The position numbers and the translations under genes were made by a program. A stretch of DNA of 63,854 nt, filler included, from Basidiobolus meristosporus CBS 931.73 (Eukaryota; Fungi; Basidiobolomycota): assembly GCA_002104905.1 (NCBI GenBank). It is 3 parts of 3 records of this genome, joined end to end, with 100 filler letters (N's around TTAATTAATTAA, not from the genome) between each part and the next. Parts side by side here need not be neighbours in the genome. Positions count along the whole stretch, not along the records: positions 1 to 17,266 come from MCFE01001097.1; 2 more parts are not named here. The stretch is one strand, 5' to 3'. Shown piece by piece: positions 1 to 63,854 of the stretch. The notes beneath the pieces are model-generated. The model was not told the DNA's origin and did not search any database. It saw nothing but the letters and a program-made list of their open reading frames with translations. Every line of letters starts with the position of its first letter. Positions within the stretch are counted from its first letter, which is position 1.

Positions 1-143
1 AATACTGAATCTTACCATCTACGATCACCTTTCTGCCTCCGGCTGATGACCAAGTATGGTTACAAGCCAAATAATCGAACTACTTGAACGGGATTTTTAC
101 CAGATTTGCATGTCCCAGCAAAAACCACTTATACACACGAAGA

Positions 144-150
144 TATAAAT
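144..150 (+). promoter_or_regulatory. TATA box (TATAAAT) of copy 1
   Basis: TATAAAT starts 56 nt before the ATG at 200; same spacing in copies 3 and 4. Confidence 0.65.
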
Positions 151-199
151 ACAGACATTTGTAAGTAACAATCATCACAACCCACTTCAAGTCAATACA

Positions 200-783
200 A
201 TGCAACTCACCAAGTCTCTCTTTGCTGCTCTGGCTGCCGCTACTTCCTTCATGGGTGCTGCTACCGCTGCGCCTGTTGACAGCTGCAACGTCCTCACACC
301 AGCTCAACAAAGCCAGATCGGACTTAATGCCTGCTCACCATCCGAAGTTACTGTACAATCGGTGCCTGAACAGATTACCGAATACCTGAACAAGACCCCC
401 TACACTGTTGGTGTCTCCGACTTCATTACCGGTGCCAACTTGATTGGCTGCAAGAAGGAGGCAGTAGCCTCACTGACCTGTACGAAGCCTCGTACAACTA
501 CTACAACTACAACCAGTGCTACAACTTCGAGACAGCCACCGATATGCAGGTCTACATCACCTATGGACAGTCGGACGAGGCCGGACTCTACTGCTACTAC
601 AGCAACTGGAACTGCTATGGCGAGGAGGTGTGCATCAAGAACAATGGCAACACCATTGTTCCAGTATCTGACGATGTCCGCAAGACCGGAATCAAGAGCA
701 CGATGCTGAAGAAGTTCCATGACAGTATCAATGATGCTGTATCCGACGAGGCGCCCGAGAATGCCATCTCATGGGTGTATTAG
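200..783 (+). pseudogene. Secreted Cys/Tyr/Asn-rich protein family, copy 1, with a 1-nt frameshift
   Basis: ORF 200-709 matches copies 3/4 up to ...NLIG; ORF 544-783 supplies the matching C-terminus (MQVY...AISWVY*). Copy 1 reads GGCTGCAA at ~446-453 where copies 3/4 read GGCTTGCAA, so one T is missing. Could be a real pseudogene or a sequencing indel. Confidence 0.8.
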
Positions 784-2917
784 ATATTGCTCGGGAGTGC
801 TTCGTACACTTATTGTAAATGACATGATAGAAATAAAGTATTTGCATAGAAATGAAAGTCAGTATTTCCGCTATACCTTCGTGCATTAATGAGCAAGTAG
901 AGGACATTTTTGTCCACATCCGAGTTTATGTTGTTCAAAGGATGAATATGACCAAGTATCTATCACAGAATTATGGAGTTTCGCTCCAGAAAATGCTAAT
1001 TGAAAATGACGATCAGGCATTATTTCCACTGGCGGATTTGAATATATTCGCTTGAGACAATCTGCATATTCGGCACTCAAAATCATCGAATTTGCTCAGG
1101 CTATATCGATGATGTAACCAGGACTAAATAAAGTATTAAGGGAGCAGACGAACATTATTGGGCGGAGTCGGTAGGATTTAAATTCTCTCAGCGAAACCCA
1201 TCAGTCTTAGTGTGATCATTTTGCCGTTTGATACAACATTGTTAAGTTAAAGGCTTTGCCCCCACTTGATTGAAATGAGAAATATTAGGAATCTTCGAGC
1301 ATGTTCTGTTTGCGTTTTCATCTATGTACACCTGCCAAAGGGTTTGATACTCGCAATAGTGCACAATATTATTACTATCGAGCTCCCGATGAGAATCAGT
1401 TTTTTCTGTGATAGGTCTATTGGTTGTTAAATGCCTAATCAGGCCCTTTTTTATCCACCTGTAAGCATGGAGTGTCGCTTATCTTGTACAAAATTGATAT
1501 TTATTAACCACACCTCCTTCTTTCTCATGGGTCTACTAACTTCCTGGAGAGTGTTGATAGAAAACTGTGCAGCGGCACCTATCTATCGGACGTGCATGTG
1601 GCTTACTGCGATTCTCGGACTATATCTTGGTGAATTTGGGTGTACAACACTAATGGATTCAACATTTGATTAATAGCTGAAGATTTGGAGATCTATATAG
1701 CAGAATATACTTCCAATTTTTTGAACAAAGCCCCTTATATTTTCCGCTTCACCTGATTCTAAGCATATTCTATCTTACAGGACGGAAGCACGAGTGTATT
1801 ATGATCATCCAAAAATTCCCACAATGGTAATCCGCCTCTAGATTCCATAATCCAAAGACATCAACGAATTAATATAAAACGCATAGATACGTTGTCGCTA
1901 CAAAGATAAGCCAATCTAGTGAAGTTGAGAAACCAACCAGTTACATAATCTTAAGTATCCGGGTTTACGGTTCCGGAAAATCCAATTGATATTCCTTTTC
2001 CAGGATCGCGCCATCCATTTATGCTTGAAGAAAATCTCGGCATAGTATAAAATTTCGGGGAAGCCTACCAGGAGGCAGGTCCCACGGTTGACTTCCAAAA
2101 GCCTCACAAAACTGATTTAGACATTCAGATAGATGGTAATGAGAATACTCAGACTCTGTAAGCGACATCTAACAACCATTTCAGGCGATTATAGATTATT
2201 CCGGTAACCATAGCGCTCGAATAAAGTAGTGTGAGGATATTGCATATTGGGAAATGTGAGCTAGCTATCACTCACCCTCCACACTGGCTTTCGGAAAATC
2301 ACAGGACTGCCCGCATGCATTGTTAATCTAGACATCTAAAAATATGCCGACCGTTTTCGGACTGGAAGCGAGTGCAGGTAGTCCAGATACCCGAACTGAA
2401 CCATTAGAGCGTTGGGTTAGTTTATAAGTTCTGCCATAATGCAGCATGTCGAAAATACTGGAAGTAAGATTTCAACCGAGTCTAGAACATGGAATAAGAC
2501 AAACTTTGTTTATCAGGCCTCATCTTTATTACAAGTTACCATATAGAGCTACTACAATTTTCCAGGTTACGAACCGCATTGCATGCGGAAGTAGGGTCAT
2601 TGGGGGTATTGAGTGCATGCCGAAATCATATGGAGACCCAGCTGGCTGATGAAGCTGTTTCTCTAGCTTCAGTCGGGAGTATCTTCAACTTGATTTTAGT
2701 AATGAGCTGTTCAAGATGACGTAGAATAGGTTATTGACTCGATGATAATACTGAATGTCACAAAACGCAACCAGATATACTAAATCCAGATCAAGCAATT
2801 ATAACAATCGGGGAAAATACATATAATAGATATTATTCCCTGTTATTTACCATGAGATATGTTACGTAATATTCAATGATTGAAGATCATCAGTGGTAAC
2901 TTTGAGGGGCGCCTATA

Positions 2918-3085
2918 TATGGCGAGGAGGTGTGCATCAAGAACAATGGCAACACCATTGTTCCGGTATCTGACGATGTCCGGAAGACAGGAATCAAGAG
3001 CACAATGCTGAAGAGGTTCCATGACAGTATTGATACTGATGTACCTGACGAGGCACCCAAGAATGCCATCTCATGGGTGTATTAG
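2918..3085 (+). pseudogene. 3' fragment (copy 2) of the secreted protein family
   Basis: TATGGCGAGGAGGTG...TGGGTGTATTAG is essentially identical to the last ~55 codons of copies 3/4; there is no 5' part. Confidence 0.85.
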
Positions 3086-4367
3086 ATATTGTCCGAGTGT
3101 GTTTTGTACACTCATTGTAAATGATATAACAGAAATAAACCCGCTGAATAAAATCTAAGTTTGAGGTCTCCATAGCATCAATTATGTGCATCATTACATG
3201 CGATCAGACGTAAACTCACATTCACGTTCGAGTTCACGCTGATTGAAAAGGATCGATGTTGTGCGAATACCTGTCAATACAGTAAACAATATCTGATCCA
3301 AAAGATCCTAATTGAAACCGATTTTCAGTTAACATTTGGGGGTAGAGCTGAACCAGAATAGGGGTACGGTTTTATCCACATCCGAGTTCTCGTTGGTTGG
3401 AAAGGAGTGTGATTATCCGAATCCGTATTCCAGAATTGCGGAATTCCTGTTCGGGAGACTGTTAGTTGTGTATGACAATCAGACAGCACTTCCTATTTTG
3501 GCTTAGATATTGCGCATTTGGAGGGAAATCCTCAAATTTGGCACTCAAAATCACCAGTGTATGTGCAAAAAATAGGCCAAGTCGAAGAATTGGTTGAATG
3601 GTACGAGCACCCATTCAAGTTGGTCTGCAGAAGTTCTCAAGCTACTATAAACGAATGTTGAATAATTGAAATAATATCAAAATTTCGGACGGTATTTCCA
3701 TGCTTGAGTACAATTATTTTGGAAAAATATATATGAGATGTCTGGAAGTAGTTCTGTGATTATCTGGAAAATATTCCTCTCATGTTGGAGGTATGTGATT
3801 GAATATAGATTAGACTATTTTGGATTCCTCTGGCCTCCCGTAGTCGCCATAAATGAATAGAAATGGGCAAATAGCTTGGCACAAAACACCGCCATTTTTA
3901 GTAACGAGCAGGCATTGAGCCTTCTTTATCCCCCCAAAATGTCCTAGGCAATAGCCGCGCTTAATTCTTTCTTATGGAGCCAATAATTTTCGAGAGGGTA
4001 CTGATATTGAAAAAGTCTGATTCTGTGGGTTGGAGTTTCGGCAAATGTTCTAGTAGTTTCGCTTCCACTCCAACTTTCAGCAGGAGAGTCTCGCTGATAG
4101 TCAAAATAATGATATTTTCGAAGCTGGTGCTTGTAGTATTGACGTGGTAAGCATGTTATGAGAAGTACAGGGATAAATCCAACAATACGAAATTTCAAGT
4201 AAATATTGATTATAATCAGATGCCTGGAATAGTGCCTATATCTGCGATCACTTCTTTGCCTTCTACTGATTACCAAGTATAGCTATTCATCTGTATATAG
4301 AAGTTACTTCACACGAATAGTTACGGATTTGCGCACCCTAGTAGGCTAAGTGAGCCATACATAAAGA

Positions 4368-4374
4368 TATAAAT
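4368..4374 (+). promoter_or_regulatory. TATA box (TATAAAT) of copy 3
   Basis: 56 nt upstream of the ATG at 4424. Confidence 0.65.
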
Positions 4375-4423
4375 ACCGACTTTTGTACATAACAATCATC
4401 ACGGTCTACTTCAAGATAATATA

Positions 4424-5008
4424 ATGCAACTCTCAAGGTCTCTCTTCGCTGCTCTGGCTGCCGCTACTTCCTTTATGAGCGCTGCTACCGCTGCGCCTGT
4501 TGACAGCTGCAACGTCCTTACACCAGTTCAACAAAGCCAGATCGGACTCAATGCCTGCTCACCATCCGAAGTTACTGTCCAATCCGTGCCTGAACTGATC
4601 ACCGAATACCTCGACAAGACCCCCTACACTGTTGGCGCATCTGATTCCATCACCAACGCCAACCTGATTGGCTTGCAAGAAGGAAGCACCAGCCTTACCG
4701 GCCTGTACGAAGCCTCGTACAACTACTACAACTACAACCAGTGCTACAACTTCGAGACAGCCACCGATATGCAGGTCTACCTCACCTTTGGACAGTCGGA
4801 TGAGGCCGGACTCTACTGCTACTACAGCAACTGGGGCTGCTATGGCGAGGAGGTGTGCATCAAGAACAATGGCAACACCATTGTTCCGGTATCTGACGAT
4901 GTCCGGAAGACAGGAATCAAGAGCACAATGCTGAAGAGGTTCCATGACAGTATTGATACTGATGTACCTGATGAGGCACCCAAGAATGCCATCTCATGGG
5001 TGTATTAG
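4424..5008 (+). CDS. Secreted protein of unknown function, 194 aa, copy 3
   Basis: Intact intronless ORF. Signal-peptide-like N-terminus MQLSRSLFAALAAATSFMSAATA|APVD; 6 Cys; YNYYNYNQCYNF segment; C-ending codon bias. Confidence 0.9.
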   Translation: MQLSRSLFAALAAATSFMSAATAAPVDSCNVLTPVQQSQIGLNACSPSEVTVQSVPELITEYLDKTPYTVGASDSITNANLIGLQEGSTSLTGLYEASYNYYNYNQCYNFETATDMQVYLTFGQSDEAGLYCYYSNWGCYGEEVCIKNNGNTIVPVSDDVRKTGIKSTMLKRFHDSIDTDVPDEAPKNAISWVY

Positions 5009-6934
5009 ATATTGCTCGGGAGTGCTTCATACACTCATTGTAAATGACATAGTAGAATAAAGTAATTGAGTAGAAATGAAAGTTAATATTACTGCACATT
5101 TTTGGTAATGGAATGGAGCCTATGGTTATTAGGAGTCTTGACAATTGTAGGGGCAGGTTGTGTAATGCGTAATATAGTAGACAACATATACTCAGCACCT
5201 TGAGTTGTGCGAAGTTAGAGAATGCTGAAAAGTACTTGTGGAATCATTTCTGAAGCATCTCACACATACCACCAGTCAGTATAGTAATAGATTGTGACAC
5301 TCATATGTTTTGTATACCCCTATAGTAGCCCGGTATCGATAAAGATGGTAATGTAGCTTGGCAGGAATCCCTACTCTGATCATCAGGATCTGAATACACA
5401 CGCTACCTAGTTCCTCTAGTAGGCTACTGAAAGGGTTTGATATACCGAATGTTGCAACATCAAGACAATTCTAGACGCACACATATCCTTGTAAAGCTTA
5501 CCTGGTTAATGTCCACACATCCCTCCTTCGTATCTCACTACTATTTTGCCTCGCTTAAACTTCTAAGCGAGTTTCGAAATGCGGTCGAATGGGAATTACC
5601 AAATAATCTTTTACTTTATTACTGATTTTTTAAAGTTCTATGAGTGGGACTTGTGAGAAGGGTCTAGCACGTTCAATATTGTGTTATCTTCTAGCAAACC
5701 CTAAGATTCTCAAAGGATATCGACGCACTATCAGAATGCGTGATTATATATTGTGGAATACACTTGAGCTTAATATTAGCATTTTCTTACATGCTACTCT
5801 GACAATTAAGCCTTCATCCATATAATTCTCAAAAGCTTTCTTCTCTTCTATGCCAATTGAAAATCCTGCGATGAGGATGTGTGTATTATACAGAATAGAG
5901 ATACGGGTATATTCGACTTGAATGAAAGATTTTCCGAAAAGCAGCATCGCAGGAGTTCCCAACGCTTTGATAATAGAAAGAAATGCGTTGAGCAGTACAT
6001 GTGCAAATATGTTTATTAAAGTAATACTCAGCCTAATGGGTCGCGAACAGAATGGACTCCTTTATCTTATCGGAATTTGAATTGCATCAAAAGGAGGGCC
6101 GATAATCTGACTCACGGCCTCGGATCTGTAGACCCAGAAAGCCGAATAGTAATCGCCTCGATCGGTGGCTAGCCTTCGACCTGCTCGAAGAATATTTCAA
6201 CATTTCACGTATGATTTCAGTGATGCTTACTAGGAGGTGGGATTCGCCTCTGGAAGCCACCAACATTTTTTAGGATATTTAATTACAAGACAGCGGGAAC
6301 GAATCGGGTGTTTAGACTAACTTTATATACCACCATTGATATGCATATTTGGATGAAGCATCACAAGCACATTTCACACCTAGAGAACGGATAATTGGCT
6401 AATCTAACCAGTCATGTATTGCATATTTTCCAAATGCTAAATTATTTAGCGTTACATACTTGATTTGCGCCTCAACATTAAAATCAATGGAAAATCACAA
6501 GCCATTTTAGATTAACCATTTGGACATAGATAGATGTTTCCAGCGCGTGGTTGACAGTTCCCGAGCACTTATTATAATTTTTGGTTCCATAAGAATTCTG
6601 CGAAACTTTGAGCGCTAGGTTTGTTGATGGTATTCCAAAAACTGATTGCAGGATTTCAATGTAGTCCAGAACCATGGAATAGGTACAAACTGTTGCCCCG
6701 TAGAGAATCTCACTCCTATGCTTAATCTGTAAATCGAGCCACTTCAATCGGTACCAAGTATTCTACTGAATATTTAGCTATTGTAATTTATTATCCGTAG
6801 CCTTGGTAGTGGTCATTTACCTCTCATTCGTTACCAAGCGTAATTCTTGGTCAGTTATTAGGTGTTATTTGAACACGCCATTTCTAGGATTTGCTTCTCA
6901 TAATATATACTATCAGATAAGGTACACGCAAACA

Positions 6935-6941
6935 TATAAAT
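6935..6941 (+). promoter_or_regulatory. TATA box (TATAAAT) of copy 4
   Basis: 56 nt upstream of the ATG at 6991, although the leader sequence has diverged. Confidence 0.65.
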
Positions 6942-6990
6942 ATCACCTCTCATTCAAATAATTCAACCCAACCTACCTCCAACTGACGAT

Positions 6991-7575
6991 ATGCAAATCT
7001 CCAAGTCTCTCTTCGCTGCTTTGGCTACCGCTACCTCCCTCTTGGGTTTTGCGACTGGTGCTCCGGTTGATTGTTGCGACGGTCTTACACAAGAACAACA
7101 GAGTCAAATTGGGCTAAATGCTTGTTCATCATCCGATGTTGTAATTCAGTCTGTGCCTGAACTGATCACCGAATACCTCGACAAGACCCCCTACACTGTT
7201 GGTTCCTCCGATTCCATTACCAATGCTAACTTGATTGGCTTGCAAGAAGGAAGCACCAGCCTCACCGGCCTGTACGAAGCCTCGTACAACTACTACAACT
7301 ACAACCAGTGCTACAACTTCGAGACAGCCACCGATATGCAGGTCTACCTCACCTTTGGACAGTCGGATGAGGCCGGACTCTACTGCTATTACAGCAACTG
7401 GGGCTGCTATGGCGAGGAGGTGTGCATCAAGAACAATGGCAACACCATTGTTCCGGTATCTGACGATGTCCGGAAGACAGGAATCAAGAGCACAATGCTG
7501 AAGAGGTTCCATGACAGTATTGATACTGATGTACCTGACGAGGCACCCAAGAATGCCATCTCATGGGTGTATTAG
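6991..7575 (+). CDS. Secreted protein of unknown function, 194 aa, copy 4 (divergent N-terminus)
   Basis: Intact ORF. First ~53 aa diverge from copy 3; from QSVPELITEY onward it is almost identical. Confidence 0.9.
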   Translation: MQISKSLFAALATATSLLGFATGAPVDCCDGLTQEQQSQIGLNACSSSDVVIQSVPELITEYLDKTPYTVGSSDSITNANLIGLQEGSTSLTGLYEASYNYYNYNQCYNFETATDMQVYLTFGQSDEAGLYCYYSNWGCYGEEVCIKNNGNTIVPVSDDVRKTGIKSTMLKRFHDSIDTDVPDEAPKNAISWVY

Positions 7576-8064
7576 ATATTGCTCGGGAGTGCTTCATACA
7601 CTCATTGTAAAGGTCGCAATTGTCATTATTCAAATGTATTTCTTATTGTAACTGTATAGAATAAAATTAAATCATACTGTTATTAAGTATCAACTTGCCT
7701 TTCTCTACCCGGGTGAATCCTTGCTTCCCCTTCAAACGGACGTGACCTTACAAATACACTAAAGCTCAACTAGCCCTAAGCATAACTAATACAACAAGTA
7801 GATGGATGTTGTATTGCTGTAGTATCATTTACAAGGACAAAACAGTCAGCCAGACGCTTTAGTGGCGTAGCACCATTTACAGGATGAAACATTTGTGCAT
7901 CACGATCCAACCTTTTTGGCTGACAGGGTAAGTACAGGAACGTAGCGATTGATACCTCTCTGATAAAGATGGATGTCACAGACGTCTCTAGCGGTATGGT
8001 ACTTTACGCAAGCAATATCTTTGCTGGGGTCAAGATCCACCTTAGTAATGTACATTTAGAATTG

Positions 8065-8261
8065 GGTGGGGGGAGAGAGTCACCAACAGATGAAATCTCT
8101 ATCTTAGTCAAAAAAAAAGAGGCCATCGTTACTGCTGTAGCTCTGATACACAAGTGTATAGCTGAGGGGAGTTGGTAGGCAGGTTATTAAGAAGAAATGA
8201 TAACCATTCAGTGCTCAAGACAAGAGTCAGTAGGATGATGGGTAGCAAGAGTGGTAAGAAC
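8065..8261 (-). mobile_element. Degenerate 3' end of the telomeric LINE family
   Basis: GGGTGGGGGGAGAGAGTCACCAACAGATGAAATCTCTAT...AAAGAGGCCATCGTTACTGCTGTAGCTCTGATAC...CAGTGCTCAAGAC aligns with 11281-11470, with many substitutions. Confidence 0.8.
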
Positions 8262-8592
8262 TGTTGTAAAAACCTTAGTGATATCTCATGTGATTGGGAA
8301 AAGTAGATTTTGCAATTTCCACTTGATGATTTATTGAATGTGAATTAGAATTACACTTTTACATGGTCTTGCCAAAACAAACATGTAGAATGTGCTTAGA
8401 AAGGCCCCAAGAGCATGTGTGCAAAGCCCAGGGCTATTTAGACAGCTTTAAGAAACTTCACATCCTGTGTACCTGATATCTTGGTGAAAATATTCTAAAT
8501 AGATCCTGACAATGAACTAGGACAGAATTCTCTGAGAACTGTAGACTATGATCTAGGTGACTAAGCTAGGTGAGTGCTTTGGTATAATAACA
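8262..8592 (-). mobile_element. Diverged solo LTR of copia family A
   Basis: TG...CA ends; its reverse complement aligns along its length with LTRs 20665-21013 and 24998-25347. No clean TSD. Confidence 0.75.
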
Positions 8593-9551
8593 AAACCCAA
8601 AACACTCACACAACTAAATATTCACATTGATTAGTCATTAGAGTTGTTGTGCATCAACATTTAAAACTTAGCCAATTTTACTCCGTTTGAAAATCTAGTA
8701 CCCTAACTGATTTTCCCTAACCCAAACATAACAAATCCCAGTTACAGTTTATTTTATCCCACCTCAGAATCTATTTTTAGCTATCACACCTGATCTATTT
8801 TCAAATGGTCATTACGTTATCAACCTATCTGCCAGGCCTTCCCAGGTGATTAGTCATCTGAGATCTATCCAACCATGGTGCAGTTGCCAAGACATCAGTT
8901 GATTGATGATGTAATTCTCATTTATCTTATGCACCTATGAACACCCAAATTGATTTCAATCAATCCAGTCCCTTGGCGCTTACTAATTCAACTTGATCAG
9001 AAAAGTATAAATAAAGTTTACTGAACCTTTTGGTTTAGTGTGTGTCTCAACGAAATTAAGATTCTGTCTCAGCAAAAATAAGAATCCAACAGTTCCGTTC
9101 TAGTTTCTATCCAAGCCTAGTATATCTAGCACTCCAAAGAACACCAAGCCTAGCCTGCCTAGCAAACAAATATCATTGTCTTTATAGCCAACCCAGCTAT
9201 ATCCAAGACCAATATTAGATCAGAATCTTTCTGCTAATATTTCCGCCACTCTCTGACAATTCTAAGATTCTGCACTTAATTGTCCCTTTGGTTCAGTTAA
9301 ACCATTCAAGAAGTTTTATTACACTTTCTCTTGGATACAACAAGAGTGATCTAAGATACTCAAATTTGTCTCTTGCCAAGCCCCTAAGGCTTGGTGAATA
9401 TGTCCGCAATCAGTTCATATGTGAGACTGTAAGCTAAGTTGACCAAGTTGATCTCTATATACTTCCATATGAAAATTAAATGTAATGAATATATCAAGGG
9501 CCATCACAGGATTTAAATCCCATGACTAAGAGGAATTAATGCCATTGGTAC

Positions 9552-10070
9552 TGTTGAAAAAATTTTTAATTCCACCTAAATATTCACCTAACTAAGTCAC
9601 TTAGATCATTACCTTCAAATCCTGTAGAATACTGACCAAATTCCTTGTCTGGATTTACTTGGAATATTTTCACCAAAATACCAGCCACCCAGAACATGAG
9701 AAATTCTCAAAGCTGTCCCAACAGCCCCAAGCTTTGCACACATGTTCTTGGGACCTTCCTTAACCTATTCTGCATGTTTGTTATGCCAAGACCATGTAAA
9801 AGTATAAATACTACTTTTACATTGAATAAATCATTAAGTGAAAACCACATAATCTACATGTCCTCCCAATCACTTCCAATATGTCCAAGACTCTTACAAC
9901 AGGTTTTGAGCCCCAAGCTGTCACTCTCTTCAATGTCTACTACTGCTACTACTGGAATTTTTCCCTCTGCTGAAAAGTTGGATGGATCTCATTACCAAGT
10001 GTGGAAGGTGAAGATGAAGATGCTGCTACAAGAAAGAGGCCTTTGGGTTACTGTCATGGGCGAAGAATGC
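9552..10070 (+). mobile_element. Copia family A 5' LTR (9552-9901), PBS and gag start, truncated by telomere addition
   Basis: LTR TGTTGAAAA...CTTACAACA; copia-type PBS GGTTTTGAGCCCC; gag GIFPSAEKLDGSHYQVWKVKMKMLLQERGLW..MGEEC, matching 21050-21180; then abruptly TTAGGG. Confidence 0.9.
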
Positions 10071-10082
10071 TTAGGGCTAGGG
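10071..10082 (+). repeat. Interstitial telomeric seed TTAGGG CTAGGG
   Basis: Directly at the copia breakpoint. Confidence 0.8.
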
Positions 10083-10100
10083 TAGGGGGAGACAGTCACT

Positions 10101-11277
10101 TAGGGGGGGGGAGACAGTCACCAACAGGTGAAATCTTTATTTCAGTTGAAACAAAGAAGCCAGCGTTACTGTTGTAGCTTTGATACAAGAGTGTGTAGCT
10201 GAGGGGAATTTGTAGGTAAGTTAATAAGAAGTGATGATAGTTCTTCAGTGCTCAAGACACTGTTCAGTGGGAAGGGGGGTAGCAAGAGAGGTAAGAATGA
10301 CTTGTGAACAACATTAATGAGGGGAATGTGATAAGGATTGATATTCATCATAAAGGGAGTGTGCTGCTGCAGATATTGCTGCCAAAGGTTTGTCAAGTAC
10401 TTCAGGTAGGCCAGCTTGGGTTTTTCTGACTGCAGAATATAGTGAGCAAACTTCTTGACTTCAGGATCTCCAAGTATAGTTCTCCAGCAGGAGCCAGGTG
10501 TAGTGTGGTGTGTTCTCTTCCAGGCCTTAATCAGTGGGTTGTTGCAGTTGTGAAGTCTGAGGTATAATCTGGTTCTAAGGTAGAGAAGTCTGATCTTATA
10601 GGGCATAAACCCAAAAGCACCAAGAATAGCATGTCCGTAGGGGCATTCAGGCAAATGAGGCACCAAGGAGGTAATGCACCATACTGCAAACTTGTCAAGC
10701 TTAGTGCAGTCTCTAGAAGTAAGAGAGAGAAGTGGTAAGCCAAATTCCAGGACAGGGAAGACAAACTGCTTGAGTAGAAGGAGGCAGCTGGGAGCTGAAG
10801 TAGTAGGAGGAGTAACAACCAGTAGCTTGTGGAGTGCCTGTCTTGCCAGGATAATTCTCTTCTTCAGGTGCGCTCCAGAGTCTAGTCCAGTAGGAAGGAA
10901 AGGAAAGCCAAGATATGTAGCAGAAACCTGAGCAGGTAGAGTGGAGTTCTCCAAGTTGATGGGAGAGCCCAAAGGTACTGTCTTTGCAATGGAAAGCTGG
11001 AGATTATTCTTCTGCAGATACTGGTGGATGGTCTGGGAGTCTTGTTGCACATTGGAGGAGGATATTCTGATGTCATCAGCAAAGAGAGTAACCAGGCAGT
11101 CAGCTGGGAGTCTTGGGAAATCATTCAGGAAGATGGCAAACAGTATAGGACCAAGCACAGAGCCTTGAACCACTCCATTAGGAACTGTGAACACAGCTGA
11201 TTGCTCACCTGGGTGCAGAATTCTTGCTTGTGGATCCAGAAACAGAGACCTGACAAGGAGGGTGAGAGAGGTACTGG
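10101..11277 (-). mobile_element. 5'-truncated copy (A) of telomeric LINE, RT C-terminal part
   Basis: ORF 10166-11194 (GVVQGSVLGPILF, FADD) is nearly identical to the end of ORF 11343-14096. Homology stops at GTACTGG (11277), followed by GTTAGGG. Confidence 0.93.
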
Positions 11278-11342
11278 GTTAGGGGGGGAGACAGTCACCA
11301 ACAGGTGAAATCTTTATTTCAGTTGAAACAAAGAAGCCAGCG

Positions 11343-14096
11343 CTACTGTTGTAGCTTTGATACCAGAGTGTGTAGCTGAGGGGAATTTGTAGGTAAGTTA
11401 ATAAGAAGTGATGATAGTTCTTCAGTGCTCAAGACACTGTTCAGTGGGAAGGGGGGTAGCAAGAGAGGTAAGAATGACTTGTGAACAACATTAATGAGGG
11501 GAATGTGATAAGGATTGATATTCATCATAAAGGGAGTGTGCTGCTGCAGATATTGCTGCCAAAGGTCTGTCAAGTACTTCAGGTAGGCCAGCTTGGGTTT
11601 TTCTGACTGCAGAATAAATTCAGCAAACTTCTTGACTTCAGGATCTCCAAGTATAGTTCTCCAGCAGGAGCCAGGTGTTGTGTGGTGTGTTCTCTTCCAG
11701 GCCTTAATCAGTGGATTGTTGCAGTTGTGAAGTCTGAGGTATAATCTGGTTCTAAGGTAGAGAAGTCTGATCTTATAGGGCATAAACCCAAAAGCACCAA
11801 GAATAGCATGTCCGTAGGGGCATTCAGGCAAATGAGGCACCAAGGAGGTAATGCACCATACTGCAAACTTGTCAAGCTTAGTGCAGTCTCTAGAAGTAAG
11901 AGAGAGAAGTGGTAAGCCAAATTCCAGGACAGGGAAGACAAACTGCTTGAGTAGAAGGAGGCAGCTGGGAGCTGAAGTTGTAGGAGGAGTAACAGCCAGT
12001 AGCTTGTGGAGTGCCTGTCTTGCCAGGATAATTCTCTTCTTCAGGTGTGCTCCAGAGTCTAGTCCAGTAGGAAGGAAAGGAAAGCCAAGATATGTAGCAG
12101 AAACCTGAGCAAGTAGAGTGGAGTTCTCCAAGTTGATGGGAGAGCCCAAAGGTACTGTCTTTGCAATGGAAAGCTGGAGATTATTCTTCTGCAGATACTG
12201 GTGGATGGTCTGGGAGTCTTGTTGCACATTGGAGGAGGATATTCTGATGTCATCAGCAAAGAGAGTAACCAGGCAGTCAGCTGAGAGTCTTGGGAAATCA
12301 TTCAGGAAGATGGCAAACAGTATAGGACCAAGCACAGAGCCTTGAACCACTCCATTAGGAACTGAGAACACAGCTGATTGCTCACTTGGGTGCAGAATTC
12401 TTGCTTGTGGATCCAGAAACAGAGACCTGACAAGGAGGGTGAGAGAGGTACTGGAGAAGCATTGCAACTTGGACCAAAGCAGATTTCTGTCAACTGAATC
12501 AAAGGCCTTAGTAATATCAAACAGAACAGAGGGATACTTGCACTGGAGAGAGTGATCTTGGCTAAGTATGACTGCATATTCCAAGGAGAGGCCAGGAACA
12601 AAGCCAAACTGTGCAGGATGAAACTTGAGAGAGTCAGAGTAGAGCTCCTTAGCAAGCAGAAGCTCAAACACCTTTCTGCAGGTGGGCAGCAGAGATATTG
12701 GCCTGTAGGAGCTAGGATCCAGGTGCTTTCCTTTACCCTTGTACAGTGGCAGAACATTTGCAAAGGACCATTCCTCAGGAGTAGAAAGCTGGGCTGAGCA
12801 TTGCTGAAACAGTGGAAGCAGAAGTGCAGACATGGCCTTGGGACTAGTCTTCAGAAGCTCATAGGAGATTGTGTCCACACCTGGAGCAGTAGAGTTAGGA
12901 AGCCTCTTGAGCACATTATGGATTCTTCTTTGATCAAGTGCAAGTGGGATGGGCAGAGTCTTGAAGTCAGGATGAAAGCCAGGAGTTGAGTACTGCTTTG
13001 TAGAGAAGAAGATGTTAGCCAGCTGTTGTGTTGAAGGTAACTTCCTGGAAGAGGGCCTCATTGCCCTGTAGAGTCTTGATACTGTTCTTGTTATAGAGTT
13101 GGAAGATTGCAGAGGCAAGGAACTCATAATATGATCCCAGAGCTGAGTATGCAGAGTGTGGTGAATTGCCTTGGAGTGGTGTATTGCTGTCAGGAGGAGG
13201 TTCTCTGTTTTTGGGTTAGGGAAGCTCAGGTAGCTTTGTTGCAGGGCTGAAACAATGGATTCCCATTTTCTTGAGGTAACCGCAGTAGTCTTGCATGGCA
13301 GTGAGAGGGAGGCAGACACCAGAATCAGATGCTTCACAAAGAGCCAGGCAAAGTTGAGATCATCTGGCAGAGAAAGTAGCAAACTGGCAAGCTTCAAGTA
13401 GTTCCCAAAGTCTTTCTTCTGATTCTTGGTAGCTTTGTGGGTGAGCACAGTAAGTTTTGGCAGCTTCCTCTTCACAACTGGTTGCATAGAAAGGGACCAG
13501 GCTGGGTGGTCAGAGGCTCTCAAGGATCCTAGCTCAGCTCCAGAGAATTGCTTAACTTCATTCACAAAGTAGAGGGCAGCAGCAGAAGGGCAGATCCAGT
13601 CAACACATCTTTTCTCAGATTGAGCACCTAGTGCTAGCAGGTGGCTTTCTCTCAGGAAGTTCAGTAGGAATGTAGACCTTGGCTTCATTCTTGCAGTCAG
13701 AGTAGTCTTGTTCTCAGGATGGGGAATGTTGAGATCTCCAAGCAAGATAACAGGTGTTGATATAGATTGTTGGTATTGCTGAACCTTCTGGCATATAACT
13801 TGCACTTCCTGAAGGGCTAGACTTGGAGGCAGATAGCAGAGCACCAGACTGATAGTTGGCAACTGGAGAGCAGCACAGTAAGGGGAGTAAAGAGGAACAC
13901 AGAGCTGAGGAGTATTGATGGTAGAAGAGATGAAGCAGATAGAGGAGGTATTCTTTGTTCTAGGAGTAGAAAAGCAATATAGATTAGTCAAAAATATAGA
14001 GGGTAGCTGGACATCAATCAAACACAGGAGGGAAAATCTTGAAAGAAGTCTCTCTAGAGTTGGTCTTGATGGCTGTATGCTGTTGCAGTTAAGCAA
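11343..14096 (-). CDS. LINE ORF2: APE-type endonuclease plus reverse transcriptase, 917 aa
   Basis: EN motifs LNCN, CYLPP, LLGDLN, VDWI, ASDH. RT motifs APGVD, SYRPISLL, QFGF, FDITKAFDSV, GVVQGSVLGP, FADD, YLG. No RNase H seen. The ORF track starts on TTG, not ATG. Confidence 0.95.
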   Translation of the reverse strand: MLNCNSIQPSRPTLERLLSRFSLLCLIDVQLPSIFLTNLYCFSTPRTKNTSSICFISSTINTPQLCVPLYSPYCAALQLPTISLVLCYLPPSLALQEVQVICQKVQQYQQSISTPVILLGDLNIPHPENKTTLTARMKPRSTFLLNFLRESHLLALGAQSEKRCVDWICPSAAALYFVNEVKQFSGAELGSLRASDHPAWSLSMQPVVKRKLPKLTVLTHKATKNQKKDFGNYLKLASLLLSLPDDLNFAWLFVKHLILVSASLSLPCKTTAVTSRKWESIVSALQQSYLSFPNPKTENLLLTAIHHSKAIHHTLHTQLWDHIMSSLPLQSSNSITRTVSRLYRAMRPSSRKLPSTQQLANIFFSTKQYSTPGFHPDFKTLPIPLALDQRRIHNVLKRLPNSTAPGVDTISYELLKTSPKAMSALLLPLFQQCSAQLSTPEEWSFANVLPLYKGKGKHLDPSSYRPISLLPTCRKVFELLLAKELYSDSLKFHPAQFGFVPGLSLEYAVILSQDHSLQCKYPSVLFDITKAFDSVDRNLLWSKLQCFSSTSLTLLVRSLFLDPQARILHPSEQSAVFSVPNGVVQGSVLGPILFAIFLNDFPRLSADCLVTLFADDIRISSSNVQQDSQTIHQYLQKNNLQLSIAKTVPLGSPINLENSTLLAQVSATYLGFPFLPTGLDSGAHLKKRIILARQALHKLLAVTPPTTSAPSCLLLLKQFVFPVLEFGLPLLSLTSRDCTKLDKFAVWCITSLVPHLPECPYGHAILGAFGFMPYKIRLLYLRTRLYLRLHNCNNPLIKAWKRTHHTTPGSCWRTILGDPEVKKFAEFILQSEKPKLAYLKYLTDLWQQYLQQHTPFMMNINPYHIPLINVVHKSFLPLLLPPFPLNSVLSTEELSSLLINLPTNSPQLHTLVSKLQQ

Positions 14097-14111
14097 CAGA
14101 ACTTCAGGTAG

Positions 14112-14750
14112 TCAGGCAGAGGTTGTAGCTTCTTCAGAGGCAGCATTAACAATGTGACCTGCAGAGTCCCAGAGCTCTTCAAATGGTGCATCACTTAAGT
14201 CAGCAAGGAGGGAAATGGCATGGTTCTTGAGGAAGTATGCCACATCATAGGAGGGGGCTTGTCTCTTGATGGCAGCAAAGAAAGACAGAATGGCAACATG
14301 GGCTGGAGGCTTGTTGAACTGTAGAGAGTCAGAGGATTCAGATTCTTCAGGCACTATCTGGAAGTCAGTTTTCAGCCAGTTAAGGTTCTTCTCCACAAAG
14401 GCAACAAATGGGTCAGCAATGTTTTGGTCAAGAATAACCTCCAGAATCTTCCCTTTTCTCCAGGCCAGGTTGACAATTCTTGAGAGCTGAATATTGCATG
14501 CCTTGAGTGCTTTCCTGATGTTGGAAATGGGGGTCCAGGGAACTTGCTTCAAGTACACCACAGTCCAGGTAGAAGCTGGTGGTAGGTTTGCTGGGGGCTT
14601 GTAAGTCCTTCTGTGTTGCAATGGAGCTGCAGTAGTCAGATTGGAGTCCACATTCTCAGTAGAAGGTTTTCTTGATGTGTCTTGCTGAAGAGTACTGGAG
14701 CTGGATGTGCTGATAATTCTTGCCAGAACCTTGCCTGCATAAGTCTGAGG
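14112..14750 (-). CDS. LINE ORF1 (nucleic-acid-binding/gag-like), N-terminally truncated
   Basis: Called ORF 14112-14651; the frame continues open upstream (...QTYAGKVLARIISTSSSS...ENVDSN) to the junction. Homologous to the ORF at 14883-15611. Confidence 0.8.
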   Translation of the reverse strand, partial: PQTYAGKVLARIISTSSSSTLQQDTSRKPSTENVDSNLTTAAPLQHRRTYKPPANLPPASTWTVVYLKQVPWTPISNIRKALKACNIQLSRIVNLAWRKGKILEVILDQNIADPFVAFVEKNLNWLKTDFQIVPEESESSDSLQFNKPPAHVAILSFFAAIKRQAPSYDVAYFLKNHAISLLADLSDAPFEELWDSAGHIVNAASEEATTSA

Positions 14751-14882
14751 TAGGGGGGGGAGGGAAAGTCACCAAAGTAGGTGAAATCTTTATTTGATTT
14801 CAGACAAGTCTAACAACAAATAAAGAAGCCAGCTGGGAATAGAAAATTCCCAAAGTAAACACTAAGTTGAATATGAATAAAT

Positions 14883-15611
14883 CTAAGCTAAAGTTAAGGC
14901 AGTATCCCAAAGTACACTGGAGTTCAGGTTCATGGGGGAGTGAAGTAGATAAGCTTGAGATATATAATAATCTTTGAGGAAGTGGGTAACAGCAGGTGAA
15001 GGGGAGTTTTTGATAAGTGAAGTGAATCTTGAGAGCAGAGATTCCTCTAATGAGAAGGTCTTGTAAACTGGAGAATCAGGAAACTCTTGAAAGGCATGGT
15101 CAGTAGGTTCCCAGTAAAACTGGTCAGAGACATTTTGAGAGAACTCTTTAGCAATACTTTTGTCAAGTACTACCTCCAGAGTGTGATGGTTGATAAATCT
15201 CATGTTAACAATCTTGGATAAATTGTAACCTTGTTGCTTGAGATACATCCTATGCTCAGATATAGGAATAAACTCCACATTGGCAAAGTAGCAGACAGCC
15301 CAGTCAGTAGCAGGAGGTAAATCAGAAGTGGCAGGAAACTTTCTTTTAGTCTTGGGAGGAGCAGCAGGATGTCTTGAGGAAGCAGGAACAGGCTTTTTGA
15401 CAGCTTCAGAGTAGGAAGAGTGAGCAAGAGCAGATGATTCTTGGGGAGTCTTGTTGACAGGAAGAGTTGGCACAGGGACTATAGATTCTTGCAGATCAGA
15501 GAAGGCAGAAAACAGCTTTTGAACTTGTTTCTTGAGTAAAGCATTTTCAGCTTCAACAAGTGCAAGCCTTTCCTCAAGGAAGGAAATCTGAAGGGAATGG
15601 AGTGAAGGCAT
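14883..15611 (-). CDS. ORF1 paralog, 242 aa from the ATG at 15611, with N-terminal coiled coil
   Basis: MPSLHSLQISFLEERLALVEAENALLKKQVQKL (heptad-like). Core LPPATDWAVCY..V..IPISE.R..LK....LSKIVN.......LEVVLD..IA..F aligns with the LINE ORF1 at about 30/81 identities (hand count). Confidence 0.85.
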   Translation of the reverse strand: MPSLHSLQISFLEERLALVEAENALLKKQVQKLFSAFSDLQESIVPVPTLPVNKTPQESSALAHSSYSEAVKKPVPASSRHPAAPPKTKRKFPATSDLPPATDWAVCYFANVEFIPISEHRMYLKQQGYNLSKIVNMRFINHHTLEVVLDKSIAKEFSQNVSDQFYWEPTDHAFQEFPDSPVYKTFSLEESLLSRFTSLIKNSPSPAVTHFLKDYYISQAYLLHSPMNLNSSVLWDTALTLA

Positions 15612-15651
15612 AAGAAATAAGAAGAAGAGGGTAGGATGGGGTGGGTGGGTG

Positions 15652-16479
15652 GGAAAATTAGCAGGGAGAAGAGAAGGAAGGAGCAAAAATTCCAGAAGTC
15701 AGAATTTATAGATGGATGGACAAGGGTAGATGGATGGATTATTCCTGGGTTAGGAAAATTAGCAGGGAGAAGAGAAGGAAGGAGCAAAAATTCCAGAAGT
15801 CAGAATTTATAGATGGATGGACAAGGGTAGATGGATGGATTATTCCTGGGTTAGGAAAATTAGCAGGGAGAAGAGAAGGAAGGAGCAAAAATTCCAGAAG
15901 TCAGAATTTATAGATGGATGGACAAGGGTAGATGGATGGATTATTCCTGGGTTAGGAAAATTAGCAGGGAGAAGAGAAGGAAGGAGCAAAAATTCCAGAA
16001 GTCAGAATTTATAGATGGATGGACAAGGGTAGATGGATGGATTATTCCTGGGTTAGGAAAATTAGCAGGGAGAAGAGAAGGAAGGAGCAAAAATTCCAGA
16101 AGTCAGAATTTATAGATGGATGGACAAGGGTAGATGGATGGATTATTCCTGGGTTAGGAAAATTAGCAGGGAGAAGAGAAGGAAGGAGCAAAAATTCCAG
16201 AAGTCAGAATTTATAGATGGATGGACAAGGGTAGATGGATGGATTATTCCTGGGTTAGGAAAATTAGCAGGGAGAAGAGAAGGAAGGAGCAAAAATTCCA
16301 GAAGTCAGAATTTATAGATGGATGGACAAGGGTAGATGGATGGATTATTCCTGGGTTAGGAAAATTAGCAGGGAGAAGAGAAGGAAGGAGCAAAAATTCC
16401 AGAAGTCAGAATTTATAGATGGATGGACAAGGGTAGATGGATGGATTATTCCTGGGTTAGGAAAATTAGCAGGGAGAAG
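15652..16479 (+). repeat. Tandem array of 101-bp units (8 complete plus ~20 bp)
   Basis: Identical 65-aa ORFs recur at 101-bp spacing (15716, 15817 ... 16322). Unit GGAAAATTAGCAGGG...ATTCCTGGGTTA. Confidence 0.97.
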
Positions 16480-16529
16480 GGTTAGGGTTAGGGTTAGGGT
16501 TAGGGTTAGGGTTAGGGTTAGGGTTAGGG
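16480..16529 (+). repeat. Interstitial telomeric tract, GG(TTAGGG)8
   Basis: Read directly, between the ORF1-only element and the SINE. Confidence 0.97.
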
Positions 16530-17053
16530 TAGGGGGAGGAAAGTCACCAAGTGGTGAAATCTTTATTTACTTATGACAAGTATCTAAAGAAGCCATGTTA
16601 ATCTGAAGTTATTCCTAGAAAGCTAGGTCTGAGAGATATCTTCCTGGTAAGCCAGGTCTGAGGGTTGAGAAGCTGAGTGGTACTATATTTCCTAGTTAGC
16701 TAGGTCTGAGAGAGGTTTCCTGGAAAGCCAGGCCTGAGAAGTGAGAATCTGAATATATCTGAGCTAAGTTATACTGGTTTGCGGTAGCTGGATTGTGGCC
16801 GGAATGGCCAGTAGACTGGGGGAACTGAGATGAATTTCTGGGCGATCACTGGCCAAATTTACTAGGCAAATCTGGCCAATTAGCATTTCAAGGATTTCAG
16901 CCAATCAGAGCCTTTACTTTGCCCGATGGTTGATCAAGCCATCTCCCAATGAGCACACATCAATTTATTAATCAAATTTTGCTGGATCCAGGATTTGAAC
17001 CCACAACCATGGGTATGGAAGGGTTAGGGATAACCACAAGGCTAAGTGTTCTT
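16530..17053 (-). mobile_element. tRNA-headed SINE-like element sharing the LINE 3' end
   Basis: Minus-strand A-box-like TAGCCTTGTGG (17044-17034) and perfect B-box GGTTCAAATCC (17001-16991), 32 nt apart. No TTTT seen on the transcribed strand. 3' module at 16530-16600. Confidence 0.8.
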
Positions 17054-17266
17054 GGTTAGGGTTAGGGTTAGGGTTAGGGTTAGGGTTAGGGTTAGGGTTA
17101 GGGTTAGGGTTAGGGTTAGGGTTAGGGTTAGGGTTAGGGTTAGGGTTAGGGTTAGGGTTAGGGTTAGGGTTAGGGTTAGGGTTAGGGTTAGGGTTAGGGT
17201 TAGGGTTAGGGTTAGGGTTAGGGTTAGGGTTAGGGTTAGGGTTAGGGTTAGGGTTAGGGTTAGGGT
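17054..17266 (+). repeat. Terminal telomere, (TTAGGG)35
   Basis: 35 perfect units from 17056 to the contig end; G-rich strand runs 5'->3' toward the end. Confidence 0.99.
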
Positions 17267-17366
17267 NNNNNNNNNNNNNNNNNNNNNNNNNNNNNNNNNN
17301 NNNNNNNNNNTTAATTAATTAANNNNNNNNNNNNNNNNNNNNNNNNNNNNNNNNNNNNNNNNNNNN
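17267..17366. other. Artificial contig linker (N44-TTAATTAATTAA-N44)
   Basis: 100-nt spacer with stops in all six frames. Confidence 0.97.
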
Positions 17367-17368
17367 TG

Positions 17369-17984
17369 GTCAGCACCCGCCAACAAACCACCCCCTCGGA
17401 CGAGCGTGGCTCCCTGTGGCAAACCTGGTGGGATATCGTTGAGGAGGAGGGATGGACCGGGCTTTGGAAGGGTCTCAAACCATCCCTGGTGTTGGTGGTC
17501 AACCCGGCCATCACCTACGGGGCCTTCGAGAAGATCAAGAAGTGGTTCCTGGCGAGATCCGGGGGCAAGTCATTGTCCGCGCTGGAGGTCTTCCTGGTAG
17601 GCGCCTTGGCCAAAACCGCGGCCACCCTGATCACCTACCCCTACATCATGGCCAAGGTGAGACTGCAATGGAAGCCACCCAAGAACGCCGAAGGAGCCAA
17701 ACAGTACGAGCGGTACACCGGCGCGGTGGACGTGCTGAAGAAGGTTTGGAAGAAGGACGGCCTCAAGGGGCTTTACAATGTAAGTGAATCCACCACCACC
17801 ACCACCACCACCACTCTTCGGTCCATCGGCCCGTCCAGCTAACCTGGCTCTTGTTTAGGGAATGGACGCTCAGATCTACAAGGCGGTTCTCTCCCAGGCG
17901 TTGCTTCTCATGCTCAAGGAGAAGCTCACTGTGTACACCCTGATCCTGTTCGCATTCTTCAACCAGCGTAAACTTCGCACCTAG
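17369..17984 (+). CDS. ANT1: Peroxisomal adenine nucleotide carrier (SLC25/ANT1-PMP47-like), 3' part; exons <17369-17779 and 17859-17984
   Basis: VSTRQQT...EEEGWTGLWKGLKPSLVLVVNPAITYGAFE and TYPYIMAKVRLQ carrier motifs. Phase-0 intron GTAAGT...GCTAAC...TTTAG; exon 2 GMDAQIYKAVLSQALLLMLKEK...RT*. 5' end lies in the gap. Confidence 0.85.
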
Positions 17985-18094
17985 ATTCCTCCGTGTCTCG
18001 TGACCCACCATCCCATAGTAGCTATACCACCCGGACCTTGGTGTCCTTGATCGATGGATTTCTGGTTGTCTAGTAGTCGGAGTGTAATACCCCC

Positions 18095-18190
18095 TCACCT
18101 TCACCTTCACCTTCACCTTCACCCACACCTTTTCCTTCCCCTTCCCCTTCCCGTTCCCCCTCACTCCCACCTTCACCTACACCCCTTCCG
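18095..18190 (+). repeat. (CACCTT)n / CCTTC low-complexity repeat
   Basis: Read directly downstream of the carrier gene. Confidence 0.8.
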
Positions 18191-19299
18191 ACATCCCCCA
18201 TCCAGATCTTGAATCCTGATTTCGCTGGGTCCCGGGACGGTTTGCCCAATGTCCGACTTCCCAAAATAAATGAATGATTCCACGGTTGCTCCTACATCCA
18301 CGTGTTCCCTTCATGCATAAGCGTTCCCACCCACATCGGAGGGATGCCTCGCCCTTGCCTCGGTATTCTACTCGAATCCTCGCCGACCAGCACGGTTGGT
18401 TCTAGGTGCTACTCGCGTTGGATTTCCCTGGTCGGAGGGGATCGGAGCGGGAGGGAGGGGGGGGGATCCATCGATCCCCCGTCCTTAAAGCTTATTTGGG
18501 ATCTGCCCACGGATCCTTGGTTGCACACGACAGCCTGGGTCTCAGCATGCAGCAGCAATCAAGATACCCCCTCCCCCCATCTCCCAGGAAGGGTACCACG
18601 TATATTCTGCGGTGGTAATGGTGACGAGGGGGGGGGGAGTGGATTCTCACCTGGATGAAAGGCAAATCAAACTGTTCTCTGGTGTGGCGGATCCCTCCCT
18701 CCCTCCCTTCCTCTCCGAAATCACACCACCCACTTGTCAACCCAGGTGACTTCCCTATCTCATCACGTGTCAGGAATGTATGCTGGGAAGGTTGATTCCA
18801 TGGGAAGTGTTCCCATCAAATCACACCCCTTGCAAAGTCCACACAACTCAGCAGCATCACCCACTGACTGCCTCCTCTGGCTCTGCCACTTCCAATGCCT
18901 ACCACACCTCTCTACTTGGGTAGTGTGTGGCCAAAGTGGCATCCACCTTCCCACCTTCCCCCTCAACAGTCCCTTCCTTTGCATAGTTTCACATCCCACA
19001 CTAATCCAGGAATATGCAGCCTATACCTGGCAAAGATCACCTTGATCTAGGATTTCATTGGGGATGGTGGTTGGTGAGTACTCTCCAGTCCCAAACCTTC
19101 AAGAAGCATTTCTGGCTGTAGTCCATATTTTGCTGCTCCACAGGCCACCATGCCCACTTAACTGTGATGCAAGTCTCATTCTATGCTGCTCTCCAGTGTT
19201 GCACTCCATGCAGTAAATGGGCAACCCCTCTTACAAATGCCTATCACTGGTGCCAATCTTATAACCTTCTGGTGCATATACCATGGGAAGAACTTGCTT

Positions 19300-19520
19300 T
19301 GACATAACCGCTGATTGATGAGATGGAATCAGTGACAGAGTAAATCACCAAAGAAGATGCAATGGTTGCCCCCCTGAATAGCTTGCCAGATGGATTTCAG
19401 GGTCTTGTGTTGGCCCTAGAGTTGGACCTGCAGATCTGACTTTAAGTAACATAAATTGAAGGCTCCTGGATGAAAAATTGAGAAAATCAAGCCCTAACAA
19501 GAAGGAAGAAGATACATCAA
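19300..19520 (+). mobile_element. Degenerate copia A gag fragment
   Basis: Aligns with 21440-21650. Confidence 0.65.
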
Positions 19521-19534
19521 TGCATCTGGATATT

Positions 19535-19836
19535 AGACTTGTTCTGTTGGATAGTGCCACATTGAGCCATGAGTGCCATGGGTATTGAGTACCAGATGCA
19601 TATCTACAATCCTTTAGTGCTCTTCCACATCTTGTACAACATTGACCTAAAAAAAAAGGTCAAAAAATGGATTTTCTCCATCACAATGAGTGAAACACAG
19701 GGGCTGCTTTGCATGAAGATGCAGATCTATGTTTCACACTCTGTGGCCAAGTGTAGGCTCACTTGGCCTCCCTGGCACACTATGGCATCATTTGGCACTC
19801 ATGGCTCAATGTGGCACTATCCAATGGAACAAGTCT
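19535..19836. mobile_element. 302-bp MITE of the PHIS/Pangu-like family
   Basis: TIRs AGACTTGTTC...GGAACAAGTCT; TSD ATT/ATT. Confidence 0.85.
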
Positions 19837-20089
19837 ATTTACCTAAAGAGGAACTTGAAGCCCTTTGAATGGAGAACCAAGCCTGCTAGTAGCCACTGCA
19901 GAAGGAGAGGACACTTGCCAGACTGGTGCTCTGAAAAGTGAGAAAATAAACTAATCAAGTGCAAACTTGCAAATGATGGTACCACTGGAGACTTGTTATT
20001 TGTATATGCACTTAATAATGACTATCAATACAACCTTTAGATGAGGTATAGTGACTCTGGCTCATCTAGATACTTTACACATCAAAAAG

Positions 20090-20460
20090 TGTTGTGAATT
20101 TTGTGATTTCACCTAAACATTCACCCAACTTAGTCACTTGGATCATCATGTAAAAATCTTGGAGAATTCCTGCCAAATTTCTTACTGGGATGTACTTGCA
20201 ACATTTTCACCAGAACATCAGATGCAAAGAACATGAAAACTCTCAAAGTTGTCCAAACCACCCCAAACTTGGACCCAATTATCTTACATCCAATTCCTCA
20301 AAGGTGTCCAAACAGCCCCATACTTTGCACACAGTCTCTTGGGACCTTCCTAGGCATATTCTACATGTCTTGATTGCCAAGACCACATAAAAGCACAAGT
20401 ACTGCTATTACACCCAATAAGTCAATAAGTAAAAACTGCATAATCCGCTAGTGCTACCAG
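20090..20460 (+). mobile_element. Degenerate copia A LTR relic
   Basis: CACCTAAACATTCACCCAACTTAGTCACTTGGATCAT...CCAAACAGCCCCATACTTTGCACAC matches the family A LTR. Confidence 0.65.
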
Positions 20461-20664
20461 TCATTGCCTAACCCTTTGAAAATAATTCTGTCCTACAGGT
20501 GGATCCAATCTGCACCAGCCATCAGGATACCACATTGAGGCTGCCATAATGCTTGCAGTTTGGAATTATTGACCCTCCTCACAATCTTATGACAGGATTG
20601 CAACAGTATTTTGCCAAATATGTGATTAAACTTGGAAGTATTTTAGCAGTCCCTGGGCAATATT

Positions 20665-23600
20665 TGTTGTGAAAATTTGTAATTCCACCTAAATATTCAC
20701 CTAACTTAGTCACTTAGATCATTACCCTCAAATCCTAGAGAATACTGACCAAATTTCTTGTCAGGATTTACTTGTAATATTTTCACCAAAATACCAGGTA
20801 CCCAGAACATGAAGATTCTCAAAGTTGTCCAAACAGCCCCATACTTTGCACACATGCTCTTGGGACCTTCCTTAACCTATTCTACATGTTTGGTATGCCA
20901 AGACCAGGTAAAAGTATAAATACTACTTTTACATTCAATAAATCATTAAGTGAAAACCACATGATCTCCTTGTTCTCCCAATCACTTCCAATATCTCCAA
21001 GACTCTTACAACATGTTATGAGCTCCAAGCTGTCACTCTCTGCAATGTCTACTGCTGCTATTACTGGAATTTTTCCCTCTGCTGAAAAGTTGGATGGATC
21101 TAACTACCAAGTGTGGAAGGTGAAGATGAAGATGCTGCTACAAGAAAGAGGCCTTTGGGATATTGTCATGGGAGAAGAATGCCCTCCTAAAAACGTGGGT
21201 GAGGAAGCCTTAAAGCACCAGAAGAAAGAACAAAGTGCCTTTAACTGCATTTGCCTTAATGTCAAAGACAAATTGCTAATTCAATGTTCAAGAGCAAAAA
21301 CAGCAAAGAATGTCTGGAAGGCATTAGAGGACACCTACCAGTCATGTTCAGCTGCTAAGAAAATGTATCTGAGACAAAAATTCTTTACAACAAAGATGCT
21401 GCCAGGAGAAGAAATGAGAAATCTGATTAACAGAATTACCCTGCTGGTAGATGAAATGGAATCTGTGGGCATACCAACTACTGATGAGGATGTGGTAGTT
21501 ACCATCCTGAATAGCCTGACAGACAGGTTTCAGGGCCTTGTATCAGCCCTAGAGTCCAGAACTGAAGATTTGACCTTAAACTAAGTATAGGGAAGGCTCC
21601 TGGATGAAGAATTAAGAGAATCAAGTGCCAATAAGAAGGAAGAAGAAAATGCTTTAATAAGCAATGATAACCAACAAAGGAGGTACCCAAGACCCTACAA
21701 AGGCAACAGCAACCTCTTTTGCAGCTACTGCAAAAGGAAAGGATACACATCAGACTGGTGCTTCAGAACAAAAGATAGTCAGCAGAAAAAGCCGGAATAT
21801 GGATATGCTGCAACAACTGAAGATAGACTATTCATATATGCACTAAATAATACCATAAACAAGGATTCTCAGATGTGGTATATTGACTCTCAATCATCTC
21901 AACACTTTACACACCAAAAAGAGCTTTTTACCCAATATCAAGAAATTCCAATCAAGAAGGTTTTCATGGATGACAATTGCACACTTGATGCAGTGGGAGA
22001 AGGAACTATCCAAGTAAACCTAAGAAGTAGTGAAGGAAGCCATTCACTGACCTTTAAAGAAGTACTCTATGTACCAGAAATAGCCAAGAACCTACTATCT
22101 GTAAGCAAGGCCACTGCAGAAGGACTCAGTTTCAGCTTTGACAAATCTGGATGCAAGATCACTGATCAAGATGGTGCCCATAATGCTTTAGGTATTAGAG
22201 ATCAGAACCTATACAAGTTGACTTATATTCCATCATATTTGGAAGCCAATATATGTAACTTAAATGAAGAAACACCAATGCTTTGGCACAGGAGATTTGG
22301 GCACATCAATTTTGATTATTTGCGCAAAATGATCAAAGATCAGCTAATTTCTGGAGTGAGAATTGATCCCCCAGCTAATTTGGAGCACTGTGAAGCCTGC
22401 ATATATGGGAAACAAGCCAGACAACTGTTCAAGAGCTCTGGGATGATCAAAACTAAGAAAAAATTAGATCTAATTCACTCAGATCTGTGTGGACCTATGC
22501 AAAATTTATCCTTAGGCAGGATGAAGTATTTAATCACTTTTATTGATGATTACACAAGATACACATGAGTCTACTTCACGGAGAGAAAGGAAGAAGCTCT
22601 GTTCAAGCTCAGGGAATTTAAAGCCATGGTGGAGAGAGAAACTGGTGAAAAAATCATGAAAATACACTCTGACAATGGTGGAGAATATACCTCAAAACTC
22701 TTCATCCACTTCTGCAAAATTCATGGGATAAAGCAAGAGACTACTGTACCATACTCCCCACAGCAAAATGGAGTAGCAGAACATGCTAACAGATCAATAA
22801 TTGATATGGCAAGATCTATGATCCATGATCAAAAATTATCCTATGATTTTTGGGTGGAATCAGTTGCCACTGCTGTATATCTTAGAAATAGAAGTTATAG
22901 CAGAATACTTTGTGATTCTACTCCATTAAAGGCATGGTATGGGTACAGACCAAGTGCAGAACATCTAAGAATATTTGGGTGTACAGCATATGCCAAGAAA
23001 CTCCCCAGCTATCAGCCAAAATTTGAGCCAAAAAGTGTAAAATGCATATTTTTGGGCCACTGCAATGAGAGTAAAGCATACAGACTCAGCCATACCAAAG
23101 CAAGGAAGCTCACCAAGTCCAGGGATGTGTTGTTTGATGAAAATTCAAAATTTTCACAAAAAAAGACATCAGATGATGACAAAAATCTGATCTCAATCTA
23201 CCAACTATCAGGATTGAAGCAGAGCAAAATAATGAAAATTTTTTCACTCCAGAGGACTCTACAACCATGGTTCAGCTAGAATCAGTGCCCAGGAATATCC
23301 CAGAAGTGATCATTCCAGTATCAAATGCCCAGAGATCAAAATGGACAAGAAATAGCCCAAATCACTATATCAATGAGGGCACAAAATTAGTCTATGCCTA
23401 TTCAGTCCATATTGCTGAGCCCCAGACTGTAAAAGAGGCCCTAAATAGCCCTTAGACAAAGTTTTGGAGATCTGCAATGGCTGAGGAATATCTGGCCCTG
23501 ATGGAATATCCAACTTGGGACTTAGTCAAATTACCAATCAACCAAAAATCAATTGGATGCAGATGGGTCTTCAAGACAATATACAAGACTGATGGTACAA

Positions 23601-25347
23601 TTAAAAGATACAAAGCAAGACTTGTGGCAAAAGGAAACTCTCAAACAAAAGGACCTGACTATACTGAGATCTTCTGGCCAGTAGCCAAGTTTAATTCTGT
23701 CAGATTAATTTTGGCTATTGCAGCCAAATATAAGTTTTTTATTCATCAAATGGATGTAAAAGCTGCATTTTTGAATGGAGAACCTGATGAGGATGTGTAT
23801 ATGGACCAGCCTGATGGGTTTGTAGACCAAGATAACTCCCATTTGGTCTGCAAGCTTAAAAAGTCACTATATGGTCTCAAACAATCACCAAGAGCCTGGA
23901 ATTGCAAGATAGATTCTTATTTGGAATCTTTGAGTTTCAAAATGAGTAATGCTGACTATAGTATATACTATAAGCCAGATAGAGCAAATCCAGCTCTATT
24001 AGCTCTATATGTGGATGATCTTATTATAGACGCCAATAACCTAGAAACATTGGAAGAGACAAAATCCAGCCTATCTAAGGAGTTCAAGATGACCAATCTA
24101 GGAGAACTCAGTTACTACTTAGGGATTAAGTTCTCTGTAGACAGAAGTACCCAGACTATTACCCTAAGCCAATCCAGTATACTCAAGATATACTAAAGAA
24201 GTACCAAATGGAAGACTGTAAACTGGCAGCTACCCTAATGGAGACAAACCTTAACTTGGTCAAAACTCAACCAAATCAAGAGAGTTTGGTTCCATCTGAA
24301 AGCCCTGACTTTCCTTATCAATCTATGATTGGCAGTTGGATGTACATCTTGCTTGGAACATGTCCAGATATATAATATTCAGTGGGAGTTGTCAGTCAAC
24401 ATAATCAGAACTATGGATCTGATCATATAGCAGCAGTTAAGCAGATAGCAGCAGTTCCTTTTAGATATCTAAAATCTGCTTAAGATACACTTATAAGGAT
24501 TCAGAGCAGGATTTTATTGGATACTCTGATGCTGATTGTGGAAGAAATTTAGAAGACAGAAGATCCACCACAAGATACACCTTTCTTTACTGTAAAGAAG
24601 TAATATCATGGAACTCAAGAAAGCAACCAACCATAACACTTTCTACCACAGAGGCAGAGTATATGGCAGCCTGTGAAGCTACAAAAGAAGCAATGTGGTT
24701 AAGAAAGCTTTTTACAGATTTAGGCCTATGTCAAAAAACACCTATTACTTTATTTCAATATAATCGAGGATGTATACAATTAGGTGAAAATCAAACTTTT
24801 CATGCTAGAACCAAGCACATAGATATTAGACATCATTTCATATGTGAAGCTATAGAGAACAACTTAGTTATCTGAGTCAAATGTACTACAGATGAAATGA
24901 TTGCAGACATATTTACCAAAGCATCAGCTAGAGACAAGTTTAAATATCTTAGGTCAAAATTAGGACTAGTCAGTATGAACATTGAGCTGAGTGGGAGTGT
25001 TGTAAAAACTCATAATTCCACCTAAATATTCACCTAACTTAGTCACTTAGATCATTACCTTCAAATCCCAGAGAATACTGACCAAAATTCCTTGTTGGGA
25101 TTTACTTGGAATATTTTCACTAAAATACCAGGTACCCAGAAATTGAAAATTCTCAAAGTTGTCCAAACAGCCCCAAACTTTGCACACATGTTCTTAGGAC
25201 CTTTCTTAACCTATTCTACATATTTGTAATGCCAAGACTATGTAAAAGTATAAACACTACTTTTACATTCAATAAATCATTAAGTGAAAACCACATAATC
25301 TACTAGTTCTCCCAATCACTTCCAATATCTTCAAAACTTTTACAACA
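20665..25347 (+). mobile_element. Full-length decayed Ty1/copia family A element
   Basis: LTRs 20665-21013 and 24998-25347 (TG..CA); TSD ATATT/ATATT; PBS-like TGTTATGAGCTCC; PPT AGCTGAGTGGGAG. gag, WYIDS protease, integrase (HSDLCGP, SDNGGEY), RT (YVDDL) and RNase H are broken by stops and frameshifts. Confidence 0.93.
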
Positions 25348-25352
25348 ATATT

Positions 25353-28300
25353 TGCATGGCATTCTGATGGTCTTATTGCAGTCTACACTAACTTCAACAG
25401 TCCTAACTGACCAGCAGAAGCAAGCACCTTATATGAAAAAAACTTCAATGGTATGTTGGCAGCCTTGATGCATACATCCATTGGCATTATATTGGCAGTA
25501 TGGCAGCATACAGTATGTCCTGTATAATGATACTGTCCAATTTACCAAATGGTGTTTCCTTTTGCTACCCTCCTTGTGCCACTCATATATTCTATTGTAA
25601 AATCACCCCTCTTTATTTGCTTGCCCACTGCCACCATGCATATTTCACATAAAGTTTTTGTCAAGAAAGAACTATGGCCTCCTGCTCACTGACCTCTACA
25701 TACAGGTACATCCACTGCAACTGACACACTTCTATCATCTCAGCTTTATGACTTTACATTGCAATACTCACAAAGTGGCCATATACCATGTATTGCTGTT
25801 AGCATAAGCATCTTGCAAGCATAAGCTTAGTTGCCTCCACTTTTGCCATGAGCACCTCTTGAATATCCTCAAAATACTTTTTGGTACTGGCCATATATTT
25901 TGAATCATGGCTGGTTTTTTGCCCCCCTTATAGGTGTGCTCAGGTTCTTGTTTGTATGAATTTTGTATTAAAGGAAAAGAAATTGGCTAGTACTCAGAAG
26001 AAACCTGGCATACTTTGGTTATGTTGTCTTAATATAAATTAACTGCTTGTTGCATCCAACCCAATTGTGCCCCACTTAACTAATTACCCACACATTGTCC
26101 TGATCATATTACATGAAGTCACTTGGCTTTATAAGGTGTTTGTGACATTTTTCTCTATGTGTGTTGTCTCAATGTGTATTAGAGCTTTGCTGGATTCATA
26201 CTGGATACAGTTGTGAGGGGAGATAAGATCACAATATATGGCTGAGCCTTCTTCTTCACAGCTTATACTCTTTGTGCCACTTTTAGAAGGCAGAGATGCA
26301 CTAACCCTATGAAAAATAATTTGGTCCCATGGATGGATACAATCCAGATCAGCCATCAAGATCCCATTCAGAGACTGTCATAATAACAGCAGCTTGGAAT
26401 TAGTAACCCTCCTAACAATCTTATGATGGGATCATAATGGTGTTTCACTAATTTTACAACCAATAAAGGGATAAAACTTGACAATATTTTAAAGGTGCTA
26501 AGACAATATTTGCATGCTATTGTTGCGGTCTTTCAGTGCTCTATTACTATTTTACATGGATTTGGTTGGCCAGGACATCCATTTGCCTTATATGGTAAGA
26601 AACTTGACAGTATTTTGACAGCCTCACAGTAAGACTCTGATGGCATTATATTGGCAGTATGACAGCCTACTGCTGGCTCTGTTTAATCCTACCGTACCAA
26701 CTTACCAAATGCTGTTTCCTTTTTCTACGTCCCCTTGTGCAATTCATATATTCCACTGTAGATTCACCCCTCTTTATTTGCTTACCCACTACTACCTTGG
26801 GTATTCCACATAGAGTTTGAATCAAAAAAAAACTATGGCCTCCTGCTTACTAACCTCTACAAATGTGCACACCTGCCACAATTGACATACTTCTATCACC
26901 TCAACTTTACGGCTTTTGAGTGTGATACTTGCAAAGTTGCCATATACCTTGTACTGCTTGTAACATATACATCTTGCAAATATATGCTTGGTTGTTGCCA
27001 CTTCTGCCATGAATACCTCCTGAATATCCTCAAAGAACTTCTAGGTATCTAGCCAATATATTCCTTCTCCCTGCTGGATTCTAGTCCCGCTTATGGGTGC
27101 GTTCTGGCTTTTGTTTGTGTGAATTCCATACTGAATGGTGTAGAAGTTGGCTTGTGACCATGAGATATCCAGCATATCAAGGTAGAGTTTTCCTGATGAG
27201 AATTAGTTGCTTGTAGCACCCAACCCAACTTTGTATTACTTAACTGATTACCCACACATTGGGACTGCTTAGCTTCTTAATGCCATAGGCATAGGTTTCT
27301 CCATGTGCACATTTGTCCTCAGTATTTTCCAACTCTTTTTGGCTGTCCTCAATACGCCAACTCATCACATCCATGACAGACTTGAAGGTAATATTCTTGA
27401 CAAGATTGGGATACGGTAGTACCTGCAACTTGACTTGTCTTCCTATCTCCCCACACATCTGCTCCATAGGAAACTCCCAAAAGGTGAAGCAAGGCCCAAT
27501 ATTCTCCACACACTGTGCAAGATGGAGTAGAGAATGGATACAGTAGTGGCAGAGATCTACGCGTTCAGCTTTATGTTTGTAATATAGCCGCTCAAATCCT
27601 GACACAAACTCATCATACAACAGCTGTAGATGTGTCAAGTTGGCATAGGTGATCTGCTTCTGGATAAATATTCCTACAATGTCCACATATGACTTGTAAT
27701 GCTTCCAATGTACTCTTGGTAGGAATGGCTTCAGAACACCACCTGAATAAATAGACTTGTTCCGTTGGATAGTGCCACATTGAGCCATGAGTGCCAAATG
27801 ATGCCATAGTGTGCCAGGGAGGCCAAATGAGCCTATACTTGGCCACAGAGTGTGAAACAGAGCTCAGCATATTCATGCAAAGCTGCCCCTGTGTTTCACC
27901 TATGATGTAGCAGAAAATTCATTTTTTGATGTTTTTTTGTGGATCAATGTTGTGCAGGATGTGAAAGAGCACAGAAGAACTGAAGACATGCATCAGGTAC
28001 ACAATACCCATGGCACTCTGAATCTATCTCCTGTGGCTTGTAGCTTGTCACAAAAATGCATGGTACTATCTTGGTCCACTGGTACTATCTGGCACTATAT
28101 TAAATTATTAGCCCTAAAGTAAGATCTATACAAAGCAATTATAGTGCCAGATAGTACCAGTGGACCAAGATAGTGCCATGCATTTTTGTGACATGCTACA
28201 AGCCACAGGAGCTAGATTCAGAGTGCCATGGGTATTGTGTACCTGATGCTTGTCTTCAGTTCTTCTGTGCTCTTACACATCCTGCACTACATTGACCAAA

Positions 28301-30220
28301 AAAAAAAGGTCAAAAAATGGATTTTCTGCAACACAATGAGTGAAATACAGGGGCGGCTTTGCATGAAGATGCTGAGCTCTGTTTCACACTCTGTGGCCAA
28401 GTATAGGCTCATTTGGCCTCCCTGGCACACAATGGCATCATTTGGCACTCATGGCTCAATGTGGCACTATCCAACAGAACAAGTATAATGCATATCTAGT
28501 TCATCCAGTCTTTGCATTTGTATTGTTGCATATGTGTGTGAATATTAATTGGAGCCTGTGAAAAGTGCCTAGGGTAGCAGATACTCTGTGATATCTTGCT
28601 AATTCTTTCAAATTTCTCTGGTATCTCAAAGGGCTCATTTAGCTTGAAATGCCCCATGTACATGTTGGTCATCAGTATAGGGATATTGTTGAAAAGCAAA
28701 TGTATTGCTCCCAGTGAAAAGGTTTTGCTCCATCAGATACCCTCTATCTTAAGTATCTCTGGTTTCCAATTGATTCCATATTCCTATCAATGGCTTATAG
28801 CTTGCCAACTTTGCTGCAATTACATGCTTACTTCTGTATGTTCTCTCTGTGGAAAGATGATGTTCTTAGTGCTGGTGCTTGGGTATAATAATGGGTGTGA
28901 GTTATGGAGTAAATCCCCTGGATCTCACACATTTGACAGCAATACCGTCCATTTTGCCTAGGGAAACCTGCTATCTTGCTGATGGCTGGGGTATCTCCAA
29001 TGCAAATAATAATATGCGCTTTTACATGATGGCCATTTACTGTTATCCTGCTGGAAAGCATACAAAATTCATTCAGCAATGGATACAGGTAGCTATCCAG
29101 GTTGGATGGTGATTTAGGCCCAGATACCAGTGAGACTACTATCCAATTATTGCTCTGATACCGTGAGATGGGCAGCAGAATCAGATTGATGAGAATCAGT
29201 GGCCAGCAGGATTTGCTGATAGAGTACGTGTTTAATGAGAATCCATCAAGTGCTAAGGCAAAGGCATGGTCATACATACATTCAAAGTAGCCCTTGCTTC
29301 TTAGCTGTTTGTAATGTTCGCCATCAAATATTTTGAATAGGTTTTTGCTTGATTGATACTGAGTGTAGTACTGTATAGCTTTGCAATATTTGTTGGACTG
29401 CATCAGCTTCCTCAAACGTGGTATGACTGGAATATATCTGGAGTGTGAGCAATGTTTTCCCTCAATGGTGGTGGATTCCTGACAATTTGGACATGTTGCA
29501 ATGGTAGCATTTTTGGATGTGAATGCCATGCAACTGTTAGCACATGCTGGAATCAGGACAATCTCTGGATCATATGTTGCCAGCTGCATGACAGTTGTTC
29601 ACTTGTACCATGTACATGGTAAGTTGCATCCTGGTATGATTTTGGCATGAAGTAGTAATAAATCCTCAAAGCCCACATTACTGATATTAGTGGATACGTG
29701 CCACTTCTCTGGCCACAACATTACATCATTCACCAGTGAAAGGATTACTGGGCTCACTTGGCTCCATAAAGTATCCTTGGCATTTGTTTCAATAGGTGTT
29801 GTCTCATTGCATATAGGGATTTGACCAGGCTCATATGTAGTACTGTTGTTAGGGGAGATAGGCTCAAAATTCATCAGTGAACCTTCTTCATCAGAGCTAT
29901 CACTCTGCATGCCATATTCAGAAGGCTGAGGTGAGCCTAAAGGCGTCACAAATTCACCTGACTCTGTTTGCACAAGGTGACAAAGACGGCCAGGCACCAA
30001 TATAGAAGTATCAACTGGCTGGCAAGATAATGTTGGTACAGTAGTGACCAATGAATAGTCAAATATGACTTGGGTGGCAAAACACTGGCCATGATCCTTG
30101 CAATTTTCCTATGCTGTTGGCATGCTTCATGGCTAAGAGGCTTACCACAATAGCCACACGGTCTTTTTTCTACTCTCTTACGGCATTGAGTCAAAGTAGT
30201 CTTGTCCATGGGGCAAACAG
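25353..30220 (-). mobile_element. Stacked CACTA/EnSpm (Tnp2-type) transposase relics
   Basis: ORF 28828-29589 has C..C zinc motifs, FDGEHY, LALDGF, SCWPLILINL, GPKSP, GDTPAISK; 27240-27797 has YCIHSLLHL...GP...WEFPMEQMCG. Repeated C-terminal segments at ~26000 and ~27200. Confidence 0.8.
27753..28486. mobile_element. 734-bp foldback MITE of the PHIS/Pangu-like family
   Basis: ~347-bp inverted arms (27753-28099, 28140-28486) with a 40-bp spacer; TSD AAT/AAT; inserted in the CACTA relic. Confidence 0.9.
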
Positions 30221-30679
30221 TTAGACCTTTAACAACATAACACTATTATATCACTTTTTGGTCAATACTCATGTGAACTTAAGACAGTCTTGTATTTGAG
30301 ACATTGCACCTACATGACTGTAAGATTCAGTGATGACCTGCCATAGTAAGCATTATAAATAAAGTTGTGGCACTACATACACACATATATGTAACACTAT
30401 TTCCCCTTTGGTCTGACTCACTTCCATATATATGCCACCAAAAAATAAAGCAAAGTTGTCTGGTTCTCAACCAAACCCCACCACTGACAACAACAGAAGA
30501 AGGGTTGGACAACAGCTTGCTGTGACATTCAGTGCAACAAGTGGGGCTACATCCAAAAAAGGCCCTGTGGACAGTGTGCCTATTGAAGGTAATAATGCGG
30601 ACTGCTCAGGCTCTCAGTCAAGTAGGCAGCTGAAAATCTCTGCGGAGCCACAAGCTGACCATTATGCTCAGGCAGTTGA

Positions 30680-33600
30680 TGTTGTAAGAGTCTTGGAGAT
30701 ATTGGAAGTGATTGGGAGAACAAGTAGATTAAGTGGTTTTCACTTAATGATTTATTGAATGTAAAAGTAGTATTTATACTTTTACCTGGTCTTGGCATTA
30801 CAAACACGCCGAATAGATTAAGAAAGGTCCCAAGAACATGTGTGCAAAGTTTGGGGCTGTTTGGACAGCTTTGAGAATTTTCATGTTCTGGGTACCTGTT
30901 ATTTTGGTGAAAATATTTTAAGTAAATCCCAACAAGTAATTTGGTCAGTATTCTCTAGGATTTGAAGGTGATGATCTAAGTGACTAGGTTAGGTGAATAT
31001 TTAGATGGAAATACAAATCTCTACAACACTCCCACTCAGCTAAATGTTCATACTGACTAGTCCTAATTTTGACCTAAGATATTCAAACTTGTCTCTAGCT
31101 AATGGTTTGGTAAATATGTCTGCAATCATTTCATCTGTAGGACAGTAAACTAAGCTAACTAAGTTATTCTCTATAGATTCACGTATGAAATGATGTCTAA
31201 TATCTATGTGCTTGGTTCTAGCATGAAAAGTTGGATTTCTACCTAATTGTATACATCTTTGATTATCTTAAAATAAAATAATAGGTGTTTTTTGACATAG
31301 GCCTAAATCTGTAAGCAGCTTTCTTAACCACATTGTTTCTTTTGTAGCTTCACAGGCTGCCATATACTCTGCCTCTGTGGTGGAAAGTGCTACAGTTGGT
31401 GGCTTTCTTGAATTCCATGAAATTGCTCCTTTACAGTAAAGAAAGGTGTATCCTGTGGTGGATCTTCTGTCTTCTAAATTTTGTCCCCAATCTGCATCAG
31501 AGTATCCCACAAGATCTTGTTCTGAGTCCCTATAAGTGTATCTTAAGCAAATATCAGCAGTTCCTTTTAGGTATCTAAAAATCTGCTTAACTGCTGCAAT
31601 ATGATCAGATCCATAGTTCTGATTATGTTGGCTGACAACTCCCACTGAATATGAGATATCTGGACGTGTTCCAAGCATGAAATACATCAGACTGCCTACC
31701 ATAGATTGATAAGGAAAGTCAGGGCTTTCAGATGGAACCAAGCTCTCTTGATTTGGTTGAGTTTTGACCAAGTTAAGGTTTGTCTCCATTGGGGTAGCTG
31801 CCGGTTTACAGTCTTCCATTTTGTACTTCTTTAGTATATCTTGAATATACTTGGATTGACTTAGGGTGATAGTCTGGGTACTTCTGTCTATGGAGAACTT
31901 AATCCCTAAGTAGTAACTGAGTTCTCCTAGATTGGTCATCTTGAACTCCTTAGATAGGCTGGATTTTGTCTCTTCCAATGTTTCTAGGTTATTGGTGGCT
32001 ATAATAAGATCATCCACATATAGAGCTAATAGAACTGGATTTGCTCTATCTGGCTTATAGTTTATACTATAGTCAGCATTACTTCTTTTGAAACTCAAGG
32101 ATTCCAAATGAGAATCTATCTTGCAATTCCAGGCTCTTGGTGATTGTTTGAGACCATATAGTGACTTTTTAAGCTTGCAGACCAAATAGGGGTTATCTTG
32201 GTCAGCAAACCCATCAGGGTGGTCCATATACACATCCTCATCAAGTTCTCCATTCAAAAATGCAGTTTTTACATCCATTTGATGAATAAAAAACTTATAT
32301 TTGGCTGCAATAGCCAATATTAATCTGATGGAATTAAACTTGGCTACCAGTGCAAAGGTCTCAGTATAGTCAAGTCCTTTTGTTTGAGAGTATCCTTTGG
32401 CTACAAGTCTTGCTTTGTATATTTCAGTTGTACCATCAGCTTTGTATTTTGTCTTGAAGACCCATCTGCATCCAATTGATTTTTGGTTCATTGGTAATTT
32501 GACTAAGTCCCAAGTTTGATTATCCATCAGGGCCTGATATTCCTCAGTCATTGCAGATCTCCAAACTTCATCTTAGGGCTATTTAGGGCCTCTTTTACAG
32601 TCTGGGGTTCATCAACATGGACTGAATAGGCATAGGCTAAGTTTGTACCCTCATTGATATAGTAATTTGGGCTATTTCTTGTCCTATTGGATCTCCAGGC
32701 ATTTGATACTGGAATGATCACTTCAGGGATATTCCTGGGCACTGATTCTGGCTGAACCACGGTTGTAGAGTCCTCTGGAGTGAAAAAATTTCCATTGTCT
32801 TGCTCTGATTCAATCCTGACAATTGGTGGACTTGAGATCAAATATTTGTCATCATCTGATATCATTTTTTGTGAAAATTTTGAATTTTCATCAAATAACA
32901 CATCCCTGGACTTGATCAGCTTCTTTGCTTTGGTATTGTAGAGTCTGTATGCCTTACTCTCATTGCAGTAGCCCAAAAATATGCATTTTGCACTTTTTGG
33001 CTCAAATTTTGACTGATTTCCGGCCAGTTTTTTGGCAAATGCTGTACACCCAAATATTCTTAGATGTTCTGCACTTGGTCTGTACACATACCATGCTTCA
33101 AATGGTGTGGAATCACAAAGTATTCTGTTATAACTCCTATTTTTAAGGTATACAGCAGTGGCAACTGATTCCGCCCAAAAATCACAGGATAACTTTTGAT
33201 CATGGATCATAGATCTTGCCATATCAGTTATTGATCTGTAAGCTTGTTCTGCTACTCCATTTTGCTGTTGGGAGTATGGTACAGTAGTCTCTTGCTTTAT
33301 CCCATGAATTTTGCAGTAGTGGATGAAGAGTTTTAAGGTATATTCTCCACCATTGTCCAAGCCTATTTTCATGATTTTTTCACCAGTTTCTCTCTCCACC
33401 ATGGCTTTGAACTCCCTGAACTTACACAGAGCTTCTTCCTTTCTCTCCATAAAGTAGACCCATGTGTATCTTGTGTAATCATCAATAAAAGTGATCAAAT
33501 ATTTCATCCCGCCTAAGGATAAATTTTGCATAGGTCCACAGAGATCTGAGTGAATTAGATCTAATTTTTTCTTAGTTTTGATTAACCCAGAGCTCTTGAA

Positions 33601-34727
33601 CGGTTGTCTGGCTTGTTTCCCATATATGCAGGCTTCACAGTGCTCCAAATTAGCTGGGGGATCAATTTTCACTCCAGAAATTAGCTGATCTTTGATCATT
33701 TTGTGCAAATAATCAAAATTGATGTGTCCAAATCTCCTGTGCCAAAGCATTGGTGTTTCTTCATTTAAGTTACATATATTGGCTTCCAAATATGATGAAA
33801 TATAAGTCAACTTGTATAGATTCTGATCTCTGATGCCTGTAGCAATATGGGCACCATTTTGATCAGTGATCCTGCGTCCAGAATTGTCAAATCTGAAACT
33901 GAGTCCTTCTGCTGTGGCCTTGCTTACAGAGAGTAGGTTCTTGGCTATTTCTGGTACATAGAGTACTTCTTTAAAGGCCAGTGTATGGCTTCCTTCACTG
34001 CTTCTAAGGTTTACTTGGATAGTTCCTTCTCCCACTGCATCAAGTGTTCTATTGTCACCCATGAAAACCTTCTTAATTGGAATTTCTGGATATTGGGTAA
34101 AAAGTTCTTTTTGGTGTGTAAAGTGTTGAGAAGCTCCAGAGTCAATATACCACATCTGTGAATCCTTGTTTGTGGTCATGTTTAGTGCAGGTATGAATAG
34201 TCTATCTTCAGTTGTTGCAGCATTTCCATATTCAGTCTTCTTTGCTGATAATCTCTCTTTTTGAGACACCAGTCTGATATGTGTCCTTTCCTTTTGCAGT
34301 GATTGCAAAATAGGTTGCTGTTGCCTTTGTAGGGTCTTGGGTACCTCCTTTGTTGGTTATCATTGCCTATTAAAGCATTTTCTTCTTCCTTCTTATTGGC
34401 ACTTGATTTTCTTAATTCTTCATCCAGGAGCCTTCCATATACGTAATTTAAGGTCAAATCTTCAGTTCTGGACTCTAGGGCTGATACAAGGCCCTGAAAC
34501 CTGTCTGTCAGGCTATTCAGGATGGTAACTATCACATCCTCATCAGTAGTTAGTACACCCACAGATTCCATCTCATCTACCAGCAGGGTAATTCTGTTAA
34601 TTAGATTTTTCATTTCTTCTCCTGGCAGCATCTTTGTAGTAAAGAATTTTTGTCTAAGATACATTTTCTTGGCAGCTGAACATGACTGGTAGGTTTCTTC
34701 TAATGCTTTCCAGGCATTCTTTGCCGT
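30680..34727 (-). mobile_element. Ty1/copia family A element, truncated in gag by a gypsy LTR
   Basis: 3' LTR 30680-31028 and PPT; RT/RNase H 31268-32551; protease/integrase 32548-34308 (WYIDSGASQH); gag 34182-34727 with CNHCKRKGHISDWC zinc knuckle. Confidence 0.92.
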
Positions 34728-35433
34728 TGTGGTGGTGTATAAGTTCAAGGGAGAGATACGTCCAACACTTCTCAAGTGTTTTGTGTGTGGGGTGTTCACT
34801 GGGTGCAATAACCTCTGGCAAAAGCTTGCTAGGAATACTTGGGTTCTGTCTCTAATCTAATGTAAAGGGGAATAAAGCCACAAGCTTGTCAAGGGAAAAC
34901 TATTGAGCTACAATCCCCAACTTAGTTGGCGTCTTAACAAAAGTATGTGCTGGGTTCAGCGTCCTTTGAGATGACAATGCACTAAAGCTTCCAAAGTCAA
35001 AACAACTGTAAACTCCACCAGCAGGGACTTGATAAGAATGCAGCTTTGGTCAATAGTTACAAAGACAGAAAAGTATCTTTGCCTGTACAAGAACAAACTT
35101 GGGAAAGAATCAAATATAATAAAAGATACCTACTCTGAGTATTCCTCACAAGTAGTGCCTCCAAGGTCAGTTGGCTGTCAGCGCGGTTTCCTGGGAGTGT
35201 CCTGTGGTTTAGGGTTGGAAGTTCAGGTAGCAGCAGGTAGCAGTGATCACACTAATCAACAAGTTGGTATATTGATAAAAGGGATGATGATTTATTGTTG
35301 AGGGATAGCCTCCATTGTATACTTTTCTCACTGGCTAAGTGATTACTAATCATGGTGTTCCAGAAGGTTCCGGAGATCAATAGAAATCTTAATGACATGA
35401 GAATGACCTAAGAATGTTCTAAGTAGGTGCCGG
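34728..35433 (-). mobile_element. Partial minus-orientation gypsy LTR, interrupted by a same-family insertion
   Basis: Reverse complement of 35799-36504; identical 90-aa spurious ORFs at 35029 (+) and 36203 (-). Confidence 0.88.
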
Positions 35434-38127
35434 TGTAGTGGGGTGACAGTGACACTCACTGACAGATGTGCTCATTCCCTTATTTTCTACTTCCCTATAT
35501 CTCTACTACACTTATTTTAGTTTTATCCCATTTGTCTTACCCAATCAGTACTATCCCATAAGCCGGTTGACTATCACACCTGCTTACCTTATTGCATAAG
35601 TTACCCCTCACTTTATGTAAGATTACTAGCTATAAGTACTTCTATATTAGGCAAGTACCCGTGCCAGTACCCGTGACACATGATCAGCCCGTGTCACCAT
35701 CCCTACTATCTCCATACCGTATATGGTATCCCCATGTTACACAGGTTTCAGAATACTGATTCCTGATTGGTTGGATGTGCTGTGCCTCTTAGAACCTTCC
35801 GGCACCTACTTAGAACATTCTTAGGTCATTCTGATGTCATTAAGATTTCTATTGAACTCCGGAACCTTCTGGAACACCATGATTAGTAATCACTTAGCCA
35901 GTGAGAAAAGTATACAAGGGAGGCTATCCCTCAACAATAAATCATCATCCCTTTTATCAATATACCAACTTGTTGATTAGTGTGATCACTGCTACCTGCT
36001 GCTACCTGAACTTCCAACCCTAGACCACAGGACACTCCCAGGAAACCGCGCTGACAGCCAACTGACCTTGGAGGCACTACTTGTGAGGAATACTCAGAGT
36101 AGGTATCTTTTATTATATTTGATTCTTTCCCAAGTTTGTTCTTGTACAGGCAAAGATACTTTTCTGTCTTTGTAACTATTGACCACAGCTGCATTCTTAT
36201 CAAGTCCCTGCTGGTGGAGTTTACAGTTGTTTTGACTTTGGAAGCTTTAGTACATTGTCATCTCAAAGGACACTGAACCCAGCACATACTTTTGTTAAGA
36301 CGCCAACTAAGTTGGGGATTGTAGCTCAATAGTTTTCCCTTGACAAGCTTGTGGCTTTATTCCCCTTCACATTAGATTAGAGACAGAACCCAAGTATTCC
36401 TAGCAAGCTTTTGCCAGAGGTTATTGCACCCAGTGAACACCCCACACACAAAACACTTGAGAAGTGTTGGACGTATCTCTCCCTTGGACCTATACACCAC
36501 CACATATTTGGCACCCAACATGGGGGGTTCATACAAGCTCCCTAGGACCCAACAAGATTTACCTGAAGATTTGAGCTGTTATCCACCTATTGAAAAGAGA
36601 CTACCAATATTACCAAGATTACAACACCAACCTACCTGCCCAAAATGAACTCTATGCCATTACCACTCTCACATGGAGCCCCACAGTTTGATGGAAAGAA
36701 TGTGGAAAGCTTCATATTCAAATGGGAGAAGCTCTGCAAGATGTGCAGCCTATCTGAACAAGAAATGGCTGAAGACTTCCCCTACTACTGCACCAATGAT
36801 ATTACCACTAAGCTTCTCAGACAAGGAGACATTCTCACTGACTGGGCCTTAATGAAGACCTACCTACAGACCAAGTATGGTAGACCCCAGATATACTATG
36901 GAATTGAAGACCTCAGGCGCTTTGGAAGAACTGGACTTTCCAAGCTGCCACTTGAAGAGTTCATTCAACAGTATGAAGATATGGCCAAGCCACTCCTAGA
37001 GTCCCAGGCTATAACTGAGTTTACCGTGACACTTTACCTTGCACAAGGGCTTCCCCAGGACTTGGCAAGGAAAGTTGACTTACATGCAGCCAAGGATGAC
37101 AAGTCTGGCATTCCTTGCTTTGCAGAGATGAAATGTGTTCTCCTAGAGGCAAAGTAAACTTCTACCTTTATGAGACTCCTGACATCTAATCTGCCAGACC
37201 AGTCAACCAAGGAGCCAAGGAGTGCTGCTGCTGACAATCAGACCTACACTACCGACAGAATTGACCAACTTGCTGAACAGCTACAGAAGTTAGCCCTCCA
37301 GATTAATGGCTGAGCTGAGGTTGCTACTGAGGGACAAAGACCTTTGCCCTGGCACTGCATCTGGTGTGACTCTACTCAGCATACCAAACAAGAATGCTCA
37401 GAGCTTAGTCAGCTACTCAGAGAAGGAGCAGTACAGTTTGATGCTGATGGAATGCTTGCTGACAAGGAAGGAAGAAGGATTCCCACTAATTTCCAAAGAG
37501 GAGGGATGAGAGCCCTTTTCCAGAAATCTGACTCAGCAACCAGAAAGATTACTGTTGATGCCCCTATTGGGACTCATAAAGTGAATCCAAGCAGCCCTGA
37601 CAACAGAAAATATCAAGTTGATGCCTTTGCTACCAAAAGACACCTCCCTGAAGAACCTGCCAAACCCATCCTTAGAAGACCACAATTTGAAGAACCTGAA
37701 GTTGTTATTGACAAGAGGCCTAGTATGCTGCCCACCCAAGATCCATTGCCTCACTTTGAGATGACCTCAAAGATAGCAAGCTACTCAAGCCCTCAACTGA
37801 TTACTGAGAAGCTGCTGAAGCAAAACCTCACTTTGTTGGTTGGAGAAATCATGAGTGTATCCCCATCTGTTAGGAAGACCTTTGATGAGCAGCTTAGAAC
37901 AAGACGACAAGCTGTTGAACATATGGACACCCATATAATTCAGACAAACCATGAAGACCACCAAAAAGATGACAACACTACTGAGTATAAGACCTTTTAC
38001 TCAGTTGCAACTGCTGTGGTGAAAGGATATATATGATGACCCTGTTGACTGCCATATTGACAGTGGCTCAGAGATTTGTGTTATGCCGCTAGACTTCTGG
38101 AAGACACTTAGAAGCAAGGAGCTACTG
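35434..38127 (+). mobile_element. Ty3/gypsy element 5' part: 1071-bp LTR (35434-36504), PBS, gag, protease start
   Basis: TG..CA LTR; PBS TGGCACCCAACATGGGG (36509); gag APQFDGKNVESF..; CIWCDSTQHTKQEC knuckle; IDSGSEICVM protease motif at ~38056. Confidence 0.88.
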
Positions 38128-38227
38128 NNNNNNNNNNNNNNNNNNNNNNNNNNNNNNNNNNNNNNNNNNNNTTAATTAATTAANNNNNNNNNNNNNNNNN
38201 NNNNNNNNNNNNNNNNNNNNNNNNNNN
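38128..38227. other. Artificial contig linker (N44-TTAATTAATTAA-N44)
   Basis: Same 100-nt spacer. Confidence 0.97.
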
Positions 38228-41200
38228 GTAGGGAGGGTTTCTCAATATTCAGAGAGCATTCTGTAACAGTTTCAGGGTTAGTACATAATGCTGGTAATAC
38301 TGCTAATTTGATCCTGACTATAGGGGAATAATCATAAGATCACATATCTGGAGAAAGTAGCAAAGTTAAGCAGTAAATGAGTCCTACAGTGACTAAAACT
38401 AGTCTAGAATTGCTAATTAAATTTTTATCTGCTGAATGATATCAAATAGTCCAATATTTCAACACTCCCCCTCAACTAAATAATTCTTAATCCAATTCTC
38501 TCTAAGGATCTCAAACTGTGGCCTAGCTAGTGGTTTGTCAATACGTCTGCCACCATTTTGTCAGTTGGCAGTAAACTAACTCCACTAAGTTATTTTCTAC
38601 AGCTTCCCTCACAAAGTGATGCTGCATATCAACGTGCTTAGTTCTGGCATGATTAGTAGGATTTCTAGCTAACAAAATACAACTTTGATTATCCTTATAA
38701 ATACATATTGGTTCACCTGAATTAAAACCTAAGTCTTGGAATAATTTTTGTAGCCATATAGCCTACTTAGTGGCTTGACATGCAGCCATATATTCAGCTT
38801 CAGTTGTAGATAGTGCCACAGTTGGTTGTCTCTTGCAATTCCAAGTAATAGCTGCTCCTGCATAAAGAAATACATAGCCTGTTGTAGAGCATCTGTCAAT
38901 CAGATCCCTACCCCAATCTGAATCACTATAACCATCAAGTTTTTGCCTATTAGCTGCTCCAGAGTATTCCAGTACCATATTTATGGTACCTTGTAGATAT
39001 CTGAAAATCTGCTTAACTGCTGCAATTTGATCTGATCCTTAGTTTGGCATGAATTGACTGACTACTCCAACTGCCACTGCAATATCTGGACATGTAGACA
39101 CCATCAAGTACATTAGGCTACCAACCATTGATTGATAGGGAAAGTTTTGGTCCATATTTGAGCCATTTTCATCTATAACTGGCTGAGATTTGCTTAATTT
39201 CAGGTTATTGTCCACAGGAGTTGCTGCAGGTTTGCAATTTTCCATTTTGAAGCATCTAAGAATGTCCCTGATGTACTTGGACTTATTCAGCACAATTTTC
39301 TGCGTAGGTATGTCAAACTTGACCTCAATTTCAAGAAAATAGCTCAATTTTCCAAGATCTTTCATCTCAAATTTGCTGAAGAGATCTGATTTTGTCTGTT
39401 TAAGTGCCTCTTGATCACTTGTAGCTATAATTAGGTCATCCACATAAAGAACTAGGATGATCACACCCTTCTTGAGCTGTTTCACATATATACTGTGATC
39501 TGCAGTGCTACAAGAGAACCCAATGTCCTCTAGATGTGTGTCAATCTTGTTATACCATGCTCTGGGTGCCTGCTTAAGCCCATACAATGATTTACAAGGT
39601 TGCACACCTTATGGGGGCCTTTTGGGTCGGTAAAACCTTCAGGTTGCTCCATATATATAGTTTCTTGCAAATCCCCATTTAGAAAGGCTGTTTTGACATC
39701 CATTTGGTGTAGATCTAGACTGTGTACAGCTGCCAGGGCTAAACTGTCCTAATAGAGTTAAACTTGGCAACTGGAGCAAATGTTTCCTTAAAGTCTGGTC
39801 CCCGGATCTGGGAATAGCCTTTAGCTACCAATCTAGCCTTGTACTTATCAACGGCACCATTTGAGGTTATCTTGATCTTGTAGACCCATCTACATTCTAT
39901 TGGCATTCTGCCATTTGGTAAATCTACCAGTTCCCATGTTTTTGCCTTGACAGTGATTGGTACTCCTCCTGCATTGCTTGTTGCCACTTAGTAGCATCTG
40001 GACTTTGCATAGCCTGTTCCAGATTCTGAGGTTTGGCACATAATGCAAGATAAGCTTCTTCATGATCATTAGATGTCTGCCACCAGGATCCAGGGGCATT
40101 TCTTATTCTGGTAGATCTCCTTACTGCGATAAGCTGTTCTGATGTGGAACTGGTAGAAGTATCTTCCATATCTGGCTGGATTTGGTACGTATCTTCTTCA
40201 TTAGTGTTGATTGCATCATCAGGCAGCAAACCAATGATTTCTGTGGCTTTCTGATCTGAGTTGTCCTCAAATAAAGCATCCCTGCTCTTGATCAGCTTCT
40301 GAATTTTGCCATCATACACTCTATACCCTTTAGTATCTTCACAATACCCAAGAAAGAACCCTTTCCTACTCTTTGGTTCCAACTTTGAGCGTTTTTTGTC
40401 CGGGATGTGATAAAAAACATCACTGTCAAGGATCTTGAGATGCTGGAGATCTGGTTTTTTGCCTGTATATGCTTCAAAGGGTGTAAAATCACGTAGTGCT
40501 GTTGTTGGGCATCTGTTTGAGATGTATACAGTGGTAGCAACCAATTCAGCCCAAAACTTGTAGTCCATTCCCTTATCATGTAGCATAGATCTTCCCATCT
40601 CTACTATTGTTCTATTTACATGTTCTGCTACTCCATTTTGCTGTGGATTATGAGGAACTGTGGTCTGTCAAAGTATACCAGTAGACAAGCAGTATTTTGC
40701 AAACTCCTTTGAGCAGTATTCTCCTCCATTTTCACTTTGTAGTACCTTCAATTTACACCCAGTTTGTGTTTCTGCCATGTTCTTGAAGTGCTTGAACGTC
40801 TCTAAAGCTTCATCCTTTGTTTTGAGGAAGTACGCCCATGTATATCTTGTCTTGTCATCAATAAATATCATCAAGTATCTCTTGGCTCCAAAGGACAGTG
40901 TTCACATGGGGCCACATATGTCTGAGTGTACAATAGCCAAAATTTCGGTGGTATTGATGCCCTCTGAGCTCTTGAAACGTTGCCTAGCTTGTTTGCCATA
41001 TGAACATCCCTTACAAACATTCAATTTGATTGGAATTGAGTATTTTAGGCTCAAAACAAGCTAATTTTTCACCAATTGGCTCATTTTCTGTTCCCCAATG
41101 TGTCCTAGCCTTCTATGCCATGTCTCCCAGTTGTTTTCATCAGTTTCAGCAATGTTGACATACTCAGGTACAATGATTTTGCATTGTAACTTGTATATAT

Positions 41201-42977
41201 TGTGATCTCTGATTTCTGAAGCTAATTTTTGTCCATTTTCACTCAATATTGAGCAGCTCAGCTTAGTAAGAACAAATTTCAGTCCCTGAGTAGTTGCTTT
41301 ACTGACTGAGAGTAGGTTCTTAGCTATTCCAGGTACATAGAGTACATCAGTCAGTTTTGCTGTTGTTGCCCCTGAGTTATCACTCACATTTAGTTGTATA
41401 GACCCACTGGTGGTAGCTTCTAATGCAGAGTTATGGACAGTGTTCTCATGCGGCCACATATGTCTGAGTGTACAATAGCCAATATTTCGGTGGTATTGAT
41501 GCCCTCTGAGCTCTTGAAACGTTGCCTAGCTTGTTTGCCATGTGAACATCCCTTACAATCATTCAATTTGATTGGAATTGAGTATTTTAGGCCCAAAACA
41601 AGCTGATTTTTCACCAATTGGCTCATTTTCTGTTCCCCTATGTGTCCTAGCCTTCTATGCCATGTCTCCCAGATGGTTTCATCAGTTTCAGCAATGTTGA
41701 CATACTCAGGTACAATGATCTTGCAATGAACTTGTATATATTGTGATCTCTGATTCCCAAAGCTAACTTTTGTCCATTTTCACTCAATATTGAGCAGCTC
41801 AGCTTAGTAAAAACAAATTTCAGTCCCTGAGTAGTTGCTTTACTGACTGAAAGTAGGTTCTTAGCTATTCCAGGTACATAGAGTATATCAGTCAGTTTTG
41901 CTGTTGTTGCCCCTGAGTTATCACTCACACTTAGTTGTATAGACCCACTGGTGGTAGCTTCCGATGCAGAGTTATCTCCCAGATAAACCTTCCTTACAGG
42001 AATAATCTTTAAGTTGCTGAGCAATTCCTTGATACCACAAATATGCTGTGATGCTCCAGAGTCAATATACCATTCATTACTTTGGTTACTTGCACTCTCT
42101 TGTACAGTTACAAATAACTGTTTATCAGTAGTTATATGGTTTGCCTGCTCTAGTTTCTGTTTTTTGTCTGCTTGTTTCTTCTTGCATTCTCTTGCCCAGT
42201 GTCCTGGCTTTTTACAGTAGTTACAGCAGCCAGGTTTTCTTAGGTTTTGCTGCTTTCCCTTCTTTTCTGTGTGCCTTTCTGAACTGAATAAAGCATTATC
42301 TTCAATTTTCTCTGCTTGATCATTACATCTAAGTTCTTCATGGAGAAGTCTTCCTTTGACATAGTCTAAAGTAAAGTTGTCTTCTCTGCTTTCAAAAGAA
42401 AGTATCAGTGGCTCATACTCATCTGGTAGGCTGCAAAGCAGACAGAGTATCTTTTCTTCATCATCTACACCAGCATTGATACTGTAAAGTTCTTCTGCAA
42501 GAGTCTTCATTCTGGTAATGAGTTGTAGCATGTCATCATCTGGCTTCTTCCTCATGTTGAAGAACTTCCAATTCAAATAGAGCATGCTTGATACTGACTT
42601 TGTTCTAAAGATCTTCTCTAAGGATTCCCATGCTGCTTTGGCAGTATTTGAGGCATGGATTTGTCCAATGAAGGAGTCTTGCACATTGATGCATATTGCA
42701 TTGAAGGCCTTTCTCTCCTTCTCTTGGAACTTCTCCACATCTTCTGCTGTTCCTTTGGGCTCAACTTCCTTTGCTGTTACTATGTTCCAAAGCTTTCTTT
42801 CCTCAAGGTGGATCTGCATCTTGATTCTCCAAAGTCTGTGGTTCTTCCTATCAAACCTCTCCTTTACAGGGAAGATGTTGGTATTGCTTTGTTTGCTGCA
42901 GTGACTAAGACTAGTCTAGAATTGTTAAGTAAATTTTTAGCTGCTGAATGATACCAAATAGTCCAAAACTTTAACAA
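38228..42977 (-). mobile_element. Decayed Ty1/copia family B element
   Basis: 3' LTR to 38464 plus PPT; RNase H, RT (YVDDL), integrase; gag-protease ORF 41647-42819 (CNYCKKPGHWAREC, WYIDSGASQH). Only ~78 bp of the 5' LTR remain (42900-42977). Confidence 0.88.
40893..41975. repeat. Tandem duplication (~542 bp x2) of the protease/pre-integrase region in copia B
   Basis: GGACAGTGTT..GCCACATATGTCTGAGTG occurs at 40893 and 41435; ORFs 41061-41459 and 41647-42819 share EATTSGSIQL..SDNSGATTAKLTD.LYVPGIAKNLLSVSKATTQGLKF. Confidence 0.88.
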
Positions 42978-44161
42978 TCCCAACGTCAAACATAGCTAAG
43001 TCATAGTCAATGGCAATCATGACGGCTTCTTCAATATTCTGAGGTTATCAATAACTCACTTCCTTGCAAGCTCCTTCTTTCAACCCTTCAATAAGTGTTT
43101 AACTTGAGCCAGGAGGTCCATTCTTTCAATTAGTTCAAGTAGACACATATACTCATAGAAGTATTCTTGAGCCTTTCTTTTCTATCTGAGTGTTATCATT
43201 TCCTTCTTAGTAGTATCTCTTAGTGAGGAAGTTCAAAAGGATCTGCAATTTCCAGAATAAACTCATCTCTGATAGAAATTTTAGGGCATCCCATTATTAT
43301 GGCTGACCTGACCTCATTGTAGTACAGCTGCTAAGCTGAGTCTATTAAGTAAGAAACAGCATAATACAAATTGCTTTCTGAAGCAATTCTTTAACTTAAA
43401 AGCTTCTTCAATCTGGAAGTGTCAAGTTTCTAGTTTTTAGACTTGTTCCATAGTACCATGCCAGGGCATGCAGCGCAATCCGCGGTTGCAAAGAACGATT
43501 GGGTCCGATATTATAGCTACCAGAAGGCAGGATCATTCTTGGACGATTTCGCACTATGCGGGACAATCTGACACGATGAGGTTGGCGCGGATGATTGCGC
43601 CAACTCGTAATGCTTGCATCACGTGCGCAATCGGATACCGCTATAATGGCAGGTAAAATCCGGTATTTGGATATGTTTCTTTAATGTAAATGGAAATAAA
43701 TGTGTATCACACTATAAACTACACTGATACTTACCATTTTGGTTACCCTCACTCCAATTGGACGGTATCTCAGTGGTTAATTGGTCCAAAAGTATCCTGA
43801 AGCTGGCAGCCCCCAATTGGCTCATTGACTACTGAAAAAGCTACCTGATTCGCCATCAAATATCCCATTTTGCCCATTGAGCAAGTAAATCACTGATCCT
43901 AGTGATTGGGCAAGGTGTCATAGCTAGCACGCAAGCGATCGTGTAGGTGCAAAACAGATCCAATAGCTGCACTGATATTACAGATGACGTATATATATGC
44001 AGGGTGTTTATTTATAGGGGTTCTGTCTCAAATGTGAGACGACCTTGATATTACTTATATCAAAAATTTGATGATCACTGATTTGCAATGGCTCAATTTG
44101 GATCGCAAAAAAAAAGGGTTGTTGGGATCATTACAAATGTGAGCGATTCAAAGCAATCGCA

Positions 44162-45418
44162 TCATCTTCTCCTGGGTTTTTTTCTCACAGGGATTACTAC
44201 TGAAGCATTTGGTAGTGACTCACTTTGCACACCTATACTACTTCCTGGCTGACTATCATCTTGGCTACTTGTGTATTTGTAGTCAGTATTTTGCCTCCTA
44301 GTTGATGAGTGCGATGCTGCAGCTTGGCCGTGCTGAATCGCTCCAACTGAACCAACTGAACCAACTGAACCGGCCTGTAGTGCCACGCGCTGACGCGTTC
44401 TTTTACTTGCCAAGGGCTCCGGTGGTTGAGTCACTTCATGTTGGTCATCATCAGTCAGTTCACCAGAAGTAACTTGCTGATGGTCAGGTGAAACGGCACG
44501 CGCAGGCACGCCTTGACGCGTTGAGATGGCCCTTGGCTGAGTTTGATGTGATGCCGCATGTTGACGCGACTCGGTCCGCTCCAATGGACTTGTGTCTAAA
44601 TGAGCAGCTTGGCAAGTTCTGGTAGTTTTGCTCTGAAGCGCGCGCGTTGACCCAACGCGCGTTGACTCAACGCGGGGCGTTCTGGTAAAGGGTGTTGGCG
44701 TGGTCTGGACTGACGTGCGCCGGCGTGCTGTGGTTGCAAGAGATGGTAGGGAATCCAGCAAGGCATGCTGGCGTGATCTGGACAATGTTGCTTGCGGTCT
44801 GTATTCTTCCTCCTGAAGCTCACCATCTGATTCCTCAAGGTATTCACTTACTCTCTGTCTGATACTTTGGAGCTGTTGCCTGGATGAGTCCTGTGTATAT
44901 TGCTCTCGGAAGCCACTTAGCTCTACTAATATATCACGTAGTACATTAGTCATTTGAGGCAAAAACTCATTCAAAATCTCTTTGGTTCCCAAAGTTGAGG
45001 CACGAACGGACGCGTCCGGCCCGTACTGTGCAAATTGCGCGCAAAATCGTTCCCGTGCGGCTTCCTTGTCAAATCCCCTCACTCTCAGCTCATTCTTGAT
45101 TTCAATACTTGTCTTGTTATATATCTTTTTACATACATCGGCTGGCATCTTGATGTAGAACTCATGCCACCGCTTTCTACTCAAATTCTTCCATCTTTGT
45201 TGACTCTCTGAGGTATCTAGTTCTGCTAGATTAGTCAGTAGTGCCCAAATATCTGTATGAAGGCTCATCATAGACACTTGGGCCATACTAAAATCATTTG
45301 GCAAGAACTCAAACGGATCCGACATCGACTTTTCCGGTCCGGACCGCGCTTGTGAGCTGGGGGATGGGTTTTGTCTGGGTTGTACTAAAGATGAGTTGAG
45401 GCTTGGTATGGGGACCAT
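44162..45418 (-). CDS. Accessory protein of the PHIS transposon, 418 aa, no recognisable domain
   Basis: Intact ORF; helical N-half and long S/T/Q/R-rich tail ending in a basic PVRKKPRRR (NLS-like). Confidence 0.75.
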   Translation of the reverse strand: MVPIPSLNSSLVQPRQNPSPSSQARSGPEKSMSDPFEFLPNDFSMAQVSMMSLHTDIWALLTNLAELDTSESQQRWKNLSRKRWHEFYIKMPADVCKKIYNKTSIEIKNELRVRGFDKEAARERFCAQFAQYGPDASVRASTLGTKEILNEFLPQMTNVLRDILVELSGFREQYTQDSSRQQLQSIRQRVSEYLEESDGELQEEEYRPQATLSRSRQHALLDSLPSLATTARRRTSVQTTPTPFTRTPRVESTRVGSTRALQSKTTRTCQAAHLDTSPLERTESRQHAASHQTQPRAISTRQGVPARAVSPDHQQVTSGELTDDDQHEVTQPPEPLASKRTRQRVALQAGSVGSVGSVGAIQHGQAAASHSSTRRQNTDYKYTSSQDDSQPGSSIGVQSESLPNASVVIPVRKKPRRR

Positions 45419-45777
45419 AGCAACGGATTTGGATACTTATACAGCAGTATATTGGCATCAACCTGGTCTTATATGAAATATATATGAAAACTAAAGTGAT
45501 TGTTGAATTTTCCATATATTATGCATGATGCATCTCGGATCGCGTTGACATGGATCAGATCACATCAATTGCAGATTTCCTATTTGATTATAGACCTATG
45601 ATTAAAGCATCAATAAAAGTACCAAGGCATTGTTTGCGGATGATTTTTGCGACATAATGATGGGATACATGGCAATTGATGGAGATTTAACCATAATGTG
45701 TTAAAAATCAGATAAATAACGCAGATTGCGTTGAATTGATTCAAACTGCCACCATACGATCATCCATCAATTTTAAT

Positions 45778-46661
45778 ATGACTTACTCATCTGAATGGTC
45801 TTTTCTCATCAATCCCATCACTACAACTGGATTTCCTTTTGACACACTGGAGGAGATCTATTCCAAGTACTGTGGACCATCAACCCCAATCTACTCAAGG
45901 AGATCCCTTGTTAAGCTTCTCTGCTATTACAAGAACTATTGCCCTACAAGGTTTCATCCCACCATCCATGGCAACAAAAGTCCTAGAAGCTTTCATTCCC
46001 AGCTGACAGCAATGGAGAACCACCTTGCAGAGGGTATGAATGACTTAGAGCAAGCTTGGAATACAGGTTCAGAAGCTCCAATAGACTTCCATATCCCAGA
46101 GTGTTCAGCAACAGGTTCCATATCAGGAGTATTTTGGATACCTTCCCAGTGAGGATTAACAGACCTTCTAGAGGGCAGAGGCACTTTTATTCTGGCAAGT
46201 ACAAGGCACACTGTGAGAAGTTTCAAGCACTGTCTGACATTGAGGGTAACATCATCTGGTTTAGTGGGCCATTTGCTGGAAGTAGGCATGACAAAGCACT
46301 CTGGGTAGAGAATCATCCTGAATTCAGTAGAGGGGAGAAATGTATGGCAGACTTGGCCTATATAGGAGAGGATTGTCAGAGATTAGGATGTATTACAGCT
46401 TATAGGAAGCCAAGGAATGGTGTGCTTAGCAGGAAGCAGAAGCTCTACAATGAGATATTTAATCATTTCAGAGTAAGGGTAGAGCACACATTTGGATATC
46501 TGAAGAGATTCAGCATATTGGCAGGTAAATACAGAGGAAAGTCATATATAGGAGAAAACAGCAGAATAGGTAAAATAGTTAAGATACTTATCAATGCACA
46601 GTATGTTCATACAAGAAGACATCCACTGAGAGAAATGTGTCTGGAGCATTATGAAGAGTAA
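45778..46661 (+). pseudogene. DDE_Tnp_4-type transposase, copy 1, with a 1-nt frameshift
   Basis: Missing T at ~46064 (AATACAGG vs AATACTAGG in copy 2). Confidence 0.85.
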
Positions 46662-46899
46662 ATAAAGCAAGGAAAGCACTATTCTGAGCAACATAAGTAA
46701 GATTGAGTAAAATTACCAGTAACTGTATCATACCACTGGCATCATGGTAGAAATTATAGTGCCAGATAGTGCCGTAGAGTGCCAGATTGATCCAGCACTA
46801 TAAACTGGCTGGCACTATGTGGCACTATCCAATGGAACAAGTCTTTTAACTGACTCTATCATGCTACTGGTTGACATTCACACTTTTGATCTTTAGAGC

Positions 46900-47330
46900 C
46901 AATTCAGTATCAAGCAAGCTTTATATAAATCAAAAGTTCATCAACATGGGGAAGAAGCCAGATGATGACATACTACAACTCATTACCAGAATAGAGATAC
47001 TAGCAGAAGAACTATACAGTATTAATGCTTGTGTAGATGATGAAGAAAAGATAGTCTGTCTGCTTTGTAGCCTACCAGACAAGTGTGGGCCACTCATAAT
47101 TTCTTTTCAAAGTAGAGAAGACAATTTGACCTTAGAGTATGTCATAAGAAACTTCTCCATGAAGAACTCAGATGTAATGATCAAGTGGAGAAATTGAGGA
47201 GAACTCTTTATTCAGCTCAGAAAGGCACACAGAAAAGAAGGGAAAGCAACAAAACCAAAGAAAACCTGGATGCTGTAAGTATTGTAAGAAGCCAGGGCAC
47301 TGGGCAAAAGAATGCAATAAGAAGCCAGCC
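46900..47330 (+). mobile_element. Copia B gag fragment
   Basis: KKPDDDILQLITRIEILAEELYSINACVDDEEK matches ORF 41647-42819. Confidence 0.75.
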
Positions 47331-49440
47331 AACAAAAAACACACTCAAGAATGAACTTGCTAAGCTGCCAAACTCAAGAATACCTGACTTCAGGAAAGAG
47401 TTTACTCTGTGCACAGATGCTTCAAATTATGCAATTGGTGGAGTGTTGAGCCAAGAACACAAGGGAAAGGAGAACCCTGTTGCCTTTGAATCCATCAAAC
47501 TGAACTCAGTAGAACAAAACAATCCAGTGCATGAGAAGGAGATGCTTGCTATAATACACTGTTTGAAGTCATGGAGATGCTATATTGAAGGAGTCAAATG
47601 CACTGTGAAAACTGATCATGCCTCAGTCAAGTATATATTTACTCAGAAGGTACTCTCTAGAAGAATGATAAGATGGAGTGAATACATTCAGCAATTTGAT
47701 TTAGAGATTGTCTTCTGCCCTGGAAAACACAACATGGTTGCTGATGTCTTATCAAGATTAGAACAAGTTGCACAACTCAACTTGGTGCATGAATTGGATT
47801 GGCCTAGCCTATTACCAAAGTACTTGGAGGACCAAGCCATTCCTAATGAGGTGGATGAAGATATCAAGAAGATAATCCGGGATGAAGCCAACAAGTTTAT
47901 AGTACAGGATGAAGCACTCTACCAAGTTGTTGATGGAGGCCTTATTGCCTATTGCCCTTATGTTGCTTGCTTGGATTTAATACATAAGCTACACAATGGA
48001 TATGGACATCTTGGAACTGACGCAACTTACAGCCTAGTGAAAGCCAGAGTATGGTGGTCTAGAATGTAACATGACATTAAGAAGCTAGTGAAAACATGCC
48101 CAAATGCCAAATCAAACAAGGCCAACCACAGAGAATTACCAAACTCTTTCCCTTGGTGCCTGTAAGACCATTTGAAAGATGGGGAATTGACTTTATTGGA
48201 AGACTGCCAACTACCAGGAGAAGCAACTGTTGGATCCTAGTAGCAATTGACCATGCCATTAAATGGCCAGTGGCAAAGCTGTACCTATAGCCAGTGAGGA
48301 AGAAGTTGCAAGTTTCATCTATCATGAGATCCTTATGAAGTTTGGATGCCCTGCAGTGATTCTATCTAATAGAGGTGCAAACCTTATGGCAAAGACATTG
48401 GAAGCTTACCTGTAAGTGCAGCAGATTAAACACTTGAAAACCTTGGCATATCACCCCAGAACTAATGGAGTCACTGAACGGTTTAATGGTTTATTTGTAA
48501 GAATGCTGACCAAGTATGCAAATGGAGTTGTCAGTATATGGGATGAGTATATAGACCAAGCACTCATAGCATGCAGAGTCAGAGTACACAACACCACCCA
48601 ACAATTGCCATTTTACTTAGTGTATGGATGTGAACCAAGGATTCCAGGGGATCTCACACAACCAAAGCTTACAGACACCTTAGAAGATGAACTCAGTCAG
48701 CCAAGTAGATACCAGCAAATGCCACAAAGATGTCAAGAGGCACAGACCAAAGTATCTCAAAGTGCAGAAAAGATGAGGTAGAGATTTGATAAGACTATAG
48801 CACCAGAAGCATTAACAGTTGGGAACTTTGTATTGCTAAGAAACAATACTTGGAAGAAGCTTGAGCCACAATGGACAAGACCATTCAAGATCATCAGAGA
48901 ACGTCCATTTGCAACTTACCAACTAGTGGACAAACAAGGCAATATACATGAGGACTTAGTACATAGGGACAGACTCAAGCTTGCAAGACTTGCTGATAAT
49001 ACTGAACCATCAAGATATTGGTATCACAAGAAATGAGGTTCAAGAGAACCCTATTGGCTCTAGTAGGGGAGAATATTATGATCTGCTACTTGAATGTTTA
49101 GGTTTGATCAGTTCTTAGTCAAGTCAATTAGTTATATGTTTAGCTTATCAGTATATCAGTATCTTCTATCAAATTGGTAGCATTAGTCAGCAATTGAATC
49201 AGCAGAACCTTATCATACAGAAATAGATATATTAAGAAGGATCTTATTAGGTGATGATGATGCAATCAAATGAGTCATCAGCCACAGCCTACATTAGGAA
49301 ATAAATTGGTAAGCAATTCATCTGGAAAAATGTATATAAGGAGCGGCTGGAACCTCAATAAAAGTGAGTTCAAGTTTTAGTGAATAAAATACTAGCTAGA
49401 CTCCCTATTCCTCTACAACTCTTACACCAAGACTTGTAAT
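47330..49440 (+). mobile_element. Decayed gypsy RNase H/integrase and probable 3' LTR
   Basis: TDASNYAIGGVLSQ, HEKEMLAI, TDHASV, GHLG..T, WGIDFIGRLP, YHPRTNG; purine tract at ~49063, then non-coding sequence repeated in reverse at ~50860-51150. Confidence 0.78.
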
Positions 49441-50650
49441 ACAAGTGACCAAGATATACTTAAACAGACAAAATCAGATCTCTTCAGCATGGCTGAGATC
49501 AAAGATCTTAGAAAATAGAGTTATTTCCTTGAAGTTAAAGTAATTTCAACATACCTACGCAGGAAACTGTGCTGAATCAGTCTAAGTACACTAGGGAGAG
49601 TCTTAGGCACTTCTAAATGTAAAATTGCATGCCTGCAGCTACCTATATGGACAATAATCTAAAGTTGATCAAATCTCAGCCAGTTTTTTGAGAAAATGGC
49701 TCTAATATGGGCCAAAGCTTTCCCTATCAATCAATGGTTTATAGCCTGATGTACGTGATAGTGTCAACATGTCCAGATATTGCAGTGGCAGTTGGGACAG
49801 TAAGTTGACTCATGCACAATTATTGATTGGATCAGATCACAGCAGTTAAGCAGATTTTGAGATACTTACTACCTACCACACATATGGTACTTGATTACTC
49901 TGGAGCAGCTAATAGGCAGAAATGTGATGGTTATAGTGATTCAGATTGGTGTAGAGATCTGATTGACAGATGCTCTACCACTGTGTATGTATATCTTTAT
50001 GCTGGTGCATATATTACTTGGAATTACAAGAAACAACCAACTGTGGCCCTATCTACAACTGAAGCTGAATATATGGCTGCTTACCAAGTAGCTAAGGTGG
50101 CTATATGGCTATGGAAATTATTCAAAGACTTGGGCTTTAATTCAGATAAACCAACATGAATTTTCAAATATAATCAAAGTTATATTTCAATAGCTTGAAA
50201 TCCTACTACTCATGCCTGAACTAAGCACACAGATATAGTACTCCACTTTGTGAGAGAAGCTGTCAAAAACAACTTGGTAGAGTTAGTTTACTATCTAACT
50301 GACAAAATGGTGGCAGATGTATTGACAAAACCACCAGCTAGATCACAAATTGAGAATCTTCAAGAGGAATTAGGATTAGGAAGTTATTTAGTTAAGGGGG
50401 AGTGCTGAGATATTGGACTATTTAGTAACATTCAGCAGCTAAAAATTACTTAACAATTCTAAACTAGTCTTGGTCACTGTAGGACTAATTTGCAGCCCCT
50501 ACTTTGCCAGTTTCTTCACATCTCTTATCCTATAATTACACCCCTGTAGTGATGATCAATTTAACATTTTTTGCAAATGCTATGTACTAACCCTGAAACT
50601 GTTACAGAACGCTCCTGAATGTTAACAAACCCTCCATACTTAGTGTTACA
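49440..50650 (+). mobile_element. Copia B RT/RNase H fragment with 3' LTR (50403-50650)
   Basis: GYSDSDW..DLIDRCSTT, KQPTVALSTTEAEYMA; PPT GTTAAGGGGGAG; LTR matches the reverse complement of 38228-38464. Confidence 0.82.
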
Positions 50651-50829
50651 GCTGTACTACTTCTACAAAGGTAATAATACTGATCCTCTTCATGAAGAAA
50701 CAACAGTTCAACTGTGATCATTATTTCTTGATAAGTTCCTTTTATCCAAATTACTTCTTAAATTGCAACAGCTTCTTCTTTCTTCAGGGGGGAGGTTTCT
50801 GGTCAATGCTGTTGCTAATATTACAAGCC

Positions 50830-53221
50830 CTGATATGAGAGTGGTAGAGGGACACTAGTTTAGCCAGTAAAGTATTCACTAAAACTTGAACCAATTTTGT
50901 TGAGGTTCCAGCTGCTCTTTATATATATTTTGCCAGATAATTTGCAGACTAATCCAATTTCCTATTGTGTGATGTGGCTGATGACTTATTTGAGTGCATC
51001 ATCAAGACCCAATTAGATTTTACTTGATTTATCCATTTCTTTCTCATAAGGCTCAGCTGACTCTGCTGTTGACTAACACCACTAATTTGGTAGATCATAC
51101 TGGTATCATGATAGGCTAAACAGAAGACTATATGATATTCCTACAAACTAGTCCTATTTAAACTTTCAAGCTGTGGATCATAACATATGTACTGGATAGC
51201 TTTGCTCTGCTGGGTTCAGTTTCTTGAATTCAAAAGCAGCTGGGTATTCCTTTCCCACATGTTTTTGGCTCAGTACTCCAGCAATTCAATAATCCAATGC
51301 ATCTGTGTAGAGTGTAAAATCTTTTCTGAAGTCAGATATTCTCAGCCTTATCAGCATTCAAAGTGATTTATTTCTGTTGAAACTTCAGTTGTTCCTCAAT
51401 TGCCAGTTGTAATAACCCATACAAGTCCCTATACCCTACACTAACATTAAGCCCAACACCACACTCAACAAGTAACTCCATCAAAATCTACCACTCAATA
51501 AGTATTTCTGCTATATCACTCCATTTCTATGAAATTAGTGGGAGCCCAACAGCTTTATGCCACTGTTCTTTCACTGGTTCCCATATATCCTGATCTTCAG
51601 CTGACACTTAAAGGTCTAGCACCTCATCTGCCAGTCATTGCAAAAAAGTCCTGCAATATTCAAGTGAGTACAGCTCTTGAAGATGTGCTGCAACCTCCTG
51701 GAGGGCCTATTAATGCTCCACAGTTCCACTGAAGGCATTGTGATAACATTTTGAGTTCTTGACATTGATACTGTGTCTGTCAGTTGAATCTCCATTCTGT
51801 TAGCAATGTTGCCTTACTCTACAAGCTCATCTACCCCGCTGGAGTGTAGCACAACTGGCTGCACTTCCAACACTTGTGAGAGCAACAGTTCTCTTGTTGG
51901 TAACTCTCATTGGCAATGATGGGTTTCAGTCTGCTCTGGGCTTACAGTATTAATTGTCAAGAGCTGCAATTAATTGGCAGGAACTTCAGCTTTTATCTCA
52001 TGCCTCCCTGTCTCTGGCTTGGGTAGACTTTTTTAGCTTTACCTTTTCCTTTTTCACTGCCAGGTCTTGCACTACTACTTTGTCTGAGTGCTTATTGTAT
52101 TGAACTATATTTTCTCTTTGCTAAATACTACTCTGATGCATATGATTACCCTGCTTGTCCCTTACTGGCACTCTGCAGGCAACCTAATACTTCTTTCCTG
52201 CTTGTCTCAAGGTCTCAGCCCATGGTGTGATAGGCTCCTGAGGTAGCTGCTAGTTCTTATCACCGCCAGATCCTTCACTGTTACTTTGACTGAGTGCTTC
52301 TTGAGTAGAACTACACGTTTTCCTTGGAAAATGTTGTACTGGTGCATCTGTGTCTGCCTGCTTTTCCCTGATCAGCACTCTTTTATCTACCTGATGGCTC
52401 TTTGATGCTTGTTTGGACCTTTTGGCCCTACTTGTAGCAGGCTCTTGAGAAAGCTGCTGGTTTTTAGTCATTGTACCTTTGTTCTTCAGCCTCTGATAGC
52501 TTCTGCTATTCTTGAAATACTTTCTTAGCATACCAATGCTAGCCCAAGATCTGTGTGCTTTTTTGAATCCAGCATAATGCTAATAGAACAAGTCAAGTGC
52601 ATTCTGCTTGGCCTTGAGCTGCTGATGGTCACATGATATGCTGGCCTTAAGGTGTTGGCATGCTTGACTTCTAATGGCCTCTTGAATATTAGCCCACTGT
52701 TTGTCATTACACTCAGCAGCTTCACAGATCTTCAATTTCTTTTGACTTTTAGGCTTTAATGTCAACACTAGACTTTCTGCCTCCCCTGCTGCGATAGGTT
52801 TTCCTGTGGGCTTTATCTTTGGGCACTGTTGTTGTGCTTCAAAGACTCTGCGGTGGTCTGCTGCAGTTACATTGGGAAATGGCTCAGCTCTTGGCTGTGA
52901 AATTGAGCAACTTGAGTATCTTTTTTTCAGCAAAAACACTGCTTTCTCTACATGGGACATTGATTACTCCACACCTTTTATCCACACAGCCTGGTTCTGG
53001 ACTATTTCCTGATTTCTCTGGGCCGTTGCATCCATCCTATCACCTACTGCACCTAATAGGCTCATTGATGCTTTGGTAAGAGCTGACAGAATACTTGCTA
53101 ATATGGGTAGTGGTGTTGTTTTGATGGCTACTTGCTGGTCTTCAACTGAAGATACTGGTTTTGCTACATTCTCAACTGCCTCAGTATTATGGTCAGCTTG
53201 CAGCTCCACAGAGATTCCCAA
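50830..53221 (-). mobile_element. Highly decayed gypsy relic (LTR-like, RNase H, gag-like pieces)
   Basis: Reverse complement gives LRISDFRKDFTLYTDA..AGVLSQKHVGKEYP, a paralog of 47330-47500; remainder fragmented. Confidence 0.5.
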
Positions 53222-55041
53222 TTACCTACATGACTAAGAGCCTGAAAAGCTCACATTATTCCCTTCAGTGGGCACCCTATCCACAGGGTGTTTATTGGTT
53301 GTAGCCCCACTTGTCAAACAGAATTGCAAAGTAAGCTGTTGTCAAGTCATTCTTCTGCTGCTGTCATCAGTGGGGTTTGGTTAGGAGCCAGGCAACTCAA
53401 TCCATACATACCATCAAGACCCCATCAGGAGACTGCTATAGTATCAGCAGCTTGGAATTAATGATCATCCACACATTCTTATGACCAGATTCCAACAGAG
53501 CATGGCTAATTTATAGCCAAATAAAGTTAAAGGCAAAACTGAATTTGTAGAGTATTTTGCCAAGGATGGCATGGCATTGTTGTGGTCTTAATATGCTCCA
53601 CAACTATTTAAGTGGATCTAACTAGCCAGTACATACAATTGCCTTATATGGCAAAAAACATGGCAGTATTTTGATGGCCTCATTGCAAGCCTCTAATGGC
53701 ATTATTACAGCAGTGTGGCCAGTGACAGCTAGTTCTATAGAATGCTACCATACCAATTTACCAAATGGTATTTCTTTTTTCTACCTCCCCTTGTGCAATT
53801 TATATATTCCACTGCAGAAGCACCCCTCTTTATTTGCTTGAACACTACTAATGTGGGTATTCCACATATTGCTCAAATCAAAAAATATTATGGCCTTCTG
53901 CTTGCTAACCTCCATAAATATGCACACCTGCTGCAAGTAACATACTTCTGTAACCTCAACTTTACAGCTTTTTAGTGTGAAACTTGCAAAGTAACCATAT
54001 ATCTTGTATTGCTGGCAACATACACATCATGCAGACATATGCTTGGTTGCAACCACTTCTGCCATGCATACCTCCTGATTATCTGCAAGGAATTTTTAGG
54101 TATTTAGCCAATATATTCCTTCTCACTGCTGGATTCTGGTCCCCTGTATAGGTGTATTCTAGCTCTTGTTTGTGTGATTCTATGTTGCATGATGTAGAAA
54201 TTGGCTTGCAACCAAAAGAAATCTGTCTATCTTGGTAGCGTTCTCCTAATAGAAATAAGTTACTAGTTGCACACAACCTAACTTTGCATCACTAAACTAG
54301 ACTTGTTCCATCGTACTGTGCCAGGGCGCGCGGCACAATCTGCGGTTGCAAAGAACAATCGGGCGCGATATTATAGCTACCAGAAGGCAGGATCATTCTT
54401 GGACGATTTTGCACTATGCGGGATGATCTTGCACACTATGGCACAATCTGACACAATGAGGTTGGCGCGGATGATGGCGCCAACTCGTAATGCTTGCTTC
54501 ACGTGCGCAATCGGATACCGCTATAATGGCAGGTAAAATCCGGTATTTGGATATGTTTCTTTAATGTAAATGGAAATAAATGTGTATCACACTATAAAAT
54601 ACACTGATACTTACCATTTTGGTTACCCTCACTCCAATTGGACGGTATCTCAGTGGTTAATTGGTCCAAAAGTATCCTGAAGCTGGCAGCCCCCAATTGG
54701 CTCATTGACTACTGAAAAAGCTACCTGATTTGCCATCAAATATCCCATTTTGCCCATTGAGCAAGTAAATCCCTGATCCTAGTGATTGGGCAAGGTGTCA
54801 TAGCTAGCACGCAAGCAATTGTGTAGGTGCGAAACAGATCCAATAGCTGCACTGGTATTACAGATGACGTATATATATGCAGGGTGTTTATTTAGAGGGG
54901 TTCTGTCTCAAATGTGAGACGACCTTGATATTACTTATATCAAAAATTTGATGATCACTGATTTGCGATGGCTCAATTTGGATTGCAAAAAAAAAGGGTT
55001 GTCGGGATCATTACAAATGTGAGCAATTCAAGGCAATTGCA

Positions 55042-56283
55042 TCATCTTCTCCTGGGTTTTTTTCTCACAGGGATTACTACTGAAGCATTTGGTAGTGACT
55101 CACTTTGCACACCTATACTACTTCCTGGCTGACTATCATCTTGGCTACTTGTGTATTTGTAGTCAGTATTTTGCCTCCTAGTTGATGAGTGCAATGCTGC
55201 AGCTTGACCATGCTGAATCGCTCCGACTGAACCAACTGAACCAACTGAACCGGCCTGTAGTGCCACGCGCTGACGTGTTCTTTTACTTGCCAAGGGCTCT
55301 GGTGGTTGAGTCACTTCATGTTGGTCATCATCAGTCAGTTCACCAGAAGTAACTCGCTGATGGTCAGGCAAAACGGCACGCGCAGGCACGCCTTGACGCG
55401 TTGAGATGGCCCTTGGCTGAGTTCAATGTGATGCCGCATGTTAACACAACTCGGTCCGCTCCAATGGACTTGTGTCTAAATGAGCAGTTTGGCGAGTTCT
55501 GATAGTTTTGCTCTGAAGCGCTCGCGTTGACTTGACGCGGGGTGTTCTGGTAAAGGGTGTTGGCATGGTCTGGACTGACGTGCACCGGCGTGCTGTGGTT
55601 GCAAGAGATGGTAGGGAATCCAGCAAGGCGTGCTGGCGTGATCTAGACGATGTTGCTTGCGGTCTGTATTCTTCCTCCTGAAGCTCACCATCTGATTCCT
55701 CAAGGTATTCACTTACCCTCTGTATGATACTTTGGAGCTGTTGCCTGGATGAGTCCCGTGTATATTGCTCTTGGAAGCCACTTAGCTCTACTAATATATC
55801 ACGTAGTACATTTGTCATTTGAGGCAAAAACTCATTCAAAATCTCTTTGGTTCCCAAAGTTCAGGCACAAACGGACTTGTCCGGCCCGTACTGTGCAAAT
55901 TGCGCACAAAATTGTTCCCGCGTGGCTTCCTCGTCAAATCCCCTCACTCTCAGCTCATTCTTGATTTCAATACTTGTCTTGTTATATATCTTTTTACATA
56001 CATCGGCTGGCATCTTGATGTAGAACTCATGCCACAGCTTTCTACTCAAATTCTTCCATCTTTGTCGACTCTCTGAGGTATCTAGTTCTGCTAGATTAAT
56101 CAGTAGTGCCCAAATATCTGTATGAAGGCTCATCATAGACACTTGGGCCATACTAAAATCATTTGGCAAGAACTCAAACGGCTCCGACATAGACTTTTCC
56201 GGTCCGGACCGCGCTTGTGAGCTGGGGGATGGGTTTTGTCTGGGTTGTACTAAAGATGAGTTGAGGCTTGGTATGGGGACCAT
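55042..56283 (-). pseudogene. Accessory gene of PHIS copy 2, with two in-frame nonsense codons
   Basis: TCA->TGA at 55861-55863 and CAA->TAA at 55441-55443 relative to copy 1; also a 15-nt deletion. Confidence 0.85.
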
Positions 56284-56642
56284 AGCAACGGATTTGGATA
56301 CTTATACAGCAGTATATTGGCATCAACCTGGTCTTATATGAAATGTATATGAAAACTAAAGTGATTGTTGAATTTTCCATATATTATGCATGATGCATCT
56401 CGGATTGCGTTGACACGGATCAGATCACATCAATTGCAGATTTCCTATTTGATTATAGACCTATGATTAAAGCATCAATAAAAGTACCAAGGCATTGTTT
56501 GCGGATGATTTTTGCGACATAATGATGGGATACATGGCAATTGATGGAGATTTAACCATAATGTGTTAAAAATCAGATAAATAACGCAGATCACGCCAAA
56601 TCAATTCAAACTGCCTCCATACAATCATCCATCAATTTTAAT

Positions 56643-57527
56643 ATGACTTACTCATCTGAATGGTCTTTTCTCATCAATCCCATCACTACCACTGGATTTC
56701 CTTTTGACACACTGGAGGAGATCTATTCCAAGTACTGTGGACCATCAACCCCAATCTACTCAAGGAGATCCCTTGTTAAGCTTCTCTGCTATTACAAGAA
56801 CTATTGCCCTACAAGGTTTCATCCCACCATCCATGGCAACAAAAGTCCTAGAAGCTTTCATTCCCAGCTGACAGCAATGGAGAACCACCTTGCAGAGGGT
56901 ATGAATGACTTAGAGCAAGCTTGGAATACTAGGTTCAGAAGCTCCAATAGACTTCCATATCCCAGAGTGTTCAGCAACAGGTTCCATATCAGGAGTATTT
57001 TGGATACCTTCCCAGTGAGGATTAACAGACCTTCTAGAGGGCAGAGGCACTTTTATTCTGGCAAGTACAAGGCACACTGTGAGAAGTTTCAAGCACTGTC
57101 TGACATTGAGGGTAACATCATCTGGTTTAGTGGGCCATTTGCTGGAAGTAGGCATGACAAAGCACTCTGGGTAGAGAATCATCCTGAATTCAGTAGAGGG
57201 GAGAAATGTATGGCAGACTTAGCCTATATAGGAGAGGATTGTCAGAGATTAGGATGTATTACAGCTTATAGGAAGCCAAGGAATGGTGTGCTTAGCAGGA
57301 AGCAGAAGCTCTACAATGAGATATTTAATCATTTCAGAGTAAGGGTAGAGCACACATTTGGATATCTGAAGAGACTCAGCATATTGGCAGGTAAATACAG
57401 AGGAAAGTCATATATAGGAGAAAACAGCAGATTAGGTAAAATAGTTAAGATACTTATCAATGCACAGTATGTTCATACAAGAAGACATCCACTGAGAGAA
57501 ATGTGTCTGGAGCATTATGAAGAGTAA
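56643..57527 (+). CDS. Intact DDE_Tnp_4 (IS5/Harbinger-like) transposase, 294 aa
   Basis: ILDTFPVRINRP, FYSGKYKAH, GPFAGSRHD, MADLAYIG, RVRVEHTFGYLK. Confidence 0.9.
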   Translation: MTYSSEWSFLINPITTTGFPFDTLEEIYSKYCGPSTPIYSRRSLVKLLCYYKNYCPTRFHPTIHGNKSPRSFHSQLTAMENHLAEGMNDLEQAWNTRFRSSNRLPYPRVFSNRFHIRSILDTFPVRINRPSRGQRHFYSGKYKAHCEKFQALSDIEGNIIWFSGPFAGSRHDKALWVENHPEFSRGEKCMADLAYIGEDCQRLGCITAYRKPRNGVLSRKQKLYNEIFNHFRVRVEHTFGYLKRLSILAGKYRGKSYIGENSRLGKIVKILINAQYVHTRRHPLREMCLEHYEE

Positions 57528-58814
57528 ATAAAGCAAGGAAAGCACTATTCTGAGCAACATAAGTAAGATTGAGTAAAATTACCAGTAACTGTATCATACC
57601 ACTGGCATCATGGTAGAAATTATAGTGCCAGATAGTGCCGTAGAGTGCCAGATTGATCCGGCACTATAAACCGGCTGGCACTATGTGGCACTATCCAACG
57701 GAACAAGTCTACTGATTACCCACACATTGGGGCTGCTAAGCTTCTTAATGCCATTTGTATAGGTATCTCCATGTGTACATCTGTCCTCAGTATTTTTCAA
57801 CCCTTCCTTTCAGTCTGCCATGTGCCAACTTTTGACATCCATGACACACTTGAAGGTAATATTCTTGATGAGATTGGGTTATGGTAGTACTTGAAACTTG
57901 ACTTGTCTTCCTATTTCCCCACACATTTGCTCCATAGGAAACTCCCAAAAGGTGAAGTAAGGTCCAATATTCTCAGCACACAAAGCAAGATGGAGTAGCA
58001 AATATGCACATTAGTAGCAGAGATGTATGCATTCAGCTTTATGTTTGTAATATAGCTGCTTAAGCCCAGTCACAAACTCTTTGCACAAAAGCTGTATATG
58101 CATGGCATTGGCATTGGTGATCAGCTTATGAATAAATATTCCTGCAATGTCCCCATATGATTCCCAATGCTTCCAATGTACTCCTGATAGAATTGGATTT
58201 AGAAGGCCACTTGATAAATAAATATCTAATTCATCCAGTCTTTGCATTTGTATTGTTGCATATGCATATGAATGTTGATTGGAGCCAGTGAGTAGTGCTT
58301 AGGGTAGCAGATACTCTGTAATATCTTGCCAACTCTTTCAAATTTTTCCAGCATCTCAAGGGGCTCATTGAGCTTGAAATGCCCCATAAACAACTTGGTC
58401 TTTAGTATAAGGATATTGGTGAAAAGCAAATGCATTGCTCACAGTGGAATGCTTTTGCTTCATCAGATACCCTCTATCTTAAGTATCTCTGGTTTCCAAT
58501 TAATCTCATATTCTGGCCAATAACTTATAGCTTGCTAACTTTGCTGCAATCACATGCAGACTTCTGCATGTTCTCTTGGTGGAAAGATGCTGTTCTTAGT
58601 GTTAGTGTTTGGGTAAAAATAATGTGTGTAAGTTTTGTAGTAAGTCCCCTGGATCTCACACATTTGAAAGCAATACCAATCATTGTGCCCAGAAAAGCTG
58701 GCTATCTTGCTGATGGCTGGGGTATCTCCAAATGCATATAATAATATGTGCTTTGACATGACAGCCATTTACTGTTATCTCACTGGAAAGTATTCAAGAT
58801 TCCTCCCGCATGAT

Positions 58815-58963
58815 GGGTGAAGCACAGGGGCTGCTTAGTAAGAAGATGAACAACTATATTTCACACTCTGCAGCCAAGTGTAGGTCTGCTCAGCCTCCCT
58901 GGCATGCTAAGGCATTATTTGCCACTAATGGCTCAATGTGGCACTATCCAATGGAACAAGCCT
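58815..58963 (+). mobile_element. Isolated right-end fragment of the PHIS MITE
   Basis: ...GGCTCAATGTGGCACTATCCAATGGAACAAGCCT. Confidence 0.7.
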
Positions 58964-58989
58964 TAAAGCTTCACACTATATGTAGATAA

Positions 58990-61030
58990 CCACAAATTGG
59001 TTAAGGTGCTCATGGAATATATCATTCATCAGGTGTTGAAAAGTCAGCTGAGGCATTGGTGAGGCCAAAGGACATAACTTTTTACTCAAAGTGACCATAT
59101 CTTGTCCTGAAGGCAGTTTTCCATTCATCACCAGGCTTGATCCTTACAAGGTTATAAGCTCCTCTGAGGTCGGTTTTAGTAAATAATTGGGCAGCAGAGA
59201 GCTGATCCAACAGGGTATTGATCCAGTGCAAAGGGTACTGGTTCTTGATTGAGATCTTAATCAGTGCGCAGAAGTCTAAACACATTCTTAGAGTACCTTC
59301 CTTTTTTTTGACAAAGAGTATTGGGCAATCAGCTGGGGGCTTGGAAAACTGAATAAACCTCTCTGGAGGTTTTCTTGGATATAGCAGTGGAGTTCTCTCA
59401 ACTCAGGTTGCAAGAGGTTGTGGATAGGGCCAAAAGGTGGGGGTTTTCCAACTTCAAGGTCAATGGGACATTAATAGAGTCTATGTGCTGGGAGTAGGTC
59501 TGCTTTCTTCTTATCAAAGTTATGGGCAAACTCTTGATACTGGCAGGTATTCCATTGGAGGGGGTTCCTTCAGTGATGATGGGCTCATGGGTCTGGAGTA
59601 GCTGGGGAAAAAATACTTCTTCACCTGAGAAGTCAGGTACTTTCACAGAGTTGACCTGATGAACTCTGAGGAATATCAGAGTTTTGGTCTTTCAGTTGAT
59701 AGCTGGGTTATGGTGACTAAGCCAGGGGCTTCCAAGGACTATGGGGTAGTGGGGGGAGTTGATGATGTTGAAGGCCATTATCTTATGGTGGCCAGTACTG
59801 GACAGCTGGAGTAGACATGTCTCACAGGTAACAGCACTAGAGGAAAGGGATCTTCCATCCATGACTTCTACTTGGAGAGGGCAGGATTTCAGGATGGTGG
59901 GAATTTTGTGCTTCTGGGCAAAGAACTGGTCAATGAAGCAGGAGGAAGCACCAGTTTCTATGAGGGCAAGGACATGGACAGGACTGAACTCAGGGATATG
60001 GATGTTGACAGGCATTCATGAGGACTGGTTGGATTTGGTAGCAAGTGATGTTTCTTGAGTGTGTTGAATTTTCATTGGAGGATCAAGTTGCAAGCCTGTC
60101 ATTGTGACTGGACACTGGAGTTTCCCAACAATTCTGGAGAAGGCTGTTCAATGGACAATTGCAGGAATTTGATGCTGGACCTCTTGTTGGGGCAAGACTT
60201 GGCATGTGGCCTTATTAGCCACAGTACAGACAGAGTTTGCCTGCTGATGTCTAGATCTTTCTTTGTTTGTAAGTCTCTTGTATTTGGCACAGTCAATTTG
60301 CATAGGATCATTTGGCTTAGTACTGGGTGACTGGATTACTAGGAAGGAGACTGGCTGATAAGTATGTCAGAACTTTTGTTTTGTCTGGAAAAGGCAATTG
60401 TGATATTGGCTTGCTTGATGTATTGCTTCACCCAAGGTAGATGGGTCAGGGAGTGTAAGTAGTAGGCCACTGACTTCATCATTGAGTCCATCTTGAAACT
60501 GACTGATTAGGGCAGCATCACCCCAAGGGCTCAAGCCACTGGCTAGAAGCTGAAATTTGGAAGCATAGGCAGATGCAGGTCTGTCTCCTTACTTCAAGTT
60601 CTTGATCTTGTTGGCAGTAGCTCTGGCCTGGTTGATGTTGCCAAACATTAGCTCTATTTCTGTAAGCAAGGCATTGTAGTCACTAAGTAGAGGGAAGTTG
60701 GCTTCCACCAAGAGGGAGAATTACTTCTGGGCAGTTCCAGTGAACAGGTTAGAGATATAATCATTTTTGCTTGATCTATTGGGAACCAATTGGGTTGTGG
60801 CAACAAGTGGTGTTTGACTATGTTGATGAAACCTTGGAACCCATTTTGGGAGCCATTGAGCTTTGTAGTGGAGGTGATCTTGGGATCATGGTGGGAGGGA
60901 GTATGTCTAGGTTGTTGAGTATTTTGGCTCTGAAGCAGAACAACAGTGTTTTTGAGATCTGGATTGTCTTGTTGCAGCTGGGTAAAGGCAGCCATGACAC
61001 TTTCAAGCTTGTACTCTGGACTGGACATGT
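58990..61030 (-). mobile_element. Decayed Ty3/gypsy (Tf2-like) gag-protease-RT fragment
   Basis: ALIETGASSCFID protease; [50 protein letters not shown]. Confidence 0.8.
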
Positions 61031-61399
61031 TGGGGTTGCAGGAGGTGGAGAGGTTTCTCGAGCCTGCTCAGAAATACTGGATACTACTAGCTAATATGAG
61101 GGTAATAAGGCCACTTGTTTGTCAAGAATACAAATATTGAGCCACAATCCCCAATTTTGAATAAGTTAGCATCACTTCAGAAGGTACTAGCTTCAACATC
61201 CAATGATAAATATTATACTAAAGCTTCCAATACTGTAACAACTGTAAACTTCACCAGCAGGGCAATAAAGAGAATGCAGCTTTGGCTAATAATTTTACAA
61301 AGATGAAGTATCTATGCCTTCAGAGAACAACACTAGGGAAAGATCCAGAGTGATATTTACAGTAGGTATTCCTTTATAAGTTCTTCTCAAGAACTTTAG

Positions 61400-62392
61400 G
61401 TAGTAGGCAGAGACCTTTTTCTGGGCACAATGAATGGTATTGCTGTCAAATGCATGAGATCCAGGGGACATACTCCATCACTCACACACATTATTATTAC
61501 CCAAACACCAGCACTAAGAACATCATCTTCCCACAGAGAAAACATACAGAAGTCAGCATGCAAATGCAGCAAAGTTGGCAAGCTAAAAGCCATTGGCCAG
61601 AATATGGAATCAATTGGAAACCAGAGATACATAAGATAGAGGGTTTCTGTTTGAGCAAAAGCTTTCTGCTGGAAGCAATGCATTTGCTTTTCAACAATAT
61701 CCCTATACTGATGACCAAGTTGTACATGGGGCATTTCAAGCTAAATTAGCCCTTTGAGATTCTGGAGAAATTTGAAAGAATTGGCAAGATATTACAGAGT
61801 ATCTGCTACACTAAGTACTTCTCACAGGCTCCATTCAATATTGATATTCATATGAGACAATACAAATGCAAAGACTGGATGAGCTGGATATGTATTTATT
61901 CAAGTGGCATTCTGAAGCCATTCCTACCTAGAGTACATTGGAAGCATTGGGAGTCATATGTGGACATTGTAGGGATATTTATCCAGAAGCAGATCACCAA
62001 TGCCAACTTGACGCATCTATAGCTGTTGTGCAACATGTTTGTGACAGGATTTGAGTGACTATAATCCAAGCATAAAGCTGAATGTGTAGATCTCTGCTGC
62101 TACTGTATCATTTCTCTACTCCATCTTGCATGGTGTGTGGAGAATATTGGGTCTTGCTTCACCTTTTGGGAGTTTCTTATGGAGCACATGTGTGGGGAGA
62201 TAGGATGATTAGTCAAGTTGAAGGTACTGCCATATCCCAATCTTATCAAGAATATCACCTTCAAGTCTGTCATGGATGTGATAAGTTGGCACATGGAGGA
62301 CGGACAGGAAGAGTTGGAAAATACTGAGGATAAATGTGCACATGGTGACACCTATACCTATGGCATTAAGAAGCTATGCAGCCCCAATGCAT
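61400..62392 (+). mobile_element. CACTA/EnSpm transposase relic (plus strand)
   Basis: ORFs 61450-61749 and 62218-62400 parallel those at 27240-28900. Confidence 0.72.
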
Positions 62393-63854
62393 TGTGGTGG
62401 TGTATAGGCCCAAGGGAGAGATACGTCCAGCACTTCTCAAGTGTTTTGAGTGTGGGGTGCTCACTGGGTGCAATAACCACTGGCAAAAGCTTGCTAGGAA
62501 TACTTGGGTTCTGTCTCTAATCTAATGTGAAGGGGAATAAAGCCACAAGCTTGTCAAGGGAAAACAATTGAGCTACAATCCCCAACTTAGTTGGCATCTT
62601 AACAAAAGTATGTGCTGGGTTCAGTGTCCTTTGAGATGACAATGTACTAAAGCTTCCAAAGTCAAAACAACTGTAAACTCCACAAGCAGGGACTTGATAA
62701 GAATGCAGCTGTGGTCAATGATTACAAAGACAGAAAAGTATCTTTGCCTGTACAAGAACAAACTTGGGAAAGAATCAAATATAATAAAAGATACCTACTC
62801 TGAGTATTCCTCACAAGTAATGCCTTCAAGATCAGTTGGCTGTCAGCATGGTTTCTTGGGAGTGTCCTGTGGTTGGAAGTTCAGGTAGCAGCAGGTAGCA
62901 GTGATCACACTAATCAACAAGTTGGTATATTGATAAAAGGGATGATGATTTATTGTTGAGGGATAGCCTCCCTTATATACTTTTCTTACTGGCTAAGTGA
63001 TTACTAGTCATGGTGTTCCAGAAGGTTCTGGATATCAGTAGAATTCTTAATGACATCAGAATGACCTACAAATGTTCTAAGTAGGTGCCGGAAGGTTCTG
63101 AGAGGCACAGCACATCCAACTAATCAGGAATTAGTATTCTGAAACCTGTGTAACATAGGGATACCATATATGGTATGGAAGTGGTAGGGATGGTGACACA
63201 GGCTGATCAGGTGTCATGGGTACTGGCACGGGTACTTGCCTAATATAGAAGCCCTTATAGCTAGTAATCTTACATAAAGTGAGGGGTAACTTATGCAATA
63301 AGGTAAGCAGGTGTGATAGTCAACCGGCTTATGTGATAGTACTGATCAGGTAAGACAAATGGGATGAAACTAAAATAAGTGTAGTAGAGATATAGGGAAG
63401 TAGAAAATATGGGAATGAGCACATCTGTCAGTGGGTGTCACTGTCACCCTACTACATACACCCCCCTCTCAGCTTTGAGCTTGGGTCAAAGAAAACTAAT
63501 CTTGATGTGCAAAATTCCTATGCTTGAATAACTTAAGTTGGTTTCCTGCAACTGGTGCTCTCAACTGGGTGTTGTCAAGCTTGGATATGTAATAAACTTC
63601 CATTTCCAATCACTTTGGAAATGAGGTAGAGGCCAGTCCATTTGTTGTCAAACTTCCAACTCCATTGTTTGTCCAAGGTGGAATCATAGAGTAATACTGG
63701 ATCTCCTAGAGATAGCGGTGTTGGTCTTGTTGGGTGTGATTTGTCAAAAGAGCACCTTGTTTTTCAGTTGTGTATCCTTAAGTTGTTCAGCAGCTCTGCT
63801 GATATTCAAGTCATGGTGGATCAAGTTGTTGTATGCAAGTTGCAAGGAGGTCCT
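62393..63854 (-). mobile_element. 3' LTR (62393-63456), PPT and integrase tail of the long-LTR gypsy family
   Basis: Reverse complement of LTR 35434-36504; PPT AGAGGGGGG adjacent; KFDNKWTGLY integrase C-terminal motif. Confidence 0.85.

Follow-up and report, generated by a model that had tools for sequence, protein, structure and literature searches.

The stretch of DNA analysed here (the window; 63,854 nucleotides, filler included) comes from Basidiobolus meristosporus CBS 931.73, and its first part, MCFE01001097.1, is a whole contig terminating in (TTAGGG)35.5. Five units follow on its proximal side, all on the minus strand and in one polarity: a SINE-like element, an ORF1-only element, two LINE copies of 3.5 and 1.2 kb, and a stub of 17 nt (Table 1). 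This layout bears out the original observation of five minus-strand units with their 3′ ends toward the centromere and a TTAGGG cap, the latter measuring 35.5 repeats. Between the 3′ end of the SINE-like element and the ORF1-only element, whose 5′ monomer at this border is truncated, runs an interstitial telomere tract. At its inner border, the array interrupts the N-terminus of a copia-like gag, and degenerate telomere repeats mark the site where this truncated gag was first healed. As a separate observation, CpG is almost completely lost in otherwise intact elements. Further inward lies an older LINE 3′ end, which has a paralogous copy at 10245–10476 of MCFE01001018.1 (L010) and probably survives from an earlier terminus of the chromosome.

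Table 1. Features of the chromosome end in MCFE01001097.1 (positions are those of the window)
Feature	Position	Strand	Basis or remark
Terminal telomere cap (TTAGGG)35.5	17054–17266	+	Tandem Repeats Finder, 100% matches; G strand 5′→3′ toward contig end
SINE-like non-coding element, about 520 nt	16530–17053	−	Shared 3′ module; second full-length copy in MCFE01001276.1
Interstitial telomere tract, ~9.7 TTAGGG repeats	16478–16534	+	Tandem Repeats Finder
ORF1-only element, whole	14750–16479	−	ORF 14883–15611
101-bp monomers ×8.2, 5′ part of ORF1-only element	15652–16479	−	Tandem Repeats Finder
ORF1-only (gag-only) element body	14750–15651	−	ORF and 3′ UTR with shared module
LINE B	11277–14752	−	ORF1 (5′-truncated), ORF2, 3′ UTR, shared module
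LINE A, 3′ 1.18 kb of LINE B's family	10100–11276	−	98.7% identical to LINE B
Stub, last ~17 nt of LINE 3′ end, sense GTGACTGTCTCCCCCTA	10083–10099	−	Sequence reading
Degenerate telomere repeats CTTAGGGCTAGGGTA	10070–10084	+	Centromere side of stub
Copia-like retrotransposon fragment, CpG-poor	8291–10070	+	gag N-terminus (DUF4219) 9645–10070
Older diverged LINE 3′ end, 79%	8058–8290	−	Hairpin and C-run as in array units

The longer of the two LINE copies, LINE B, carries an ORF1 (14115–14749) that is open as far as the junction, which identifies the copy as 5′-truncated. This ORF is closed by an in-frame UGA (14112–14114), and ORF2 follows in the same frame after that single codon, an arrangement of interest in itself. 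ORF2 encodes 917 aa (11343–14096), with an APE-fold domain at the N-terminus followed by the reverse transcriptase (RT), and the element ends in a 3′ UTR and a 3′ module shared with the other units, here with C7-TAAC. Full-length relatives feature an ORF1 with a zinc-knuckle-like N-terminus, a coiled coil, and a conserved C-terminal domain. RVT_1 (E 1.9e-25) and Exo_endo_phos are the only Pfam families on ORF2. The top solved-structure matches of the RT are to human L1 ORF2p (E about 1e-12), and the FADD box and RT motifs align with APE+RT ORF2s. The Pfam match of the endonuclease falls below threshold in the window copy; in one relative (L008) it spans the full profile and comes close to the threshold. 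A profile search of the domain against PDB sequences reached only E about 2 and a fold comparison was therefore needed. An AF2 model of the N-terminal domain (pLDDT 72, pTM 0.76) matches AP endonucleases, the TRAS1 endonuclease (1wdu), and the L1 endonuclease (1vyb) with E about 1e-6, so that an AP-endonuclease (EEP) fold is confirmed at the level of the predicted structure; together with the RVT_1 match, this upholds the LINE as the APE LINE it had been proposed to be. Every lineage compared retains N, Y, D-N, D, and S-D-H as catalytic residues, while the metal-binding Glu is Asp throughout all of them (motif LCLIDV). Pfam detected no restriction-like endonuclease (REL) domain, the C-terminal 240 aa being without a REL match. 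The closest outside neighbours of ORF2 are arthropod or metagenome APE+RT ORF2s (25–32% identity).

LINE copies of 3.67, 3.47, 1.97, 1.18, and 0.3 kb, as well as stubs, share one common terminus and differ in the extent of 5′ truncation. With its RT, its N-terminal APE domain, and its constant 3′ and variable 5′ ends, the LINE is an APE-type non-LTR retrotransposon. The poly(A) or simple-repeat tail usual for LINEs is replaced by C(5–9)TAA(CCC) ends with no A-run, and target-site duplications, the other usual hallmark, are not definable at chromosome ends. The alignment of LINE A with LINE B (BLAST, 1173 bp) is free of gaps and shows 15 substitutions, in agreement with their earlier interpretation as separate events. 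The 5′ truncation point of LINE A has GG in common with the telomere register.

The ORF1-only element begins with monomers that each contain, in the sense orientation, a TATA-like CCATCCATCTATAAATT and end in TAACCC; their CATCCATCC...AAATT motif recurs at the 5′ ends of two full-length relatives (L004 and L044). The 5′ leader is C-rich, and from about 15629 its G strand carries a G4 motif. The 242-aa product of the single ORF comprises a coiled coil, a beta-alpha-beta-beta-alpha-beta domain, and a helical C-terminal domain, and the 3′ UTR with the shared module terminates in C8-TAC at 14750–14760. The protein is homologous to LINE ORF1 (34% identity over the aligned C-terminal part) and no ORF2 remnant was found downstream of its ORF, which agrees with the HeT-A-like ORF1-only partner originally postulated. 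A word-indexed homologue search with the protein returned no matches. A fold search with its model found nothing significant (best E 0.04, generic ferredoxin/RRM-like domains), and an RRM assignment was therefore not made. Other fragments of the family are located at 5306–5692 of MCFE01001276.1 (L012) and at 18712–18905 of L010.

The SINE-like element, 519 nt in length, contains no sense-strand ORF of at least 60 aa. Its 5′ head harbors two Pol III-type boxes at 16991–17044, A (TAGCCTTGTGG) and B (GGTTCAAATCC), with 32 nt between them; the pattern, picked after the sequence was seen, matches once in the window and not at all in 200 shuffles. An internal CCCTAACCC is located at 17019–17027. The body features four hairpin repeats of ~25 nt (16612–16741), and the tail is the 3′ module held in common with the LINE. 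A second full-length copy (L012, 6435–6953) is 98% identical and has the same 5′ terminus even though its context differs; a 5′-truncated copy of 176 nt occupies 7282–7457 of L012. The element had been predicted to be a tRNA SINE. The two boxes and their tRNA-like spacing stand, whereas neither ARAGORN nor Rfam (at E≤1 and E≤10) recognized a tRNA in the head, MFE folding gave no stable cloverleaf there (z 0.10), and the sole Rfam match to the element was a chance SNORD22. No Pol III terminator is evident within the element. A tRNA origin is thus only partly supported: the short, non-coding nature, the shared LINE tail, the defined 5′ end, and the A/B boxes correspond to a tRNA-derived SINE, while a recognisable tRNA head does not appear.

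All units have a common 3′ module consisting of AAUAAAGAUUUCACC, a loop, GGUGA, 5–9 C, and UAA. In fuller form, it reads GGCUUCUUU, AAAUAAAGAUUUCACC-loop-GGUGA, a run of 5–9 C, and UAA(CCC). Among the matches listed from the window, L010, L012, and relatives, 20 of 25 end in AAUAAAGAUU(U/A)CACC-loop-GGUG...C(5–9)UA(A) with no poly(A), and none of the array units carries poly(A). The 5-bp hairpin of the module is 98% paired; covariation is weak, with one compensatory change and 82 of 500 shuffles doing equally well. An AAUAAA lies 35–40 nt upstream of the 3′ terminus.

Two further chromosome ends of this assembly, L012, which terminates in about 30 TTAGGG repeats, and L010, are built from these elements in one and the same orientation, and chance is thereby excluded. 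The order of the units and their truncation points differ among the ends; the 3′ terminus is constant and the 5′ ends vary. An assembly artefact was ruled out by the occurrence of the arrays on three contigs with unlike unit order. The LINE in L012 has an intact ORF2, which differs from that of LINE B at 20 synonymous and 13 non-synonymous sites. L010 additionally contains a second ORF1-only family, another non-coding element, and a 45-nt stub (15734–15777). The three components originally proposed are therefore real and linked by the 3′ module, but they are not the only members of the system. The ends read number three and cover about 48 kb of a genome of ~89 Mb; dispersed internal copies may also exist. 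LINEs from relatives (ENA, Logan contigs) share 48–80% amino-acid identity, are arranged head-to-tail with other short elements, and in most cases have the same module followed by TAACCC(TAA). A protein-profile scan of JGI metagenomes retrieved distant LINEs only (23–52% identity over the best segments, all short or partial), with neither telomere repeats nor the 3′ module in these matches, and an exact-pattern scan of the same resource for the module returned none.

The window and L010 have paralogous subtelomeres, with a gene family, the old LINE fragment, and copia-like sequence in common, as would be expected if ordinary dispersed LINE and SINE families had piled up in gene-poor subtelomeres and their arrays had been spread by recombination or segmental duplication. 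This explanation is highly improbable given that all units, about 16 at three ends, point in one direction and that in every unit an identical 3′ terminus is followed by telomere-type sequence; nor does it fit the lack of poly(A) and target-site duplications or the relatives from other samples that likewise end in TAACCC(TAA). Since unit order and truncation points differ between the ends, the arrays are not duplicated blocks. It is instead likely that B. meristosporus hosts a consortium of telomere-dedicated non-LTR retroelements with LINE, gag-only, and SINE-like members, of which the LINE is the autonomous one.

From the anatomy of the DNA we infer trans-mobilisation, a priming step, a role for the endonuclease, and an involvement of telomerase. 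First, the RT of the LINE would recognise the 3′ module in cis and in trans, that is, on LINE, gag-only, and SINE-like RNAs. In a second step, the C-run/UAA(CCC) at the RNA end would pair with the 3′ end of the telomeric G strand, the putative primer for first-strand cDNA; priming in this manner would leave the 3′ end of each unit facing the centromere. The new end would then gain telomerase-type repeats or the next element, and the perfect TTAGGG tracts suggest that the elements coexist with telomerase. The AAUAAA near the terminus implies that the RNA may be polyadenylated, in which case the details of priming would change.

The junctions bear on the kind of DNA end that is used. About 8 of the 14 junctions read have at most one telomere repeat between units or join a unit directly to unique or copia sequence, in the latter case with just TAA or TAAC in between, while others contain 3–10 perfect telomere repeats. 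The sequences at the junctions vary (TAACCC, TAAG, TACC, TAAC plus unique sequence), as do the ends of the G-strand primer (…TGG, …AGG, …CAC, …GTG, …AAT), and many of the 5′ truncation points show microhomology to the telomere register (GG, TA/GGTA, GGGTT). Given this microhomology and the prevalence of junctions with no more than one repeat, we lean slightly toward the view that most additions took place on ends that were critically short, eroded, or broken, and not within long tracts of double-stranded telomere.

Two other routes to such arrays have to be weighed. In the manner of TRAS/SART, the AP endonuclease might cut the G strand at a fixed position within telomeric repeat duplexes or telomere-like sites, and this nick, in place of the natural chromosome end, would prime reverse transcription. 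The conservation of the APE fold and its catalytic residues across lineages down to 48% identity speaks for this route, as does the location of some units between multi-repeat tracts (the SINE-like element of the window between 9.7 and 35.5 repeats; L012 7454–7477). TRAS1 endonuclease is also among the top structural matches of the modelled domain, but the match is no better than that to cellular APE1. Random nicks in a 150–200-bp tract would rarely produce the roughly 8 of 14 junctions with at most one repeat or a direct join, the distal leftover of an interrupted element was never seen at any insertion, and the differing G-strand primer ends argue against a single cleavage site. We therefore regard fixed-site nicking as unlikely, though not negligible: the endonuclease domain is conserved, and an element that primes solely from chromosome ends would have no obvious use for one. 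TART and TAHRE of Drosophila likewise retain an endonuclease. End-to-end template jumping, established for non-LTR reverse transcriptases such as that of R2, provides the second route: on reaching the 5′ end of an RNA, or partway along it, the enzyme might switch to the 3′ end of a second RNA, so that a multi-unit array arises in a single event with no telomere erosion in between. Very short stubs (17 nt in the window, 45 nt in L010) and the many junctions with nothing but the TAA(CCC) of the incoming RNA would be accounted for in this way. Junctions with 3–10 perfect repeats require a separate repeat-adding step, the 15 differing sites between LINE A and LINE B call for at least two template RNAs, and the microhomology of truncation points to the telomere register fits annealing to DNA ends at least equally well. 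Arrays built in one event are thus rather improbable.

Telomere-specialised retrotransposons are the textbook case of mutualism between transposon and host, the well-studied examples coming from insects, and the Basidiobolus elements are a fungal counterpart of those of fruit fly and silkworm. With the Jockey-clade telomeric LINEs HeT-A, TART, and TAHRE of Drosophila they share terminal head-to-tail arrays of 5′-truncated units with 3′ ends toward the centromere (uniform in polarity and with a gag-only member at all three ends), a gag-only element travelling with RT-encoding partners that retain the endonuclease, and attachment to ends without telomere repeats, broken ends included. In contrast to the Drosophila system, the units are capped (35.5 and about 30 repeats) and interleaved by perfect TTAGGG, reside in a fungal host, include a SINE-like third partner, and end in a hairpin, C-run, and UAA instead of an oligo(A) tail. 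TRAS1 and SART1 of Bombyx, which are R1-clade, APE-type, and specific for telomere repeats, resemble the Basidiobolus LINE as APE-type LINEs living in telomerase-type repeats; in both systems the 3′ UTR is presumably recognised by the element's own RT, and a telomere-complementary RNA 3′ end is thought to aid annealing. While TRAS1 and SART1 occupy one nucleotide position inside long (TTAGG)n, carry poly(A), and form two families in opposite orientations, the Basidiobolus junctions vary in position, mostly have at most one repeat, and lack poly(A), with a single polarity throughout. The endonuclease-deficient Penelope-like elements Athena and Coprina also lie at chromosome ends with a 3′ sequence complementary to the G-overhang, and free-end priming has been proposed for them; they encode a Penelope-type RT and no endonuclease, unlike the LINE-type RT and APE domain found here.

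To our knowledge, all known fungal telomeric elements use a restriction-like endonuclease. MoTeR, FoTeR, and Cnl1 are CRE-clade elements with this endonuclease C-terminal to the RT, and tandem repeats in FoTeR are biased to the 5′ region (PMC12857005). Magnaporthe MoTeR1 and MoTeR2, Fusarium FoTeR, and Cryptococcus Cnl1 are likewise fungal telomere-associated non-LTR elements, and MoTeR2 is a non-autonomous partner with termini in common with MoTeR1. The Basidiobolus LINE differs from them in its N-terminal AP endonuclease and the lack of a REL in Pfam, and it is accompanied by gag-only and SINE-like partners. The novelty suspected at the outset holds to the extent that no prior description of this fungal consortium was found in the searchable open literature. 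An APE-type LINE with gag-only and SINE-like partners in a culturable TTAGGG fungus would be a tractable system in which to ask how such consortia originate, how the 3′ end of an element RNA pairs with the chromosome end, and whether, where an end is short or broken, telomerase and retroelements work together or against each other; such a system is also relevant to the evolutionary relationship that has been proposed between telomerase and the reverse transcriptases of retroelements. More tentatively, and as a possibility rather than an expectation, a Drosophila-like consortium that heals broken or short ends, its RNAs annealing through their C-run/UAA(CCC) 3′ ends to the terminus of the G strand, may have evolved independently in a TTAGGG fungus. 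Among its members would be the first SINE-like element dedicated to telomeres, with a template-like CCCUAACCC in its head, and a LINE whose ORF2 is expressed through programmed UGA readthrough as an ORF1–ORF2 fusion, and these elements might be a back-up for end maintenance beside telomerase and not mere parasites.

Stringent-type pairs of tRNA-derived SINEs and LINEs provide a further comparison. Like the SINEs of such pairs, the Basidiobolus element is short and non-coding, has A/B boxes, and shares about 45–80 nt of the LINE 3′ end. It differs in that its head goes unrecognised by tRNA covariance models, in that it has neither a terminator nor an A-rich tail, and in that it has so far been found only in telomeric arrays.

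Contig MCFE01001097.1 (17,266 bases; window positions 1-17,266; GCA_002104905.1) of Basidiobolus meristosporus CBS 931.73—phylum Basidiobolomycota—is present whole, and every recognisable unit proximal to its telomere cap lies on the minus strand. The five units of the original prediction, with their polarity and their cap, are all found in the window. LINE B is 5′-truncated, since its ORF1 remains open right to the junction, and the stub at the proximal end of the array is preceded by degenerate telomere repeats that adjoin a truncated copia-like gag. LINE A and LINE B, already seen to differ by scattered substitutions, do so at 15 positions in 1173 bp without a single gap. Two further chromosome ends of the same assembly, L010 (MCFE01001018.1) and L012 (MCFE01001276.1), were reached through paralogues of the window's subtelomeric genes, making three ends read in all. 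Polarity is identical in all of about 16 units at these ends, and the ORF2 of the L012 LINE differs from that of LINE B by 20 synonymous and 13 non-synonymous changes. Unit order and truncation points vary from end to end, which indicates that the three arrays were built independently.

Features of three chromosome ends and their subtelomeres (L013, a 161-kb contig on which the subtelomeric gene family is also represented)
Feature	Contig	Position	Strand	Remarks
Telomere cap, (TTAGGG)35.5	Window	17054-17266		G strand runs toward contig end
SINE-like non-coding element	Window	16530-17053	minus	~520 nt
Interstitial telomere tract	Window	16478-16534		9.7 repeats
101-bp monomers	Window	15652-16479	minus	8.2 perfect copies
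ORF1-only element, ORF	Window	14883-15611	minus	242 aa; 3′ UTR ends at 14750
LINE B	Window	11277-14752	minus	917-aa ORF2 intact
LINE A	Window	10100-11276	minus	3′ 1.18 kb of second LINE copy
Stub	Window	10083-10099	minus	17 nt of LINE extreme 3′ end
Telomere cap	L012			about 30 TTAGGG repeats
Array, from cap inward	L012			3.67-kb LINE, intact ORF2; 176-nt SINE fragment; 315-nt LINE fragment; full SINE; unrelated insert; 387-nt ORF1-only fragment abutting unique DNA
Array	L010			non-coding element with 86-bp 5′ monomers; telomere repeats; ORF1-only fragment; 1.97-kb LINE; complete second ORF1-only family; 45-nt stub; degenerate telomere repeats on truncated copia gag
G-quadruplex sites, GGGGTGGGTGGGTGGG-type	Window	15629-15655
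G-quadruplex sites, GGGGTGGGTGGGTGGG-type	L010	about 16700-16716; 19543-19558
Ty1/copia-like element, CpG-poor, adjoining array	Window	8291-10070	plus
Ty1/copia-like element, CpG-poor, adjoining array	L010	10467-15722
Older LINE 3′ end	Window	8058-8290		79% identical to active family
Older LINE 3′ end	L010	10245-10476		79% identical to active family
Subtelomeric family	Window	200-783; 2920-3084; 4424-5008; 6991-7575
Subtelomeric family	L010	940-9762
Subtelomeric family	L012	1354-1938
Subtelomeric family	L013	10001-10585

A common 3′ module ties the LINE to both the ORF1-only and the short element. All units end in AAAUAAAGAUUUCACC, a 4-6-nt loop, GGUGA, 5-7 nt, a run of 5-9 C and then UA(A), with a GGCUUCUUU box 20-40 nt upstream; an A-tail is absent from every unit's 3′ end. 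Among 12 different ends, 98% of cells show pairing in the 5-bp stem, its changes being one compensatory pair (UA to AU) and one G-U, a weak covariation that 82 of 500 shuffles equal. Such a module is the usual mark of non-autonomous elements borrowing a LINE's reverse transcriptase. ORF2 relatives from ENA and Logan assemblies fall into five protein clusters (48-80% identical to ORF2), and full-length elements on their contigs measure about 5 kb. Wherever such a contig includes the 3′ end, the same module is followed by TAACCC(TAA), and some of these ends adjoin, head-to-tail, other short elements with a variant hairpin. One Logan contig, L043, terminates in Illumina adapter sequence (AGATCGGAAGAGC, 3835-3852), so the 3′ end of that relative was lost to an assembly artefact. 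More distant LINEs in JGI metagenomes have neither the module nor telomere repeats.

ORF2 matches RVT_1 (E 1.9e-25), with endonuclease families below threshold; in the relative L008 the endonuclease part spans the entire Exo_endo_phos profile (E 7.3e-5). A structure model of ORF2 residues 1-220 (pLDDT 72, pTM 0.76) retrieves AP endonucleases among solved structures with E values around 1e-7 to 1e-6; the endonucleases of TRAS1 (1wdu) and L1 (1vyb) rank 6th and 33rd. The catalytic N, Y, D-N, D and S-D-H are kept in every lineage, the metal-binding Glu being replaced by Asp within the conserved motif LCLIDV. Profile match, predicted fold and catalytic residues together identify the LINE as of AP-endonuclease type, as had been proposed, and the alignment indicates that its endonuclease is under conservation. 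The proposed ORF1-only partner is borne out by its 242-aa protein, which aligns with LINE ORF1 at 34% identity and with the second ORF1-only family, from another end, at 47%. In its model a long helix at the N-terminus leads via a disordered linker to a beta-alpha-beta-beta-alpha-beta domain, followed by a C-terminal domain made of helices; LINE ORF1 proteins show a similar order of parts. A search of solved structures with this model gave no significant match.

ORF1 and ORF2 of LINE B lie in one frame, separated by a single UGA (window 14112-14114), and the same layout recurs in the relatives L002, L003/L004, L008, L044 and L043. The context GC(C/A)-UGA-CU(A/C/U) is kept in 7/7 copies examined, and ORF2 has no AUG upstream of the endonuclease motif LLLNCNS. 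These features suggest programmed stop-codon readthrough, with ORF2 produced as part of an ORF1-ORF2 fusion, an unusual arrangement for a LINE.

The head of the short element carries TAGCCTTGTGG and GGTTCAAATCC, with 43 nt between their starts, in agreement with Pol III A and B boxes in consensus and with tRNAs in spacing; the search pattern, written after the sequence had been seen, matches once in this contig and in 0 of 200 shuffles. Two full-length copies in different contexts have an identical 5′ end, and a third is 5′-truncated. Boxes and common 5′ end support a SINE-like element with a Pol III-type head. ARAGORN and Rfam find no tRNA in the element, and the tRNA derivation in the predicted "tRNA SINE" is no more than plausible. 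The head folds no better than shuffled sequence. At the position of a tRNA anticodon arm, both full-length copies carry CCCTAACCC (window 17019-17027; L012 6918-6926), one and a half C-strand telomere repeats resembling a telomerase-RNA template. The body contains four ~25-nt direct repeats (window 16612-16741), each with a small palindrome, CCTAG-N4-CTAGG.

The polarity of the units places the cDNA in one unbroken strand with the telomeric G strand, and the primer would therefore be a G-strand 3′-OH, by target-primed reverse transcription, the established model. At about 8 of 14 junctions there is one telomere repeat or none, and several units meet unique or copia sequence directly via TAA or TAAC alone. 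Truncation points often overlap the telomere register where a longer copy shows the expected continuation (GG at LINE A; TA/GGTA at LINE B; GGGTT at L012 7270; TA at L010 18905). This is the pattern predicted if eroded or broken ends were to pair with the C-run/UAA(CCC) end of the element RNA, or with telomerase RNA, and we lean, at slightly better than even confidence, towards priming on short or uncapped ends. The main alternative is that the endonuclease nicks the telomeric duplex to create the primer. Its conservation argues for some nicking role, although Drosophila TART and TAHRE retain their endonucleases too, and random nicking inside a 150-200-bp tract would hardly yield the observed junctions. 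Template jumping by the reverse transcriptase may contribute to the stubs and direct junctions alongside end-priming. AAUAAA lies 35-40 nt upstream of the 3′ terminus, so the RNA could possibly undergo cleavage and polyadenylation immediately behind C(n)UA, the UA and first tail A's then mimicking CCCUAA.

The telomere-associated retrotransposons of a 2023 survey are SART/TRAS, GilM/GilT, Zepp, MoTeR1, Tx1-1_ACar, Athena and the Drosophila elements (PMC10088271), and the fungal MoTeR1, FoTeR and Cnl1 form one clade with restriction-like endonucleases (2025; PMC12857005). No description of this system turned up in open-access papers and preprints, whether on Basidiobolus and telomeres, telomerase or transposable elements, on telomeric or target-specific SINEs, or on fungal APE-type head-to-tail telomeric elements. 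The Drosophila consortium is closest in its working: its arrays are uniform, one partner is gag-only, and units are added to repeat-free ends. TRAS/SART have the same type of endonuclease and likewise coexist with telomerase-type repeats. In contrast to all of these known systems, the Basidiobolus system has a non-poly(A) hairpin/C-run/UAA tail, a SINE-like partner and an in-frame ORF1-UGA-ORF2, and resides in another host lineage.

A further non-coding telomeric element (L010 18930-19762) has 86-bp 5′ monomers holding GGTTAGGGG and GTTAGGG and a distinct 3′ hairpin, TTGCAC-TTCTT-GTGCAA, followed by AATAAAG; its end, which lacks a C-run, passes straight into (CCCTAA)3. L012 has two copies of an unrelated repeat, AGGGGGTCTGGGGGACGCAGTC... 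(3030-3067, 5693-6430), one of them lying between units of the telomeric array.

CpG observed/expected is 0.02-0.03 in the telomeric array (window 10071-17053), and 0.13 in the copia-like part versus 0.76 in the gene-bearing part (window 1-8057). In the relatives L002-L008, L043 and L044 it is 0.00-0.10, the ORFs being nonetheless intact. This scarcity suggests that repeats have long been decaying through cytosine methylation, or else that CpG is selected against. The sense strand of the elements is G-poor, and the telomeric G strand is therefore G-rich across the entire array (GC skew +0.2 to +0.64, window 10001-17000). Eleven G-quadruplex motifs lie on the G strand versus 0 on the other, with none in the host part, and three different non-autonomous elements keep a GGGGTGGGTGGGTGGG-type motif in their 5′ leaders. 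Every 101-bp monomer holds CCATCCATCTATAAATT in sense and ends in TAACCC, and a similar CATCCATCC...AAATT motif occurs at the 5′ ends of the full-length LINE relatives L004 and L044. By analogy with mouse L1 5′ UTRs, the monomers may be tandem promoters.

Proteins of the subtelomeric family are ~194 aa long, contain several Cys and have a hydrophobic leader at the N-terminus; of the window copies, one is shortened to 176 aa and another consists of a 3′ fragment. A Pfam search gave no match, and homologues were found in Basidiobolus meristosporus only. At the end of L013, about 4 kb from a family member, lies a large non-ribosomal peptide synthetase gene (1-6335; condensation, AMP-binding and PP-binding domains). 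The copia-like gag contains DUF4219, with a CCHC knuckle in the L010 copy. It is cut at different points in the window and L010 and joined to degenerate telomere repeats, which suggests terminal deletions that were later healed. The older LINE 3′ end, common to these two paralogous subtelomeres, has the hairpin, C-run and polarity of the active family; situated between unique DNA and copia-like sequence, it probably remains from what was once a chromosome end.
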